Shown one piece after another: positions 1 to 64,000 of a stretch of DNA of 64,000 bases. Each line of letters begins with the position of its first letter. Position 1 is the stretch's first letter. The stretch comes from Diplonema japonicum (Eukaryota; Protista; Euglenozoa: Diplonemea), in NCBI GenBank assembly GCA_964019335.1, contig OZ025749.1, positions 186,001 through 250,000 on the forward strand, read 5' to 3'. A model generated the notes under the pieces. The model did no database searches, was not told the DNA's origin, and saw only the letters and a program-made list of their open reading frames with translations. Made by a program: the position numbers and the translations under genes.

Positions 1-2
1 GC

Positions 3-1556
3 ATCTCGCAATGCGGGAACTACGGCCTCGTGGGGATGTCGTCCGGGAGGATCCACTGCTTCAACTTACAGTCTACAGAGTTCAGGGGGTCCTTCGTGGA
101 CGAAACGCTGGAGCACGACAAGGCACACGACGGGAGGATCATAGGGATGTACCTCCTACAAGACAACGGCATGGTTCTGACCATAGGAGCAGACTGTTAC
201 CAACGCCTATGGAACTTCCCCCCGAGAATCAACGGAGAGGACGGCGACACCGACAGCCAACTTCTCTTCAAGCTCACAATGCCCATCATCCCGAACGCGT
301 GCGTTTTCAACACAAGCAACAACTTCTTAGCAGTCTCTGGCGCGGACTTCTCTGTACAGGTCTACGACGTGACTCCCAAGCACGCAGAGGTCAGTGCTCA
401 GGACGTCATCAACACGGTTCTGAGGAAAGTCCGCGTGACATGCAAGGTTCTACCTGCAAGAAAAGTGCGTCACTTTGAGAAACACAGCTCCCCCGTGACA
501 TCCTTGGCGTACACACCCGACTCACGACTGCTACTGACATCGTCTTTGGACGGGTTGGTCTGTGTGTGGGACATGCCGACGGACCGTCTCATCGATGCAG
601 TAAGCTTCGAGTCTCCCGTCACCTCTCTGGACGTGCATCCTGATGGGTACTTCGTGTCAACCACACACGCCAACGATGAGAACGTGTACCTGTGGACCAA
701 CAAGATGAAGTACGGGCACATCCCTGCAAGCTTTACAGATGGCACTGAAATCGAACCGCACGGCGTCTTCAAAATGCCAGAAGTTACCATCGATGGGACA
801 TGGGACATGGACGAGGACAGACAGGAAGTGGGGATGGGTGAGGCGGTCGAGGAAAACGATGAAATCAACACAAAAGAGGAACTCAGCGAGATAGAAAAAA
901 TGTTGATCGCCAAGGTAGAGGACGATGTTCAGGGATACCTGTCCATGGCGCCCACACCTAGGGGGAAGTGGAGCACACTCATTGCCTTGGAACAGATTAA
1001 AAAACGTAACGCTCCCATTGCACCGCCGAAGAAAATCGACGCGCCCTTTTTCCTCCCAACTCTTGGCGAGAAGAAGGAAAATGACGGGGAATCAAGGCTG
1101 CTTGCTACACTGAAGGATGGGCCTATGCAAGATGCAACAGAAACACCGTTTTTGAGACTTCTTGAGAAAAAGGACTTCAAAGCTGGATTGAGCCTGTTGG
1201 AGGAAATGGGTGTTAGCAAGGTTGATGCCGAGTTTAAGGGTTTGACCGACACGTACTTCGGGGTGGACAACGAGGAGGAAGAGGGCCCCGATGCCATGTC
1301 TGAAACTATAGCCAAGAGGTATAACATGGTCATCGATTTCTTCGAGTACCACCTCCCGAGGAGGACTCACTACGACTTCGTGCAGTCCCTCCTCTGCGTT
1401 TTCCTTAAGTACGCAGGTCTTCAGGCCTCTGCCAATGCCGGTATTAGGTCCCGTCTTACGGTGCTGAAGGACCACCAGGCCGCAAATGCGTCTCTTTTGT
1501 CATCCTTGTGCGATAGCTCTCTCGCTGCGATCAGACATTTCGTGACGGGTGTTTGA
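3..1556 (+). CDS. UTP21: U3 snoRNP protein Utp21/WDR36, 5'-partial (runs in from before the window)
   Basis: ISQCGNYG motif, WD40 repeats (HSSPVTSLAYTPDSRLLLTSSLDGLVCVWD) and Utp21 C-terminal signature IKKRN-APIAPPKK-APFFLPTL. Confidence 0.85.
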   Translation: MSQCGNYGLVGMSSGRIHCFNLQSTEFRGSFVDETLEHDKAHDGRIIGMYLLQDNGMVLTIGADCYQRLWNFPPRINGEDGDTDSQLLFKLTMPIIPNACVFNTSNNFLAVSGADFSVQVYDVTPKHAEVSAQDVINTVLRKVRVTCKVLPARKVRHFEKHSSPVTSLAYTPDSRLLLTSSLDGLVCVWDMPTDRLIDAVSFESPVTSLDVHPDGYFVSTTHANDENVYLWTNKMKYGHIPASFTDGTEIEPHGVFKMPEVTIDGTWDMDEDRQEVGMGEAVEENDEINTKEELSEIEKMLIAKVEDDVQGYLSMAPTPRGKWSTLIALEQIKKRNAPIAPPKKIDAPFFLPTLGEKKENDGESRLLATLKDGPMQDATETPFLRLLEKKDFKAGLSLLEEMGVSKVDAEFKGLTDTYFGVDNEEEEGPDAMSETIAKRYNMVIDFFEYHLPRRTHYDFVQSLLCVFLKYAGLQASANAGIRSRLTVLKDHQAANASLLSSLCDSSLAAIRHFVTGV

Positions 1557-1920
1557 AAGTGAATTTTTGAGAGGGCGTTGGGGAAGGGGGAGCTTTATCA
1601 TGGTTTTTTTTTTTTTTTTTTGCCCCCCCTTTTTTTTTGTTGATTCTTATTTCTATTCTCCCACCACCACCACCCACCTTTTTTTTTATATCATTTTTTT
1701 TTTTTTTTTCCATAAAATAAAAAAAAAAAACTCTGAAGCGACACACATAAAAAAAAAAAAGCGACCTCCCCTAAAAAAAGAATTCTTCCCCATCGTTATA
1801 TTTACTTCTTCTTTTTTTTTATATATCAATCAGTGTGGATTTCCCCCCCCCCTTTTATTTTTCTTCTTTGTTCTTCCATTTTTCTTTTATCGTCAGCCAA
1901 AGGCAATAAAGCAAGAAGAT

Positions 1921-2535
1921 ATGCTGGAGTGCGCTCTCGTGACTGGAGTGGCAGGCATCTGTCTACTATGGTGGCTCGGCGGCGAAGAGGCTTCGGATAT
2001 TAAGAAAGAGGAAAACTTCACTGTGAAGAGAAGGGTGGGGTATGAAGAGAAGATGCAGGAGACGAGAAAAGCGATGACCCAACTAGTGGAGAGCCCTGCT
2101 TACCAGAGGTGGAGATTCAATAAGGTAGAGGAAGGAATAGAAAACGAAATAGCGAGAAAAGAGCAGAGAACCTGGATTCGAGTAAGGCTGGTCCTGACCA
2201 TTGTGGCAGTGGGTGCATACTCGCTCTTTATGTTCCCTTTCCCGGAAGAGAGCACATGGGCAACACCTCTTGGTTTCGCCCTCCTACTCACCCTTCTCGC
2301 CTGCTGTGACTCCCCTTCCCACGCATCCCTGTATGCTGCCTGTGTTACCTGCCACATGATTCTTGCCACACCGGAAGCGCCTTTCCCTACCGGTTACTTC
2401 TTCTGGCTCGTGCTTCTTATCTGCAGTGCTTTTGCAAACAGCCACATCAAGCAGCTCAAAGCATCGCAAAGCATCAACATGCACATTTCTCGCTATGAAA
2501 ATCTAGAGTATGACGCAGTGCTGGCCGACGACTAG
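1921..2535 (+). CDS. Hypothetical multi-pass membrane protein
   Basis: ATG after a homopolymer spacer; N-terminal hydrophobic segment plus about four more. Confidence 0.6.
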   Translation: MLECALVTGVAGICLLWWLGGEEASDIKKEENFTVKRRVGYEEKMQETRKAMTQLVESPAYQRWRFNKVEEGIENEIARKEQRTWIRVRLVLTIVAVGAYSLFMFPFPEESTWATPLGFALLLTLLACCDSPSHASLYAACVTCHMILATPEAPFPTGYFFWLVLLICSAFANSHIKQLKASQSINMHISRYENLEYDAVLADD

Positions 2536-2749
2536 AGACAGGGAGGAGGGGGAAAAAAAAGTGTCGATCAGAAAAAAAAAAAAAGAAAACAACTTGCCCC
2601 GTTCGCTGGTTTTGTCACAAAGTAGCGAATATTTTGACCATATGAATTTCCTTCTCTTTGTTGAAAATCTGAAAACAAAACAAAAAAAAAAAAAAAAAAA
2701 AAAAGGAACCAAAAAGAGAGAGGGAAAAAAAAAAAAAAAAAAAAAAAAA

Positions 2750-3832
2750 ATGTCGGTGGCTGTGGCAGCAACGGCGCAGGCTCCACGCCAGCAGCAGTTG
2801 GTTCTGTTGGACGTGCAACGGAGGTGGATCGCAGGAATGGTGGCGAAGGGTCACAAGGGAGGGGGTTGGTTCAAGGTGAAAGAGAGAGCGCTGATGAAGA
2901 ACCAAACGCAAAAAATGCAGGCGGTGGACCCGGAGATGCAGGCGGAGGTTGCTGCAGACCTGATGGGGTTGTTAAGAGAACAGAGACTGGTACCATGGGC
3001 ACCACAGCTGGCAAATGTAGGAATCACAACACTACTTGCTTTAAGAAACGTGGCGTCGGAGTCAGAACTCCCAAGGGGAATGCCCCCCCCAGCACGCAGG
3101 GTACTGCTCAGCGAAGTGGAAAGAATGAACGGAGTGACACGGAACCCGAACACGATTTCGCCATCAGTGTCGCCTGCTTCCTCACCGTCTGTCGCACCTG
3201 TACAGTCTCCTCCATTGTCCACACACAGTACTTATCAACGAGCCCCTATCCCTTCCCCTCCACAGCCTGCAGCCCAACCCATTTATGTGAATCCAGCCAA
3301 GACACAATCCCCTGCTGAAATTGATGCTGTGGCCATTCACAACCCGAACGGTGCTGATATTTATAAGCAGGCGATGCCGGATGAAATGGCTGAGTTGGTG
3401 CCTCAGCTAGAGGTCTGCGGTGTGAACGGGTGTACAAGGAAGTTCACGGTAAACCGTGTGGAGAAGCATAGGCTTGCGTGCGGAACAGGGAAGCAACGGA
3501 AGCAGTTCGAAATCAAGGTGGTGGGTGATGAGGCTGTGGCGGCGAAGAGCAACTGTCCTGTGGAAAAGAAGCAGCCGAGATGGAGGGAACAGTCAAATTC
3601 CTTCCGTGCAGCGTGCCGCATGGAAGAAACTACAGAACCCCCAGTTGACCAAGTCGTCTGCCCAACCTGCTCCAGAAGCTTCAACCAGAGTGTTGCGGAA
3701 CGCCATATTCCTAGTTGTGCAGAAAGGCAACGAAACTCATCCAATAGGAGACCGCCTGCAAGATCCACAAGTTCCCCTCCAACACGCACGGCTCAGCGGC
3801 CAAGTAGACAATTCAGAGGTCCTGCTTACTAG
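2750..3832 (+). CDS. C2HC zinc-finger protein (ZC2HC1-like)
   Basis: Two C2HC fingers, CGVNGCTRKF...KHRLAC and CPTCSRSF...RHIPSC; ATG directly follows a poly(A) run. Confidence 0.7.
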   Translation: MSVAVAATAQAPRQQQLVLLDVQRRWIAGMVAKGHKGGGWFKVKERALMKNQTQKMQAVDPEMQAEVAADLMGLLREQRLVPWAPQLANVGITTLLALRNVASESELPRGMPPPARRVLLSEVERMNGVTRNPNTISPSVSPASSPSVAPVQSPPLSTHSTYQRAPIPSPPQPAAQPIYVNPAKTQSPAEIDAVAIHNPNGADIYKQAMPDEMAELVPQLEVCGVNGCTRKFTVNRVEKHRLACGTGKQRKQFEIKVVGDEAVAAKSNCPVEKKQPRWREQSNSFRAACRMEETTEPPVDQVVCPTCSRSFNQSVAERHIPSCAERQRNSSNRRPPARSTSSPPTRTAQRPSRQFRGPAY

Positions 3833-4484
3833 AAAACCGGGTAGAGTTAGATTTTTTTTTTTTTTTTCTTTTCCACACCCCCGTTTCCATTTTTCTTTTG
3901 CAAAAGAATGGGGGGGGAAAAAAAAGAGAGAGAGAAAAAAAGAAGGAGAAAGAATGCAGGGCAGCCGTTATATTGAGTTACAAAATTGTTTTTTAGGGTG
4001 CTCTTGGGTTGTTTTACCTGGTTGCCGTGCGTGTTGGGTTTCCGTCTTTTTTTCTTCCCCCCTTTCCGCTATTATTCCTCCTTCTTATTATGACTGCAAC
4101 TTTTGTTTGCCACCACCATTCAATGGTCAATAATCAAAAGCCGTACAAAAAGGGAATTGGGTCGGCTCTAAGCTGCCCAGGATCGTTTTCTTGCATTCGC
4201 TACCCCTGGAAAATGCGAATTTACTTTATGCTCCCCCCCCCCTCGCTGTCCTTTTTTTCTTGCTCCGGGAAAAAGAAAAGAAAAGGGGGGTTTCTTATTG
4301 CAAGCATTGGTCCCCGACTACACAGCAGTGAGTCGGGTGACAACAACTGCACTTTTTAAATTAAAAACTTCGTGTTCCCGTGCAATGTTACCACAAAGCA
4401 TATAAAGCAATACCGCAGAACAACCCCAAAGCAAACATTTCAGGTTTAAATCACAAACCACAAACCGGTAGACCTTTCAAGTCC

Positions 4485-7400
4485 CTGGAAGGACATGGGC
4501 TGGAACGCCAAGGTGGTCGGCAGGAGGTTCGCCAAGGTCGACGGCAGGAAGGTCATGTTCTTGCAAGTGGTCGCCTCGCAGCCCCCCCCGTACTCGATCT
4601 TCCAGTACGGCGACAGGCTCCTGAAGTGCCACGCGAAGGGCAGCTTCCCGGAGGCCTTCATCAAGACCTTCCCTAAAAAGGAGGCACAGCCGGAGGTCAT
4701 GCAGCAGCAGGGGACCCGAAAAACGGCTGCCGAAGTGGTCAGGAACGGCACCGCCTCCACTTCCACACCCCACCCTTCCACTCCCACACCGAAGACGCGC
4801 GAGGCACAGAAGAAAACAACGGGCGGAAAAGCAAAGGACAATGCCCCCAAAGGTACCAAGCGGGAGAAGCCAGCTGCATTCAGCGCGGAACTGGTGGAGG
4901 AAGTCGTGAGGCGGGTTCTTGCCGCGCTGCTGAAGGGGGACCCCTCGGAGACCAGGCCGCCAAACTCACCCAAAACGCCAACCTGCAAGAAGAAAGGCGC
5001 TTGGTAGCCGTTCCCAAAAGATGTTAACCACGGGCCCTGTGGGGTCCCTCCGCCCCCTCCGAGTTGTAACGTGGAACTGCAACTCGGTAAGGGGAGCCAA
5101 GACGACGACGCTGCTTCACCAAGCGAGAAAGAGGGAACTGGACGTCATCGCCATTCAGGAAACGAAGCTGGTACCAGCAGATGAATTCCAAGCTCTAGGA
5201 TATCAAGTCTTCAGAAAAGACCGACCCAACCGAACCAACAACGGCAGGGGAGGAGGCGTCGTAACTCTGGTCAAGAGAGATCTACAGGCCAGGGAGGTAG
5301 AATGTATGGTTTCCGAAGACGTGGAAAGGCTCGACGTCGAGGTCAGGTGCGACAACTCCAAGGTGATCATCAGCAACTACTACTGCCCACCCAGAAGCGG
5401 ACAGACACTTCAACCGACTGATCTGCCCCAAGGAGACGACTACATCGCATGTGGCGACTTCAACGCGCACCACACTAGCTGGGACCACGCAGCGAAGAAC
5501 AACGACAGAGGCTGGACCGGCTGGAGTGGGCGGAGAACAAAGAATTCATCCTATGGAACAGGCCAAACTGCCACACATGGACGAGAGGAGGGAGCAAATC
5601 GGTACTCGACCTGGTCTTCAGCAGGGACAGATGGGAACCCAAGACGCCTTGCCACCTGGGCTCCTGGGGCTCCGACCACACGCCTCTTCAGTTTGAAGTC
5701 CCCTTTCCGAGGCCAACGAGGAGAGCGTACACGCCTGAGCTTTACAACTTCCGAAAGGCTGACTGGAAGGCTTTCCAGGACTTTGTGGACGGGAAGCTGC
5801 GGGGACTGGAAGGATGCAAACAGGTCACGACCTTTGCTAGGAGGATTCAGGAAGCCCTAAGCGAAGCCGCTGCGCGACACATACCTCGACACGGGTGCTT
5901 CCCTGAGAGGAAACCCTGGTGGGACAGCGAACTCGACGCAGCCTTCGAAGCCAGGGACACTCTCAGGAATGCCATCCTCAGAGGCGAATCTGACGAACAC
6001 GACGAACTGGCTGACCTCAACAAAACTGTCAACGAAACGGTAAGGATGTCCAAAGAGAAGTCCTGGAAGAGCCTTTGCTCCAAATTCTGCTCCTCTAAGA
6101 ACCTACCTTCGGCATTCAAAGCAGTTAAAGAGCTCGACGGCAGGTCCTGGAGGCCACCGATGCCCCCCCTTCAGCAAGGCAGCTCTCTGCTCACTGGCAA
6201 CAAAGCAAAGGCCGATCGCCTCGGACGATACTACGAGACGATCTGCGGAGACGACACAGTACCCGGACTCGACACGTCTGGGCTGACACAGAGACCCTTC
6301 GAGGGCGGGACGGGCTGCTTCACCATGGACGAACTGACAAGGCAACTACACAGGACGAACTCGAAAAGCGCTGCTGGCGAAGACGGTGTCTTCAACGCGA
6401 TGCTGACGCGACTGGGTGGGGTGTCTCAAAGCGTCATTCTACGACTGTTCAACCTCTCCTGGGCGAACGGACAAGTCCCGGACACGTGGAAACAGGCGTT
6501 GGTCGTCCCGATTCCGAAGCCAGGCAAAGACCCCACGGAGATTGAGTCCTACCGCCCCATCAGCCTGACAAGCTGCCTAGGTAAACTCATGGAAAGGATG
6601 GTCGAAGCCCGCGTAACGTTCCTCCTCGACTCCCCAACGACGACGGTTGAAGGACTTCACCCTGCCCAAGCCGGGTTCAGGAAGGGGAGGTCCACCGAAG
6701 AACAAGTCGCTGCCATCGTGCAACACGTAGCGACGAAGAGAGATGCGGACGAAAAAGAGGCCAGCCTCACCATACTCTTCGACTTTTCGAAGGCGTTCGA
6801 CAGGGTAAACCACAAAGCCCTGATACAGAAGATGACGCAGAAGCGCTTCCCTGCAGCCTACACCAAGTGGGTTGCCTCCTTCCTGGAGTCCAGGACAGCA
6901 AGAGTTATCATAGAAGGTGTCAAGGGGTCCCCCTTCAAAGTCAAGAGCGGCGTTCCTCAGGGTTCTGTGCTCGGTCCGGTCCTATTCACCGTATTCGTAG
7001 ACGACCTTGCGAGGGAACTCGAGGGAATGACTGGTCTCACCACGATCTACGCCGACGACGTCGCGGTGGTAGTATCTGCCACGACGAGGACTGAGCTTGA
7101 AGCAAGGGCCACAGCGGTAGTGGGTGCGGTAGAAGACTGGTGCGCCCGATGGGGGATGCAGCTGAGCAGGGAGAAGACTTTATTCGTCTCCACGCCCAAG
7201 TGCGAACCGTACGACTTCCACGTCTACTTCCCCTCGACCACGAAAACACACTCAGGGTTGGAGTTTTGGCAATCGAAGCTCAAGGGCCGACTCATCACAG
7301 GAGGACCTTCTCATCTGGTGGGTAGGAGGCTCTTAGCCGTGAACCGCACAGCCACGACACATCGCGACATTTCCTCGCTCGTCACCAGCAGGCTGGTATA

Positions 7401-9053
7401 CGACTTCACAACGGCCGTGACAGTCGAGAGACGTGACAGAGCCAAATACCTGGGGATCACCCTGGACGCCGACTTAACCTTCGAAGCCCATGCTCGAGAC
7501 ATTGTCAAGAGGTACGACAAGCGCATTCGCATACTGCGGCTCCTCTCCGGTTCATCCTGGGGCAGTTCTGCTGCATCACTCAGATCCTTGTACCTGGCCT
7601 ATGTCCTGCCGGTGTTCACCTACTCGATGAGGCATCTTCTTCGCGATGATGACCACCCAGGACAGGAAGACGATGTGCACGAAGCACGCGGAGGCGGCCC
7701 GTCGTATCACAGGGTGCGTCAAAAACACCTCCACCTCAGCCGTCATGTGCGAAGCCCGCTTACGCCCCCTCGACCTGATGGCCGATGCAGCGTCTGCTGT
7801 CCTATGGCAGAGGGCGCTAAGATGGGAAGGGACCCCGGTGAACAAAGTGGTCAGGGGTGCGGCGACCACAGGATGGACGAAAAGAGCGCTGGACACGGCA
7901 AGGAAATCCGGGCTCGGAACGGCGGCCTCCCAGCTCTTAGGGAGCACAACGAAGGCACCACCCTGGGTGGAAGGTATCCGAGTAGACCCCTACGCCACCG
8001 ACACACGGAGGGCCCTACCCGACGACGTAAGGGCGGCTGCGGCTGCGAAAAAACTGGCCGAGATTCCCAGCGATGCCTTGGTTGTGTACACGGACGGCTC
8101 GGTAGCGGGAGGAAGAGGAGGTGCAGGGGTCGCCATCAAGGTCCCTGGCCTGGACTTCACCCTCACCACCTCGCATGGGGCCGGCGCGGTCTCCACACCC
8201 ATGTGCGCCGAAGGCACCGCTATCCTGAAGGGGCTGCAGGAAGCCGGGGAGGTGTACAGGACGGCCGCGAGTCTGCGGGGGCGCCCCCTCTACCTGCTCA
8301 CGGACTCCCAATCGATGCTAAGGGGGCTCGCTGGTGGCCCCGGCCGGCAGAGAGAAATCGCGGACAGACGGATCTGGGACGCCGCTTCGTGGCTCAGGAC
8401 CAAGCGCTCTGGAGACGTGCATTTCTGGTTTGTTCCCTCTCACTGCGGTGTAGCGGGGAACGAACTCGCTGACGGAGCTGCCAGGGACGGTCTGGCGAAA
8501 CAATCCTGTGGAGTCAGCTACCGCTCCAGCAAAGCGGCCGTGAAGGCATGGCTGAGGGGAGCAACGCGCGCGAGGTACGGCAACGACGCTCCAGGCCATC
8601 ACAGCCTCGTTACGAATGGCGACAGTCTCCCACTCCCTCCCCTCTGTAGGAGGGACGAGGTCCAGATCATACGACTCCGGACCGGGCAAACTCCCCTGAT
8701 GAGAGGGTACCTTCAGCTCAGGGGCCCCCTCAGGGCTTCGAGGGATCACCACCTCACCTGCCCCGCATGCGGCGTTCACTCTCCGCTAGACGCCGATCAC
8801 CTGCTCAGGAGCTGTCCTTCTCTGGCCCCCGCTGCGAGAACCTTCTTCGACACCAGGCTGCCGCTCCGCGCGCTGCTTTCCAAGCACTCCGCCGAGGTCT
8901 GCGCCTTCATCGAGGCCTCCGGGCTCTTAACATGGTCCGAGTGTGGGATCCTCCCCCCGACCAACGCTGCTCAAGGGTGAACATGAGCCCAAAATAGACC
9001 CCCCCCTTTTTCCCCTTTTACCTTTTCCATTTCCCAAACTCTCTCTCTCCCCC

Positions 9054-9084
<31 letters not shown>

Positions 9085-9349
9085 ACACACACACTCAAAA
9101 CGGGCCAAAGAACGCCTCCCAAGAGATGGTCACGGATGGCCGGGCGCAGGCGCAGCTCGAGGTCTTCTGCGTTGAATCTCGAGGGGTTCGCCCCGCATGT
9201 AATCAGCCGAGTCGGCTGTCCCACGCAAGGGGAACGGAGAGCCAGAGGGATGGTCCAACCCAAGTGGTGGCCCTCTTGGTTCCTCCAGACAAAAGACTGG
9301 AACACACCCCCCACACCCCCCAGTTTCCCCCCAGTGGTTATTATTGCAA
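4485..9349 (+). mobile_element. Non-LTR retrotransposon family A, copy A1: 5'-truncated and frameshifted
   Basis: Colinear with A2 from ~18240 to its end; ORF1 tail, APE, RT and RNase H; ends ...CAGTGGTTATTATTGCAA like A2. 5' boundary uncertain by about 10 nt. Confidence 0.9.
5021..8980 (+). pseudogene. A1 ORF2 (APE-RT-RNaseH-CCHC) broken by single-base frameshifts near 5519 and 7630
   Basis: ORFs 5021-5860, 5785-8472 and 7646-8980 join into a homolog of A2 ORF2: TWNCNS, IQET, GDFNAH, GSDH, DFSKAFD, PQGSVLGP, YADD, YTDGS, SHCG.GNE.AD. Frameshifts may be decay or sequencing errors. Confidence 0.85.
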
Positions 9350-9369
9350 TTTTTTTTTTTTTTTTTTCC

Positions 9370-9408
9370 AACCAACGATTCTAAAGCTACAGTTTCTGTA
9401 CTTTATTG
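9370..9408 (+). other. Complete 39-nt spliced-leader exon AACCAACGATTCTAAAGCTACAGTTTCTGTACTTTATTG at the 5' end of element B
   Basis: Length 39; ends in the conserved euglenozoan CAGTTTCTGTACTTTATTG; AACCAACG start as I recall for diplonemids (trypanosomatids have AACTAACG). Confidence 0.92.
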
Positions 9409-9424
9409 TTTCTGTACTTTATTG
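9409..9424 (+). other. Relic SL (SL nt 24-39, TTTCTGTACTTTATTG)
   Basis: Exact copy of the SL portion after its internal CAG. Confidence 0.9.
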
Positions 9425-9519
9425 GTGTCCGACCGTGCCAATAAAGTTCACACAGCAACGGTTTGAAAAGAAAATACAAATATTGGAAGTTGAAGCGCGA
9501 CACAGATCAGCAACGTAAA

Positions 9520-9594
9520 GGAGAAGAGAAGAGAAGAGAAGAGAAGAGAAGAAAAATCGAGTCATATCAGATCATATCAGATCATATCAGATCA
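9520..9594 (+). repeat. (GAGAA)n and (TCATATCAGA)3 repeats in the B 5'UTR
   Basis: Directly visible. Confidence 0.85.
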
Positions 9595-9636
9595 CAGCAA
9601 ACACATTGACAATCTAAGCAACCGCGTCAGTCTAAG

Positions 9637-11880
9637 ATGGACGTTCACAAAGCTTTGAAGGGGTACGGGATGACAGCCCGCGGGAAGGGGTACGGGATTG
9701 GAAACGGAAACTCCTTCTACGGAGTGGTCGGAGAGAAGACGGGAAAGAAGGGGAGCGACGTTAGGCGCCGCATGATACAAGAGCTGCGAGGAAGCGAGGA
9801 GTACCGGGCGAGTGTCATCGGAGACTACGACCTGTACTGCTCCCAGCACGCCAGGGAGGGGACCGCCGCGGACCCGGTTACCATCCAAGCCACCGCCCGC
9901 GCACTGAAGACCGACATCCACCTGATTACGGCCGACGACGGCGCCCTCATCGTCTCCCCTATCGTGGGAGAGTCCAAGTCCAAGAAGCAGCCCATCCACG
10001 TCGCCTTCGACGGCCGGGCATACCTCAACGCCACGGAGCCGTTCAACGTGAACGTGCTGAAGAAAGCTATGCAGCAGTTCAAGCTGCCACGGGTCGGGAT
10101 TCCAACCTCAGACGGAGAGGCGAAGGCATGGAGGGGACCGAACAGCAAGCCACCACGGAAGGAACCGCAGGCAAAGAAATGCTGGCTCCTCGAGCAGGGA
10201 CAGTTCGACCTACCCTTCATAGAGTGGGAAGAGCTGGTGGCAGGGAAAGATGGCATAGCCATCGCGACCGAGGTCAACGTGGAGGAGGCAGAAAAGATGC
10301 CCTGGGACGGGAACAAGGCAGTCCTCCTCAAACGCAACGGCAAGGGTCGATACGAACACGACGTCGTGCTCAAGGCGGCTGGAGAGTACTCGAACAGGAC
10401 AATGTTCTTGCACGTACTGAGCGGAAAGATCTCGCGCTCTCAAAAAAACAAAAACACGGTGGGTATTGACCTGGCCGCGATGTACACGCGGGTAGCTTTC
10501 GTCGTCTCGAAGACGCACACCCCAGCCCAGACTTGGGAGAGGGTGACCTCCGAACCCCGCAAGCTGGTCCAGGAGATGCTGGGCTGTAAGACGATCCACA
10601 GGATCGACAAGCACATGGATGGACCGGCCCCAAGGGTTGACGTGCTCGTCACGATCGCAACCGAGAACCGCCGCCGCCTCGTAAGTGCATCCGGGAAGAT
10701 GGGGATCTTCGTCAAGCCGAAGGACGTGGAGAAGTCCCCTGTCGCCTGGCTCCCGAAGGAGATCACTCTGGAAGAGGCACTCGAGCTGGCGGAGACTGAG
10801 AAGCAGGGGTTAGCGCTGCGCGAATCCGACGGCCGTCTCGGGGTGAGGACATCGGAGGAGAGGAAAACCACGCTCCTCGACAAGGTATTAGGCGAGGAGG
10901 AGCGACAACGCGGGCAGCATGGGGAGCCCAGGTGGCGTTTGTCGGGACTGTACGGGCAGTGCGGAGCCGAACACGTTGAGGCGATACTCGAGGCGATTAA
11001 GTGGGAGGCCGTCCCACTACACGGCGGATGGTGCAACAGCATGAGGTGCTGGTACATCCGAGGGGGCGAACCCCCAACCACGTCACTGAAGATCACGTCC
11101 CCAACTGGGCGGGTCCTCAACTGCAGGATAGCTCCCGACGTTAGAAACCCACCCACCAAAAAGACACCGCCAGCTCAGTCCTGGGGAAGGCCGAAAACGG
11201 GGACCACAAACAACGCGGGCAAGTCGTACCTCGGAGCAGTGACGGGGTCCTCTCAACCAGACCACAAACCACCAGCTGCAGGAAAGAAGGTTGCCCCTAC
11301 GGGTAAAGCCGCCCCACCGAAGTCCGGTAAGTCGCCCACAACATCGAAGAAAGCCGATCCCCCGGCCTTTGAGGACCGCCTCACAGCAATCGAAAACGCA
11401 CTTCGTAAACTTGCAGGGGAACCGGTCAGCGACGTCAAGCCGCCGGCTGAGGTGGTCAGTCTACGGAGGGAGAACGCGGAGCTACGGGAGGAGGTCCGGC
11501 AGATGCACATCCAGATGGCCGCGCTCACCGAGCAAATTAAGAGACTCACGGAAGCGACGCTCTCGAAGCCCGTCCCCGGGAACCGGGCCCCGATGATGCG
11601 CCCTGCTGCCGGGGAGGAGATGATGGACGACTCCGAAGATGACTTGGGTCCCCCCCCAACTGACGATGACACCGACATCGACTTGGACGAGGGCCCCGCC
11701 GACATTGACGACTGCCTGGGCAAGGGCATCTGCCACGTCTACAACGGGACATATCAATGCTGGAAGGGTGTATGCCACTACTGCGGCGGGAACATCACAA
11801 AGAACAACCCAGCACAGACCTGCATATTACCAGACTGCAAAAGGGTAAAATGCCGCGGGTGCGAACAATGCGAACAATGA
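9637..11880 (+). CDS. Element B ORF1: OTU-like pseudo-domain, central core, coiled coil, C-terminal Cys/His finger
   Basis: GNGNSFY...PIHVAFDG..Y; heptads LRRENAELREEVRQM; CHVY..CHYCGG..C..DC..CRGC. Confidence 0.8.
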   Translation: MDVHKALKGYGMTARGKGYGIGNGNSFYGVVGEKTGKKGSDVRRRMIQELRGSEEYRASVIGDYDLYCSQHAREGTAADPVTIQATARALKTDIHLITADDGALIVSPIVGESKSKKQPIHVAFDGRAYLNATEPFNVNVLKKAMQQFKLPRVGIPTSDGEAKAWRGPNSKPPRKEPQAKKCWLLEQGQFDLPFIEWEELVAGKDGIAIATEVNVEEAEKMPWDGNKAVLLKRNGKGRYEHDVVLKAAGEYSNRTMFLHVLSGKISRSQKNKNTVGIDLAAMYTRVAFVVSKTHTPAQTWERVTSEPRKLVQEMLGCKTIHRIDKHMDGPAPRVDVLVTIATENRRRLVSASGKMGIFVKPKDVEKSPVAWLPKEITLEEALELAETEKQGLALRESDGRLGVRTSEERKTTLLDKVLGEEERQRGQHGEPRWRLSGLYGQCGAEHVEAILEAIKWEAVPLHGGWCNSMRCWYIRGGEPPTTSLKITSPTGRVLNCRIAPDVRNPPTKKTPPAQSWGRPKTGTTNNAGKSYLGAVTGSSQPDHKPPAAGKKVAPTGKAAPPKSGKSPTTSKKADPPAFEDRLTAIENALRKLAGEPVSDVKPPAEVVSLRRENAELREEVRQMHIQMAALTEQIKRLTEATLSKPVPGNRAPMMRPAAGEEMMDDSEDDLGPPPTDDDTDIDLDEGPADIDDCLGKGICHVYNGTYQCWKGVCHYCGGNITKNNPAQTCILPDCKRVKCRGCEQCEQ

Positions 11881-11973
11881 CTCCATGAGGGCTCCCCCCA
11901 AACCCACCCCCCAAACCCATTCCCTCCGCCCCGTTCCCATCCTTCCAAATACAATCCGATACGCTTATCTGAC

Positions 11974-14900
11974 ATGAAATTTGAACGTCTCACCGAACAG
12001 GGTATCGAACCCCACCCCGGACCAGAGCCAGAACACGAGAAATTCACCATTTTCACACACAACGGCTCATCACTTAACAACAGGCTGAGCGAGTACTCCA
12101 CCGTCCTCCCGGACGCATTCTGCATCCAGGAGACAGCCCTCACGGCTCAGACGCAGCTGGAAATCGAACACGTGCTGAGAGACGATGACTGGGGCAAACG
12201 ATACGCCAGATTCTGGAGCAAGCCACAGCCAGGCAGGGAGTCCAGTGGTGTCACATCTCTGACGATAGCGAAACGGGGTGGTCTAGGAACCCTGGTGAAA
12301 AAACCACGTACGGCGGTGCGCTGTGAAACGAATGGGCCGCACAGGGACAGGTGGTCACACGTGAAGATCTCACTCGATGGAAGCAAACGGTGGCTTCACC
12401 TGATCAACGTCTACTGCCACTCGGGTCAGGACCAAGCCAAGACGAAATACCGTGAAGAGCTTCTCCACTACATCCTTTGCCGTCTTAAGTTCGAACTGGG
12501 AGACGTGCCTGTGGCCGTGGTGGGCGATTTCAACACGGACGAAGTACGATCCCCCACGTTAAGGAAAGCTATACAGACAGACTGGGTAGACGCCGCTGCG
12601 TTCTGTGCAAGAAGGGATGGTGTACAGGCGGAGGACACGTTCGTTAGGACCAACTGCAGCACGAGGATTGACAGGGTCCTGCTGAATAACATCGCGGCCC
12701 AAGGTCTCGAACATTGCGGAGTAAGCGATATGATCACCGGGTCGGACCACCGATGCTTGTCGGTGACACTCAACATCCCAGCTTTTCGTCAAGAAGTCCT
12801 GAGGTACACCATCCCACAGGAGATACCGAAGACCAAGAAGGCGCCTGGCGAGGTGGCGAAGGCACTGATGCAGAAGTCGAGGTACCGGGAGTTCATAGCA
12901 GCACAGGAGCCCACCGAAGCTTTCTCGGAGATATCAGACCTCGCAGAGGAGTACCTATTACATGGGTACAAGGGGCCGACGCGCAGCGTGTACACCGGGA
13001 GAGGCAAAGTACGGGAACCTACGAAATCGGAGCTAAGTGCGAGGTCGGCGGAGTCGGCGGTCGGAGCGGCATCGAACAGACAACAAAGACTGGAAAAGCT
13101 GAAGCACAAGATCCGCAGTGCGCAACAGCAAATGCTAAGGCTTTATGAAAACGGACACTGCGGTCCGCTGCCGGTAGAGTTACGGAACGTCCTCAGAAAT
13201 ATTGCGACACTAGGAGAAGAACTGAAGGTTGACAACTGCCAGGTGGACGCGACAGGGGGTATCGACGGCATCAGGGAGGAGCTGGACATAGCAGAGGACT
13301 TCGCTCAGGGAATGCTATCAGAGCTACTCCAATACCGCAAGAGAATGCAGACGAAGGCCTACGAACGCTCAGTCCGTGCTGACTTTGGGAAAGAACGCAA
13401 GCACATCACAGCCTGGGTCAGAGACCGCCCAAACCAGAGAACGGACGTGGTTGAGGTAGCAGACGGGGGGGTGACGGCGAACCTACAGGAAATGGACAAG
13501 GTGATGCGGAACGCGTGGTCGGGCGTCTTCTGTGCGCGAACACTCGAGGAAGAGCCACAGTATGAGCGGTTTGCACAACGTTACGGGGACCTGATCAAGA
13601 AAGCCCCAATGGCACGGACTCCCATCACAGCAGAACAGCTGAGGGAAGTGATCAGGAAGAAGCCGGAGAAAGGAGCATGTGGCGTGGACGGTTGGCGGAT
13701 GAGTGAACTGAAGCGTCTCCCAACGAGCATCCTGAAGGCTTTCGCAGACCTCTTCAACCTGATCGAGGAAACAGGCCAGTGGCCGAGACAGATCACGACA
13801 GCACTGGTGTCCCTGATTCCGAAGGGTGAGGGGTCAGCACCACTGAATCATCGTCCCATCACAGTGACCAGCACCATCTACCGCTTGTGGGCGTGTACGA
13901 GGCTGAAGGGTGTCCTTGACTGGCAAGAACGCTGGATCACGCCGAGACAGCACGGGTTTCGACCCAAACACAGTACGACAACTGCCCTCATGGAGTTATG
14001 TACCAAGCTGGAACTAGCTCTGGTGGAAGGAGAACCGCTGGAAGGACTAGCCCTAGACTTTCGAAAATGCTTCGATCTAGTGCCACAACGGCTGTCTCTC
14101 GACCTCATGGACGCCCTGGGGATGGACCAATCCATAGGGAGAGCACTCCAAGGGATGTACACCCAAATCACAAGGAGGTTCAAGTACCCCATAGGAGTGG
14201 GAGAAACATTTGAGACAACGAACGGCATTCTCCAAGGATGCCCCCTGTCAGTCATCGTCGTCAACGCCCTGTTGTCCATCATGGTGCGGGCAGTCGAGCA
14301 AGTCGCGCCAGACGCCGAAGTGCTAGCCTACGCTGACGACGCATACCTGCTGGCAAAGCTGCGTGGCTCACTACAAGCTGCGGTCAATGGGACATTGGAG
14401 TTCTGCGACCTGACGGGGATGGAAATCAACAAGGAGAAGACTGTTGGTTTCGGCACTGCTGAAGATTTCAAGTCGAAAGTCATAGGAAACCGAACGGAGA
14501 TGAGGAAAGGCTTGGAGGTCGCGGTACCCTACAAGACGGTGACAGACCTCTGCGGACTGGGGGTGAAGATCAACACACGCAGGACAGGAACGACGTGGAA
14601 CAAACCGACCACGGGGGCGCTTGGCTCGCTGGACCGACTGGGGGGCACAAGGATTGCTTTCGAAACCAAAGCACACTTGGTCAGCACGACGGTCCTGCCA
14701 TCTTGCCTATACAGTGGGCCGTTCTCCCCTCCATGTGATGAGGCACTCAAGAAGCTAACGACGAAGATCACTTGTAACCTGTGGGGCCCTCATCACCGTG
14801 GACGGTCGCCCACCGCGGTAAACACAGTCCTGCTGAAGGGGCACACCAATGACCCCCTTTCCTACGTAATGTACCACTCCCTGAAGGTAGTATCCGGAGC

Positions 14901-16167
14901 ACTCGATGACAGTCGGCTACGGCAGAGATGCATGCAGATCGCTGCGGGGTATGACGCGGGTTCCATCCCGATGGGGCCGGTTGGCAACCTGGTCTGCCGG
15001 TGGCTTCCCCGAATAGGATGGAGTTGGGCGCAGCTACTAGGTTGCAACACATCTTGGGCCGAACGCGGACACATCTTTAGAGAGGTGGTGAGGAAGGCCC
15101 GAAGTAGGACGCTGGCGGTCGAGAGGAGCACGATAAGCGGGATAGAGCCGGGGGCGGACCCCAAGACGAACCGATTATGGAGGACGGCCAAGGACCCGCT
15201 CATGTCCTACAGCCTGAGACGAGTGATCGCAGGAGGGGTTCCCTACCTAAACCCGCACGCAAATGCGAAGCGAAAGAGCGTCCCACTGGCGCCTGAAGGT
15301 GACGACAACGGTGACGACGAGGAGAACATGGGCCAGGCACCAACGACGGAGGTATCGCACACGCAAGGATTCAGATGCGACCTGTGCAAGTCTCCACACC
15401 CGGACACGGTGACCTTACTCCGCCATCAGCTGTATGAGTGCGCCTGTGCACAAGAGGAACTGGCACTAGACGGAATGGAGCCGTTGCGCAACAGATCAGG
15501 ATGGCCCCTATGTCTGGAGCTGCACGCGATACTGCCGAGGGGGCATGTCTTCGCACACCTGGAGAAGCTGCAGCGATACATGGCTGTGGTAGTCGGGAAA
15601 CGGGATGTGGAGCTCATGCAAATAGACAACGCCAGCACACAGCCGCTGCCGTGGGTACGCAATGTGGAGGGAAGGAGATGCCTCGTGCCAACGGCGGGGG
15701 AGCTCGAAGGAGTGGGAGGAATCGTCGCAGAATTCCTGAACCCGCTGCTGCAGTGGTTGTCACAGCTACGATGGGTGAAGGAGGACACCAGCTCTGAAGT
15801 GTCAGCGGTGGAATTGGCCATCGACTTCGAATGGACGACAGGCAAGTTACTGGGGGGTCTGCTGGAAGATAGGGCTCGCAAGATCAAAGCACTGATAAGA
15901 AAGCTGAACGCGGCATGCAGGGCACGGAAGAAGCCACGCCCCTTCCCAGCAGATGAACAGAAGAGAGTGAAGTCCCTCATCGCAATAGGTGGGAAGACGG
16001 CTATGGGTTTCGCCAGGAGGCCCATCTTCGCCACCCACACCACTCACGACAAGCTGATGGAACTGAAAGCCGCTTACAAGCGAGACCGCATCACACGACT
16101 CCGCAAGACGCTCAAGGCCTCGATTGGAACGAAAGCAATGCTCCAGAAGGGGAGTATAAAAAGATAA
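11974..16167 (+). CDS. Element B ORF2: 2A-like peptide, APE endonuclease, reverse transcriptase, CCHC knuckle; no RNase H motif seen
   Basis: GIEPHPGP; THN, IQET, GDFN, RID, GSDH (APE); LIPK, RPITV, QHGFR, DFRKCFD, QGCPLS, YADD (RT); CDLC..RHQLYEC. Confidence 0.9.
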   Translation: MKFERLTEQGIEPHPGPEPEHEKFTIFTHNGSSLNNRLSEYSTVLPDAFCIQETALTAQTQLEIEHVLRDDDWGKRYARFWSKPQPGRESSGVTSLTIAKRGGLGTLVKKPRTAVRCETNGPHRDRWSHVKISLDGSKRWLHLINVYCHSGQDQAKTKYREELLHYILCRLKFELGDVPVAVVGDFNTDEVRSPTLRKAIQTDWVDAAAFCARRDGVQAEDTFVRTNCSTRIDRVLLNNIAAQGLEHCGVSDMITGSDHRCLSVTLNIPAFRQEVLRYTIPQEIPKTKKAPGEVAKALMQKSRYREFIAAQEPTEAFSEISDLAEEYLLHGYKGPTRSVYTGRGKVREPTKSELSARSAESAVGAASNRQQRLEKLKHKIRSAQQQMLRLYENGHCGPLPVELRNVLRNIATLGEELKVDNCQVDATGGIDGIREELDIAEDFAQGMLSELLQYRKRMQTKAYERSVRADFGKERKHITAWVRDRPNQRTDVVEVADGGVTANLQEMDKVMRNAWSGVFCARTLEEEPQYERFAQRYGDLIKKAPMARTPITAEQLREVIRKKPEKGACGVDGWRMSELKRLPTSILKAFADLFNLIEETGQWPRQITTALVSLIPKGEGSAPLNHRPITVTSTIYRLWACTRLKGVLDWQERWITPRQHGFRPKHSTTTALMELCTKLELALVEGEPLEGLALDFRKCFDLVPQRLSLDLMDALGMDQSIGRALQGMYTQITRRFKYPIGVGETFETTNGILQGCPLSVIVVNALLSIMVRAVEQVAPDAEVLAYADDAYLLAKLRGSLQAAVNGTLEFCDLTGMEINKEKTVGFGTAEDFKSKVIGNRTEMRKGLEVAVPYKTVTDLCGLGVKINTRRTGTTWNKPTTGALGSLDRLGGTRIAFETKAHLVSTTVLPSCLYSGPFSPPCDEALKKLTTKITCNLWGPHHRGRSPTAVNTVLLKGHTNDPLSYVMYHSLKVVSGALDDSRLRQRCMQIAAGYDAGSIPMGPVGNLVCRWLPRIGWSWAQLLGCNTSWAERGHIFREVVRKARSRTLAVERSTISGIEPGADPKTNRLWRTAKDPLMSYSLRRVIAGGVPYLNPHANAKRKSVPLAPEGDDNGDDEENMGQAPTTEVSHTQGFRCDLCKSPHPDTVTLLRHQLYECACAQEELALDGMEPLRNRSGWPLCLELHAILPRGHVFAHLEKLQRYMAVVVGKRDVELMQIDNASTQPLPWVRNVEGRRCLVPTAGELEGVGGIVAEFLNPLLQWLSQLRWVKEDTSSEVSAVELAIDFEWTTGKLLGGLLEDRARKIKALIRKLNAACRARKKPRPFPADEQKRVKSLIAIGGKTAMGFARRPIFATHTTHDKLMELKAAYKRDRITRLRKTLKASIGTKAMLQKGSIKR

Positions 16168-16585
16168 CCCCCCCCTAACCCACCCAAGGGCGGCCCTCCA
16201 TGAGGGGGTTTGTCCTGCACTTTGAGTTTTTTTTTTTTTTTTTTTCACACTCACCAATGATTCGCTCAATAGGAGCAATACCTCCCTGGGGGGCTTTCCG
16301 CCGGAGGTTCCAGCCAAAGAAGGACATCCAGCTGGAAGGTAGGCCCCCGTTTTTCTCTCACTTGACTAAGGGAATAATGTAATTCAGCCCTCTTCGGCTG
16401 TCCCAAAGCAGAGCACGGGTTGGTGGGGGACCAGGGCTCCTCCTGCTTGCAGAAGCCTGGTCCTTTGCCCTCCCTATTTCCCCATGGCTTCCCTTCACCT
16501 TTTTTTCCCCTTTTCTCAGGTGTTGCTCTCCATGGCGGCCCTGCATTGGTATTTTGAAAAAAAAAAAAAAAAAAAAAAAAAAAAA

Positions 16586-16593
16586 CATGGGTA
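16586..16593 (+). other. Target-site duplication CATGGGTA (tRNA-Cys -3..+5)
   Basis: Identical to 23105-23112; directly follows B's poly(A). Confidence 0.8.
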
Positions 16594-16656
16594 AAAATGC
16601 TCTCCATGGCGGCCCTGCATTGGTATTTTGAAAAAAAAAAAAAAAAAAAAAAAAAA
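16594..16656 (+). mobile_element. Extremely 5'-truncated B copy: AAAA, last 33 nt of B, A26
   Basis: 16598-16630 is identical to 16524-16556; followed by CATGAGTA. A local tandem duplication is an alternative. Confidence 0.7.
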
Positions 16657-16657
16657 C

Positions 16658-18796
16658 ATGAGTATCAGAGACAGAGACAGAGAAAAGGACAGGGGGAAGG
16701 ACAGAGAGAGGGACAAGGGCGAGGAGAGGGTGAGAGAGAGGGACGGAAGACGTGGCCGGGACAGGGACGACGAACGCGCGACCGAGGGTGATCTCGGTCA
16801 CGTGATGAGCTGCGAGCACGGGCAGCTGGCGAAGAGGAGGCAGACCTCGGGGTCCTGCCTGGGCTGTGGCGTGCCGACGACGGGGACGGGGAAGAGGTGG
16901 ACGTGCCTGGAGTGCGGCGCCTTCTTCTGCACCGAGTGCAAGGCGGCCGGCACCCCCTCACCCGTGAAGAGGGAGAAGAGGGACAAGGCACCGAAGTCGA
17001 GGGAGGCTAAGAACCTCATGCAGGCCTACGACGCGTCCACGCTTGAGGCCACGAAGGTCCCGCTCCCAGACGACAGGACCGAAGCCGCCGCCTCCGCGGA
17101 CAACTACGCCGCCGTCCACGCGGCCTACAAAGCAGCCGCCTCAGCGGACCGTAACACAGCTCCTGTGGCTTACAACGCCGCCGCTTCTGCGGCCACCGCC
17201 ACATCTGTGGCCAACGACGCCGCCGTCTCTTCGGCCCATAACGCCGCCGCCTCTGCGGCCAACAACACCGCCACATCTGTGGCCAGCGACGCCGCCGTCT
17301 CTTCGGCCCATAACACCACCGCCTCCGCGGCCCGCAACGCCGCCTCTGCGGCCCATAACAACACCGCCGCCTCTGCAGCCAACAACACCGCCTCCACAAA
17401 GGCCGACAACGCTGCTACAGCCTCCTGGGAGGAGAAGCGAATCACGCTGGTTCCTGAGCTCTGGGACGGAGAAGTGGTCCACCCGTCGAAGACGGAGGGC
17501 AAAACCCGAGGCGTCATCCTCACGACGAATCCCGAGGTCTTCCTCAAATACCACACCGCCGCACACGGGTCTTGGACCGTGCTCTCCATGAAGGCCTTCG
17601 CCGGGTCGTCGTCCGCCACCTTGTTCACAAAGCAAGGTATCAAAACCCTGCACCTTGTCGAACTGACAGGCAACGGTTCCTCCCCCCCGAAGTATGCAGC
17701 CCCAAAGGCGGTACAAGCGACAGCAGCCACCGAGGCCGTCCTCTACATGAGGGTCAAGGCTGACTCAATGGACGAGGCGAGGAAGACGGCTCTCGCTCAC
17801 GGGAGGAAGGTCGAAACAGGCCTGAAGGAAACAGCCGTGTTCCCCAGCCGAGACGCCCCTGTACCTCTGAGCAGAAGGGGCCCCAACACCCTCTCGCACA
17901 AGGTCGGCATGAGGGTGCGGACGACCAGCCTCCACGCACTCCTCCGCAAGTCTGGGGATGGCTACCTGATCGAGGTCCCAAGGCACACGCTTCCGACCGA
18001 GGCGGTACTTGTTCCGGCATCCACCATCGGCGAGGCGTTCCAGATGGCGCTCAAGGCTGGTGGACCCGCCCTAGGTGTCATGTCGGTCAAGGGAGGGTGG
18101 GCGATCAGGTGCGCCTCCGGTGACACAGCCGAACTCCAAGAGGCACTCGCTTCATGCGACATCGATGTGACGATGTCCCAGAAGTACGTCTTGGAGGGTG
18201 TCCCCGGCCACGTCTGCCAGGAGGAAGCGGACGTGATCCCGAAGGACATGGGCTGGAATGCCAGGGTGGTGGGCAGGAGGTACGCCAGGGTCGACGGCAA
18301 ATAGGTCATGTTCCTGCAGGTTGTCGCCTCAGAGCCCCCGCCGTTCCCGATCTTCCAATACGGGGACAGGCTCCTGAGGTGCCACGCTAAAGGCAGCTTC
18401 CCGGAGGCCTTTGTCCGGACCCTCCCGAAGAAGGAGAAGGCACATCCCGAGAAGAAGAAGGAACAGCAGGAGGCCCACCAGACCACTCCCCCTACCAAAG
18501 GAAGGACAGCTGCCGAGGTGGTCAGGAACGCACCCTCCACACCCGACCCGAAGGGAAAGAAGAAGACCACGGGCAGCAAAGCAAAGGGCAGCGCCCCCTC
18601 CGGGACCAAGCGGGAGAACCCGACCTCCGAATTCAGTGCGGAGTTCGTGGAGGAGGTCGTGAGGCAAGTTCTCGCGATACTGCTGAAGGGGGGCCCGTCG
18701 GAGTCCAAACAGACAAGCGCTAAGCCCCCAGGCTCACCAAAGACGCCCTCGGGGAAGAAGAAACGGCGCCTGGTCGCTGTCCCCAAAAGGTGTTAG
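16658..18796 (+). pseudogene. A2 ORF1 (RD/RE-rich start, Cys/His finger, Ala-rich repeats, core) with one internal TAG at 18302-18304
   Basis: ORFs ending 18304 and 18308-18796 share a frame; A1 has AAG (Lys) where A2 has TAG. Confidence 0.75.
17086..17425 (+). repeat. Imperfect coding minisatellite (~21-24 bp units) encoding AASAA(H/N)N(T/A)
   Basis: Repeated gccgcctctgcggcc(cat)aacaacacc. Confidence 0.85.
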
Positions 18797-18798
18797 CC

Positions 18799-21700
18799 AT
18801 GGGCCCTGTGGGGTCCCTTCGCCCCCTCCGAGTTGTCACGTGGAACTGTAACTCGGTAAGGGGTGCCAAAACGACGACGCTGCTTCACCAAGCGAGAAAG
18901 AGGGAACTGGACGTCATCGCCATTCAGGAAACGAAGCTGGTGCAAGCTGACGAATTCCGGGCTCTGGGGTACCAAGTCTTCAGGAAGGACCGAACCGCCC
19001 AGGCTGGCAGTGGGAGGGGAGGTGGACTTGTCACCCTGGTCAAGAAGGACCTTCAGGCTCGCGAGGTGGTTTGTTTTGTCTCCGAAGACGTGGAAAGGCT
19101 CGATGTCGAAATCAGGTGTGACAGTTCCAAAGCGGTCATCTGCAACTTCTACCTGCCGCCCAGAGGCGGTCAGACCCTCCAGTTGGCCGACCTTCCCCAA
19201 GAAGACGACTACATCGCCTGCGGTGACTTCAACGCCCACCACTCAAGCTGGGACCATGCTGCGAAAGCTAACGACAGGGGCTGGACCGTATGGGAATGGA
19301 TGGAGAACAAGAACTTCGTGCTATGGAACAGACCGGACCGCCACACGTGGACGAGAGGAGGGAGCAGGTCTGTCCTTGACCTGATCCTCAGCAAGGATAA
19401 ATGGGAACCCAGGACGCCTTGCCACTTGGGTTCCTGGGGCTCTGACCACACACCCCTTCAATTCGAGGTCCCCCTACTGAGGCCGACTAGGAGAGCATAC
19501 ACGCCTGAGTTGTACAACTACCGGAAGGCAGACTGGGAAGCGTTCCAGAACTTTGTAGACGGGAGGCTTCGAGGGCTGGACGGTTGCAAACAGGTCACGA
19601 CCTTCGCCAAGAGGATCCAAGAAGCCCTGAGCGAAGCCGCAACAAGGCACATACCTCGGCACGGGTGTTTCACCGAGAGGAAGCCATGGTGGAACAGCGA
19701 ACTGGACACGGCCTTTGAAGAAAGGGACGCCCTCAGAGACGCCATCCTCAGGGGGGAATCCGAAGATCACGCAGGGCTCGCTGGGCTCAACAATGCAGTC
19801 AACGAGACGGTGAAGGCATCCAAAGATAAGTCATGGAGGAGCCTCTGCTCCAAGTTCAGCTCCTCCAAGAACTTGCCTGCGGCATTCAAGGCAGTCAAGG
19901 AGCTCGACGGCAGGTCATGGAGGCCACCGATGCCCCCCCTTCAACACGGCGACGCTCTTCTCACAGGCAACAAGGCTAGGGCCGATCGTCTCGGACGCTA
20001 CTACGAGACGATCTGCGGAGACGACACTGTCCCTGGTCTCGACACAACAGGACAGACGCAGGAACCCTACGAGGGCGGAACGGGCTACTTCACGATGGAC
20101 GAACTGCTGAGACAACTGCTCAGAACGAGAACGAAGAGTGCTGCAGGCGACGATGGAATCTTCAACGTGATGCTGATGCGTCTGGGTAGGGAATCCCTGA
20201 GAATCGTTCTACAGCTGTTCAATCTCTCCTGGGCGAGCGGGCAAGTTCCGGACACGTGGAAACTGGCACTAGTCGTCCCGATCCCGAAGCCGGGCAAAGA
20301 CCCCACGAAGATTGAGTCCTACCGCCCCATCAGCCTGACGAGCTGCCTCGGCAAGCTCATGGAAAGGATGGTCGAGGCCCGCGTGACGTATCTACTTGAC
20401 TCCCCGACAACGATGGTAGAGGGACTTCACCCCGCCCAGGCTGGCTTCAGGAAAGGGAGGTCCACCGAGGAGCAGGTTGCCGCCATCGTGCAGCATGTGA
20501 CGATAAAAAGGAACGCCGAAGTTAAGGAGGCATGCCTCACCATACTCTTTGACTTCTCAAAGGCGTTCGACAGGGTCAACCACGAGGCACTCATTCAGAA
20601 GATGTCTCAGAAGCGCTTCCCCACGGCCTACACCAGGTGGGTTTCCTCCTTCCTAACGTCCAGAACAGCGAGGGTAGTCGTGGAGGGTGTCAAGGGGACC
20701 CCTTACAAAATCAAGAGTGGCGTGCCTCAAGGTTCTGTACTCGGTCCAGTGCTGTTCACCATCTTCGTGGACGACCTAGCGAGGGAACTTGAGGGTCTGG
20801 CTGGGCTCTCCACGATCTACGCGGACGACGTCGCGGTAGTAGTCTCTGCCACAACAAGGACTGAGCTCGAGGCCAGGGCCACGGCGGTAGTGGGTGCTGT
20901 CGAAGACTGGTGTACACGATGGGGGATGCAGTTGAGCAGGGAGAAGACGCTGTACGTCCCCACCCCCAAATGCGAACCGTACGACTTCCACGTCTACTTC
21001 CCCTCGACCGGGGCGACGCATCCGGGCTTCGAATTCCAGCCGCTGGAGCTCAAGGGCCGACTCATCGCCGGGGGACCTACTCACCTGATCGGGAGGAGGC
21101 TCCTGTCCGTTAACCGCACGGCCACGACACGACGCGACGTCTCTGCACTCGTCTCCAAAGGGCTGGTGTATGAATTCTCCACGGCCGTCCCCGTCGCGAG
21201 GCGTGACAGGGCCAAGTATCTAGGGGTCATCCTTGACGCTGACTTGTCTTTCGGTGCCCATGCCCGCGACATCATCGAGAGATACGACAAACGAATTCGC
21301 ATACTGCGGCTCCTCTCCGGCTCGTCCTGGGGCAGTTCAGCAGCATCACTCAGGTCCTTGTACCTGGCCTACGTCCTACCGGTGTTCACCTACTCGATTG
21401 GCATCTTCTTCGCACTGATGTCTGCTCAAGACAGGAAGGCACTGTGCATGAGGCACGATGAGGCAGCCCGACGAATCACGGGGTGCGTCAAGAACACCTC
21501 CACCTCGGCTGTACTGTGTGAGGCCCGCTTGCGCCCGCTCGACCTGATGGCCGACGCTGCTTCTGCCATTCTACTGCAGAGGGCACTGAGGTGGGTGGGA
21601 ACCCCGGTGAACAGGGTGGTCAGGGGTGCAGCTACCGCAGGATGGGCCTTGGGAGCGCTGAAGGCGACGAGGAGTTCTGGGCTGAGTGCGGTTGCTTCCC

Positions 21701-22749
21701 TACCGCTAGGGCCTGATACGAGAGCCCCCCCCTGGGCGGAAGGCATCCACGTCGATCCCTACGCCACCGACACCAGGAGGACACTCCCCGACGATGTGAG
21801 GGCGGCAGCGGCTGCGGAAAAGCTGGACGAGATCCCAAGCGGCGCTCTGGTAGTGTACACGGACGGCTCGGTGATAAGGGGGAGAGGGGGAGCTGGGGTT
21901 GCCCTCAGAGTCCCCGACATGGACCTCACCCTTACCACCTCTCACGGGGCCGGCATGGTCTCCACACCCATGTGCGCCGAGGGCACCGCTATCCTGATGG
22001 GGTTGAAGGAGGCTGCGGAGGTGTACAAAACGGTCGTGAACCTGAGGGGCCGCCCTCTCTACCTGCTGACCGACTCACAGACGATGCTGCGGAGGCTCGC
22101 TGGAGGCCCCGGACAGCAGAGGGAGTCCACGGACAGACGGATCTGGGATGCCGCTTCCTGGCTCAGGGCCAAACGCTCTGGTGATGTGCACTTCTGGTAC
22201 ATCCCCTCCCACTGCGGTGTGACGGGGAACGAGCTCGCCGACGGAGCGGCCAGGGACGGGCTGTCGAAGTCGCCTTGCGGGGTTAGCTACCGCTCCAGCA
22301 AGGCGGCCATAAAAGCGTGGCTGAGAGGAAGGTCGCGTGCGAGATACAACAGCGACTCCCCCGGCCACCACCGCCTCGTCACCGGTGGCGAATGTCTCTC
22401 TCTCCCACCACTCAGTAGGAGGGATGAGGTCCTGATCATTCGGCTCCGGACCGGACACACGCCTTTGAATAGGGGGTACCTCCAGCTCAAGGGACCCCTG
22501 AGGGCTGAGGGGAGTCATCACCTCACCTGCCCCGCCTGCAACGTTCAATCACCGCTCGACGCTGATCACCTGCTGAGGGGCTGTCATTCTCTGGCTCCCA
22601 CAGCTAAGTCCTTCTACGACACTGGGCTGCCGCTCCGCGCGCTGCTTTCCAAGCACTCCGCCGAGGTCTGCGCCTTCATCGAGGCCTCCGGGCTCTTATC
22701 ATGGTCTGAGTGTGGGATCTTCCCCCCGGCCGACGCAGCACAAGGGTGA
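18799..22749 (+). CDS. A2 ORF2: APE, RT, RNase H, CCHC (Ingi/I-group-like), intact
   Basis: Uninterrupted ORF; RNase H residues YTDGS, AEGTAI, LTDSQ, GNELAD; CPAC...DHLLRGC. Confidence 0.93.
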   Translation: MGPVGSLRPLRVVTWNCNSVRGAKTTTLLHQARKRELDVIAIQETKLVQADEFRALGYQVFRKDRTAQAGSGRGGGLVTLVKKDLQAREVVCFVSEDVERLDVEIRCDSSKAVICNFYLPPRGGQTLQLADLPQEDDYIACGDFNAHHSSWDHAAKANDRGWTVWEWMENKNFVLWNRPDRHTWTRGGSRSVLDLILSKDKWEPRTPCHLGSWGSDHTPLQFEVPLLRPTRRAYTPELYNYRKADWEAFQNFVDGRLRGLDGCKQVTTFAKRIQEALSEAATRHIPRHGCFTERKPWWNSELDTAFEERDALRDAILRGESEDHAGLAGLNNAVNETVKASKDKSWRSLCSKFSSSKNLPAAFKAVKELDGRSWRPPMPPLQHGDALLTGNKARADRLGRYYETICGDDTVPGLDTTGQTQEPYEGGTGYFTMDELLRQLLRTRTKSAAGDDGIFNVMLMRLGRESLRIVLQLFNLSWASGQVPDTWKLALVVPIPKPGKDPTKIESYRPISLTSCLGKLMERMVEARVTYLLDSPTTMVEGLHPAQAGFRKGRSTEEQVAAIVQHVTIKRNAEVKEACLTILFDFSKAFDRVNHEALIQKMSQKRFPTAYTRWVSSFLTSRTARVVVEGVKGTPYKIKSGVPQGSVLGPVLFTIFVDDLARELEGLAGLSTIYADDVAVVVSATTRTELEARATAVVGAVEDWCTRWGMQLSREKTLYVPTPKCEPYDFHVYFPSTGATHPGFEFQPLELKGRLIAGGPTHLIGRRLLSVNRTATTRRDVSALVSKGLVYEFSTAVPVARRDRAKYLGVILDADLSFGAHARDIIERYDKRIRILRLLSGSSWGSSAASLRSLYLAYVLPVFTYSIGIFFALMSAQDRKALCMRHDEAARRITGCVKNTSTSAVLCEARLRPLDLMADAASAILLQRALRWVGTPVNRVVRGAATAGWALGALKATRSSGLSAVASLPLGPDTRAPPWAEGIHVDPYATDTRRTLPDDVRAAAAAEKLDEIPSGALVVYTDGSVIRGRGGAGVALRVPDMDLTLTTSHGAGMVSTPMCAEGTAILMGLKEAAEVYKTVVNLRGRPLYLLTDSQTMLRRLAGGPGQQRESTDRRIWDAASWLRAKRSGDVHFWYIPSHCGVTGNELADGAARDGLSKSPCGVSYRSSKAAIKAWLRGRSRARYNSDSPGHHRLVTGGECLSLPPLSRRDEVLIIRLRTGHTPLNRGYLQLKGPLRAEGSHHLTCPACNVQSPLDADHLLRGCHSLAPTAKSFYDTGLPLRALLSKHSAEVCAFIEASGLLSWSECGIFPPADAAQG

Positions 22750-23107
22750 TCGTGAGCCCATTATAGACCCCCCCCCTACCCCTTTGTCCCCCCCCCCCCC
22801 CCCCCCCCACACACACACTCACACGCAAATGGGCCAAGAAACAACCTCCCGGGAGGCAGCCACAGGGAAGGCCGGGAGGGCGCAGGGCGCAGCAAGAGAA
22901 CGCCCCTGCGTTCAGCCTCGAGGGGACCGCCCCGAATGTAATCAGCCAGGTCGGCTGTCCCAGGAAGGGGGAACGGAGCACCGAAGGGAAGGTTCAGCCC
23001 ACGTGGTGGCCCTCTCGGTTACTCCAGACAAAAGACTGGACACACCCCACACCCCTCCCCCCACCCCCAGTTTCCCCCCAGTGGTTATTATTGCAAAAAA
23101 AAAACAT

Positions 23108-23179
23108 GGGTACGTAGCTCAGTGGTAGAGCGTTCGGCTGCAGTCCGATTGGTCCCTGGTTCGAACCCGGGCGTGCCCT
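23108..23179 (+). tRNA. tRNA-Cys (GCA)
   Basis: Cloverleaf: acceptor GGGTACG/CGTGCCC, D arm GCTC/GAGC, loop CTGCAGT, T loop TTCGAAC, U discriminator, T-run after. Confidence 0.95.
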
Positions 23180-23257
23180 GTTTTCTTTCCTGTGATTTCT
23201 CAAGTTCGTCCTCCCACAGTGGAATATTCATTATTATTTCCGCAAAATGAGCGGGAT

Positions 23258-23329
23258 GGCTCAGTGGTCTAGTGGCATGATTCTCGCTTCGGGTGCGAGA
23301 GGTCCAGGGTTCGATTCCCTGCTGAGCCC
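23258..23329 (+). tRNA. tRNA-Pro (CGG)
   Basis: Acceptor GGCTCAG/CTGAGCC; CTCGC-TTCGGGT-GCGAG anticodon arm; TTCGATT; TTTT after. Confidence 0.95.
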
Positions 23330-23370
23330 CTTTTCCGCCCCCCCCACACTTTCAGGTTGGAGGACCAAAC

Positions 23371-24489
23371 ATGAACGATGATATTGTGAACGGGCACGAA
23401 GGAGGTGGTGTGGAGGCAACGGTGCCGGATTTACGCAAGCTGATGATTGTCGATGGGGTGCCCGTGGACACACGTAGCATGGTGAAGCTGGGATGTTTCG
23501 TAGGTGCGGTAAGTGTCATCGGGGTGCTGGTGATAAACATAAGAAAGTACAAAGCGTACGAATTAGAAGCGTTGCTGTGCCAACATGTAGGGAGGAAACA
23601 GGTGTCGCTGGTGAACTCAGATGTGATGAGGAGGGCAGATCTGCTGTTCAGGGGTGGTGTGGCTGTGCACATAGCGTGTTCACGGATATGCGACGAGACA
23701 TCAGATCTCTTGCTGATCATGCTGCAAGGTCGTGCAGCCGATGAAACGTTTAAGAAGACACTGAGCAATACAACCAGATACACACGGTTCACCACAGCAG
23801 CATGGGATGTTGTTGACTGCAACAACCCCTTCACATCCCCTTATAGATATCTTTCTACCTCGTATGGACACACACCGCTGACTAGGATCATCGCTACCGC
23901 GAAGAACGATTTTGAAAACAGCAAAATATGTTCCTTGGATCCGTTCGTGAAAGCTCTCGAAGTATTGGTTCTAGGCCCGACATCTCTCGACCCGAACACA
24001 CCCGATGAGAGGGGGTCAGCACCCATACATTCACTCAGCGAAGGTACAGCCAAACCGTCCAATTCCCTGGGGCAGAGCGGGCTTCGAGTTCTCATGGAAA
24101 ATTGTTGTTTGGATGTCAACGCAAAAAGAAGCTCGGACGGAGCAACAGCGTTGCACATCTTGTGCAGCAGATTGCTCAAGTCGAAGGATATTGGGTCATT
24201 GGTCTGCTGTATTTCAATGATACTTGCGCATGAGAAAATTGCTGTGAACACGACAAACTCGGAAGGGGACACTTGTCTGAATCTGTTGGTCAGTCTCCTG
24301 GCAAAAAGCGGAGAAGCTGTGTCTGCAGAAAACACCGAAGCGTGCCTCACCGTCGTCTCACTTCTCTTCCGCCACGGGGCTGATAAAGAAATTGCCAACA
24401 ACAAGCAGGTTCTCCCGTATATCGTGGCCTCTCGTGCTGGCCATCAGAAGCTTTGCAAACTTATCGCCTCCGATCCGCACGAACCGTGA
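23371..24489 (+). CDS. Ankyrin-repeat protein with a possible N-terminal transmembrane segment
   Basis: GHTPL, GSAPIH, GATALH, GDTCLN and HGADKEI motifs. Confidence 0.7.
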   Translation: MNDDIVNGHEGGGVEATVPDLRKLMIVDGVPVDTRSMVKLGCFVGAVSVIGVLVINIRKYKAYELEALLCQHVGRKQVSLVNSDVMRRADLLFRGGVAVHIACSRICDETSDLLLIMLQGRAADETFKKTLSNTTRYTRFTTAAWDVVDCNNPFTSPYRYLSTSYGHTPLTRIIATAKNDFENSKICSLDPFVKALEVLVLGPTSLDPNTPDERGSAPIHSLSEGTAKPSNSLGQSGLRVLMENCCLDVNAKRSSDGATALHILCSRLLKSKDIGSLVCCISMILAHEKIAVNTTNSEGDTCLNLLVSLLAKSGEAVSAENTEACLTVVSLLFRHGADKEIANNKQVLPYIVASRAGHQKLCKLIASDPHEP

Positions 24490-25168
24490 AGCCGTAAAGT
24501 AAAGCAAAAGCAAAAAGAGGGTATTTGCTAATCATCCAAAAGAAAAAGTTCAGTTTTTTTTTTTATTTCATCTTATTTTTAATTTTATACTTTCTTCCAC
24601 AGAATGTCCCTGAGCGGACAGTTTCTAATCTAGCCAACTCTTTTTCTCGGCTTCATCCTTTTTTTTTTAATACTTCTTTTGGTGATTCTTTGTTGCAAGG
24701 GACCACTCGAGTTTTTTTGGTAAGAAATCACAAGGGGCCAATAATCGTTTCCTGTTTCGGTAGCTTGCTTCCGTAGGCTCGAGGCCTTCAACTTCTTAAG
24801 GCCACAAAAGTGCGGCAGTATCGTCCACACAAAAATCTGAATCCTTTCTGGATTTTTTTCTTTTCTTTTGGACAGACTCATTTTCTTTTTCTTTACCCTC
24901 AACTCGATATTGCGTCCGGGCGGCAAAAGAACAAAAAAAAAATTATTTTTTGTGCGAGGAGTGGGGGGGGAACATATGCCCCCCTTGCCCGCAAATAAAC
25001 ATTTTATATCTTTCTTTTCTCCTCCTCCCCTCCTCCTTACCCCATATGTTCCATAACTGTGACGGGGGGGACTAAGAAAATAACCTCTTCCCCCCTTTTT
25101 TTTTATATCTTCTTCTTTCCAGGGTTCAAAGGTAGCTTAAAAGGAGAAAAAAGAGGGGGGAAAAAAAA

Positions 25169-25930
25169 ATGAAAAAACGGCAAACAATCCAAAACAAGAT
25201 CATCGATCTGCAAGCAAAGATGCTTGACGGGGCGGTTGTCCCGTTTTCGATCGACCAAGAGTACAACGTGGGGGAGATGAAGGAGGAGATCGCAAGGCTC
25301 ACCGGGGTTCTTGTCGAGAGCCAATCCCTGTGGTTTGAAGGACAAGAAATGAACGACGAGATGGTCTTGGTAGAGATAGGAATGGTGACAGGTGACAGGA
25401 TCGAGGTCAAGGTGTCGAAGTTACAAGTTGCAAAGGGCGAATTGAACCAAAGAGGCATTGAAACAGGAAACAAAGAACTACTTGAAGCAGCGCGATCAGG
25501 AGACATAGAAGTCCTGCAGTGGCTTCTCCAGGTGGGTGGTGACCCGAATGCCTTAGACCAAACTGAGTCCTCCGCCTTGATGCACGCAGCACAGGAATGC
25601 AGCCTTGTGGCCATGCAACTGCTTATTAACAATGGCGCAGACTTTAACTTCAAGGGATTCAGCGGGGAGACTGCAGCCTCATGGGCAGCAGCAAAGGGGC
25701 ACCTCGAAGCCCTGCAGGTGCTACAAGAAGCAGGCTGCGACCTCTCCATCCCCGACGATGACGGTGACACTCCCCTCATGTGGGCCGCTTCTAACGGGCA
25801 CCTCCCCGCGGTTCGGTTCCTCTCCCTCCACACATCCCACACCACAACTAACAACAACGGTGAAACAGCTTTGGAATGGGCCCGCGATGAAGGCCACCAT
25901 GACGTCGCCGACTTCCTTGACTCGATTTGA
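25169..25930 (+). CDS. Ubiquitin-like domain plus ankyrin-repeat protein
   Basis: UBL-like N-terminus (VGEMKEEIARLTGV..QSLWFEG); 4-5 ankyrin repeats (GDTPLMWAA, GETALEWA). Confidence 0.75.
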   Translation: MKKRQTIQNKIIDLQAKMLDGAVVPFSIDQEYNVGEMKEEIARLTGVLVESQSLWFEGQEMNDEMVLVEIGMVTGDRIEVKVSKLQVAKGELNQRGIETGNKELLEAARSGDIEVLQWLLQVGGDPNALDQTESSALMHAAQECSLVAMQLLINNGADFNFKGFSGETAASWAAAKGHLEALQVLQEAGCDLSIPDDDGDTPLMWAASNGHLPAVRFLSLHTSHTTTNNNGETALEWARDEGHHDVADFLDSI

Positions 25931-26096
25931 AGGCGCTCCGTGTAGAAAGGGGAAATCCATCATATTTATCATTTCCCATCTTTTTTCTTTTTTTTTTTTC
26001 TTCCTTCCAAGAGAGAAGAATGGGGGGAGGAAACATACACCCGAAAGGTACTTTAGATTTCAATAAAAAGAGAAAGAAACCTAGATTAAGAAGAAA

Positions 26097-28443
26097 ATGT
26101 CGATACAAGTTTTGAAGGGAAATGGCGAGAAGCAGGCGTTTGACCACAGCAAGCTTCAGAAGAGGATCGAGCACTTCATGTACGGGCTCGATGCCAGGTT
26201 CGTTGACGTTTTGGCTCTAGCGGACACGGTGGCAAAGGGGTCAGAGGCGGTGATGCCTTCCGATAAGATCGATGAGCTTCTGTCGCAATCGGCTGCGTAC
26301 CTGACCAGTCGCCACCCGGACTACTCACTTCTCGCCGGGCGTATTGCGGTATCCGCTTTGCACAAAGGGACTAAGTTCAGCTTCATCGAGACCTTCAAGG
26401 ATCTCTATGGTTTTGTGAACCCAAAGAACGGTGAGAAGGCTGCCCTCATCTCTCAAGAAGCGTACGACGTGGCGATGAAGCACGCCGACACCATCGAAGC
26501 TGCCATGAACTACAAGAACGATTTCAACTACGAGTACTTCGGTTTCAAGACGCTCGAGAGGTCGTACCTTCTGAGGCTCGAGAAGAACGGCAAGAGGTTC
26601 ATCGCCGAGAGGCCCCAACACATGCTTATGCGTGTGGCCATCGGCATCCACTTTGACAACATCGAAAGGGTGCTCGAGACCTACAAGCACCTCAGTGAGG
26701 GTATGTTCACCCACGCTACCCCCACGCTCTTCAACGCCGGGACCCCCAACCCTCAAATGTCCTCCTGCTTCCTTGTGGCCATGAAGGACGACTCCATCGA
26801 GGGTATCTACGACACGCTCAAGACATGCGCTCTGATCAGCAAGACAGCAGGCGGTATCGGTGTCCACGTCCACAACATCAGATCCAACGGTATGCCAGCA
26901 CCCTACTCACCCACACACACGACAGGGTCCTACATCAGGGGCACCAACGGTGAGTCCAACGGGCTCGTGCCCATGCTTCGTGTCTTCAACGACACTGCAA
27001 GGTACGTCGACCAGGGTGGTGGTAAGAGGAAGGGTTCCTTCGCTGTGTACCTGGAGCCTTGGCACGCCGATGTGTTCGACTTCATTCAGATGAAAAAGAA
27101 CACCGGGAAAGAAGAGGTATACAACAAAAGAGAGAAAACCAAAATGATTTGCGTCAACAGAACCGTGCGAGAGACTTGTTCTACGCCCTGTGGATCCCCG
27201 ACCTGTTCATGAAGCGTGTTCATGAGAACGGGACATGGTCGCTGTTCGACCCCAACTCCGCGAAGGGTCTCCACGAGGTGTGGGGGCAGGCCTTCGAGGA
27301 CTTGTACACAAAGTACGAGAGGGAAGGCCTTGCGTTGAAGACGGTCCCTGCCCACACCCTGTGGTTTGCGATCTTGCAGTCGCAGATTGAGACGGGAACC
27401 CCGTACTTGCTGTACAAAGACGCAGCGAACTCAAAGTCGAACCAGCAGCACCTTGGTACCATCAAGTGCAGCAACCTGTGCACGGAGATCATTGAGTACA
27501 CCGCTGCTGATGAAGTGGCAGTGTGCAACCTCGCATCCATCGCACTTCCAAAGTACGTTACGAAGAATGACGGCGACGCGACGTACGACCACGAGAAGCT
27601 GCACGCCATCACCAAGACAGTCACGTACAACTTGAACAAGGTGATCGACAGGAACTACTACCCGGTGATCGAGGCGGAGAACTCGAACATGAGGCACAGG
27701 CCCATCGGGATTGGTGTGCAAGGGTTGGCCGACGCTTTCATCATGATGGGGCTTCCGTTCTCATCCCCGAAGGCACAGAGGCTGCAGGAGGACATTTTCG
27801 AAACAATTTACCATGCTGCATGTGAGGCGTCAATGGAAATGGCGAAGGAAGAAGGCCCCTTCCAAACATGGAAGGGGTGCCCTATGTCAGAGGGGAAGTT
27901 CCAGTTTGACCTTTGGAAGGAGTCCCCCAAGTCGGGGAGATACCAGTGGGATGCTTTGCGGAAGGAGGTCATGCAGTTCGGGATGAGGAACTCCCTGTTG
28001 GTGGCGCCCATGCCAACAGCGTCCACCTCGCAGATCCTGGGGAACAACGAGTGTTTCGAACCATTCACGTCAAACATTTACCTGAGGAGGGTCCTCTCTG
28101 GAGAATTCCCTGTTGTTAACAAGTACCTTGTCCGCGACCTCATCGACGCCAAGCTGTGGAACGAGGACATCCGCAACCAGATCATCGCCTACAGCGGTTC
28201 GGTCCAGAAGATCTCTGTTATTCCCCAGCACATCAGGGAGCTCTACAAGACTGTGTGGGAGATTAAGCAGAAGGACCTCATTGATATGGCTGTGCAGAGG
28301 TCGAAGTACATTGACCAGTCGCAGTCCCTGAATCTGTTCCTGGAGTCCCCTACCAAAGGTCAGCTCACCTCCATGCACTTCTACGCTTGGAGCAAGGGGT
28401 TGAAGACCGGGCAGTACTACCTGAGGTACGCGGGGCAAATAGC

Positions 28444-28494
<51 letters not shown>

Positions 28495-28628
28495 ACAGGA
28501 CCCGACCGGCCGTCGACGCCATCAAGATGACTGTTGATACAAAACAGCTTTCCGCAACGGAGAAGAGCCAGGGCCAGGAAGGCAGTAAGAACAATGAGCC
28601 TGAGGAATGCTTGAATTGTGGTAGTTAA
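26097..28628 (+). CDS. RNR1: Ribonucleotide reductase large subunit; introns 26890-26925, 27117-27160, 28426-28498
   Basis: ATP cone; [30 protein letters not shown]. Splicing restores NIRSNGSYIRGT, KEE-NRARDLF and YYLRTRPA; C-terminal CLNCGS. Confidence 0.96.
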
Positions 28629-29244
28629 ACAGCGTGAAAGGTTTTTTTTTTTTGTTTTTTCTTTTTCTTTTCTTTTCTTTTTTTTTTTGGTCCGATTTTT
28701 TACCCCCCTTTTTTTTTCTTCCGTTTAGATTTTTTTTCTCCCTTTTTTTACATTAGATCCCCCCCCCCCCCCAACTATATTTCCTTCTGCTGCATCCTCT
28801 TTTCTGTAAAAAGAGGGCAAAAAAGAAGAAGAAAAAAAAAAAAAAAACACGCACGATTTGTTACTCACGTTGAAGTGTGTCTGCTATTTCCCCCTTTCCA
28901 ACCTTTGCAGAGGAGCGCCGATTCGAAATCGTTATCCCAGATTTGAGTGATTATTATTTTTGCCTATCGACCTCTCCTCTGTTGCCTTGGATTAAAATAA
29001 TAAATTACAAATGAAGAAAATTGGGTGCTAAAAGTAACCCTCCTCCCCCCTCCCCCTTTTCTTTTTGTACTGTAACTGCCCTATGTTAGTTAAAAAACAA
29101 GGAGGGTAAAAAAAAAGAGAAAACTAAATCACTGGGCTTTAGCCCGGTTTTTTCTCCATTTTGTTTAACCCATAAAATCGAAGAAAAAAAAAAAGAAAAA
29201 GCACGACGACAAGAAAAACAGGAAAGGAGAGAAAGTTTTTTTTC

Positions 29245-29277
<33 letters not shown>

Positions 29278-29638
29278 AAGAAACAAGCGTCTTCAAAAAA
29301 AAAGAAGGAAAACCAAACCGTGTGTTGTTTCTTCGTTTTTTTTTTTTTTTTTTTTTCTTTCCCCTTCTTTTTTTTCTTCTTTTTTTTACATATTTTTACA
29401 TTCCACCCCCACCCTTTTTTTTTGTTGGTCTTTTTTTTTATTTTTTTTATTCCCCCCTTTTTTTATGTTTCTTCCTCTCCATCTCCCCATTCATCTGCTC
29501 CCCCCCCTCCCCACCCCTTTTTTTCCCCTCCCCTCACCCCCCAATTCAATGGAAAAAAAAAATCAAATCGCATCTCCTTCTCAACTTCGATTTTTTATAA
29601 CAGAAGAGGACGGTGGGGAAAAGAGAAAAAAAAAAAAA

Positions 29639-32600
29639 ATGACAAGAGTACAGGATTATCAATACGAAGAAGGCCCCGAAGGGGGGGTGGTAGAGGGGTT
29701 TACACAACTGCATGCTTGGCTGAAAACGTCCGGCGGGGTACAAAGCACGGACTGGGACGGCACGAAGGAAAGCGAGAAGGAGAAGGAGTACGACGCCTTT
29801 CGGGAGAAACGGCGAGAATCAGGCCGAGAACACGACCTGACAGGAGACATGCTAGACAGGCTAAGCACCTGCTTAGACATCGATGCTTCACAATGCTACA
29901 CTGCTTTAAGCAGCATCCTCGGAGATATGTTCGAATTCTACGACTCAACCGAAGATGAAACCCAACCTCTTCTGAAATGGATCGCTGAGTTCCCGAACCA
30001 ATGGGAACAAAGCATCCCCAAGACCTCAATGCGGCAAAGCTGGAAACACAGCGAAGAACAGTTCCAAGAACGCGGCGGTTGCCGGTTCTACCAAAGCGAA
30101 CTATGGTGCCCAAACGGCCTCCACTACAGCAGGTGCGCCAACGGCAGCCCTACGTGTTGTATGTTACATAATCTTGCCTCTGTGTTGAAAAGCGTTCTAA
30201 CTGACCATGAAACCAGCGAATCCGTCCCATGGTCTGCACTTGAACGTATGGGCCCAAAGAATGCTCTAGAAGGTTTTATGGCGTGCTTTTTCTATACTTA
30301 CAACTCTCAAATCCCGAACGATCCGAGTACCCCTGACATCCCTCGTGCTCTCGAACGCCCTGTTCAAATATACAGTGCTTTGAACCTCAGTATGCGTGAG
30401 GTGGGAGACCCGCACATGCGGGCCATGAACACCGAAGTAGATCTGAAAATCTTTAAGAAAGCATTGGAACTAATGAGGCCGTTGATCAAGCGCTTGGATA
30501 TATTTGTCAAAGCGCTTCCGAGAACGCCGCGAACCGTTTTCCGAGGGCTCGCTGGGCACCGTGTTTCGAAACGATACAAACAAGGCGCTATGGTGACATG
30601 GCCTGCGTTCACGTCCACGTCGGGCGAGCCTGCCATCGCATGGTGGTTCACAGGCGAATCCGGTGGAACATGGTTCGTCATTTTTGCGGACGAGGACCCC
30701 GCGGTGGACATCAGCTGGACGTCGATGTACCCAACGGAACGAGAACTCATTCTCCCCTCGAACCAGGTTTTTCAAGTCGCGTTCAAACCTGGCGATGCGA
30801 TCCTCACAACACTTCGAACCAACAACGACGTGGTGATCTTGAATCAGATGTCTGAAAACAAGCAGAAAAGATCGCCTGGTGAAGTTATCGACGCGCGTAT
30901 CAAAGGCCTGCGTGAGAGTGTTAAAGTCACCTTTCAAGACTTCCAAGCACGGTACGTCGAGCCGCAGGTGTCCCTCAATCAAGACAACGTCCCCGAGCCG
31001 GAGCTCATCAACCTCTTCGATGCGTTGGGCGACGGCTCGACCGTGCGGACTGCCGTCATCGCTGGCGAGGCGGGCTCCGGTAAAACATCCACCATCCTCG
31101 CTCTGTCGTCCGTCCCTTCCGAACAGGACACGTTCAAGGTGTTCTTCTCTCTCCCATCTATCCCAAATGTTCTGTGCCCCGACAACCCCCCTAGTATTGT
31201 CAACGCCATCCAAAGGCGTTTTCATCTTACTGACAACGAGATGGAAGAGCTCAAGACACGGCCCATGGTGCTCCTCCTCGACTCCCTCGACGAGTGCACG
31301 GGGGAGGCCTCGTACTTAAAAGTTCCTGGTTCCGAGCCCTTGCTTGGAAGACTGGGGTTCAAACTCGACGAATGGCCGAACGCCCGCGTGGTGCTGTCCA
31401 CCCGAACAGAGTATCTTAGATATTGGGACCTCCATGCAACGCACGTGCTCGGTCCCGACACCCAGCTTTTTCATGTGCAGAAGCTGGGGAAGAGGCTTAT
31501 CACCAAATACGTGGAAAAAGCGGCGAGAGAACAGGTGACGTCGGTGGTGCAGCATCTACACAACAGAGGGCTCGAGCAGGCCTCGAGCGACAAGGCATTC
31601 AAATTAATCCCCAACAGCGATCTCAAGAGGGTTTGGAACTACATTCAAGAGCACGGCCCGTCGGCAACGAAGGTGTCGCCTGTCTTTTTCAGCGTGTCTG
31701 GAGCGCTTTCGGATACTGTGGGCAACATTGTCAATAGGCTCACAAGTGACGTGCATAATGCGTTCCAGCTGTCAATGGCGGTCGATTCAGCAGCGAGTTT
31801 GCAGCCCGGTGATGGGCGCTGGCAGGTTTACTTGACGTGGTGCAGCTTGCAGATAGAGAGAAAACTCAAACGTTTGAATGCGGATGTCCACAGGTACGCA
31901 CTGCCAGAGAGTCAGGAAGACAAAATAGAGTACCTATTCACCTTTTGCGAGAAGCTTGCCTTATCCCTCTTCCATAAGGAATCCTGGCATGGTGAGGTCG
32001 GTCCCCACGCCGCCGCTGTGGCAAAATCGATGAATCTGTCGCTTGAGACGGCGATGCTGCTGCTTACGTGTGCACCGTTGCGATTGGAGGATCCTGAAGA
32101 TTCCCAGGCAACGTTTTCATTTGTTCATAGGTCTCTCCACGAGTTTCTCCTCGCTCGCACTTTATACAAAAGTCTCGCCGAGGACGACGATCTTGGCTGT
32201 GTAAGCCTTTTGGACCATTGGTCCCTTGCGTGCGGGAATTCCTTGATGCTCGACTTATTCGGCGAGGCGGTGCGTTCCAGCCTCCGAAACAACATCACGG
32301 AGGGAAAAGCGGTCATTCAGAAATTATGGGACAAGATCGAGCTGTCGAGGGACTGGAACGGGGTGGGGAAGTGCAACACCGCGGTGAACAGCATGTCCAT
32401 GCTGGTGGCTACCGGGATCGATTTGGGCGGTGCGGACTTTTCGGGCGTGAAGATACCCAGCGCAAGGCTGTACAGGGGGCACTTTAAAGGCGCGTCCTTC
32501 AGAGGCGCGGATCTTCGCGGTGTTGATATAAGGCAAGCAAATCTTGATGAGTGCGACTTCACAGAGGCGCAGATGGACGATTGGGTGTGTAATTCTTCGG

Positions 32601-34765
32601 GCGCCAGGTTGCCTCTGCGGACCGGACTGTTCCCTATGCTGCAGGAACATGGCAAGATTCTGGACTCAACGTGGAACAGCTTGATGCCACAGATCATCGC
32701 CGTTCTAAGCGAGAACCGGATCGTTATCTACGACGTGGACGCGGTGCGTGTGATGGGTGAACAAGGGAGTGCAGCGTGCATCGCGTGGTTCCCTAATGAT
32801 AAGGCACAGCTCACAGTGGGCTCCACGGACGGTGGGTTATTCTTGTGGAACTTCAGCAAAGGCGGGACCACTCCCGTGAGCAACCTCTCGAAGAAGGTGA
32901 CGGGCATCGCCTACACCAAAACAAAGCGCCCCACTCTCCTCGCAACAGCGGGGAAGACTTTGTTCGCCTTCTCCGAATTCAGCACCTGCTGCATGGGGAA
33001 GCGGAAGAGAAAAAGTTTGGAATTCGACAGCAACGTTCTCGGGGTGCAGACATCCCCTAAGGACAACGAGACGGCTGCGGTGTGGTGCAATGACAGATCC
33101 TTCTCCATCGTCGATGCCAGCAAAATGCAGGTGGTGTGGCGTGAGGAGGTGGACGCCGAGGTATGCATTGACAACAACAACAACACCCCACAGGTAACAC
33201 ACATTGCCTTCAACGTAGGACAAAGCCAGATTGCCGTGGCTGCCAAGTCCGGCCGCATCGACCTCTACTGCTACAACACTAAGTCCTTCCTGAAGTCGAT
33301 CGCAGCCACTCTCTCTTTCGGCCATTACTATCAACAAATGTGCTGGGCACGGTATGCGAAGAAAAAAAAAAAAAAATACAAAAACGTCAACAGATGTGCG
33401 GAGATGCCCTCTACAATCCTTGCTGCGGGCGCCACAGATGCTTTAATCCGCATTATAAGCTCTGTGAGCGACATGACGCTCCCCAGGTGCGAGGGGCACA
33501 TCGAGAGTGTGAACACGGTGGAATGGCACCCCACAAGACCCGTTCTGGCGTCGGGGTGTTCTGGCGGCAACCTGCGGTTCATTAACGGCAGCCAGGGCAA
33601 GGAAGGCAAAGGTTGCGCGACCAGCACAGAGAAACCTTCACACACGGGCACCGTGACGAGCATCGACTGGCATCCCCTACGCGAGACCGTGGTAGGCACA
33701 GGGAGCTCAGACGGCACCATCAGAACATGGCACGTCCCGTCCGGAGACCTCCTGTCCAACAGCAGCGGGGAACAGGTAACACGCCTGCAGTACCACCCCC
33801 TAGGCGAACACATTATGCTAGGATCAGACACGAAATCACTAACATGCTACAGCACATGCACAGGGGGTAAACGGTGGTCTCTAGACGAGCAAGGCGTCAA
33901 GCACTTCGAATGGTGCCCGACAGGCAACAAGGTCTACTTCACACAAGATACAGAGATACTATCCTCTTACGACGTAGTAAGCGGCAAGGTCAACGAAGTG
34001 TTGAAAACAGGCGAGCACTTCAGGAGGAACCCCATACCGGGGAAGGGCTTGATGAGCGTCTTAATGGAATGCGGAGCAGGGCTGGTCAAGGTTGGGACAG
34101 GCGAAGCCACGACAAGACTCTCTCATAAAGGGGCGACAGAAACGGAATGGAACTGCGATGGGACAAAGCTTGCAACGATCTCGGAGAAGTGCGTCAAGAT
34201 ATGGGACGTGGAGAGAGGCGACGGGAGCTCACCGCTTCTCATGAAAACCTTCGAAAACAGCATCGAAGGTGTCTCTTGGAACAAGATAGACCCCACCATA
34301 ATGGGGGTTTACCACAACACACACATCTCAGTGATCAACATAGCAAGTGGTGCACAGTCTGATGTGCACCCCAACGTGGGCATTGTGAAGGCCGTGTCAT
34401 GGCACCCTACACTTCGAGGCGCGTTTGCTTGTTCCGGAACGAACTGGGAGATTGAAGTCTATGGACGTGGTCAGCTGAACAGCTTAGCGCCCCTCCTTAC
34501 CCCCTTCGACCCTTCACATCCCGACTTCAAGCTAATTCGAAGAGTGTGTCAACCGAGTTTCAGCATCACTTCTGCAAAGGTTGACACCCGCACCTGTAAC
34601 AAGTACTTTTGGCAGCTTGCGAAGTCTTATGGTGCCGTGCAGGATACCGACCGACAGGAGACCCGACAGTCTTGCCGCGGATGGGCCATCTCCAGAAAGG
34701 TGAAAAGCGCCATAAAAAAAAGCGGGAGCTGCAGTACTTCGTGCGTGAAATTTTGCACTTCATGA
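29639..34765 (+). CDS. ADP-ribosyltransferase + NACHT + pentapeptide repeat + WD40 protein (NLR-like STAND); in-frame 42-nt intron 33352-33393
   Basis: ART R-S-E motifs VFRG, FTSTS, PTERELI; Walker A GEAGSGKT; Walker B LLLDSLDE; FVHRSLHEFL; A(D/S)(F/L)xG repeats; many WD40 repeats. Confidence 0.85.
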   Translation: MTRVQDYQYEEGPEGGVVEGFTQLHAWLKTSGGVQSTDWDGTKESEKEKEYDAFREKRRESGREHDLTGDMLDRLSTCLDIDASQCYTALSSILGDMFEFYDSTEDETQPLLKWIAEFPNQWEQSIPKTSMRQSWKHSEEQFQERGGCRFYQSELWCPNGLHYSRCANGSPTCCMLHNLASVLKSVLTDHETSESVPWSALERMGPKNALEGFMACFFYTYNSQIPNDPSTPDIPRALERPVQIYSALNLSMREVGDPHMRAMNTEVDLKIFKKALELMRPLIKRLDIFVKALPRTPRTVFRGLAGHRVSKRYKQGAMVTWPAFTSTSGEPAIAWWFTGESGGTWFVIFADEDPAVDISWTSMYPTERELILPSNQVFQVAFKPGDAILTTLRTNNDVVILNQMSENKQKRSPGEVIDARIKGLRESVKVTFQDFQARYVEPQVSLNQDNVPEPELINLFDALGDGSTVRTAVIAGEAGSGKTSTILALSSVPSEQDTFKVFFSLPSIPNVLCPDNPPSIVNAIQRRFHLTDNEMEELKTRPMVLLLDSLDECTGEASYLKVPGSEPLLGRLGFKLDEWPNARVVLSTRTEYLRYWDLHATHVLGPDTQLFHVQKLGKRLITKYVEKAAREQVTSVVQHLHNRGLEQASSDKAFKLIPNSDLKRVWNYIQEHGPSATKVSPVFFSVSGALSDTVGNIVNRLTSDVHNAFQLSMAVDSAASLQPGDGRWQVYLTWCSLQIERKLKRLNADVHRYALPESQEDKIEYLFTFCEKLALSLFHKESWHGEVGPHAAAVAKSMNLSLETAMLLLTCAPLRLEDPEDSQATFSFVHRSLHEFLLARTLYKSLAEDDDLGCVSLLDHWSLACGNSLMLDLFGEAVRSSLRNNITEGKAVIQKLWDKIELSRDWNGVGKCNTAVNSMSMLVATGIDLGGADFSGVKIPSARLYRGHFKGASFRGADLRGVDIRQANLDECDFTEAQMDDWVCNSSGARLPLRTGLFPMLQEHGKILDSTWNSLMPQIIAVLSENRIVIYDVDAVRVMGEQGSAACIAWFPNDKAQLTVGSTDGGLFLWNFSKGGTTPVSNLSKKVTGIAYTKTKRPTLLATAGKTLFAFSEFSTCCMGKRKRKSLEFDSNVLGVQTSPKDNETAAVWCNDRSFSIVDASKMQVVWREEVDAEVCIDNNNNTPQVTHIAFNVGQSQIAVAAKSGRIDLYCYNTKSFLKSIAATLSFGHYYQQMCWARYAKKKKKKYKNVNRCAEMPSTILAAGATDALIRIISSVSDMTLPRCEGHIESVNTVEWHPTRPVLASGCSGGNLRFINGSQGKEGKGCATSTEKPSHTGTVTSIDWHPLRETVVGTGSSDGTIRTWHVPSGDLLSNSSGEQVTRLQYHPLGEHIMLGSDTKSLTCYSTCTGGKRWSLDEQGVKHFEWCPTGNKVYFTQDTEILSSYDVVSGKVNEVLKTGEHFRRNPIPGKGLMSVLMECGAGLVKVGTGEATTRLSHKGATETEWNCDGTKLATISEKCVKIWDVERGDGSSPLLMKTFENSIEGVSWNKIDPTIMGVYHNTHISVINIASGAQSDVHPNVGIVKAVSWHPTLRGAFACSGTNWEIEVYGRGQLNSLAPLLTPFDPSHPDFKLIRRVCQPSFSITSAKVDTRTCNKYFWQLAKSYGAVQDTDRQETRQSCRGWAISRKVKSAIKKSGSCSTSCVKFCTS

Positions 34766-35207
34766 TTTTTTTTTTTTTTTTTTTTTTTAAAGATGATGGC
34801 AGTCATTTTTTTTTTCTCTTTTTTTTTTTTTAAACTAAGAAGTCGGTACACTCACTGCGCACTAGACCTCCACAGCCGTTCCGTCACTGCCACCCGATCC
34901 TAGAGGAGCAACTGCGAACCCTCCCCCCCCCTTCTTTTTTGGAAATACAGCCTGACGGCTGACTGACATAAATTAGCTGAATGAGTAAAAAAAAGGCAAG
35001 TATAGATAGCGGGAGTGTCGTAAAAAGCTGGGGGGGGGGGGGGGGGGGAAGAGGGGGGTTTTTTCTCTCTCTTCCCTCACATAATCCTTTTTTTGTCATT
35101 CCTAGCTGCAAAAAAGAATCCGGGGGGGGGATAGAAGGTTTGAAAGAGAAAAAGTATGAAAATGAATGAAGGGGTGGGGGAAAAAGGAAGTGATAGCGAA
35201 AAAGAGG

Positions 35208-35239
<32 letters not shown>

Positions 35240-35791
35240 CGTTCTACACTTGCCTTCCTCTTTTTTTTTTTTTTTTTCCCGGATTAGCTTAATTTTGCGG
35301 TGTTGGCACCCCGTGGTTATTTTTTTTTTCTCTCCTACCTTTGTTTCCTTCTTTTTTTTGTCCCCTTACGAGGTAGAATTTTTCGTGTTGGGGACAAAAG
35401 TATGGGGGGGGGGGGGGGGGGGAGAGAGAGGGGGCTTTTTTTCTTTTACCACATACCCGTAATGGTTTCTTAAGCATTCTAAAGCATTTCTCTTCGAACG
35501 GCGCCTCGAAGCCTACCCCCCCCCTTTTTTTTTCTTCCTCAGAAAGAGCACACAGAATTTAATTTAAATTTCTACTTTAGGAAAAAAAAAATAAAAGAGA
35601 AAGAAAAAAAAATAGCAAACAAAGGACCGACAGGCAAGGTTCTCGCCTGTTGTCCATGCCTCCCCCTCTTAAACTTCTGTTGAAGCCATACCTTTCCTTC
35701 CCCCCTCTCCTTGTCGAATGCATCTCCCCATGCCCCATATTAGTTTAAAATCTTCGAAGGTCTCCCTTCCTGTCCTATCTTTCTCCCCCTT

Positions 35792-35828
<37 letters not shown>

Positions 35829-36272
35829 AAAAAAGCAACGCACGTGAGAAAAAAAAGAAAAAAAAGGAAACCAAAAAAAAAAAAAAAAACCGCTCTTTTT
35901 TCCCCCTCTTTGTTCACCCCCCCCCCCCCCCCCCCCCCCCTTACTCTCTTCTTTTTTTTTCGTTTGCGTTTTTTCAGGCGTCCTGCCACACACCGCAGGT
36001 ACCCTTAAATGTCTCTTTTTTTTTTTCCTCTTTTTTTTTTCTTCTCTTCTCTTCTCTTTTTTTTTTTTTTTTTTGGTGGGCCGTTGCTAACCACTTCGTT
36101 TCCTATCATAGTGAATTTCTTTTTTTCTTCTTTTCTTCTTCTTTTTTTTTTTTTTTTCCCTTGCTTACAACATTCGTCCCCTTACCCCCATCTTCATTCT
36201 TTTCCAAAAAAAAAAAAAAAAAAAAAGAACACAAAAAACGAGAGAAAAAAAAAACCATAAGCGTCACCTATT

Positions 36273-36306
<34 letters not shown>

Positions 36307-36388
36307 TGTTCACTGTGCTTGATAACAACCAGGCGGGGAGGGGGAGGATCTTTAAGGGAAAAAAAAAAAAAAAAAAAAAAAAAAGAAA

Positions 36389-38224
36389 ATGAATCAAACA
36401 CGCCCCTCACGTTTCGGTGGAAATGTAAAGTTGAAAACGACGACAGGAGAGGTCAAGAACCTCAAGGAGAAGCTTCTGGGCAGGGCGCTCTCTAGCATGG
36501 ATTTGAAGAATTGCTGCGGGAGCGTCACTGTCGAGGTCTGCGAGGCCGACAACAAGACGGTCGCAAAGGTCGTATGCGGCGTCCCATACATGTTAGGAAA
36601 CACGGCCCTGGGGTGCAAGGCTGTCCAGCAAGGCTTAGAACCACTGATAATAGGCAAGAGTGTTGATATATGTGTAAGCGGGAAAGATCTCAAGGCTGCA
36701 AGCAACCCCTTCGACATCCCTTGCCTTGCTCCTTACAACACATGGACAATTCTGGAGGCGAATTCCAAACCGTTTACAAGTATATCAGATCTCCTCGTCC
36801 CCTACAAGGGGACGCCCCCCGACGACACACCTTTCTACTTCAAAATGCAAAAACCTTACGTTTCCCACGCGGTTTGCTACACATCGCCAGAAGGGTACTG
36901 CTGTACAGATATTACGCTCAATGCAAAGGCACCGCCTGACACAAGTGTCACCCTGACAGCACGCGGGAGAATACCGTCATCATATATTCTTGGATTTGCT
37001 CCTTTTGAAGTAATCTGTGGAACGGAGCTGGAAGGTAGAATGTTCCGGTTCATAGCAGAGAGGAAACGGCCTCCTTGCGAAATGTGCGTTGCGAGGCACA
37101 GGTTCAAAATCCCAACAAAACGGTACAGCGGGACGAGGAGGGACAGCAGCGGCAGCCAGTCCGATCCAAAACACACCACAATTGAAATAATATTTTCCCA
37201 ACACGGTCCAATGTCGTTCGCGGGGATGATGCGGTGCCTCTCAGACGCGTTTGAGAACACCATCGCAACGCTCCCCCCCGGAACAATCGTGTTCCCTCGA
37301 AAGATCCAGTGGTCGGCCTCCAACGGCCGCATCACCAGAGTTTGGAGGGATAAAATACCTGAATTAATCCCGGTGAACGGTGCTCTTTCCAACATCGAGT
37401 TTGTATTCATCACGCCGAACGCACCAGCAGACCCTAAGAACGATTCTTCGCAATGGGACACTCTCAAAGATCGCATCGGTGCCAACTCGGTTGTAGATAT
37501 CAAAGGATGCGTAAGCCCAACGTTAGAAGTCGCTACCGGTGGGTTACGAACGGCAAGACGGCGGAGATTAGGCGTCCTTCTCGAGCGGGATTCCTCGAAA
37601 CGCACAATTCGAGAACAGGACGTTCTGGGCGTGAAGAAGGTGTTCGATTCAATCGATTCCGATAAAAGCGGGTTTCTCAGCCTTAAAGAACTAATTTCAT
37701 TCAGCGCGGCGAGGCCCAGAGCTGTTCCCAACACTGTTTTTAAGTACATTGTGGCGGAGGGTGACAAGGTGGGTTTCTTGGAACTGCTTCACTGCCATTT
37801 TCCAAAGTGCACTCTTGCAGCTGTTCAGAACGCAGCGGAGCAGTGGTGCCCGAAACCGGTTGTGGATCAGCCTCCTCCAATGTCGAGTGAAATTGCCAAC
37901 GCCATAGGAGAAGTTTTCCAATCCTTCAAGCCTTGTAACGGGAGGTTGACCCCATCCATGATCCGTAGTTCACATCCATCCTGCGAGCTTTCCGACTCAG
38001 AACTGCAATCGTTCTGCTCCGACGCTGGTTCCATCTCACTCGGTGATTTCGTTTCTGGTCTCGGGCCGTCCTTCTCCTCACCTGAGCACATGATGCCTCT
38101 CTCTGTTATCACGCATCGTACCCATAAGTCCGGGTCCATCACGTGGACGAAGCTTTTCCCCTGCGGGTCCGCAGACCGTCTGCTTGATTCTCCGTACAAC
38201 CCTGACTGTGGGATTCCTTTATGA
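36389..38224 (+). CDS. Hypothetical protein with C-terminal EF-hands and a possible degenerate FKBP-like N-terminus
   Basis: DSDKSGFLSLKE EF loop; FKBP similarity is weak. Confidence 0.6.
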   Translation: MNQTRPSRFGGNVKLKTTTGEVKNLKEKLLGRALSSMDLKNCCGSVTVEVCEADNKTVAKVVCGVPYMLGNTALGCKAVQQGLEPLIIGKSVDICVSGKDLKAASNPFDIPCLAPYNTWTILEANSKPFTSISDLLVPYKGTPPDDTPFYFKMQKPYVSHAVCYTSPEGYCCTDITLNAKAPPDTSVTLTARGRIPSSYILGFAPFEVICGTELEGRMFRFIAERKRPPCEMCVARHRFKIPTKRYSGTRRDSSGSQSDPKHTTIEIIFSQHGPMSFAGMMRCLSDAFENTIATLPPGTIVFPRKIQWSASNGRITRVWRDKIPELIPVNGALSNIEFVFITPNAPADPKNDSSQWDTLKDRIGANSVVDIKGCVSPTLEVATGGLRTARRRRLGVLLERDSSKRTIREQDVLGVKKVFDSIDSDKSGFLSLKELISFSAARPRAVPNTVFKYIVAEGDKVGFLELLHCHFPKCTLAAVQNAAEQWCPKPVVDQPPPMSSEIANAIGEVFQSFKPCNGRLTPSMIRSSHPSCELSDSELQSFCSDAGSISLGDFVSGLGPSFSSPEHMMPLSVITHRTHKSGSITWTKLFPCGSADRLLDSPYNPDCGIPL

Positions 38225-38267
38225 GGCAGGAAACAGAAAGCACGAAGATCTCGTCTTACGATGAGGG

Positions 38268-38312
<45 letters not shown>

Positions 38313-38407
38313 TCTGTCCGCCCCCCCCAGAAAAAAATATAAAACGTGTGAAAAAAAAAATCGAGAAGAAAATTCAAAAAGGAAAAAAGGGGAAAAAAAA
38401 AAAGAGA

Positions 38408-40372
38408 ATGGTGCGTTCAGTTCTCGCCCACCCGCAGCGGCTTCTGACGGACGTTACTCTCGTGACCCCTAAATGTGTGAAGAAAACAACGGGTGCGACA
38501 TACATGGGCGGTTCCGATCAGAAGGAGGAAGTAAACAAATGGTTAGCAGACGTGGCGGGGGGAGTCTTCAAAGGTGGCTGTACAGGGTGGGCGCTTCTCT
38601 TGGAAACCCAGAGAATGACAACACTGAGATGCATGAAGGAAGGGTGCGAGCTAGAACCAGAGCGGTGCGTGGTGCCCAACCCTAGCAAAGAAGAGTGCGG
38701 CGCATTGAAGGCAACCGGCTGCCACACGTACGAAGGGACCTCGCATGGCTTGCTTCACGAAATGACGGAAGGCACCGGGGGTGTACTAGAAGACCTGACC
38801 TCAAAAGGGTTCAAAACCTTCGACATCGTGTGGCTGGACTACTGCGGAACGCTGATGACGGCGGCGGGGAGGAAGCGACAGACCGACATCCTACACCTCT
38901 TCAGAAGCAACCTTCTGTCCGAGCGATGCTTGCTGGCCATCACATTCTGCGTCCGTGGCAGCAGGAACATGTACAGAGACCAGGTTGCCGATGTCACCAA
39001 AAAGCTTGTCTTCTCCATCGCCAAAGCTTACGGGGTCTCCCTTTCCGTCTCTGGGACGGTTACCTACTCCAGCAAGAGCGGACCCATCCATACCCTTGCT
39101 TTTGTGCGCGGTGTGCCACGCCCCACCAAGCTCCCGGTCTTGAAGTCAACAGGGAGGATTATCTACGAAGGTGCCTTTGACAGACGAGCGACTCTCTTGA
39201 CAGTATGGGCTGCTAAGGCGAAGGGTATTAAACAGCTGTGGGAGTTCATAAGGGACACCGATTGGAGATGCCCAACTCCGCATTACAGAGCAGTGGAACA
39301 GGGCGGACGCGTCTTCGGAGACGCGCTGGGCTCTGGGACAGTCTTCGCTCTCGACACAGGGATGCTGCCCGTTACAAAATACTGCCAGAACAAAGGCATG
39401 AAGGTGGACACTGTTCTGGAGGACATGATGGACGCTGAGGAAGGCTACCCGCACACCGATATCACCAACAACCATGTTGCTGAGATGACATCTGCATACG
39501 ATGGTGTGTGGCTGTCGTATTTAGGTCGCAAAGCGTACCCCGCAAAGATGCTGAGGAAGTGCCATGAATGGGGGGATCTTCGAAACCTCTTGCAGAACAA
39601 GCTTCTCGGGTCGACGCTTGGTCTTGCGATACCTTACGTGTCCGCAGTGGAGCCGTGGGAAGGTTGCTGCACCGACTGGGTTGTTCATGGAGTACAAACA
39701 GCGTGCAGAGACTACAGCCACCCTCTGCTCCACCCTGTGTACGCTTCGTCATGGGTGCTGGGCACACCGCATATGATTGTGGTGTTCAGCACGGACGAGA
39801 AATGCAAGGTGGGGCTCCCGACAACCAGCGACCCCGAGGTGAAACGGTGGGAAAACCATATAAACTGGGACCTGAACCGGGCTAAAAGAACCACCTTCCA
39901 CGGCATTAAGTTCAAGGCCCTTGCGAAGGACATCCAACCGATTCTGAGCAGCGAGGAGTCTTGTGTGATCTGTGAACCGGGTGTGTTCTACCTTGCTCCT
40001 CTGTACAGCAGGTGCCAGTTCACGGCACCTGACGAACTTGAAATGATGGAGGCGCGGAGGAAAGGGTTTGAAACGGTCGCACCTACTGAAATAGCGGCGC
40101 AGAACCTTGTTGTCCTGACCAATGAAGGATCGACGCCGTTCGCCCTTATTTGGATGCCTTACATAACCTCTTGGCTCAACGTGCCCGGGTTTTCTTCCAG
40201 GCTTCTGGTCATCCTTGTTGAAGTGTCGCACCACCAACTCTTCGACGATCTGCTTGGCGTTCTCTCCGGTCTCCTCCAAGACCAGTACGAGGCGACAGTG
40301 TCGAAGCACAAGGCGATGATGCACGCAGCCAGACGATGGGAGCTCGTCAGCATTTCGTACCAAACGAAATAA
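38408..40372 (+). CDS. Hypothetical protein with internally repeated methyltransferase-like Rossmann units
   Basis: FDIVWLDYCG...LFRSNLL...LAITF, repeated as YDGVWLSYLG...LLQNKLL..LGLAI. Confidence 0.55.
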   Translation: MVRSVLAHPQRLLTDVTLVTPKCVKKTTGATYMGGSDQKEEVNKWLADVAGGVFKGGCTGWALLLETQRMTTLRCMKEGCELEPERCVVPNPSKEECGALKATGCHTYEGTSHGLLHEMTEGTGGVLEDLTSKGFKTFDIVWLDYCGTLMTAAGRKRQTDILHLFRSNLLSERCLLAITFCVRGSRNMYRDQVADVTKKLVFSIAKAYGVSLSVSGTVTYSSKSGPIHTLAFVRGVPRPTKLPVLKSTGRIIYEGAFDRRATLLTVWAAKAKGIKQLWEFIRDTDWRCPTPHYRAVEQGGRVFGDALGSGTVFALDTGMLPVTKYCQNKGMKVDTVLEDMMDAEEGYPHTDITNNHVAEMTSAYDGVWLSYLGRKAYPAKMLRKCHEWGDLRNLLQNKLLGSTLGLAIPYVSAVEPWEGCCTDWVVHGVQTACRDYSHPLLHPVYASSWVLGTPHMIVVFSTDEKCKVGLPTTSDPEVKRWENHINWDLNRAKRTTFHGIKFKALAKDIQPILSSEESCVICEPGVFYLAPLYSRCQFTAPDELEMMEARRKGFETVAPTEIAAQNLVVLTNEGSTPFALIWMPYITSWLNVPGFSSRLLVILVEVSHHQLFDDLLGVLSGLLQDQYEATVSKHKAMMHAARRWELVSISYQTK

Positions 40373-40547
40373 AAAAGTAGTTTAAAATCACACTGCCACA
40401 CTCCCCCTAACCAGAAGTGGAAAACAGACAAACAGTTTTTTTTTTCCCCTTATTCTTTTCGCACCCCCTTTTCTCGCACCACAAACCAGCAAAAACCAGG
40501 TTATCCCCCTTTTTTTTTAAAAAAAAAAAACCACTTCCCAAACACAA

Positions 40548-42197
40548 ATGTGGCGTGCAGCATGCTCTGTGGCCCTTGTCGGGCTGCTTGCGGTGCCTTC
40601 AGCGGCGCACCTGACTGTGGTGTGCACGGCGACGTCGCCGCAGCAACCAAACTCATTCGCCTTCTGGTTCATGACCTACGACCACAGCCCTGATGTGGAC
40701 AAGGCACCTGGGATGGTGTACATCAAGGACCCCAGTGCGAACGTGGTGCAGGCGGAGTTCTCGAACTTCTGCAAACCAGGGTCGGGGCTGCCGAAGGGAG
40801 GGGCAACGGTGGACGTGTTCGAAAACCTTTTGAAAACGCACTGCCTGGGACTGTCTGACCCGAGCGGGAGGGTCCCCATCTTCTCGGACAGCCAGCTGAC
40901 CTGCTACAACCCAGACACGAACAACCCTATCCCCCACTACGCCCTGGGGGTGACGGGGAGCACCGCCGTCGACACCCCTTACCACACGAGCGTCATGACA
41001 GACTACTACTTCGTGGTGGTGGAGAACACGAACGGGGACGTGTTGAAGTCGGGGAGCTACGTGACTTGGTTCACAGGGACGGACCAGAACATGGACCCCT
41101 GCAGCACGGACTACCCCTGCTCCCTCGCCTCGCAGGCCTGGACCTTCGACATCTCTGTGATCAACGGGGGCCCGAGGTGCAAGACGGCTCCCCCCTCTTC
41201 CCTGACGGCCAACGTGGTCCCCGCGACGCTCAGCCAGTGCGACGGGTCGGTGCTCTCCATCTTCGTGGGGGAGGTGTGCCAGGCGCAGTGCGAGGCTGGC
41301 TACTCGAAGGCCGGGGTGCTGGAGTGCGTGGACAACGGGGACGGGACGGGGTCCTGGAGCAGCGGCTTCGCCTGCACGAACGACGTTGTGTGCGAGGTAC
41401 CGTCGGCGGCGAACCAGAACAACCACCTCATCAGCCCGGACATCAAGGGAGTGCTTCCCCCGTGCGGGGCGCTCACCCCCGCGGACACGAGCTGCCCGTA
41501 CACCTGCAACGGGTTCGGACACCAGACAGGTCCCGGGAAGATCAGGTGCACCAACGTGAACGGGAAGGGGGTGTGGAAGGCGGACGTGGCTGCGGGAGGG
41601 TACGACGGATGCGCTTGGACGGTCGCCCCGCCCCCTACCCCGCAGCCCACCAATGTTCCGTGCAATGACGGGGTGGAGGTGGTGGTGGGGGCAGGACCTT
41701 CTTCTGCTGTCCTTCTCGGGACCCCTTTGGACGGGGAGGACCGCTTCGAAGGCAGTGGGGTGAGGCTCACCAGGATCCCTTCGAGCTTTCAACAGATGAG
41801 GCTGCACGTCCCCGCCCTCCCTGTGGCCGAGGGGACCTCGATGGAGCTGAAGTGCTGTGGAACGGAGGTGTGCGAGTTCGTGGTGTCCCACTACCACTGT
41901 CCTCCTTGCTCTAGAACGGTGAACGGGGGCTTCCCCTCCCTCCTTCCCCTCTCTGGTTTTACGTCCGCCTCCTGCGCACCTCGGTACGGCACCACAGAGC
42001 AGAGGATGGTCTCCTACAGGATCCAGGTGCAGCCGGGGGAGTCCGTTGAGGTCCCCAAGACCACCACAGAGGCCTCCTCTTTCGTCGTCTTCAGCCAGAC
42101 TGGGGCCCTTCCCAGTGATTGGTGTCCTGCTCTGGAGAACAGGGGTTGTGGAGGACCCTGTCCCGTCACCGTTTGCTCTTGCCACACTACCTTGTGA
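40548..42197 (+). CDS. Secreted Cys-rich protein, copy 1: signal peptide, N-domain, two sushi/CCP-like modules, PT linker, C-terminal HCPPC domain
   Basis: Signal MWRAACSVALVGLLAVPSAA; GEVCQAQCEAGY...LEC...W...C pattern. Confidence 0.8.
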   Translation: MWRAACSVALVGLLAVPSAAHLTVVCTATSPQQPNSFAFWFMTYDHSPDVDKAPGMVYIKDPSANVVQAEFSNFCKPGSGLPKGGATVDVFENLLKTHCLGLSDPSGRVPIFSDSQLTCYNPDTNNPIPHYALGVTGSTAVDTPYHTSVMTDYYFVVVENTNGDVLKSGSYVTWFTGTDQNMDPCSTDYPCSLASQAWTFDISVINGGPRCKTAPPSSLTANVVPATLSQCDGSVLSIFVGEVCQAQCEAGYSKAGVLECVDNGDGTGSWSSGFACTNDVVCEVPSAANQNNHLISPDIKGVLPPCGALTPADTSCPYTCNGFGHQTGPGKIRCTNVNGKGVWKADVAAGGYDGCAWTVAPPPTPQPTNVPCNDGVEVVVGAGPSSAVLLGTPLDGEDRFEGSGVRLTRIPSSFQQMRLHVPALPVAEGTSMELKCCGTEVCEFVVSHYHCPPCSRTVNGGFPSLLPLSGFTSASCAPRYGTTEQRMVSYRIQVQPGESVEVPKTTTEASSFVVFSQTGALPSDWCPALENRGCGGPCPVTVCSCHTTL

Positions 42198-43422
42198 TGA
42201 TGATGATGATGATGTGCGAGAAAAATAGTTGATTCCTTTTTCTTTTTTCTTCTTCTTTTTTTCTTTTACAAATCTTTTGTCTTTTAAAAAAATGATCATT
42301 TATTAACTATATGCAACTTGTGCCGAGCAAGAAATCTTAGCAGCTATTTGAAACCTTTTTTTTTGCTCGTGAGATGGCAAATAGTCTAAATAATTGTTTT
42401 TTCACCCATGTTTTTACCTTTTACCTACCCGGTAGGTAATACCTTTTTTTTCACCCCTCCCCTCCCCCTTCTTCGCTCTCTTTTTAATTTTAGAAAAAGA
42501 AGATAAGAATCGTATTTCTAAAGAAGAAAAACAAATGAAAGTCGAAGTGAAAAAGGAAAAAAAAAAGAACAAACATCCTTTTATTTGTCTCTTTTTTTAT
42601 TTCTTTTTCGTTCCTTCCTTTCGTTTCTTCTTCTTCTTCTTCTTCTTTTTCTCTCTCCCTTTTCATCTTCTCATTTCCATAATTTAATCAATTCAACCCC
42701 CTTCCTCCCCTTCCCCCCAGGGTTCCCCCCCCCCCCCCCCCCATTCGGCAACAGAGAAGGCTTTTGATATAAAATAAATAAGATAAAGGGTCCCGTCTCT
42801 CGTTTTTGAAATATGGGGGAAAATGAAAAAAGAAAAAAAAAAAAAAAAAAAAAAAGAGAAATTTTCATTATCACCCCCTCCTTCCCCTCCCCTCCGATCG
42901 TTCGCTCGTTTTTCTTCTTTCAAAAAATCGCTTAAGAAAGTCCCCTACCCTTCATTTATTGCTCTTGTTCATGATGCAAGGTTCATGCTTCCCCCTTGGG
43001 GATGATAACTTTCATTAACTGAGACAAAATGACAGGGTTTCTTTCTTATCTTCTTCTTCTTCTTTTTTTTTTTTAAATTATTATTCCCGATAAAATCCTT
43101 TTTTTTTTTAAACCCGAACATAATAGGGGTTCCCCCCACCCCCAACCCCCTACACAATTATGATGATCGAAACGCTCCGTGATGTTAGCACACGGATCGG
43201 GGTGAGACGGTGGGAAGAACATGTAAACCGGGACTTGAACCGGGTTAAAAGAACAACGTAACCGATTCTGAGCAGAGAGGATAACGAAACGGGCGATCAG
43301 ACAGTTCAAAGAAGAACAGCACGGCCACCACCACAGGTCCCACGCCTGTTCTACCTTGCACTAAACGAGCTTGAAATGATGGAGGCGCGCAGGAAAGGGT
43401 TTGAAACGGTCGCACCTACTGA

Positions 43423-43646
43423 TAGTGAAAAGAGTGAAGTCCCTCATCGCTCGCCATAGGAAAGGTACCCATTTTCACCACCCTCTCCGCGCACAAGCTG
43501 ATGGGAACTGAAAACTGCTCGCAAGCGAGAACGCATCACTCAGCTGCGCTAGACGCTCACGGCCTCGATCGGGGCGAAAGCAATGCTCCGAGAAGGGCCC
43601 ATTGCGCGGCCCTCTTTACAGGGGGCTTGTCCTGTACTTTGAGTTT
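43423..43646 (+). mobile_element. Decayed family-B fragment (ORF2 end and start of 3'UTR); repeated at ~46634, ~49846 and ~53058
   Basis: agagtgaagtccctcatcgc, caagctgatgg, gaaagcaatgctcc and tgtcctg.actttgagttt match B 15963-16230. Confidence 0.8.
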
Positions 43647-43758
43647 CTTCTTCTTTTTTCTTCTTCTTCTCGCACCCCCTTTTCTCGCACCACAAACCAG
43701 CAAAAACCAGGTTATCCCCCTTTTTTTTTAAAAAAAAAAAACCACTTCCCAAACACAA

Positions 43759-45408
43759 ATGTGGCGTGCAGCATGCTCTGTGGCCCTTGTCGGGCTGCTT
43801 GCGGTGCCTTCAGCGGCGCACCTGACTGTGGTGTGCACGGCGACGTCGCCGCAGCAACCAAACTCATTCGCCTTCTGGTTCATGACCTACGACCACAGCC
43901 CTGATGTGGACAAGGCACCTGGGATGGTGTACATCAAGGACCCCAGTGCGAACGTGGTGCAGGCGGAGTTCTCGAACTTCTGCAAACCAGGGTCGGGGCT
44001 GCCGAAGGGAGGGGCAACGGTGGACGTGTTCGAAAACCTTTTGAAAACGCACTGCCTGGGACTGTCTGACCCGAGCGGGAGGGTCCCCATCTTCTCGGAC
44101 AGCCAGCTGACCTGCTACAACCCAGACACGAACAACCCTATCCCCCACTACGCCCTGGGGGTGACGGGGAGCACCGCCGTCGACACCCCTTACCACACGA
44201 GCGTCATGACAGACTACTACTTCGTGGTGGTGGAGAACACGAACGGGGACGTGTTGAAGTCGGGGAGCTACGTGACTTGGTTCACAGGGACGGACCAGAA
44301 CATGGACCCCTGCAGCACGGACTACCCCTGCTCCCTCGCCTCGCAGGCCTGGACCTTCGACATCTCTGTGATCAACGGGGGCCCGAGGTGCAAGACGGCT
44401 CCCCCCTCTTCCCTGACGGCCAACGTGGTCCCCGCGACGCTCAGCCAGTGCGACGGGTCGGTGCTCTCCATCTTCGTGGGGGAGGTGTGCCAGGCGCAGT
44501 GCGAGGCTGGCTACTCGAAGGCCGGGGTGCTGGAGTGCGTGGACAACGGGGACGGGACGGGGTCCTGGAGCAGCGGCTTCGCCTGCACGAACGACGTTGT
44601 GTGCGAGGTACCGTCGGCGGCGAACCAGAACAACCACCTCATCAGCCCGGACATCAAGGGAGTGCTTCCCCCGTGCGGGGCGCTCACCCCCGCGGACACG
44701 AGCTGCCCGTACACCTGCAACGGGTTCGGACACCAGACAGGTCCCGGGAAGATCAGGTGCACCAACGTGAACGGGAAGGGGGTGTGGAAGGCGGACGTGG
44801 CTGCGGGAGGGTACGACGGATGCGCTTGGACGGTCGCCCCGCCCCCTACCCCGCAGCCCACCAATGTTCCGTGCAATGACGGGGTGGAGGTGGTGGTGGG
44901 GGCAGGACCTTCTTCTGCTGTCCTTCTCGGGACCCCTTTGGACGGGGAGGACCGCTTCGAAGGCAGTGGGGTGAGGCTCACCAGGATCCCTTCGAGCTTT
45001 CAACAGATGAGGCTGCACGTCCCCGCCCTCCCTGTGGCCGAGGGGACCTCGATGGAGCTGAAGTGCTGTGGAACGGAGGTGTGCGAGTTCGTGGTGTCCC
45101 ACTACCACTGTCCTCCTTGCTCTAGAACGGTGAACGGGGGCTTCCCCTCCCTCCTTCCCCTCTCTGGTTTTACGTCCGCCTCCTGCGCACCTCGGTACGG
45201 CACCACAGAGCAGAGGATGGTCTCCTACAGGATCCAGGTGCAGCCGGGGGAGTCCGTTGAGGTCCCCAAGACCACCACAGAGGCCTCCTCTTTCGTCGTC
45301 TTCAGCCAGACTGGGGCCCTTCCCAGTGATTGGTGTCCTGCTCTGGAGAACAGGGGTTGTGGAGGACCCTGTCCCGTCACCGTTTGCTCTTGCCACACTA
45401 CCTTGTGA
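43759..45408 (+). CDS. Secreted Cys-rich protein, copy 2
   Basis: Identical translation. Confidence 0.8.
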   Translation: MWRAACSVALVGLLAVPSAAHLTVVCTATSPQQPNSFAFWFMTYDHSPDVDKAPGMVYIKDPSANVVQAEFSNFCKPGSGLPKGGATVDVFENLLKTHCLGLSDPSGRVPIFSDSQLTCYNPDTNNPIPHYALGVTGSTAVDTPYHTSVMTDYYFVVVENTNGDVLKSGSYVTWFTGTDQNMDPCSTDYPCSLASQAWTFDISVINGGPRCKTAPPSSLTANVVPATLSQCDGSVLSIFVGEVCQAQCEAGYSKAGVLECVDNGDGTGSWSSGFACTNDVVCEVPSAANQNNHLISPDIKGVLPPCGALTPADTSCPYTCNGFGHQTGPGKIRCTNVNGKGVWKADVAAGGYDGCAWTVAPPPTPQPTNVPCNDGVEVVVGAGPSSAVLLGTPLDGEDRFEGSGVRLTRIPSSFQQMRLHVPALPVAEGTSMELKCCGTEVCEFVVSHYHCPPCSRTVNGGFPSLLPLSGFTSASCAPRYGTTEQRMVSYRIQVQPGESVEVPKTTTEASSFVVFSQTGALPSDWCPALENRGCGGPCPVTVCSCHTTL

Positions 45409-46969
45409 TGATGATGATGATGATGTGCGAGAAAAATAGTTGATTCCTTTTTCTTTTTTCTTCTTCTTTTTTTCTTTTACAAATCTTTTGTCTTTTAAAA
45501 AAATGATCATTTATTAACTATATGCAACTTGTGCCGAGCAAGAAATCTTAGCAGCTATTTGAAACCTTTTTTTTTGCTCGTGAGATGGCAAATAGTCTAA
45601 ATAATTGTTTTTTCACCCATGTTTTTACCTTTTACCTACCCGGTAGGTAATACCTTTTTTTTCACCCCTCCCCTCCCCCTTCTTCGCTCTCTTTTTAATT
45701 TTAGAAAAAGAAGATAAGAATCGTATTTCTAAAGAAGAAAAACAAATGAAAGTCGAAGTGAAAAAGGAAAAAAAAAAGAACAAACATCCTTTTATTTGTC
45801 TCTTTTTTTATTTCTTTTTCGTTCCTTCCTTTCGTTTCTTCTTCTTCTTCTTCTTCTTTTTCTCTCTCCCTTTTCATCTTCTCATTTCCATAATTTAATC
45901 AATTCAACCCCCTTCCTCCCCTTCCCCCCAGGGTTCCCCCCCCCCCCCCCCCCATTCGGCAACAGAGAAGGCTTTTGATATAAAATAAATAAGATAAAGG
46001 GTCCCGTCTCTCGTTTTTGAAATATGGGGGAAAATGAAAAAAGAAAAAAAAAAAAAAAAAAAAAAAGAGAAATTTTCATTATCACCCCCTCCTTCCCCTC
46101 CCCTCCGATCGTTCGCTCGTTTTTCTTCTTTCAAAAAATCGCTTAAGAAAGTCCCCTACCCTTCATTTATTGCTCTTGTTCATGATGCAAGGTTCATGCT
46201 TCCCCCTTGGGGATGATAACTTTCATTAACTGAGACAAAATGACAGGGTTTCTTTCTTATCTTCTTCTTCTTCTTTTTTTTTTTTAAATTATTATTCCCG
46301 ATAAAATCCTTTTTTTTTTTAAACCCGAACATAATAGGGGTTCCCCCCACCCCCAACCCCCTACACAATTATGATGATCGAAACGCTCCGTGATGTTAGC
46401 ACACGGATCGGGGTGAGACGGTGGGAAGAACATGTAAACCGGGACTTGAACCGGGTTAAAAGAACAACGTAACCGATTCTGAGCAGAGAGGATAACGAAA
46501 CGGGCGATCAGACAGTTCAAAGAAGAACAGCACGGCCACCACCACAGGTCCCACGCCTGTTCTACCTTGCACTAAACGAGCTTGAAATGATGGAGGCGCG
46601 CAGGAAAGGGTTTGAAACGGTCGCACCTACTGATAGTGAAAAGAGTGAAGTCCCTCATCGCTCGCCATAGGAAAGGTACCCATTTTCACCACCCTCTCCG
46701 CGCACAAGCTGATGGGAACTGAAAACTGCTCGCAAGCGAGAACGCATCACTCAGCTGCGCTAGACGCTCACGGCCTCGATCGGGGCGAAAGCAATGCTCC
46801 GAGAAGGGCCCATTGCGCGGCCCTCTTTACAGGGGGCTTGTCCTGTACTTTGAGTTTCTTCTTCTTTTTTCTTCTTCTTCTCGCACCCCCTTTTCTCGCA
46901 CCACAAACCAGCAAAAACCAGGTTATCCCCCTTTTTTTTTAAAAAAAAAAAACCACTTCCCAAACACAA

Positions 46970-48619
46970 ATGTGGCGTGCAGCATGCTCTGTGGCCCTTG
47001 TCGGGCTGCTTGCGGTGCCTTCAGCGGCGCACCTGACTGTGGTGTGCACGGCGACGTCGCCGCAGCAACCAAACTCATTCGCCTTCTGGTTCATGACCTA
47101 CGACCACAGCCCTGATGTGGACAAGGCACCTGGGATGGTGTACATCAAGGACCCCAGTGCGAACGTGGTGCAGGCGGAGTTCTCGAACTTCTGCAAACCA
47201 GGGTCGGGGCTGCCGAAGGGAGGGGCAACGGTGGACGTGTTCGAAAACCTTTTGAAAACGCACTGCCTGGGACTGTCTGACCCGAGCGGGAGGGTCCCCA
47301 TCTTCTCGGACAGCCAGCTGACCTGCTACAACCCAGACACGAACAACCCTATCCCCCACTACGCCCTGGGGGTGACGGGGAGCACCGCCGTCGACACCCC
47401 TTACCACACGAGCGTCATGACAGACTACTACTTCGTGGTGGTGGAGAACACGAACGGGGACGTGTTGAAGTCGGGGAGCTACGTGACTTGGTTCACAGGG
47501 ACGGACCAGAACATGGACCCCTGCAGCACGGACTACCCCTGCTCCCTCGCCTCGCAGGCCTGGACCTTCGACATCTCTGTGATCAACGGGGGCCCGAGGT
47601 GCAAGACGGCTCCCCCCTCTTCCCTGACGGCCAACGTGGTCCCCGCGACGCTCAGCCAGTGCGACGGGTCGGTGCTCTCCATCTTCGTGGGGGAGGTGTG
47701 CCAGGCGCAGTGCGAGGCTGGCTACTCGAAGGCCGGGGTGCTGGAGTGCGTGGACAACGGGGACGGGACGGGGTCCTGGAGCAGCGGCTTCGCCTGCACG
47801 AACGACGTTGTGTGCGAGGTACCGTCGGCGGCGAACCAGAACAACCACCTCATCAGCCCGGACATCAAGGGAGTGCTTCCCCCGTGCGGGGCGCTCACCC
47901 CCGCGGACACGAGCTGCCCGTACACCTGCAACGGGTTCGGACACCAGACAGGTCCCGGGAAGATCAGGTGCACCAACGTGAACGGGAAGGGGGTGTGGAA
48001 GGCGGACGTGGCTGCGGGAGGGTACGACGGATGCGCTTGGACGGTCGCCCCGCCCCCTACCCCGCAGCCCACCAATGTTCCGTGCAATGACGGGGTGGAG
48101 GTGGTGGTGGGGGCAGGACCTTCTTCTGCTGTCCTTCTCGGGACCCCTTTGGACGGGGAGGACCGCTTCGAAGGCAGTGGGGTGAGGCTCACCAGGATCC
48201 CTTCGAGCTTTCAACAGATGAGGCTGCACGTCCCCGCCCTCCCTGTGGCCGAGGGGACCTCGATGGAGCTGAAGTGCTGTGGAACGGAGGTGTGCGAGTT
48301 CGTGGTGTCCCACTACCACTGTCCTCCTTGCTCTAGAACGGTGAACGGGGGCTTCCCCTCCCTCCTTCCCCTCTCTGGTTTTACGTCCGCCTCCTGCGCA
48401 CCTCGGTACGGCACCACAGAGCAGAGGATGGTCTCCTACAGGATCCAGGTGCAGCCGGGGGAGTCCGTTGAGGTCCCCAAGACCACCACAGAGGCCTCCT
48501 CTTTCGTCGTCTTCAGCCAGACTGGGGCCCTTCCCAGTGATTGGTGTCCTGCTCTGGAGAACAGGGGTTGTGGAGGACCCTGTCCCGTCACCGTTTGCTC
48601 TTGCCACACTACCTTGTGA
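46970..48619 (+). CDS. Secreted Cys-rich protein, copy 3
   Basis: Identical translation. Confidence 0.8.
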   Translation: MWRAACSVALVGLLAVPSAAHLTVVCTATSPQQPNSFAFWFMTYDHSPDVDKAPGMVYIKDPSANVVQAEFSNFCKPGSGLPKGGATVDVFENLLKTHCLGLSDPSGRVPIFSDSQLTCYNPDTNNPIPHYALGVTGSTAVDTPYHTSVMTDYYFVVVENTNGDVLKSGSYVTWFTGTDQNMDPCSTDYPCSLASQAWTFDISVINGGPRCKTAPPSSLTANVVPATLSQCDGSVLSIFVGEVCQAQCEAGYSKAGVLECVDNGDGTGSWSSGFACTNDVVCEVPSAANQNNHLISPDIKGVLPPCGALTPADTSCPYTCNGFGHQTGPGKIRCTNVNGKGVWKADVAAGGYDGCAWTVAPPPTPQPTNVPCNDGVEVVVGAGPSSAVLLGTPLDGEDRFEGSGVRLTRIPSSFQQMRLHVPALPVAEGTSMELKCCGTEVCEFVVSHYHCPPCSRTVNGGFPSLLPLSGFTSASCAPRYGTTEQRMVSYRIQVQPGESVEVPKTTTEASSFVVFSQTGALPSDWCPALENRGCGGPCPVTVCSCHTTL

Positions 48620-50181
48620 TGATGATGATGATGATGTGCGAGAAAAATAGTTGATTCCTTTTTCTTTTTTCTTCTTCTTTTTTTCTTTTACAAATCTTTT
48701 GTCTTTTAAAAAAATGATCATTTATTAACTATATGCAACTTGTGCCGAGCAAGAAATCTTAGCAGCTATTTGAAACCTTTTTTTTTGCTCGTGAGATGGC
48801 AAATAGTCTAAATAATTGTTTTTTCACCCATGTTTTTACCTTTTACCTACCCGGTAGGTAATACCTTTTTTTTCACCCCTCCCCTCCCCCTTCTTCGCTC
48901 TCTTTTTAATTTTAGAAAAAGAAGATAAGAATCGTATTTCTAAAGAAGAAAAACAAATGAAAGTCGAAGTGAAAAAGGAAAAAAAAAAGAACAAACATCC
49001 TTTTATTTGTCTCTTTTTTTATTTCTTTTTCGTTCCTTCCTTTCGTTTCTTCTTCTTCTTCTTCTTCTTTTTCTCTCTCCCTTTTCATCTTCTCATTTCC
49101 ATAATTTAATCAATTCAACCCCCTTCCTCCCCTTCCCCCCAGGGTTCCCCCCCCCCCCCCCCCCCATTCGGCAACAGAGAAGGCTTTTGATATAAAATAA
49201 ATAAGATAAAGGGTCCCGTCTCTCGTTTTTGAAATATGGGGGAAAATGAAAAAAGAAAAAAAAAAAAAAAAAAAAAAAGAGAAATTTTCATTATCACCCC
49301 CTCCTTCCCCTCCCCTCCGATCGTTCGCTCGTTTTTCTTCTTTCAAAAAATCGCTTAAGAAAGTCCCCTACCCTTCATTTATTGCTCTTGTTCATGATGC
49401 AAGGTTCATGCTTCCCCCTTGGGGATGATAACTTTCATTAACTGAGACAAAATGACAGGGTTTCTTTCTTATCTTCTTCTTCTTCTTTTTTTTTTTTAAA
49501 TTATTATTCCCGATAAAATCCTTTTTTTTTTTAAACCCGAACATAATAGGGGTTCCCCCCACCCCCAACCCCCTACACAATTATGATGATCGAAACGCTC
49601 CGTGATGTTAGCACACGGATCGGGGTGAGACGGTGGGAAGAACATGTAAACCGGGACTTGAACCGGGTTAAAAGAACAACGTAACCGATTCTGAGCAGAG
49701 AGGATAACGAAACGGGCGATCAGACAGTTCAAAGAAGAACAGCACGGCCACCACCACAGGTCCCACGCCTGTTCTACCTTGCACTAAACGAGCTTGAAAT
49801 GATGGAGGCGCGCAGGAAAGGGTTTGAAACGGTCGCACCTACTGATAGTGAAAAGAGTGAAGTCCCTCATCGCTCGCCATAGGAAAGGTACCCATTTTCA
49901 CCACCCTCTCCGCGCACAAGCTGATGGGAACTGAAAACTGCTCGCAAGCGAGAACGCATCACTCAGCTGCGCTAGACGCTCACGGCCTCGATCGGGGCGA
50001 AAGCAATGCTCCGAGAAGGGCCCATTGCGCGGCCCTCTTTACAGGGGGCTTGTCCTGTACTTTGAGTTTCTTCTTCTTTTTTCTTCTTCTTCTCGCACCC
50101 CCTTTTCTCGCACCACAAACCAGCAAAAACCAGGTTATCCCCCTTTTTTTTTAAAAAAAAAAAACCACTTCCCAAACACAA

Positions 50182-51831
50182 ATGTGGCGTGCAGCATGCT
50201 CTGTGGCCCTTGTCGGGCTGCTTGCGGTGCCTTCAGCGGCGCACCTGACTGTGGTGTGCACGGCGACGTCGCCGCAGCAACCAAACTCATTCGCCTTCTG
50301 GTTCATGACCTACGACCACAGCCCTGATGTGGACAAGGCACCTGGGATGGTGTACATCAAGGACCCCAGTGCGAACGTGGTGCAGGCGGAGTTCTCGAAC
50401 TTCTGCAAACCAGGGTCGGGGCTGCCGAAGGGAGGGGCAACGGTGGACGTGTTCGAAAACCTTTTGAAAACGCACTGCCTGGGACTGTCTGACCCGAGCG
50501 GGAGGGTCCCCATCTTCTCGGACAGCCAGCTGACCTGCTACAACCCAGACACGAACAACCCTATCCCCCACTACGCCCTGGGGGTGACGGGGAGCACCGC
50601 CGTCGACACCCCTTACCACACGAGCGTCATGACAGACTACTACTTCGTGGTGGTGGAGAACACGAACGGGGACGTGTTGAAGTCGGGGAGCTACGTGACT
50701 TGGTTCACAGGGACGGACCAGAACATGGACCCCTGCAGCACGGACTACCCCTGCTCCCTCGCCTCGCAGGCCTGGACCTTCGACATCTCTGTGATCAACG
50801 GGGGCCCGAGGTGCAAGACGGCTCCCCCCTCTTCCCTGACGGCCAACGTGGTCCCCGCGACGCTCAGCCAGTGCGACGGGTCGGTGCTCTCCATCTTCGT
50901 GGGGGAGGTGTGCCAGGCGCAGTGCGAGGCTGGCTACTCGAAGGCCGGGGTGCTGGAGTGCGTGGACAACGGGGACGGGACGGGGTCCTGGAGCAGCGGC
51001 TTCGCCTGCACGAACGACGTTGTGTGCGAGGTACCGTCGGCGGCGAACCAGAACAACCACCTCATCAGCCCGGACATCAAGGGAGTGCTTCCCCCGTGCG
51101 GGGCGCTCACCCCCGCGGACACGAGCTGCCCGTACACCTGCAACGGGTTCGGACACCAGACAGGTCCCGGGAAGATCAGGTGCACCAACGTGAACGGGAA
51201 GGGGGTGTGGAAGGCGGACGTGGCTGCGGGAGGGTACGACGGATGCGCTTGGACGGTCGCCCCGCCCCCTACCCCGCAGCCCACCAATGTTCCGTGCAAT
51301 GACGGGGTGGAGGTGGTGGTGGGGGCAGGACCTTCTTCTGCTGTCCTTCTCGGGACCCCTTTGGACGGGGAGGACCGCTTCGAAGGCAGTGGGGTGAGGC
51401 TCACCAGGATCCCTTCGAGCTTTCAACAGATGAGGCTGCACGTCCCCGCCCTCCCTGTGGCCGAGGGGACCTCGATGGAGCTGAAGTGCTGTGGAACGGA
51501 GGTGTGCGAGTTCGTGGTGTCCCACTACCACTGTCCTCCTTGCTCTAGAACGGTGAACGGGGGCTTCCCCTCCCTCCTTCCCCTCTCTGGTTTTACGTCC
51601 GCCTCCTGCGCACCTCGGTACGGCACCACAGAGCAGAGGATGGTCTCCTACAGGATCCAGGTGCAGCCGGGGGAGTCCGTTGAGGTCCCCAAGACCACCA
51701 CAGAGGCCTCCTCTTTCGTCGTCTTCAGCCAGACTGGGGCCCTTCCCAGTGATTGGTGTCCTGCTCTGGAGAACAGGGGTTGTGGAGGACCCTGTCCCGT
51801 CACCGTTTGCTCTTGCCACACTACCTTGTGA
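50182..51831 (+). CDS. Secreted Cys-rich protein, copy 4
   Basis: Identical translation. Confidence 0.8.
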   Translation: MWRAACSVALVGLLAVPSAAHLTVVCTATSPQQPNSFAFWFMTYDHSPDVDKAPGMVYIKDPSANVVQAEFSNFCKPGSGLPKGGATVDVFENLLKTHCLGLSDPSGRVPIFSDSQLTCYNPDTNNPIPHYALGVTGSTAVDTPYHTSVMTDYYFVVVENTNGDVLKSGSYVTWFTGTDQNMDPCSTDYPCSLASQAWTFDISVINGGPRCKTAPPSSLTANVVPATLSQCDGSVLSIFVGEVCQAQCEAGYSKAGVLECVDNGDGTGSWSSGFACTNDVVCEVPSAANQNNHLISPDIKGVLPPCGALTPADTSCPYTCNGFGHQTGPGKIRCTNVNGKGVWKADVAAGGYDGCAWTVAPPPTPQPTNVPCNDGVEVVVGAGPSSAVLLGTPLDGEDRFEGSGVRLTRIPSSFQQMRLHVPALPVAEGTSMELKCCGTEVCEFVVSHYHCPPCSRTVNGGFPSLLPLSGFTSASCAPRYGTTEQRMVSYRIQVQPGESVEVPKTTTEASSFVVFSQTGALPSDWCPALENRGCGGPCPVTVCSCHTTL

Positions 51832-52466
51832 TGATGATGATGATGATGTGCGAGAAAAATAGTTGATTCCTTTTTCTTTTTTCTTCTTCTTTTTTTCTTT
51901 TACAAATCTTTTGTCTTTTAAAAAAATGATCATTTATTAACTATATGCAACTTGTGCCGAGCAAGAAATCTTAGCAGCTATTTGAAACCTTTTTTTTTGC
52001 TCGTGAGATGGCAAATAGTCTAAATAATTGTTTTTTCACCCATGTTTTTACCTTTTACCTACCCGGTAGGTAATACCTTTTTTTTCACCCCTCCCCTCCC
52101 CCTTCTTCGCTCTCTTTTTAATTTTAGAAAAAGAAGATAAGAATCGTATTTCTAAAGAAGAAAAACAAATGAAAGTCGAAGTGAAAAAGGAAAAAAAAAA
52201 GAACAAACATCCTTTTATTTGTCTCTTTTTTTATTTCTTTTTCGTTCCTTCCTTTCGTTTCTTCTTCTTCTTCTTCTTCTTTTTCTCTCTCCCTTTTCAT
52301 CTTCTCATTTCCATAATTTAATCAATTCAACCCCCTTCCTCCCCTTCCCCCCAGGGTTCCCCCCCCCCCCCCCCCCATTCGGCAACAGAGAAGGCTTTTG
52401 ATATAAAATAAATAAGATAAAGGGTCCCGTCTCTCGTTTTTGAAATATGGGGGAAAATGAAAAAAG

Positions 52467-52497
<31 letters not shown>

Positions 52498-53393
52498 TTT
52501 TCATTATCACCCCCCTCCTTCCCCTCCCCTCCGATCGTTCGCTCGTTTTTCTTCTTTCAAAAAATCGCTTAAGAAAGTCCCCTACCCTTCATTTATTGCT
52601 CTTGTTCATGATGCAAGGTTCATGCTTCCCCCTTGGGGATGAACTTTCATTAACTGAGACAAAATGACAGGGTTTCTTTCTTATCTTCTTCTTCTTCTTT
52701 TTTTTTTTTAAATTATTATTCCCGATAAAATCCTTTTTTTTTTTAAACCCGAACATAATAGGGGTTCCCCCCACCCCCAACCCCCTACACAATTATGATG
52801 ATCGAAACGCTCCGTGATGTTAGCACACGGATCGGGGTGAGACGGTGGGAAGAACATGTAAACCGGGACTTGAACCGGGTTAAAAGAACAACGTAACCGA
52901 TTCTGAGCAGAGAGGATAACGAAACGGGCGATCAGACAGTTCAAAGAAGAACAGCACGGCCACCACCACAGGTCCCACGCCTGTTCTACCTTGCACTAAA
53001 CGAGCTTGAAATGATGGAGGCGCGCAGGAAAGGGTTTGAAACGGTCGCACCTACTGATAGTGAAAAGAGTGAAGTCCCTCATCGCTCGCCATAGGAAAGG
53101 TACCCATTTTCACCACCCTCTCCGCGCACAAGCTGATGGGAACTGAAAACTGCTCGCAAGCGAGAACGCATCACTCAGCTGCGCTAGACGCTCACGGCCT
53201 CGATCGGGGCGAAAGCAATGCTCCGAGAAGGGCCCATTGCGCGGCCCTCTTTACAGGGGGCTTGTCCTGTACTTTGAGTTTCTTCTTCTTTTTTCTTCTT
53301 CTTCTCGCACCCCCTTTTCTCGCACCACAAACCAGCAAAAACCAGGTTATCCCCCTTTTTTTTTAAAAAAAAAAAACCACTTCCCAAACACAA

Positions 53394-55043
53394 ATGTGGC
53401 GTGCAGCATGCTCTGTGGCCCTTGTCGGGCTGCTTGCGGTGCCTTCAGCGGCGCACCTGACTGTGGTGTGCACGGCGACGTCGCCGCAGCAACCAAACTC
53501 ATTCGCCTTCTGGTTCATGACCTACGACCACAGCCCTGATGTGGACAAGGCACCTGGGATGGTGTACATCAAGGACCCCAGTGCGAACGTGGTGCAGGCG
53601 GAGTTCTCGAACTTCTGCAAACCAGGGTCGGGGCTGCCGAAGGGAGGGGCAACGGTGGACGTGTTCGAAAACCTTTTGAAAACGCACTGCCTGGGACTGT
53701 CTGACCCGAGCGGGAGGGTCCCCATCTTCTCGGACAGCCAGCTGACCTGCTACAACCCAGACACGAACAACCCTATCCCCCACTACGCCCTGGGGGTGAC
53801 GGGGAGCACCGCCGTCGACACCCCTTACCACACGAGCGTCATGACAGACTACTACTTCGTGGTGGTGGAGAACACGAACGGGGACGTGTTGAAGTCGGGG
53901 AGCTACGTGACTTGGTTCACAGGGACGGACCAGAACATGGACCCCTGCAGCACGGACTACCCCTGCTCCCTCGCCTCGCAGGCCTGGACCTTCGACATCT
54001 CTGTGATCAACGGGGGCCCGAGGTGCAAGACGGCTCCCCCCTCTTCCCTGACGGCCAACGTGGTCCCCGCGACGCTCAGCCAGTGCGACGGGTCGGTGCT
54101 CTCCATCTTCGTGGGGGAGGTGTGCCAGGCGCAGTGCGAGGCTGGCTACTCGAAGGCCGGGGTGCTGGAGTGCGTGGACAACGGGGACGGGACGGGGTCC
54201 TGGAGCAGCGGCTTCGCCTGCACGAACGACGTTGTGTGCGAGGTACCGTCGGCGGCGAACCAGAACAACCACCTCATCAGCCCGGACATCAAGGGAGTGC
54301 TTCCCCCGTGCGGGGCGCTCACCCCCGCGGACACGAGCTGCCCGTACACCTGCAACGGGTTCGGACACCAGACAGGTCCCGGGAAGATCAGGTGCACCAA
54401 CGTGAACGGGAAGGGGGTGTGGAAGGCGGACGTGGCTGCGGGAGGGTACGACGGATGCGCTTGGACGGTCGCCCCGCCCCCTACCCCGCAGCCCACCAAT
54501 GTTCCGTGCAATGACGGGGTGGAGGTGGTGGTGGGGGCAGGACCTTCTTCTGCTGTCCTTCTCGGGACCCCTTTGGACGGGGAGGACCGCTTCGAAGGCA
54601 GTGGGGTGAGGCTCACCAGGATCCCTTCGAGCTTTCAACAGATGAGGCTGCACGTCCCCGCCCTCCCTGTGGCCGAGGGGACCTCGATGGAGCTGAAGTG
54701 CTGTGGAACGGAGGTGTGCGAGTTCGTGGTGTCCCACTACCACTGTCCTCCTTGCTCTAGAACGGTGAACGGGGGCTTCCCCTCCCTCCTTCCCCTCTCT
54801 GGTTTTACGTCCGCCTCCTGCGCACCTCGGTACGGCACCACAGAGCAGAGGATGGTCTCCTACAGGATCCAGGTGCAGCCGGGGGAGTCCGTTGAGGTCC
54901 CCAAGACCACCACAGAGGCCTCCTCTTTCGTCGTCTTCAGCCAGACTGGGGCCCTTCCCAGTGATTGGTGTCCTGCTCTGGAGAACAGGGGTTGTGGAGG
55001 ACCCTGTCCCGTCACCGTTTGCTCTTGCCACACTACCTTGTGA
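53394..55043 (+). CDS. Secreted Cys-rich protein, copy 5
   Basis: Identical translation. Confidence 0.8.
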   Translation: MWRAACSVALVGLLAVPSAAHLTVVCTATSPQQPNSFAFWFMTYDHSPDVDKAPGMVYIKDPSANVVQAEFSNFCKPGSGLPKGGATVDVFENLLKTHCLGLSDPSGRVPIFSDSQLTCYNPDTNNPIPHYALGVTGSTAVDTPYHTSVMTDYYFVVVENTNGDVLKSGSYVTWFTGTDQNMDPCSTDYPCSLASQAWTFDISVINGGPRCKTAPPSSLTANVVPATLSQCDGSVLSIFVGEVCQAQCEAGYSKAGVLECVDNGDGTGSWSSGFACTNDVVCEVPSAANQNNHLISPDIKGVLPPCGALTPADTSCPYTCNGFGHQTGPGKIRCTNVNGKGVWKADVAAGGYDGCAWTVAPPPTPQPTNVPCNDGVEVVVGAGPSSAVLLGTPLDGEDRFEGSGVRLTRIPSSFQQMRLHVPALPVAEGTSMELKCCGTEVCEFVVSHYHCPPCSRTVNGGFPSLLPLSGFTSASCAPRYGTTEQRMVSYRIQVQPGESVEVPKTTTEASSFVVFSQTGALPSDWCPALENRGCGGPCPVTVCSCHTTL

Positions 55044-55678
55044 TGATGATGATGATGATGTGCGAGAAAAATAGTTGATTCCTTTTTCTTTTTTCTTCTT
55101 CTTTTTTTCTTTTACAAATCTTTTGTCTTTTAAAAAAATGATCATTTATTAACTATATGCAACTTGTGCCGAGCAAGAAATCTTAGCAGCTATTTGAAAC
55201 CTTTTTTTTTGCTCGTGAGATGGCAAATAGTCTAAATAATTGTTTTTTCACCCATGTTTTTACCTTTTACCTACCCGGTAGGTAATACCTTTTTTTTCAC
55301 CCCTCCCCTCCCCCTTCTTCGCTCTCTTTTTAATTTTAGAAAAAGAAGATAAGAATCGTATTTCTAAAGAAGAAAAACAAATGAAAGTCGAAGTGAAAAA
55401 GGAAAAAAAAAAGAACAAACATCCTTTTATTTGTCTCTTTTTTTATTTCTTTTTCGTTCCTTCCTTTCGTTTCTTCTTCTTCTTCTTCTTCTTTTTCTCT
55501 CTCCCTTTTCATCTTCTCATTTCCATAATTTAATCAATTCAACCCCCTTCCTCCCCTTCCCCCCAGGGTTCCCCCCCCCCCCCCCCCCATTCGGCAACAG
55601 AGAAGGCTTTTGATATAAAATAAATAAGATAAAGGGTCCCGTCTCTCGTTTTTGAAATATGGGGGAAAATGAAAAAAG

Positions 55679-55709
<31 letters not shown>

Positions 55710-56008
55710 TTTTCATTATCACCCCCCTCCTTCCCCTCCCCTCCGATCGTTCGCTCGTTTTTCTTCTTTCAAAAAATCGCTTAAGAAAGTCCCCTACCCT
55801 TCATTTATTGCTCTTGTTCATGATGCAAGGTTCATGCTTCCCCCTTGGGGATGATAACTTTCATTAACTGAGACAAAATGACAGGGTTTCTTTCTTATCT
55901 TTTTCTTCTTCTTTTTTTTTTTTAAATTATTATTCCCGATAAGATCCTTTTTTTTTTTTTAAAAAAAACCCGAACATAATAGGGGTTCCCCAGCCCCACT
56001 ACACAACT

Positions 56009-56791
56009 ATGATGAGGCATTCACGGCCACCTTCGGCGAATGGCCTCGCGACATCCCCTGCTAGCCCAGCGTCGGAGGAACCGACAGTACCCTTAACGGA
56101 AGGGGAGTTTTATTTTGACGACGAAGGAGACGAGGGGAGAACGATGAAAAAAAAAAGAGGACTGCTGAAAAGGCTGCCCAGAAGGGTCGTCCCGCTCTTC
56201 TACTCCGGCGCACATCTTGCAATGTTTGTCCTGATCGTCACCACGAACCGTGTCATCGAGCCGTCGCAGCTGCTTACAGACAAAACAGGCTCTACCATGA
56301 TGGTGCTGTTGTTTGCAACTGCATTAACATACCTGTACCTCCTTTACTCTGATCCAGGGCATATAAGATCAAAACGGGAGCACCAACGCGGCGACTCTGG
56401 TGTTGATGGTGCTGTAATCAATGATGCTTCTCTCGTACTCCCCAAGGGCACAACGAAACAACTGTGCAAAACCTGTTATACGACCCAGCCTCTTCGTGCC
56501 AAGCACTGCACTCTCTGCGACAGGTGTACCTACACATACGATCACCACTGCTGGTGGCTGAACTCTTGTATAGGCGGGCGGAACAAACCTGAGTTCTTGT
56601 TGTTTCTTTACCTGCAAACAATTCTGACGGCCGGGTCGCTGTCCGTTTCGATCGCTTCCATCCGCTTTTCCGTTTCACTCCGTGATGTTAGCATATGGAC
56701 GGTGGTTGTGTTGACCGGGTTTGTGTTGGTGTGGGTTGTTAAGTTGACGTTTTTGCATACAAAGCTCGTGTTGAGAAATCAGGTGTGGAGG

Positions 56792-56824
<33 letters not shown>

Positions 56825-57017
56825 GAAAAAAAAAAAGTACAGACGTCACATGAGTATTTCCGACCGTCGCAGTGTGTGTATCTCAACCAGCTCGCTGTTG
56901 CGGCTGCACCGTGTTGCCAGAAGAAAATCTATTTTTTCAACAAGGGTGTTGCTAGCAATCTGATGACGTTCATGTTTAGGCGGCCGGTGCAATGGGAGTT
57001 CCTTGAGGTGTGTGGGG

Positions 57018-57058
<41 letters not shown>

Positions 57059-57141
57059 TGGAGATACCCCAACGGAAACGAAAGTGCTCAAAGAAGTGCC
57101 GCCATGAGTTTTTTGACATTGAAACAGGGATGACAACATAA
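56009..57141 (+). CDS. DHHC palmitoyltransferase; introns 56783-56842 and probably 57008-57057
   Basis: CKTC...PLRAKHCTLCDRC...YDHHCWWLNSCIG; splicing restores NQTSHE. Last exon is less certain. Confidence 0.88.
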
Positions 57142-57166
57142 TAAACGGTGGGGTTTTTTTGGCTGC

Positions 57167-57200
<34 letters not shown>

Positions 57201-57451
57201 CAGGTGGTGGGGATAACATGAAAATATAAGAAAAACATCAGATGTGTTGTTCGCTCACCTCCTCGTCGGTCATCACCGGTAGCGCCCGAGTGGAAGATCA
57301 TAAAGCAGATGCTCAGGGTGACGAACAGGCAGCAAACTGCACGAGCGCAGAATCTTGGTTACCCGGGACGCCCCGGCTGGGGTTGAGCTGCACACCGCAC
57401 GCATTAAGGACACGACGCGGAACGCAGAAGAAGCTACAACTCGGCCGCGGT

Positions 57452-57736
57452 GCGCCCCTGTAATCAAGTGACAGTTCTTGTGCAGGGCGCCGCCAACACC
57501 GGCCTCCTTTAACTCATATATATATATATATATATATTTTTTTTTTTTTTAAATGAGGTTCTGGTCAATTCTTTTTTTGGGGGGGAGTGGGGTAGGGAGA
57601 AACATTTAAGGAAAAAAACTAAAAAAGAAAATAGAATAACAGGCCGTTTTTATTATTGGGGGCGCGCCCCCTGTAATCAAGTAGACAGTTCTTGTGCAGG
57701 GCGCCGCCAACACCGGCCTCCTTTAACTCATATATA
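57452..57736 (+). repeat. Two direct copies of a ~73-bp hairpin-forming sequence (57452-57524 and 57664-57736)
   Basis: gcgcccctgtaatcaagt(a)gacagttcttgtgcagggcgc...aactcatatata occurs twice. Confidence 0.85.
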
Positions 57737-57879
57737 TTATTTTTTTTTATTTGTGAGAATGAGAAAAAGAAGGGGGGGGGGGGAGGGAAAGAAACTATTT
57801 CCTTTGGTTTTCTTCTTCCTGTTTGGTCTCATGTTTCCCTAAAAAAAGCCGGGGCAAAAAAAAAAAAAAAAAAAAAAAA

Positions 57880-59202
57880 ATGGGCGGCAAGAAAAACTCG
57901 CAGCCCGACCCCAAGATCCTGATTACCTGTCAAAAAGGTTGGCTGCAAACAACCAAACGAAACGGCAACACCGTGATTGCGAACCAAGGAGACATTGAAG
58001 AAGATAAAATACCGGTGGTGCTGAGAGCACAGGGGTGCCACATAAACGGGGGATACGAAAGCTTCAAAAGACGCGAAAAGGGAAGGGAACACATACAAGT
58101 CCCTTGGCACATGTCACAGGACACCATTTCAGGAACAACCTCCCAGTTAGACTGGGACTGGATATCAGCACATCTTTACAACGAGCCGAGACTCCGTTCC
58201 GCCGATTCACAGCAGTCGTCCCCACCAGCTCCTCGATGGTCTCACGTTCATAATGTTGCCTCGTTCAAAACCGCAAAAACCGTGCAGAATCTTCGTTCCC
58301 TCCGTTCCACAATCGCATGGTTCTCCCTCCTTGCCCTAGATGCCCTTCTCGCCTATTGCCTTCACACCTTGATGTCCTCTGTGGACAATTCCAGCCTCTC
58401 TGCGCTGTCAGACCAACGTCGATCCAGTGCGGAATCCATGCAATGGATAATGGGTTGGCCTGCAGGTTTCAAGGGCAACACACAGCTCAACAAATCTCTT
58501 GGAAAGGCAGGGATGTGGGTTCTAAGCTGGGAATGGATCGAAGACTGGGTGCACTATGCTGCATCGTGCTTAACCCACACTGGGGTACTAAACAACATTG
58601 GGGTCTGGATGGTGCTGGGCGGCACCGGTGTCGTTGGGATAGGCTGCGACATTGCCACTGTACTCTCCATGCCCTTCATCGTGGGGTTTTTAGGATACGG
58701 CTTGGTGTTCAACACGGTCAAAGAAGTGCTTGTGCAGCTTGCCGGGATGATGCGTGGGAAGAAGTTCAACCCTTTGCGCAAGAAGCTCGACTGCGCGCCC
58801 TTTGATTCTCACCAGAAGCTCATGTGCACCGTTCTCTTCACTCTCGTTGTCTTTCTCTTCCCTACCATCGCTGTCTACTACCTGTTCTTCTCGTTCTCCT
58901 ACCTCGCGCTCCGTGCTTGCCAAGAGCTTCTCACGTTTCTCTCCCACCTGCTCCTCACGCTGCCTATCCTAGCGGTCCTTCTGCACCCGTTTTCGCCTCC
59001 TCTCGACCGGTCTTGGACTGTCTCCCTTCAGAGCGTCACCTCTGAGCAGACCGTCTTGAAGCTGACGAGGAAGCCGCTTCCTATCGGAGACATTTTCGAG
59101 GAGTGCGGCGACATGTGTAAGCATTGGATCACACAGGGGCCCTTGAGAACATTGAAAGCTTCTTTGAGCAACGGACACCTTGCCCAGGTGACAGGGTGGT
59201 GA
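57880..59202 (+). CDS. GPI1: GPI-GlcNAc transferase subunit PIG-Q/GPI1
   Basis: WIMGWPAGFKGN, RGKKFNPLR..LD, LFTLVVFLFPT. Confidence 0.85.
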   Translation: MGGKKNSQPDPKILITCQKGWLQTTKRNGNTVIANQGDIEEDKIPVVLRAQGCHINGGYESFKRREKGREHIQVPWHMSQDTISGTTSQLDWDWISAHLYNEPRLRSADSQQSSPPAPRWSHVHNVASFKTAKTVQNLRSLRSTIAWFSLLALDALLAYCLHTLMSSVDNSSLSALSDQRRSSAESMQWIMGWPAGFKGNTQLNKSLGKAGMWVLSWEWIEDWVHYAASCLTHTGVLNNIGVWMVLGGTGVVGIGCDIATVLSMPFIVGFLGYGLVFNTVKEVLVQLAGMMRGKKFNPLRKKLDCAPFDSHQKLMCTVLFTLVVFLFPTIAVYYLFFSFSYLALRACQELLTFLSHLLLTLPILAVLLHPFSPPLDRSWTVSLQSVTSEQTVLKLTRKPLPIGDIFEECGDMCKHWITQGPLRTLKASLSNGHLAQVTGW

Positions 59203-59376
59203 GTCTCCTTTCCCCCTCTCCCCCCCTTTTCCCCCCCCTCACACTGTTGCTAGGCGCGGTTATATAAAAAAACAAAAAAAAAAAAACTAAAAGTAAAGGA
59301 AGGGGAGCAGGGGGAAGGCGCCCGGATTCTTGTAGGGAGGAAACAAGAAAGCAAAAAAGAAAAAAGAAAAAGGAAA

Positions 59377-61992
59377 ATGGGTGCGACCCAGGGTCGGCCT
59401 TCCGATGGGAGGCGGGAAAAAACAGAGAGCAGGAGGAAAAACCACTTCAACACCTGCAGCGTCTTCACGGGACATCAGGAAATTGTAAGATGCCTGGTGG
59501 CGATTGACACCGCGACAGTGGCGTCGGGAAGCGACGACGGGCGGATCATCGTGTGGGACATCGTGAAGCGGGTCCCGAAGCTGACCATGAACACCGTGAT
59601 GATGGACATGGGCGACAGCGACAGCGACGGGGACAACCTCAGCGACGCGCTGCTGTACCGCCCCTCGCGGCGGGCTGTCAAGAAGCTTCTCCCCCTCACC
59701 GAGTTGAACGTTCTCGCAAGCTGCAGCACGAACGACAACCGCGTCATCCTATGGTCCCTCATCACCGGCGACATTCTCGGCCACTTGAAGGGGCACCACA
59801 CAGGCCCTGTAACATGCATCTCACCGATTCCAGGCTCCTCGCATCTCCTCGCAACGGCTGGCGCAGATACACTTATCTGCCTATGGACCGCGTCTCCCGC
59901 TGCAAACTCCATCCACGTCCCGCAAGGCGAAGAGGCCGTTAGGGGGGTGAACTACCGCCACCCCTCACCGGTGGAGGTTGCTTCCTTCATGGGAAGTACC
60001 AAGCGTATCGACACCACCGCCAAGTGGGCCTCCGCTCGAGACGTACAGTTCCTCATCGCACTTGACTCTACCACCGTCATCACCGTCGCCACGAACAGTT
60101 CCAAGCTGTACTGCTACATACTCCCCATTGGGAAGATGCCCAAGGCGGAGATGGTGCACGACCACCCGCATGACAAGGAAGCCGTCATCACACAGCTCAT
60201 CGGCAACCCCGAGCGGAGCGAGTTCATCACGGGCGACGACAAGGGCAAGATCGTCACGTGGTCTGCGAAGACACAGAGCCCGACCCGTACATTCACCATG
60301 TCCAAGATCTTCAAGGGGCTTGTCAAAAACCTTTCGAAAGAGGATCTGTGCGTCCGGTCGATCTCTATCAACAACAAGCACAACTCCATCGCTGTTGCTG
60401 CGGGGGTGATGCTGTCCATCCTGCCGCTGCCCGACCAGCTGACAGATGATGGGAAGAAACAAAAGGCCGACACGGCAGACGCACTGTGCAAATCGCCGAT
60501 GGCCCACCGTGTCCCCATCACACAAGTAGAGTGGCTGCCTGCCTCAGACGGGCAGTACCTCATCACATCCTCAGAGGATGTAGACGATTGCACCATCAAG
60601 GTGTGGGACACCTTCACGAAAGATCACAGACGAGCGGTGGTCAGAGAAGCTTCAAAGCTAACCACCCATTCGAATCCCAAGCACCTTGACACAAGCCGTG
60701 TAAGGTCAAACAGCAATGCAACCGTGGCCAAAAGGTCCCCAGCATCAACACCCGGCGGTCTCTTCAGATCGTTTCTGTTCAGCAGCAGCAGGTCGAAGAG
60801 AACGGAGTCGAGCGGCGACACTTCTGTCGGAGGAGACACACCGAGACATAGTGAAGCTTCGGTTCCCATCTCACTACATGCTGCCCCTAGTCAAGCATAC
60901 CGACCCTTCCGCCCTTTACTGGACCCCAATAAGGATGTTGTCAATGAGCTGGACGCGCACACCGACCGCGTTACGAACATCGCAACGATCCCCACTACAG
61001 GGATGGGGTTCATGTCGTCTTCCAATGACAAGACAGTTGTGTTCTGGACTGTGGGCGCGTACTTTGACGCAAGGGCAATGGAGGCAGCGAGGATGCAACG
61101 GCAGCAAGACATCCCAGGCGGTGACTGGCCTACATGGGATAATGCTTACAAGTGGAAAATGTCATGCGATGCGGACTGTGAGTGGTTGTCCCGCGGCTGC
61201 GAGCTGGAGCTTCGTAACAGAATACGCATAGTGGGCCTGTCCGAAGAGGCTCGCAGCATCCCCGCTCCAGGGAAACTGAACCGAATCCCGACCACGCTCA
61301 GCTTGCTTGGCAGCCTCACAGACATCAGCCCTCTTTATCAAAACGCATCGCCCGACCCTTCAGCATCGATCCCATCGCCGGCTGACTCGTTGTTGCCGTC
61401 CAGGATTCTAAAGATGGGTTCTGGAAGTGGGACAAACAGTCAGGACAAGGATTCAAGGTCGATACCCGGTAGCCCTTCAGTTCTAGGGATCTCTGGGCAG
61501 AACAACCAGCAGAGGTCGTCTGGTACGACCATCGAGCAGGAAGGCTCCTCGGGGGGTGACTCGCAGAGGCAGTCGCAGTCGGCAGACATTCTTGCTCAGT
61601 GGACCGCAGGGATCCACGACGGTGGCAAAGGCTCGCGGGGAAGCGCGACCCGGTGGCTACATGCGGATGCACCCAAGAGGCAGACCAGCATAGCCGCCGA
61701 CCACAGTTCGAGGAACAGTACCGGGCTGGGAGGGATTCTTCCACCGTCTAGCGATGGGCCGGTGCGAAAAGGCATGGTATGTTGGCGTTCCTTTTTTTTT
61801 TTTTTTTTTTTGTATCTTTTTTCAGATGTCGCAAGACAGCCCCCCCCCTGCGGACAGGCGCAGCAGTGGTGCCCCGCGTATAGACGACTACTTCTCGTAT
61901 GTTTGTTGGAGGGAGAAAAAAAAAAATGCAGTAGCATCCCCGACGAACCTGGGAGTACACTTGCGCTCAGCCCTTTGCAAGAAATGGACTAG
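59377..61992 (+). CDS. WD40-repeat protein with a WDR41-like N-terminus; introns 61777-61825 and 61897-61931
   Basis: GHQEIVRCLVAID...ASGSDDG..VWD and further repeats; both GT-AG introns keep the frame to the stop at 61992. Confidence 0.7.
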   Translation: MGATQGRPSDGRREKTESRRKNHFNTCSVFTGHQEIVRCLVAIDTATVASGSDDGRIIVWDIVKRVPKLTMNTVMMDMGDSDSDGDNLSDALLYRPSRRAVKKLLPLTELNVLASCSTNDNRVILWSLITGDILGHLKGHHTGPVTCISPIPGSSHLLATAGADTLICLWTASPAANSIHVPQGEEAVRGVNYRHPSPVEVASFMGSTKRIDTTAKWASARDVQFLIALDSTTVITVATNSSKLYCYILPIGKMPKAEMVHDHPHDKEAVITQLIGNPERSEFITGDDKGKIVTWSAKTQSPTRTFTMSKIFKGLVKNLSKEDLCVRSISINNKHNSIAVAAGVMLSILPLPDQLTDDGKKQKADTADALCKSPMAHRVPITQVEWLPASDGQYLITSSEDVDDCTIKVWDTFTKDHRRAVVREASKLTTHSNPKHLDTSRVRSNSNATVAKRSPASTPGGLFRSFLFSSSRSKRTESSGDTSVGGDTPRHSEASVPISLHAAPSQAYRPFRPLLDPNKDVVNELDAHTDRVTNIATIPTTGMGFMSSSNDKTVVFWTVGAYFDARAMEAARMQRQQDIPGGDWPTWDNAYKWKMSCDADCEWLSRGCELELRNRIRIVGLSEEARSIPAPGKLNRIPTTLSLLGSLTDISPLYQNASPDPSASIPSPADSLLPSRILKMGSGSGTNSQDKDSRSIPGSPSVLGISGQNNQQRSSGTTIEQEGSSGGDSQRQSQSADILAQWTAGIHDGGKGSRGSATRWLHADAPKRQTSIAADHSSRNSTGLGGILPPSSDGPVRKGMVCWRSFFFFFFLYLFSDVARQPPPCGQAQQWCPAYRRLLLVCLLEGEKKKCSSIPDEPGSTLALSPLQEMD

Positions 61993-62674
61993 CTTTTTGA
62001 TGGAGGGAACAAAAATGAATAAACTGACATGGGGTACGGAGAAGATGCTGGAAACAGGGAGGGGGGGAAAAAAAGAATAAGGAGGTCGTAGCGAATTTAG
62101 CAGGGGAATGAAAAAAAAAGTTTAATTATCTTTTTTCTTTTCTTTTTTTGGTTTTTGTTTCTCAAACGATCCCAGTCACATCTATCGCAGGATTTTTCTT
62201 AAAAGGTCATGCTTTTCTTCTTTTTTTTTGACGATAATCTTGTTTCGCTCAATTTTATTGTCCCCCCCCCCCCCCCCCCCCTCCACTTCTACGTACCATT
62301 GGTCCCCCCCCTTTTTTTCCTTTATGAGCCTTATTAGCTATTTATCCATCCTCTTTCCCCCCTGTCGCCTCTTTCTTCTTCATTGTGAAAAGGGATCGTG
62401 TTATAAAGAAGAGAAAAAAAAAAAAAAAAACGAAGGGGAAAAACAAAAAATGAAAATGACTTTTTTTTTTTAAGAAACCCCCTCTCATATCCCCTATTTT
62501 TTTTTTTTTTCATCCCCTTAATGTGATACTCCGTGGGTGCCAGGGAAGAGAAAAAAAAAAGAAAAAAAAAAAGCAACGTGTGAAAGAAAAAAAAATTGAA
62601 ATTTTATGTTAGTTCTTTATTTATTATTATTTTTTTTTTTTCGTCCTCCAAAAAAAAGGGGGGGGGCAAAAAAA

Positions 62675-63592
62675 ATGAGCGGAGAGCTAGATGAATACGG
62701 ATGGGAGTCACGGCATTGCCCTGTGAACCCGTTCAAGGAAGGGTTGAAGGAAAACTGGCCGGACATGGACGAAGCCTTTTCATTCAGTAAGGGTGACGAG
62801 GACGACGATGGGGAAAGGTTCGGGGAGGTGGGCACCGAGCCCGACGTCAACACCTCCATGGCGATGAGCTACGAGGAGGCACAACACGACAGCAGCCACA
62901 CAGAGATGACAACCCCTACCAAGCAGATCCACACCGTACATGTGTCGAGACAGACCATGGCAACACCGACTGCTTCACCCATACCGCGTAACGCAACCCC
63001 ATTCAACAGCCCCTACGTCCTCCATCGGGGGGCTTTGGATGACCCCGGTGAACATGAACCGGCGAACCTCAACCCCCATCTTGCCCTCCCCGACGAGATT
63101 GATTCCCTTTTTGAGAGAAAAGACGCTTTATTTGAACTTTTCGGGCAGTTTTGCAGCGTTTTAGTCGGGTTGAAAAAGGGGGGTACTCTTGACAAGAATG
63201 GTATAGAAACAGCTTTAAACGCCTTGCAGGGAACAGCAGCAAAGCAGCCTGTAGAGCGAACCACCAAAGCTACGCAGGCCACTCTAATGCATAGTGTTGC
63301 GACGCAGTGCAGCGACACGCAGGTGCAGCCTGGTGTGGCATCTTTTGACGCGTCTAATTGTTTTTTGAAGGACCCCTCGCAGCCCGAGCCTCTCGATGAT
63401 GTGCTTGAGTGGGCGAAGGCACGCCGGGCGCGGGGGCACCCGCGGTTCATCTCCTCCCCGCAGCCCTGCGCCTACTCCTCTACAACAGTTTTCCCGTCTC
63501 TCGCCTCTCCCGTGTCGAAGGTGTCGGCCTCCCCTTACGGGCTGATGCGTGCAAGATACATGGCCATGCTCGACTCCCCAGTTGCACGTTAG
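62675..63592 (+). CDS. Hypothetical protein
   Basis: Long ORF with coding-like composition; ATG follows an A-run. Confidence 0.55.
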   Translation: MSGELDEYGWESRHCPVNPFKEGLKENWPDMDEAFSFSKGDEDDDGERFGEVGTEPDVNTSMAMSYEEAQHDSSHTEMTTPTKQIHTVHVSRQTMATPTASPIPRNATPFNSPYVLHRGALDDPGEHEPANLNPHLALPDEIDSLFERKDALFELFGQFCSVLVGLKKGGTLDKNGIETALNALQGTAAKQPVERTTKATQATLMHSVATQCSDTQVQPGVASFDASNCFLKDPSQPEPLDDVLEWAKARRARGHPRFISSPQPCAYSSTTVFPSLASPVSKVSASPYGLMRARYMAMLDSPVAR

Positions 63593-64000
63593 GGGGGGGG
63601 AAAGAAAAAAAAGTTTTTTTTTGTATTGTACTGTACCATTTTTTTTTGAGAAAACTGCTAACTTGACCCCCCCCCCCCCCCCCCCCCCCCTAGGGCTATG
63701 CTGGCATGGAAACGCGTTTCCATGCATTTTTTGAAAAAAAGGGAAACGGAAACGGAAACGTTTCCCTATTTTGGGGCCGTTTCCTTATTTTGGGGGTTTT
63801 AGAGACTTATTTTTTTTGGGGGCAAATCACTCGGAAGAAATATACGAGACAAAGGGGGCCAGTGTTGGTGGCGCCCTGGGGAAATCTTCTAGGTTTCGAT
63901 GAAGGATGCGATTGTGGCATCCATTTTTTGAACAGCGTCGTCAATCAGCCTTCCGCTCAGAGCTTTCCTGTCCGGTAGCTCGTACGTGGCCCCGAGCGGA

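Follow-up and report, generated by a model that had tools for sequence, protein, structure and literature searches.

Element B of the diplonemid Diplonema japonicum is a 6.9-kb non-LTR retrotransposon with an APE endonuclease and a reverse transcriptase (RT), which occupies positions 9370-16226 of the 64-kb stretch of DNA analysed here (hereafter the window; G000:C102:186001-250000) and whose 5′ end consists of a complete spliced leader (SL) followed at once by a truncated relic of the same leader. The SL start of this element was probably acquired through the retrotransposition of a trans-spliced mRNA, with a minority of later insertions being re-spliced at the integrated SL; the relic-free copies may derive from an RNA that begins at SL nt 1. 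Judging from the copy counts given below, the relic route is real but minor. Comparable SLs cap several other families of retroelements in this genome, and the same SL-relic junction occurs in environmental DNA of other euglenozoans.

Anatomy of element B

The body of the element begins at 9425 (GTGTCCGACC...), directly after the SL and its relic (Table 1). In the window, the 3′ half of the SL is found only at this place, as 1 exact copy plus the relic with 2 mismatches, and a shuffle control gave 0 matches in 100 shuffles. The known SL entry named “Euglenozoa 14” is presumably the SL of Diplonema. The 39-nt SL of the window is of the euglenozoan type and differs from that entry at 2 positions (PMC3795323). 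An initial annotation of this DNA had described the start of B as a whole 39-nt SL followed by SL nt 24-39, and both the coordinates and the recurrence of the junction in the genome (7 copies) confirm this description.

Table 1. Position of the features of element B and of the F4 copy in the window, first bases of SL-capped leader families, and examples of contig-end clusters
Feature	Position or first bases	Strand	Remarks
T18 run; target T-tract 5′ of B, one copy of its target-site duplication	9350..9367	+	T-rich tract on both sides in 7 B copies
“CC”, two extra nt at the 5′ junction, outside the SL and the duplicated target	9368..9369	+	In 12 of 25 B copies; missing from the 3′ flank
Complete 39-nt spliced leader (SL), first base present	9370..9408	+	Identical to the exon of tandem SL-RNA genes L003, L008, L020 and L026
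Relic SL, SL nt 24-39, which follow the CAG inside the SL (TTTCTGTACTTTATTG)	9409..9424	+	Same junction at 7 loci in 4 families
Leader (5′ UTR) of B	9425..9636	+	First 78 nt (9425-9502) conserved in all B subfamilies
ORF1, 747 aa	9637..11880	+	OTU-like match, weak and below threshold, as sole domain signal
ORF2, 1397 aa, APE-type endonuclease and reverse transcriptase	11974..16167	+	Exo_endo_phos 3.8e-09, RVT_1 6.1e-21
3′ UTR and true 3′ end of B (...CCTGCACTTTGAG)	16168..16226	+	Common end point of the alignments with 7 other B copies
T19 run; target T-tract 3′ of B, other copy of the target-site duplication	16227..16245	+	Same T-rich tract as upstream
F4 copy in the window	57203-57517 (~315 bp) within 57157-57553		T43 and cAG upstream, (TA)n and T14 downstream
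Leader family F2	GTCGTTCG...		SL-capped
Leader family F1	GTCGTCTG...		SL-capped
Leader family B′	GTATCGACC...		SL-capped
Leader families B, F3, F4, F5, F6 and F7			SL-capped
F1/F2 clusters at contig ends, examples	L005/L006 (C9:8.4-12.5k), L018 (C43:66-3104), L025/L034 (C58:505-508k), C24:7-46k		

Element B shows the features expected of a LINE, with an RT, an N-terminal APE endonuclease and dispersed copies that have unrelated flanks and target-site duplications (TSDs), except that it lacks a 3′ poly(A) or simple-repeat tail of its own. The Exo_endo_phos domain covers residues 45-259 of ORF2, and no nuclease domain other than APE was detected in B. Neither was an RNase H domain detected in its ORF2, whereas the neighbouring elements A and C carry one. 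ORF2 finds its best relative, with 67% identity, in a transcriptome ORF from EukProt, all the others staying at or below 27%.

All the B copies compared finish at ...CACTTTGAG, followed by the T-tract of the target itself and with no poly(A) tail belonging to the element. The TSDs are T-rich, as in the copies of contigs C85 (TTTGTT) and C52 ((TTCTT)n), or in runs of T14-T37, and the presence of the same T-rich tract on both sides indicates that the insertion of B takes place in T-tracts lying on its sense strand, which are duplicated in the process. Priming seems to occur on bottom-strand A-runs with a U-rich RNA 3′ end (16226-16245; loci L071-L079), which makes an unusual LINE target and tail type. 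A poly(A) at 16556 was considered as the tail of B and rejected because the region is missing from other B copies, and 16246-16650 was likewise rejected as its 3′ UTR, since it belongs to another, very abundant repeat. This segment, which lies directly 3′ of B, holds one complete and one partial copy of the 3′ end of that poly(A)-tailed repeat (...GGCCCTGCATTGGTATTTTG plus A27, present twice), and a genome search with its 3′ module returned 173 first-look candidates.

At the opposite end of the element, the leader contains a stretch (9438-9447, CCAATAAAGT) that complements the 3′ end of the SL, and a 12-bp hairpin spans the junction between SL and leader, with a minimum free energy of -19.2 kcal/mol without the relic and -23.9 kcal/mol with it. 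A scan of positions 8500-10500 with the Rfam models at E<=10 gave no ribozyme or SL-RNA family. Runs of T>=5, looked for inside B as a sign of SL-gene-like termination, amounted to 0 observed vs 0.65 expected, a difference too small to be informative. The element is oriented like the host genes of the window; across the upstream flanks of B copies, T-runs and A-runs, taken as a proxy for sense orientation within transcription units, numbered 96 vs 84 and gave no signal. Elsewhere in the window, positions 40548-55145 contain five tandem repeats of ~3.21 kb each, with long ORFs of 549 and 548 aa on the two strands, of which the + strand ORF was scanned against Pfam with no match.

Spliced leaders across the genome and in environmental DNA

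The census of SLs covered the 62.5-Mb assembly in 132 contigs. The full 39-mer, with <=2 mismatches, occurs 207 times, vs 0 for a reversed control, and the 14-mer of the SL 3′ end occurs 260 times. Nine of these 260 copies are SL RNA (6 genes and 3 SL-RNA retrocopies) and at least 4 are chance matches, while the remaining ~240 dispersed SLs cap at least 10 leader families (Table 1). Many small LINE families with leaders of 20-60 nt are also SL-capped, as is at least one retrocopy of a cellular gene (L090, epimerase-like), where the SL sits where the mRNA would carry it. The leaders of the large families all begin with G, mostly GT, a feature not to be expected from splicing alone. Apart from the SL, no motif was found to be common to the families.

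The initial annotation had proposed tabulating the 5′ ends of all B copies in the genome, and the result agrees with its reading: all of the 33 or more ends are SL-headed, the SL is the 5′ terminus, and the flanks all differ. Among the 25 B-family copies fetched, the sequence starts at SL nt 1 in 3 cases, at nt 2 in 17 and at nt 3 in 4, the last one being an old copy that is more truncated. Their 25 upstream flanks are all different, T-rich, and never the upstream region of an SL gene; the count is completed by 8 further B 5′ ends, which carry the SL as well. Moreover, no leader devoid of a preceding SL was found anywhere in the genome for families B, F1, F2 and F5. Copies that are identical over 1450 nt differ in their first bases (ccACC vs ttACC), that is, in the extra “CC” and in the first base of the SL, which indicates that the 5′ end is made anew at each insertion, at the end of the RNA and not through homology with the flank. 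The SL is 100% conserved between B and B′, their leaders being roughly 70% alike by eye. From these data we infer that the SL is a fixed 5′ module of B.

Several observations on the census stand apart from element B. The SL-capped families F1 and F2 cluster within ~10 kb of many contig ends, with the 3′ end always outward and beside (CCCGCAAA)n-like repeats; they form head-to-tail arrays there, in which short stacked SL plus leader fragments are common, and these clusters may constitute a telomere-associated retroelement system. The older F2 copies (L034 / L025, C58:506.9k) differ mainly by changes of CG to TG or CA, such as GTCGTTCGTG to GTTGTTCATG, a pattern that suggests methylation-driven CpG decay of repeats. 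A diverged 39-mer at L100 (G000:C11:677.9k), which shares only its last ~18 nt with the SL, lies directly after a B-like 3′ end and a T-run, and could be either an old decayed SL or a variant SL.

The phenomenon extends beyond D. japonicum. A scan of metagenome contigs recovered the 27-nt SL-relic junction in 7 of them, and since the 5′ halves of their SLs differ from that of D. japonicum, these contigs come from other euglenozoans. The ORFs downstream of the SL and relic encode an RT in 3 of the 4 metagenome contigs tested. One contig (L115) carries two stacked relics, in the order SL, relic of nt 24-39 and relic of nt 18-39. An SL-plus-relic element of another species (L112:239-6289) shows a UCH deubiquitinase domain upstream of the RT, and, considered together with the weak OTU-like match in ORF1 of B, deubiquitinase modules may recur in these LINEs. 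The leader of a further, unrelated environmental SL-plus-relic element (L114:2857-2900) also has, like that of B, a CAATAAA complementary to the SL 3′ end ~17 nt past the junction.

Relics, re-splicing and competing readings

The 27-mer of the SL-relic junction is present in 7 copies in the D. japonicum genome, vs 0 for the control, and these are distributed over families F1, F2, B and B′. All 7 relics start at nt 24 of the SL, and an eighth one starts at nt 18, so that, out of 38 possible positions, the relics begin only after the two AGs that the SL contains. The eighth relic (nt 18-39 after AAAG, in the B copy L049) represents the predicted use of the first SL AG. In all, relics occur in 4-5 families. 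Flanks differ from one relic copy to another, and according to trees the relics go back to at least 6 independent events. A test for clades of relic copies, as expected if a relic were passed on with no new one added, is suggestive only, with no resolution in the F1 tree and 2 of the 3 relic copies of F2 placed as sisters with moderate support. Another SL was found joined after ...CCAG inside a B′ leader (L070). Relics restricted to the positions after the two AGs are the signature of trans-splicing onto an integrated SL, and the window copy of B can thus be read as a record of at least two SL acquisitions. The initial annotation had deduced at least two cycles of recycling from positions 9370-9424, and the restriction of relic starts to these AGs upholds it.

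A second line of evidence comes from F4, a short repeat (~300-370 bp) with at least 284 SL-less copies in the genome. Among the SL-less copies listed, ~85% are preceded by AG (AG|GTGG), and a T-run lies upstream of F4 in three inspected SL-less copies and in the window copy. About 10 F4 copies (~3%) are SL-tagged, and in them the SL is joined exactly at this AG. A source of SL-tagged retrocopies can thus itself be SL-less, as in F4, where the junction lies exactly at an AG acceptor, and at least one cellular mRNA has served as a source too. The T-run and AG before F4 amount to a ready-made trans-splice acceptor, and F4 itself, as a non-autonomous partner, may be associated with a LINE that targets T-tracts, such as B.

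The history that accounts best for these patterns would start with an ancestor of B that retrotransposed from an SL trans-spliced, capped mRNA, reverse-transcribed up to its 5′ end or one base short of it. A transcript reading into such an integrated copy would be trans-spliced again at an SL-internal AG (nt 22-23 or nt 16-17) and then retrotransposed, leaving a full SL followed by a relic. Such re-spliced insertions are a minority, about 3-7% per family: 3 of the at least 44 B/B′ copies (~7%) and ~8 of the ~240 SL-tagged copies bear a relic, and the other 41 B/B′ copies, including five near-identical young ones, are relic-free. The similarity between the relic share (3-7%) and the SL-tagged share of F4 (~3%) suggests that re-splicing is a by-product route.

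How the relic-free majority propagates calls for a separate step. Trans-splicing onto an SL already integrated must leave a relic, given the TTG at the end of the SL, and because B, F1, F2 and F5 have no SL-less leaders, their masters must be SL-bearing and yield a relic-free RNA that starts at SL nt 1. With unrelated upstream flanks, any promoter has to lie within the SL or the leader. About as likely as not, relic-free propagation would then use an RNA that begins exactly with SL nt 1 of an SL-bearing master, and reverse transcription would usually stop at SL nt 2, as on authentic SL RNA. Transcription initiated at the integrated SL is the likeliest cause of such an RNA end; the integrated SL and the leader would act as an internal start module, the alternative being some processing step. 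A route through read-through RNA and T-run homology was also considered for the relic-free copies of B; it is weakened by the copies identical over 1450 nt that differ in “cc” and in the first SL base, and by the families lacking T-run flanks, which show the same clean SL start.

A broader version of this idea, which we put forward only tentatively, is that the SL exon has become a portable, heritable 5′ module of retroelements in diplonemids and, to judge from the metagenome contigs, in other free-living euglenozoans, where an integrated SL and the first bases of the leader would direct a new RNA end at SL nt 1 with no need of trans-splicing. The SL-headed, mRNA-like transcript would come either from some processing step or from the SL-gene machinery acting at an internal initiator or promoter. 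If true, whole LINE families would have no promoter of their own and would rely instead on an RNA-processing tag captured from the host.

The main competitor of retrotransposed mRNA with minor re-splicing is its strict form, already contained in the initial annotation, where B would have no promoter and each cycle would consist of a polycistronic read-through RNA trans-spliced at the AG of the integrated SL, the host supplying a new SL every time. Several data fit: relics follow both AGs of the SL, B lies directly behind a T-tract that is a possible polypyrimidine tract and is oriented like the host genes in the window, and one metagenome contig stacks two relics. Complete conservation of the SL between B and B′ despite their diverged leaders, and a 5′ end that lacks nt 1 in most copies, yet does not erode over generations, also speak for it. 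However, an SL ending in TTG makes this route add 16 or 22 nt every time, whereas 41 of the at least 44 B/B′ copies are free of any relic; there is no double relic in the D. japonicum genome, and the relic share matches that of SL-tagged F4 copies, which points to a by-product rate. The strict form is unlikely. What survives of the original proposal is that B RNA is trans-spliced and that the integrated SL provides the acceptor AG of a following round, as the AG-bounded relics indicate, although as a minor route (~7% of B/B′); that an intact 5′ end is regenerated in this way each cycle through polycistronic transcription does not hold, given the few relics, the lack of double ones and the lack of an SL-less B master.

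Splicing could also be dispensed with if the RT, on reaching the 5′ end of the element RNA, switched template onto SL RNA or an SL-bearing RNA through a G or GU microhomology, a repetition of which would add the relic. Chimeras of this sort do exist. Three whole unspliced SL-RNA retrocopies, L106 (G000:C2:150556), L107 (C30:484559) and L108 (C107:~8900), contain the exon and the intron up to the U-tail or truncated, start at SL nt 2 and stand head-to-tail with F4 or with the leader of another LINE, and they look like template-switch chimeras of the U6/L1 kind. The genome also contains stacked arrays of SL, a leader fragment of 12-15 nt and SL, and a few single copies in which the SL is joined at leader positions not preceded by AG in the relatives compared, some of them at TG microhomologies; the leaders, moreover, start with G or GT like the SL-RNA intron. 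Nevertheless, the product of a switch onto SL RNA contains the intron together with the exon, as in those three retrocopies, and not the exon alone, and of the 38 positions available for a break, the 8 relics use only those that follow the two AGs of the SL. The SL copies of F4 are joined exactly at the AG that most of its at least 284 SL-less copies possess, and the epimerase-like retrocopy has its SL in the place of that of an mRNA. We consider template switching improbable as the origin of the SL of B, still more so than the strict form above.

A further reading, after the fashion of SLACS, CZAR and CRE, would have B inserted in, or having captured, an SL-RNA gene, the sequence after the SL being a diverged intron. 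The true SL-RNA genes number 6, tandem or solo, and have a conserved upstream region (...GAGGTCCGGGAGGTT); they are single or arranged in ~350 bp repeats, and their intron (GTACCCAATC..., (GTACCCAATCTGATCC...)) has ~95 nt and ends at a T-run. The leader of B resembles this intron in starting with GT and containing CAATAAA, and the SL 3′ end pairs with the leader as it does in stem-loop I of the SL RNA. However, that CAATAAA motif, complementary to the SL 3′ end, is all they share: the similarity of the two sequences is no greater than that of shuffles (p=0.70). The initial annotation had asked for a comparison with the true SL-RNA gene, and had held that its claim would fall if the sequence after 9424 matched the SL-RNA intron. 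The comparison sets B apart, as it has neither the SL-gene upstream region, absent from all its 25 unrelated T-rich flanks, nor the same downstream sequence, and the claim stands with similarity at chance level. Furthermore, the SL of B is complete and not split at nt 11/12, and its endonuclease is of the APE type. The SLACS-like reading is largely refuted, with very little probability left to it, and the SL of B, to judge from its surroundings, is not part of an SL-RNA gene.

Just as implausible is a local artefact, be it an error of assembly or replication slippage that duplicated 16 bp in tandem. In its favour, the relic is formally a tandem repeat with a 1-nt register ambiguity, and Logan contigs of 4 sequencing runs break inside the repeated SL. 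Against it, the identical duplication occurs at 7 loci of 4 families with different flanks and in 7 metagenome contigs of other species, and the alternative 22-nt relic likewise starts after an AG. In the Logan contigs of the same 4 runs, of unspecified type, the k-mer depth of the SL is 33-80 times that of the B body, a ratio that carries no information on expression or on this junction.

Comparison with known systems

SLACS, CZAR, CRE1-2 and LINS1 are trypanosomatid retrotransposons that split the SL exon at a fixed site by means of a restriction-like endonuclease. Like B, they are euglenozoan non-LTR elements physically joined to SL sequence. Unlike them, B starts with an intact SL that belongs to the element, has its copies scattered over T-tracts and encodes an APE endonuclease; neither an insertion within the SL exon of an SL-RNA gene nor a restriction-like endonuclease, the marks of the SLACS/CZAR/CRE group, is seen in B.

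In mammals, chimeric U6/L1 retrocopies result from template switching. They find their parallel in L106-L108, where a whole SL RNA is fused upstream of an element, whereas this mechanism cannot account for the exon-only SL or for the AG-bounded relics of B.

The elements L1Tc, ingi and SIDER bear at their 5′ end the Pr77 module, an internal Pol II promoter bound by TBP and SNAP50, two factors of the SL genes, and accompanied by an HDV-like ribozyme, and whose transcripts are reported to be unspliced (PMC1874656, PMC8190864, PMC4035085). In both cases a conserved module of ~80-120 nt sits at the extreme 5′ end of a LINE within a polycistronically transcribed genome, and by this analogy the SL and leader of B would be functionally equivalent to Pr77 of L1Tc/ingi, re-creating that end with the help of SL-gene transcription factors. 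Pr77, however, is not an SL, and the module of B is composed of the SL plus a 78-nt leader, has no ribozyme among the Rfam models and is a candidate promoter. Two marks of the ingi/L1Tc group, the HDV-like ribozyme (searched with Rfam models only) and an RNase H downstream of the RT, are missing from B. If the SL does act as an internal start signal, this would bear on the transcription of the SL-RNA genes in diplonemids. The SL-capped families also offer a natural experiment on how LINE 5′ ends are re-created without gene-specific promoters, with ~240 copies and with obligate-SL families to be set against families with SL-less sources. They likewise provide an indirect read-out of RT behaviour at the SL cap, as nt 2 is the first base in most copies and in each of the three SL-RNA retrocopies.

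The closest precedent is the recycling of mRNAs in dinoflagellates (Slamovits & Keeling 2008), which, in the account given in PMC3229502, leaves a full SL followed by an SL truncated at an internal AG, and which is explained there by trans-splicing, reverse transcription, integration and re-splicing at the integrated SL. The full SL directly followed by an AG-truncated SL in B reproduces that arrangement. A stack of two relics is seen in metagenome contig L115 of another species, and the D. japonicum genome has no double relic. Differences are that the present case belongs to Euglenozoa, in another supergroup and with a different 39-nt SL, and that it concerns mainly autonomous non-LTR retrotransposons rather than cellular genes, with entire families in which no 5′ end other than the SL occurs. 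The relic frequency is also lower here (3-7%) than in dinoflagellates, where it reaches about 22-25% of SL-bearing ESTs (PMC3229502). The combination of trans-splicing and mRNA recycling was called apparently unique (PMC3229502), and in the full-text literature searched the relic model appears only for dinoflagellates and Perkinsus, with no SL-capped retrotransposons or SL relics in Euglenozoa. SL relics have so far been treated as a dinoflagellate peculiarity, and the same fossil is now found in Euglenozoa, in one complete genome and 7 environmental contigs, providing a sequence-only marker of retrotransposition through mature mRNA in a second supergroup.
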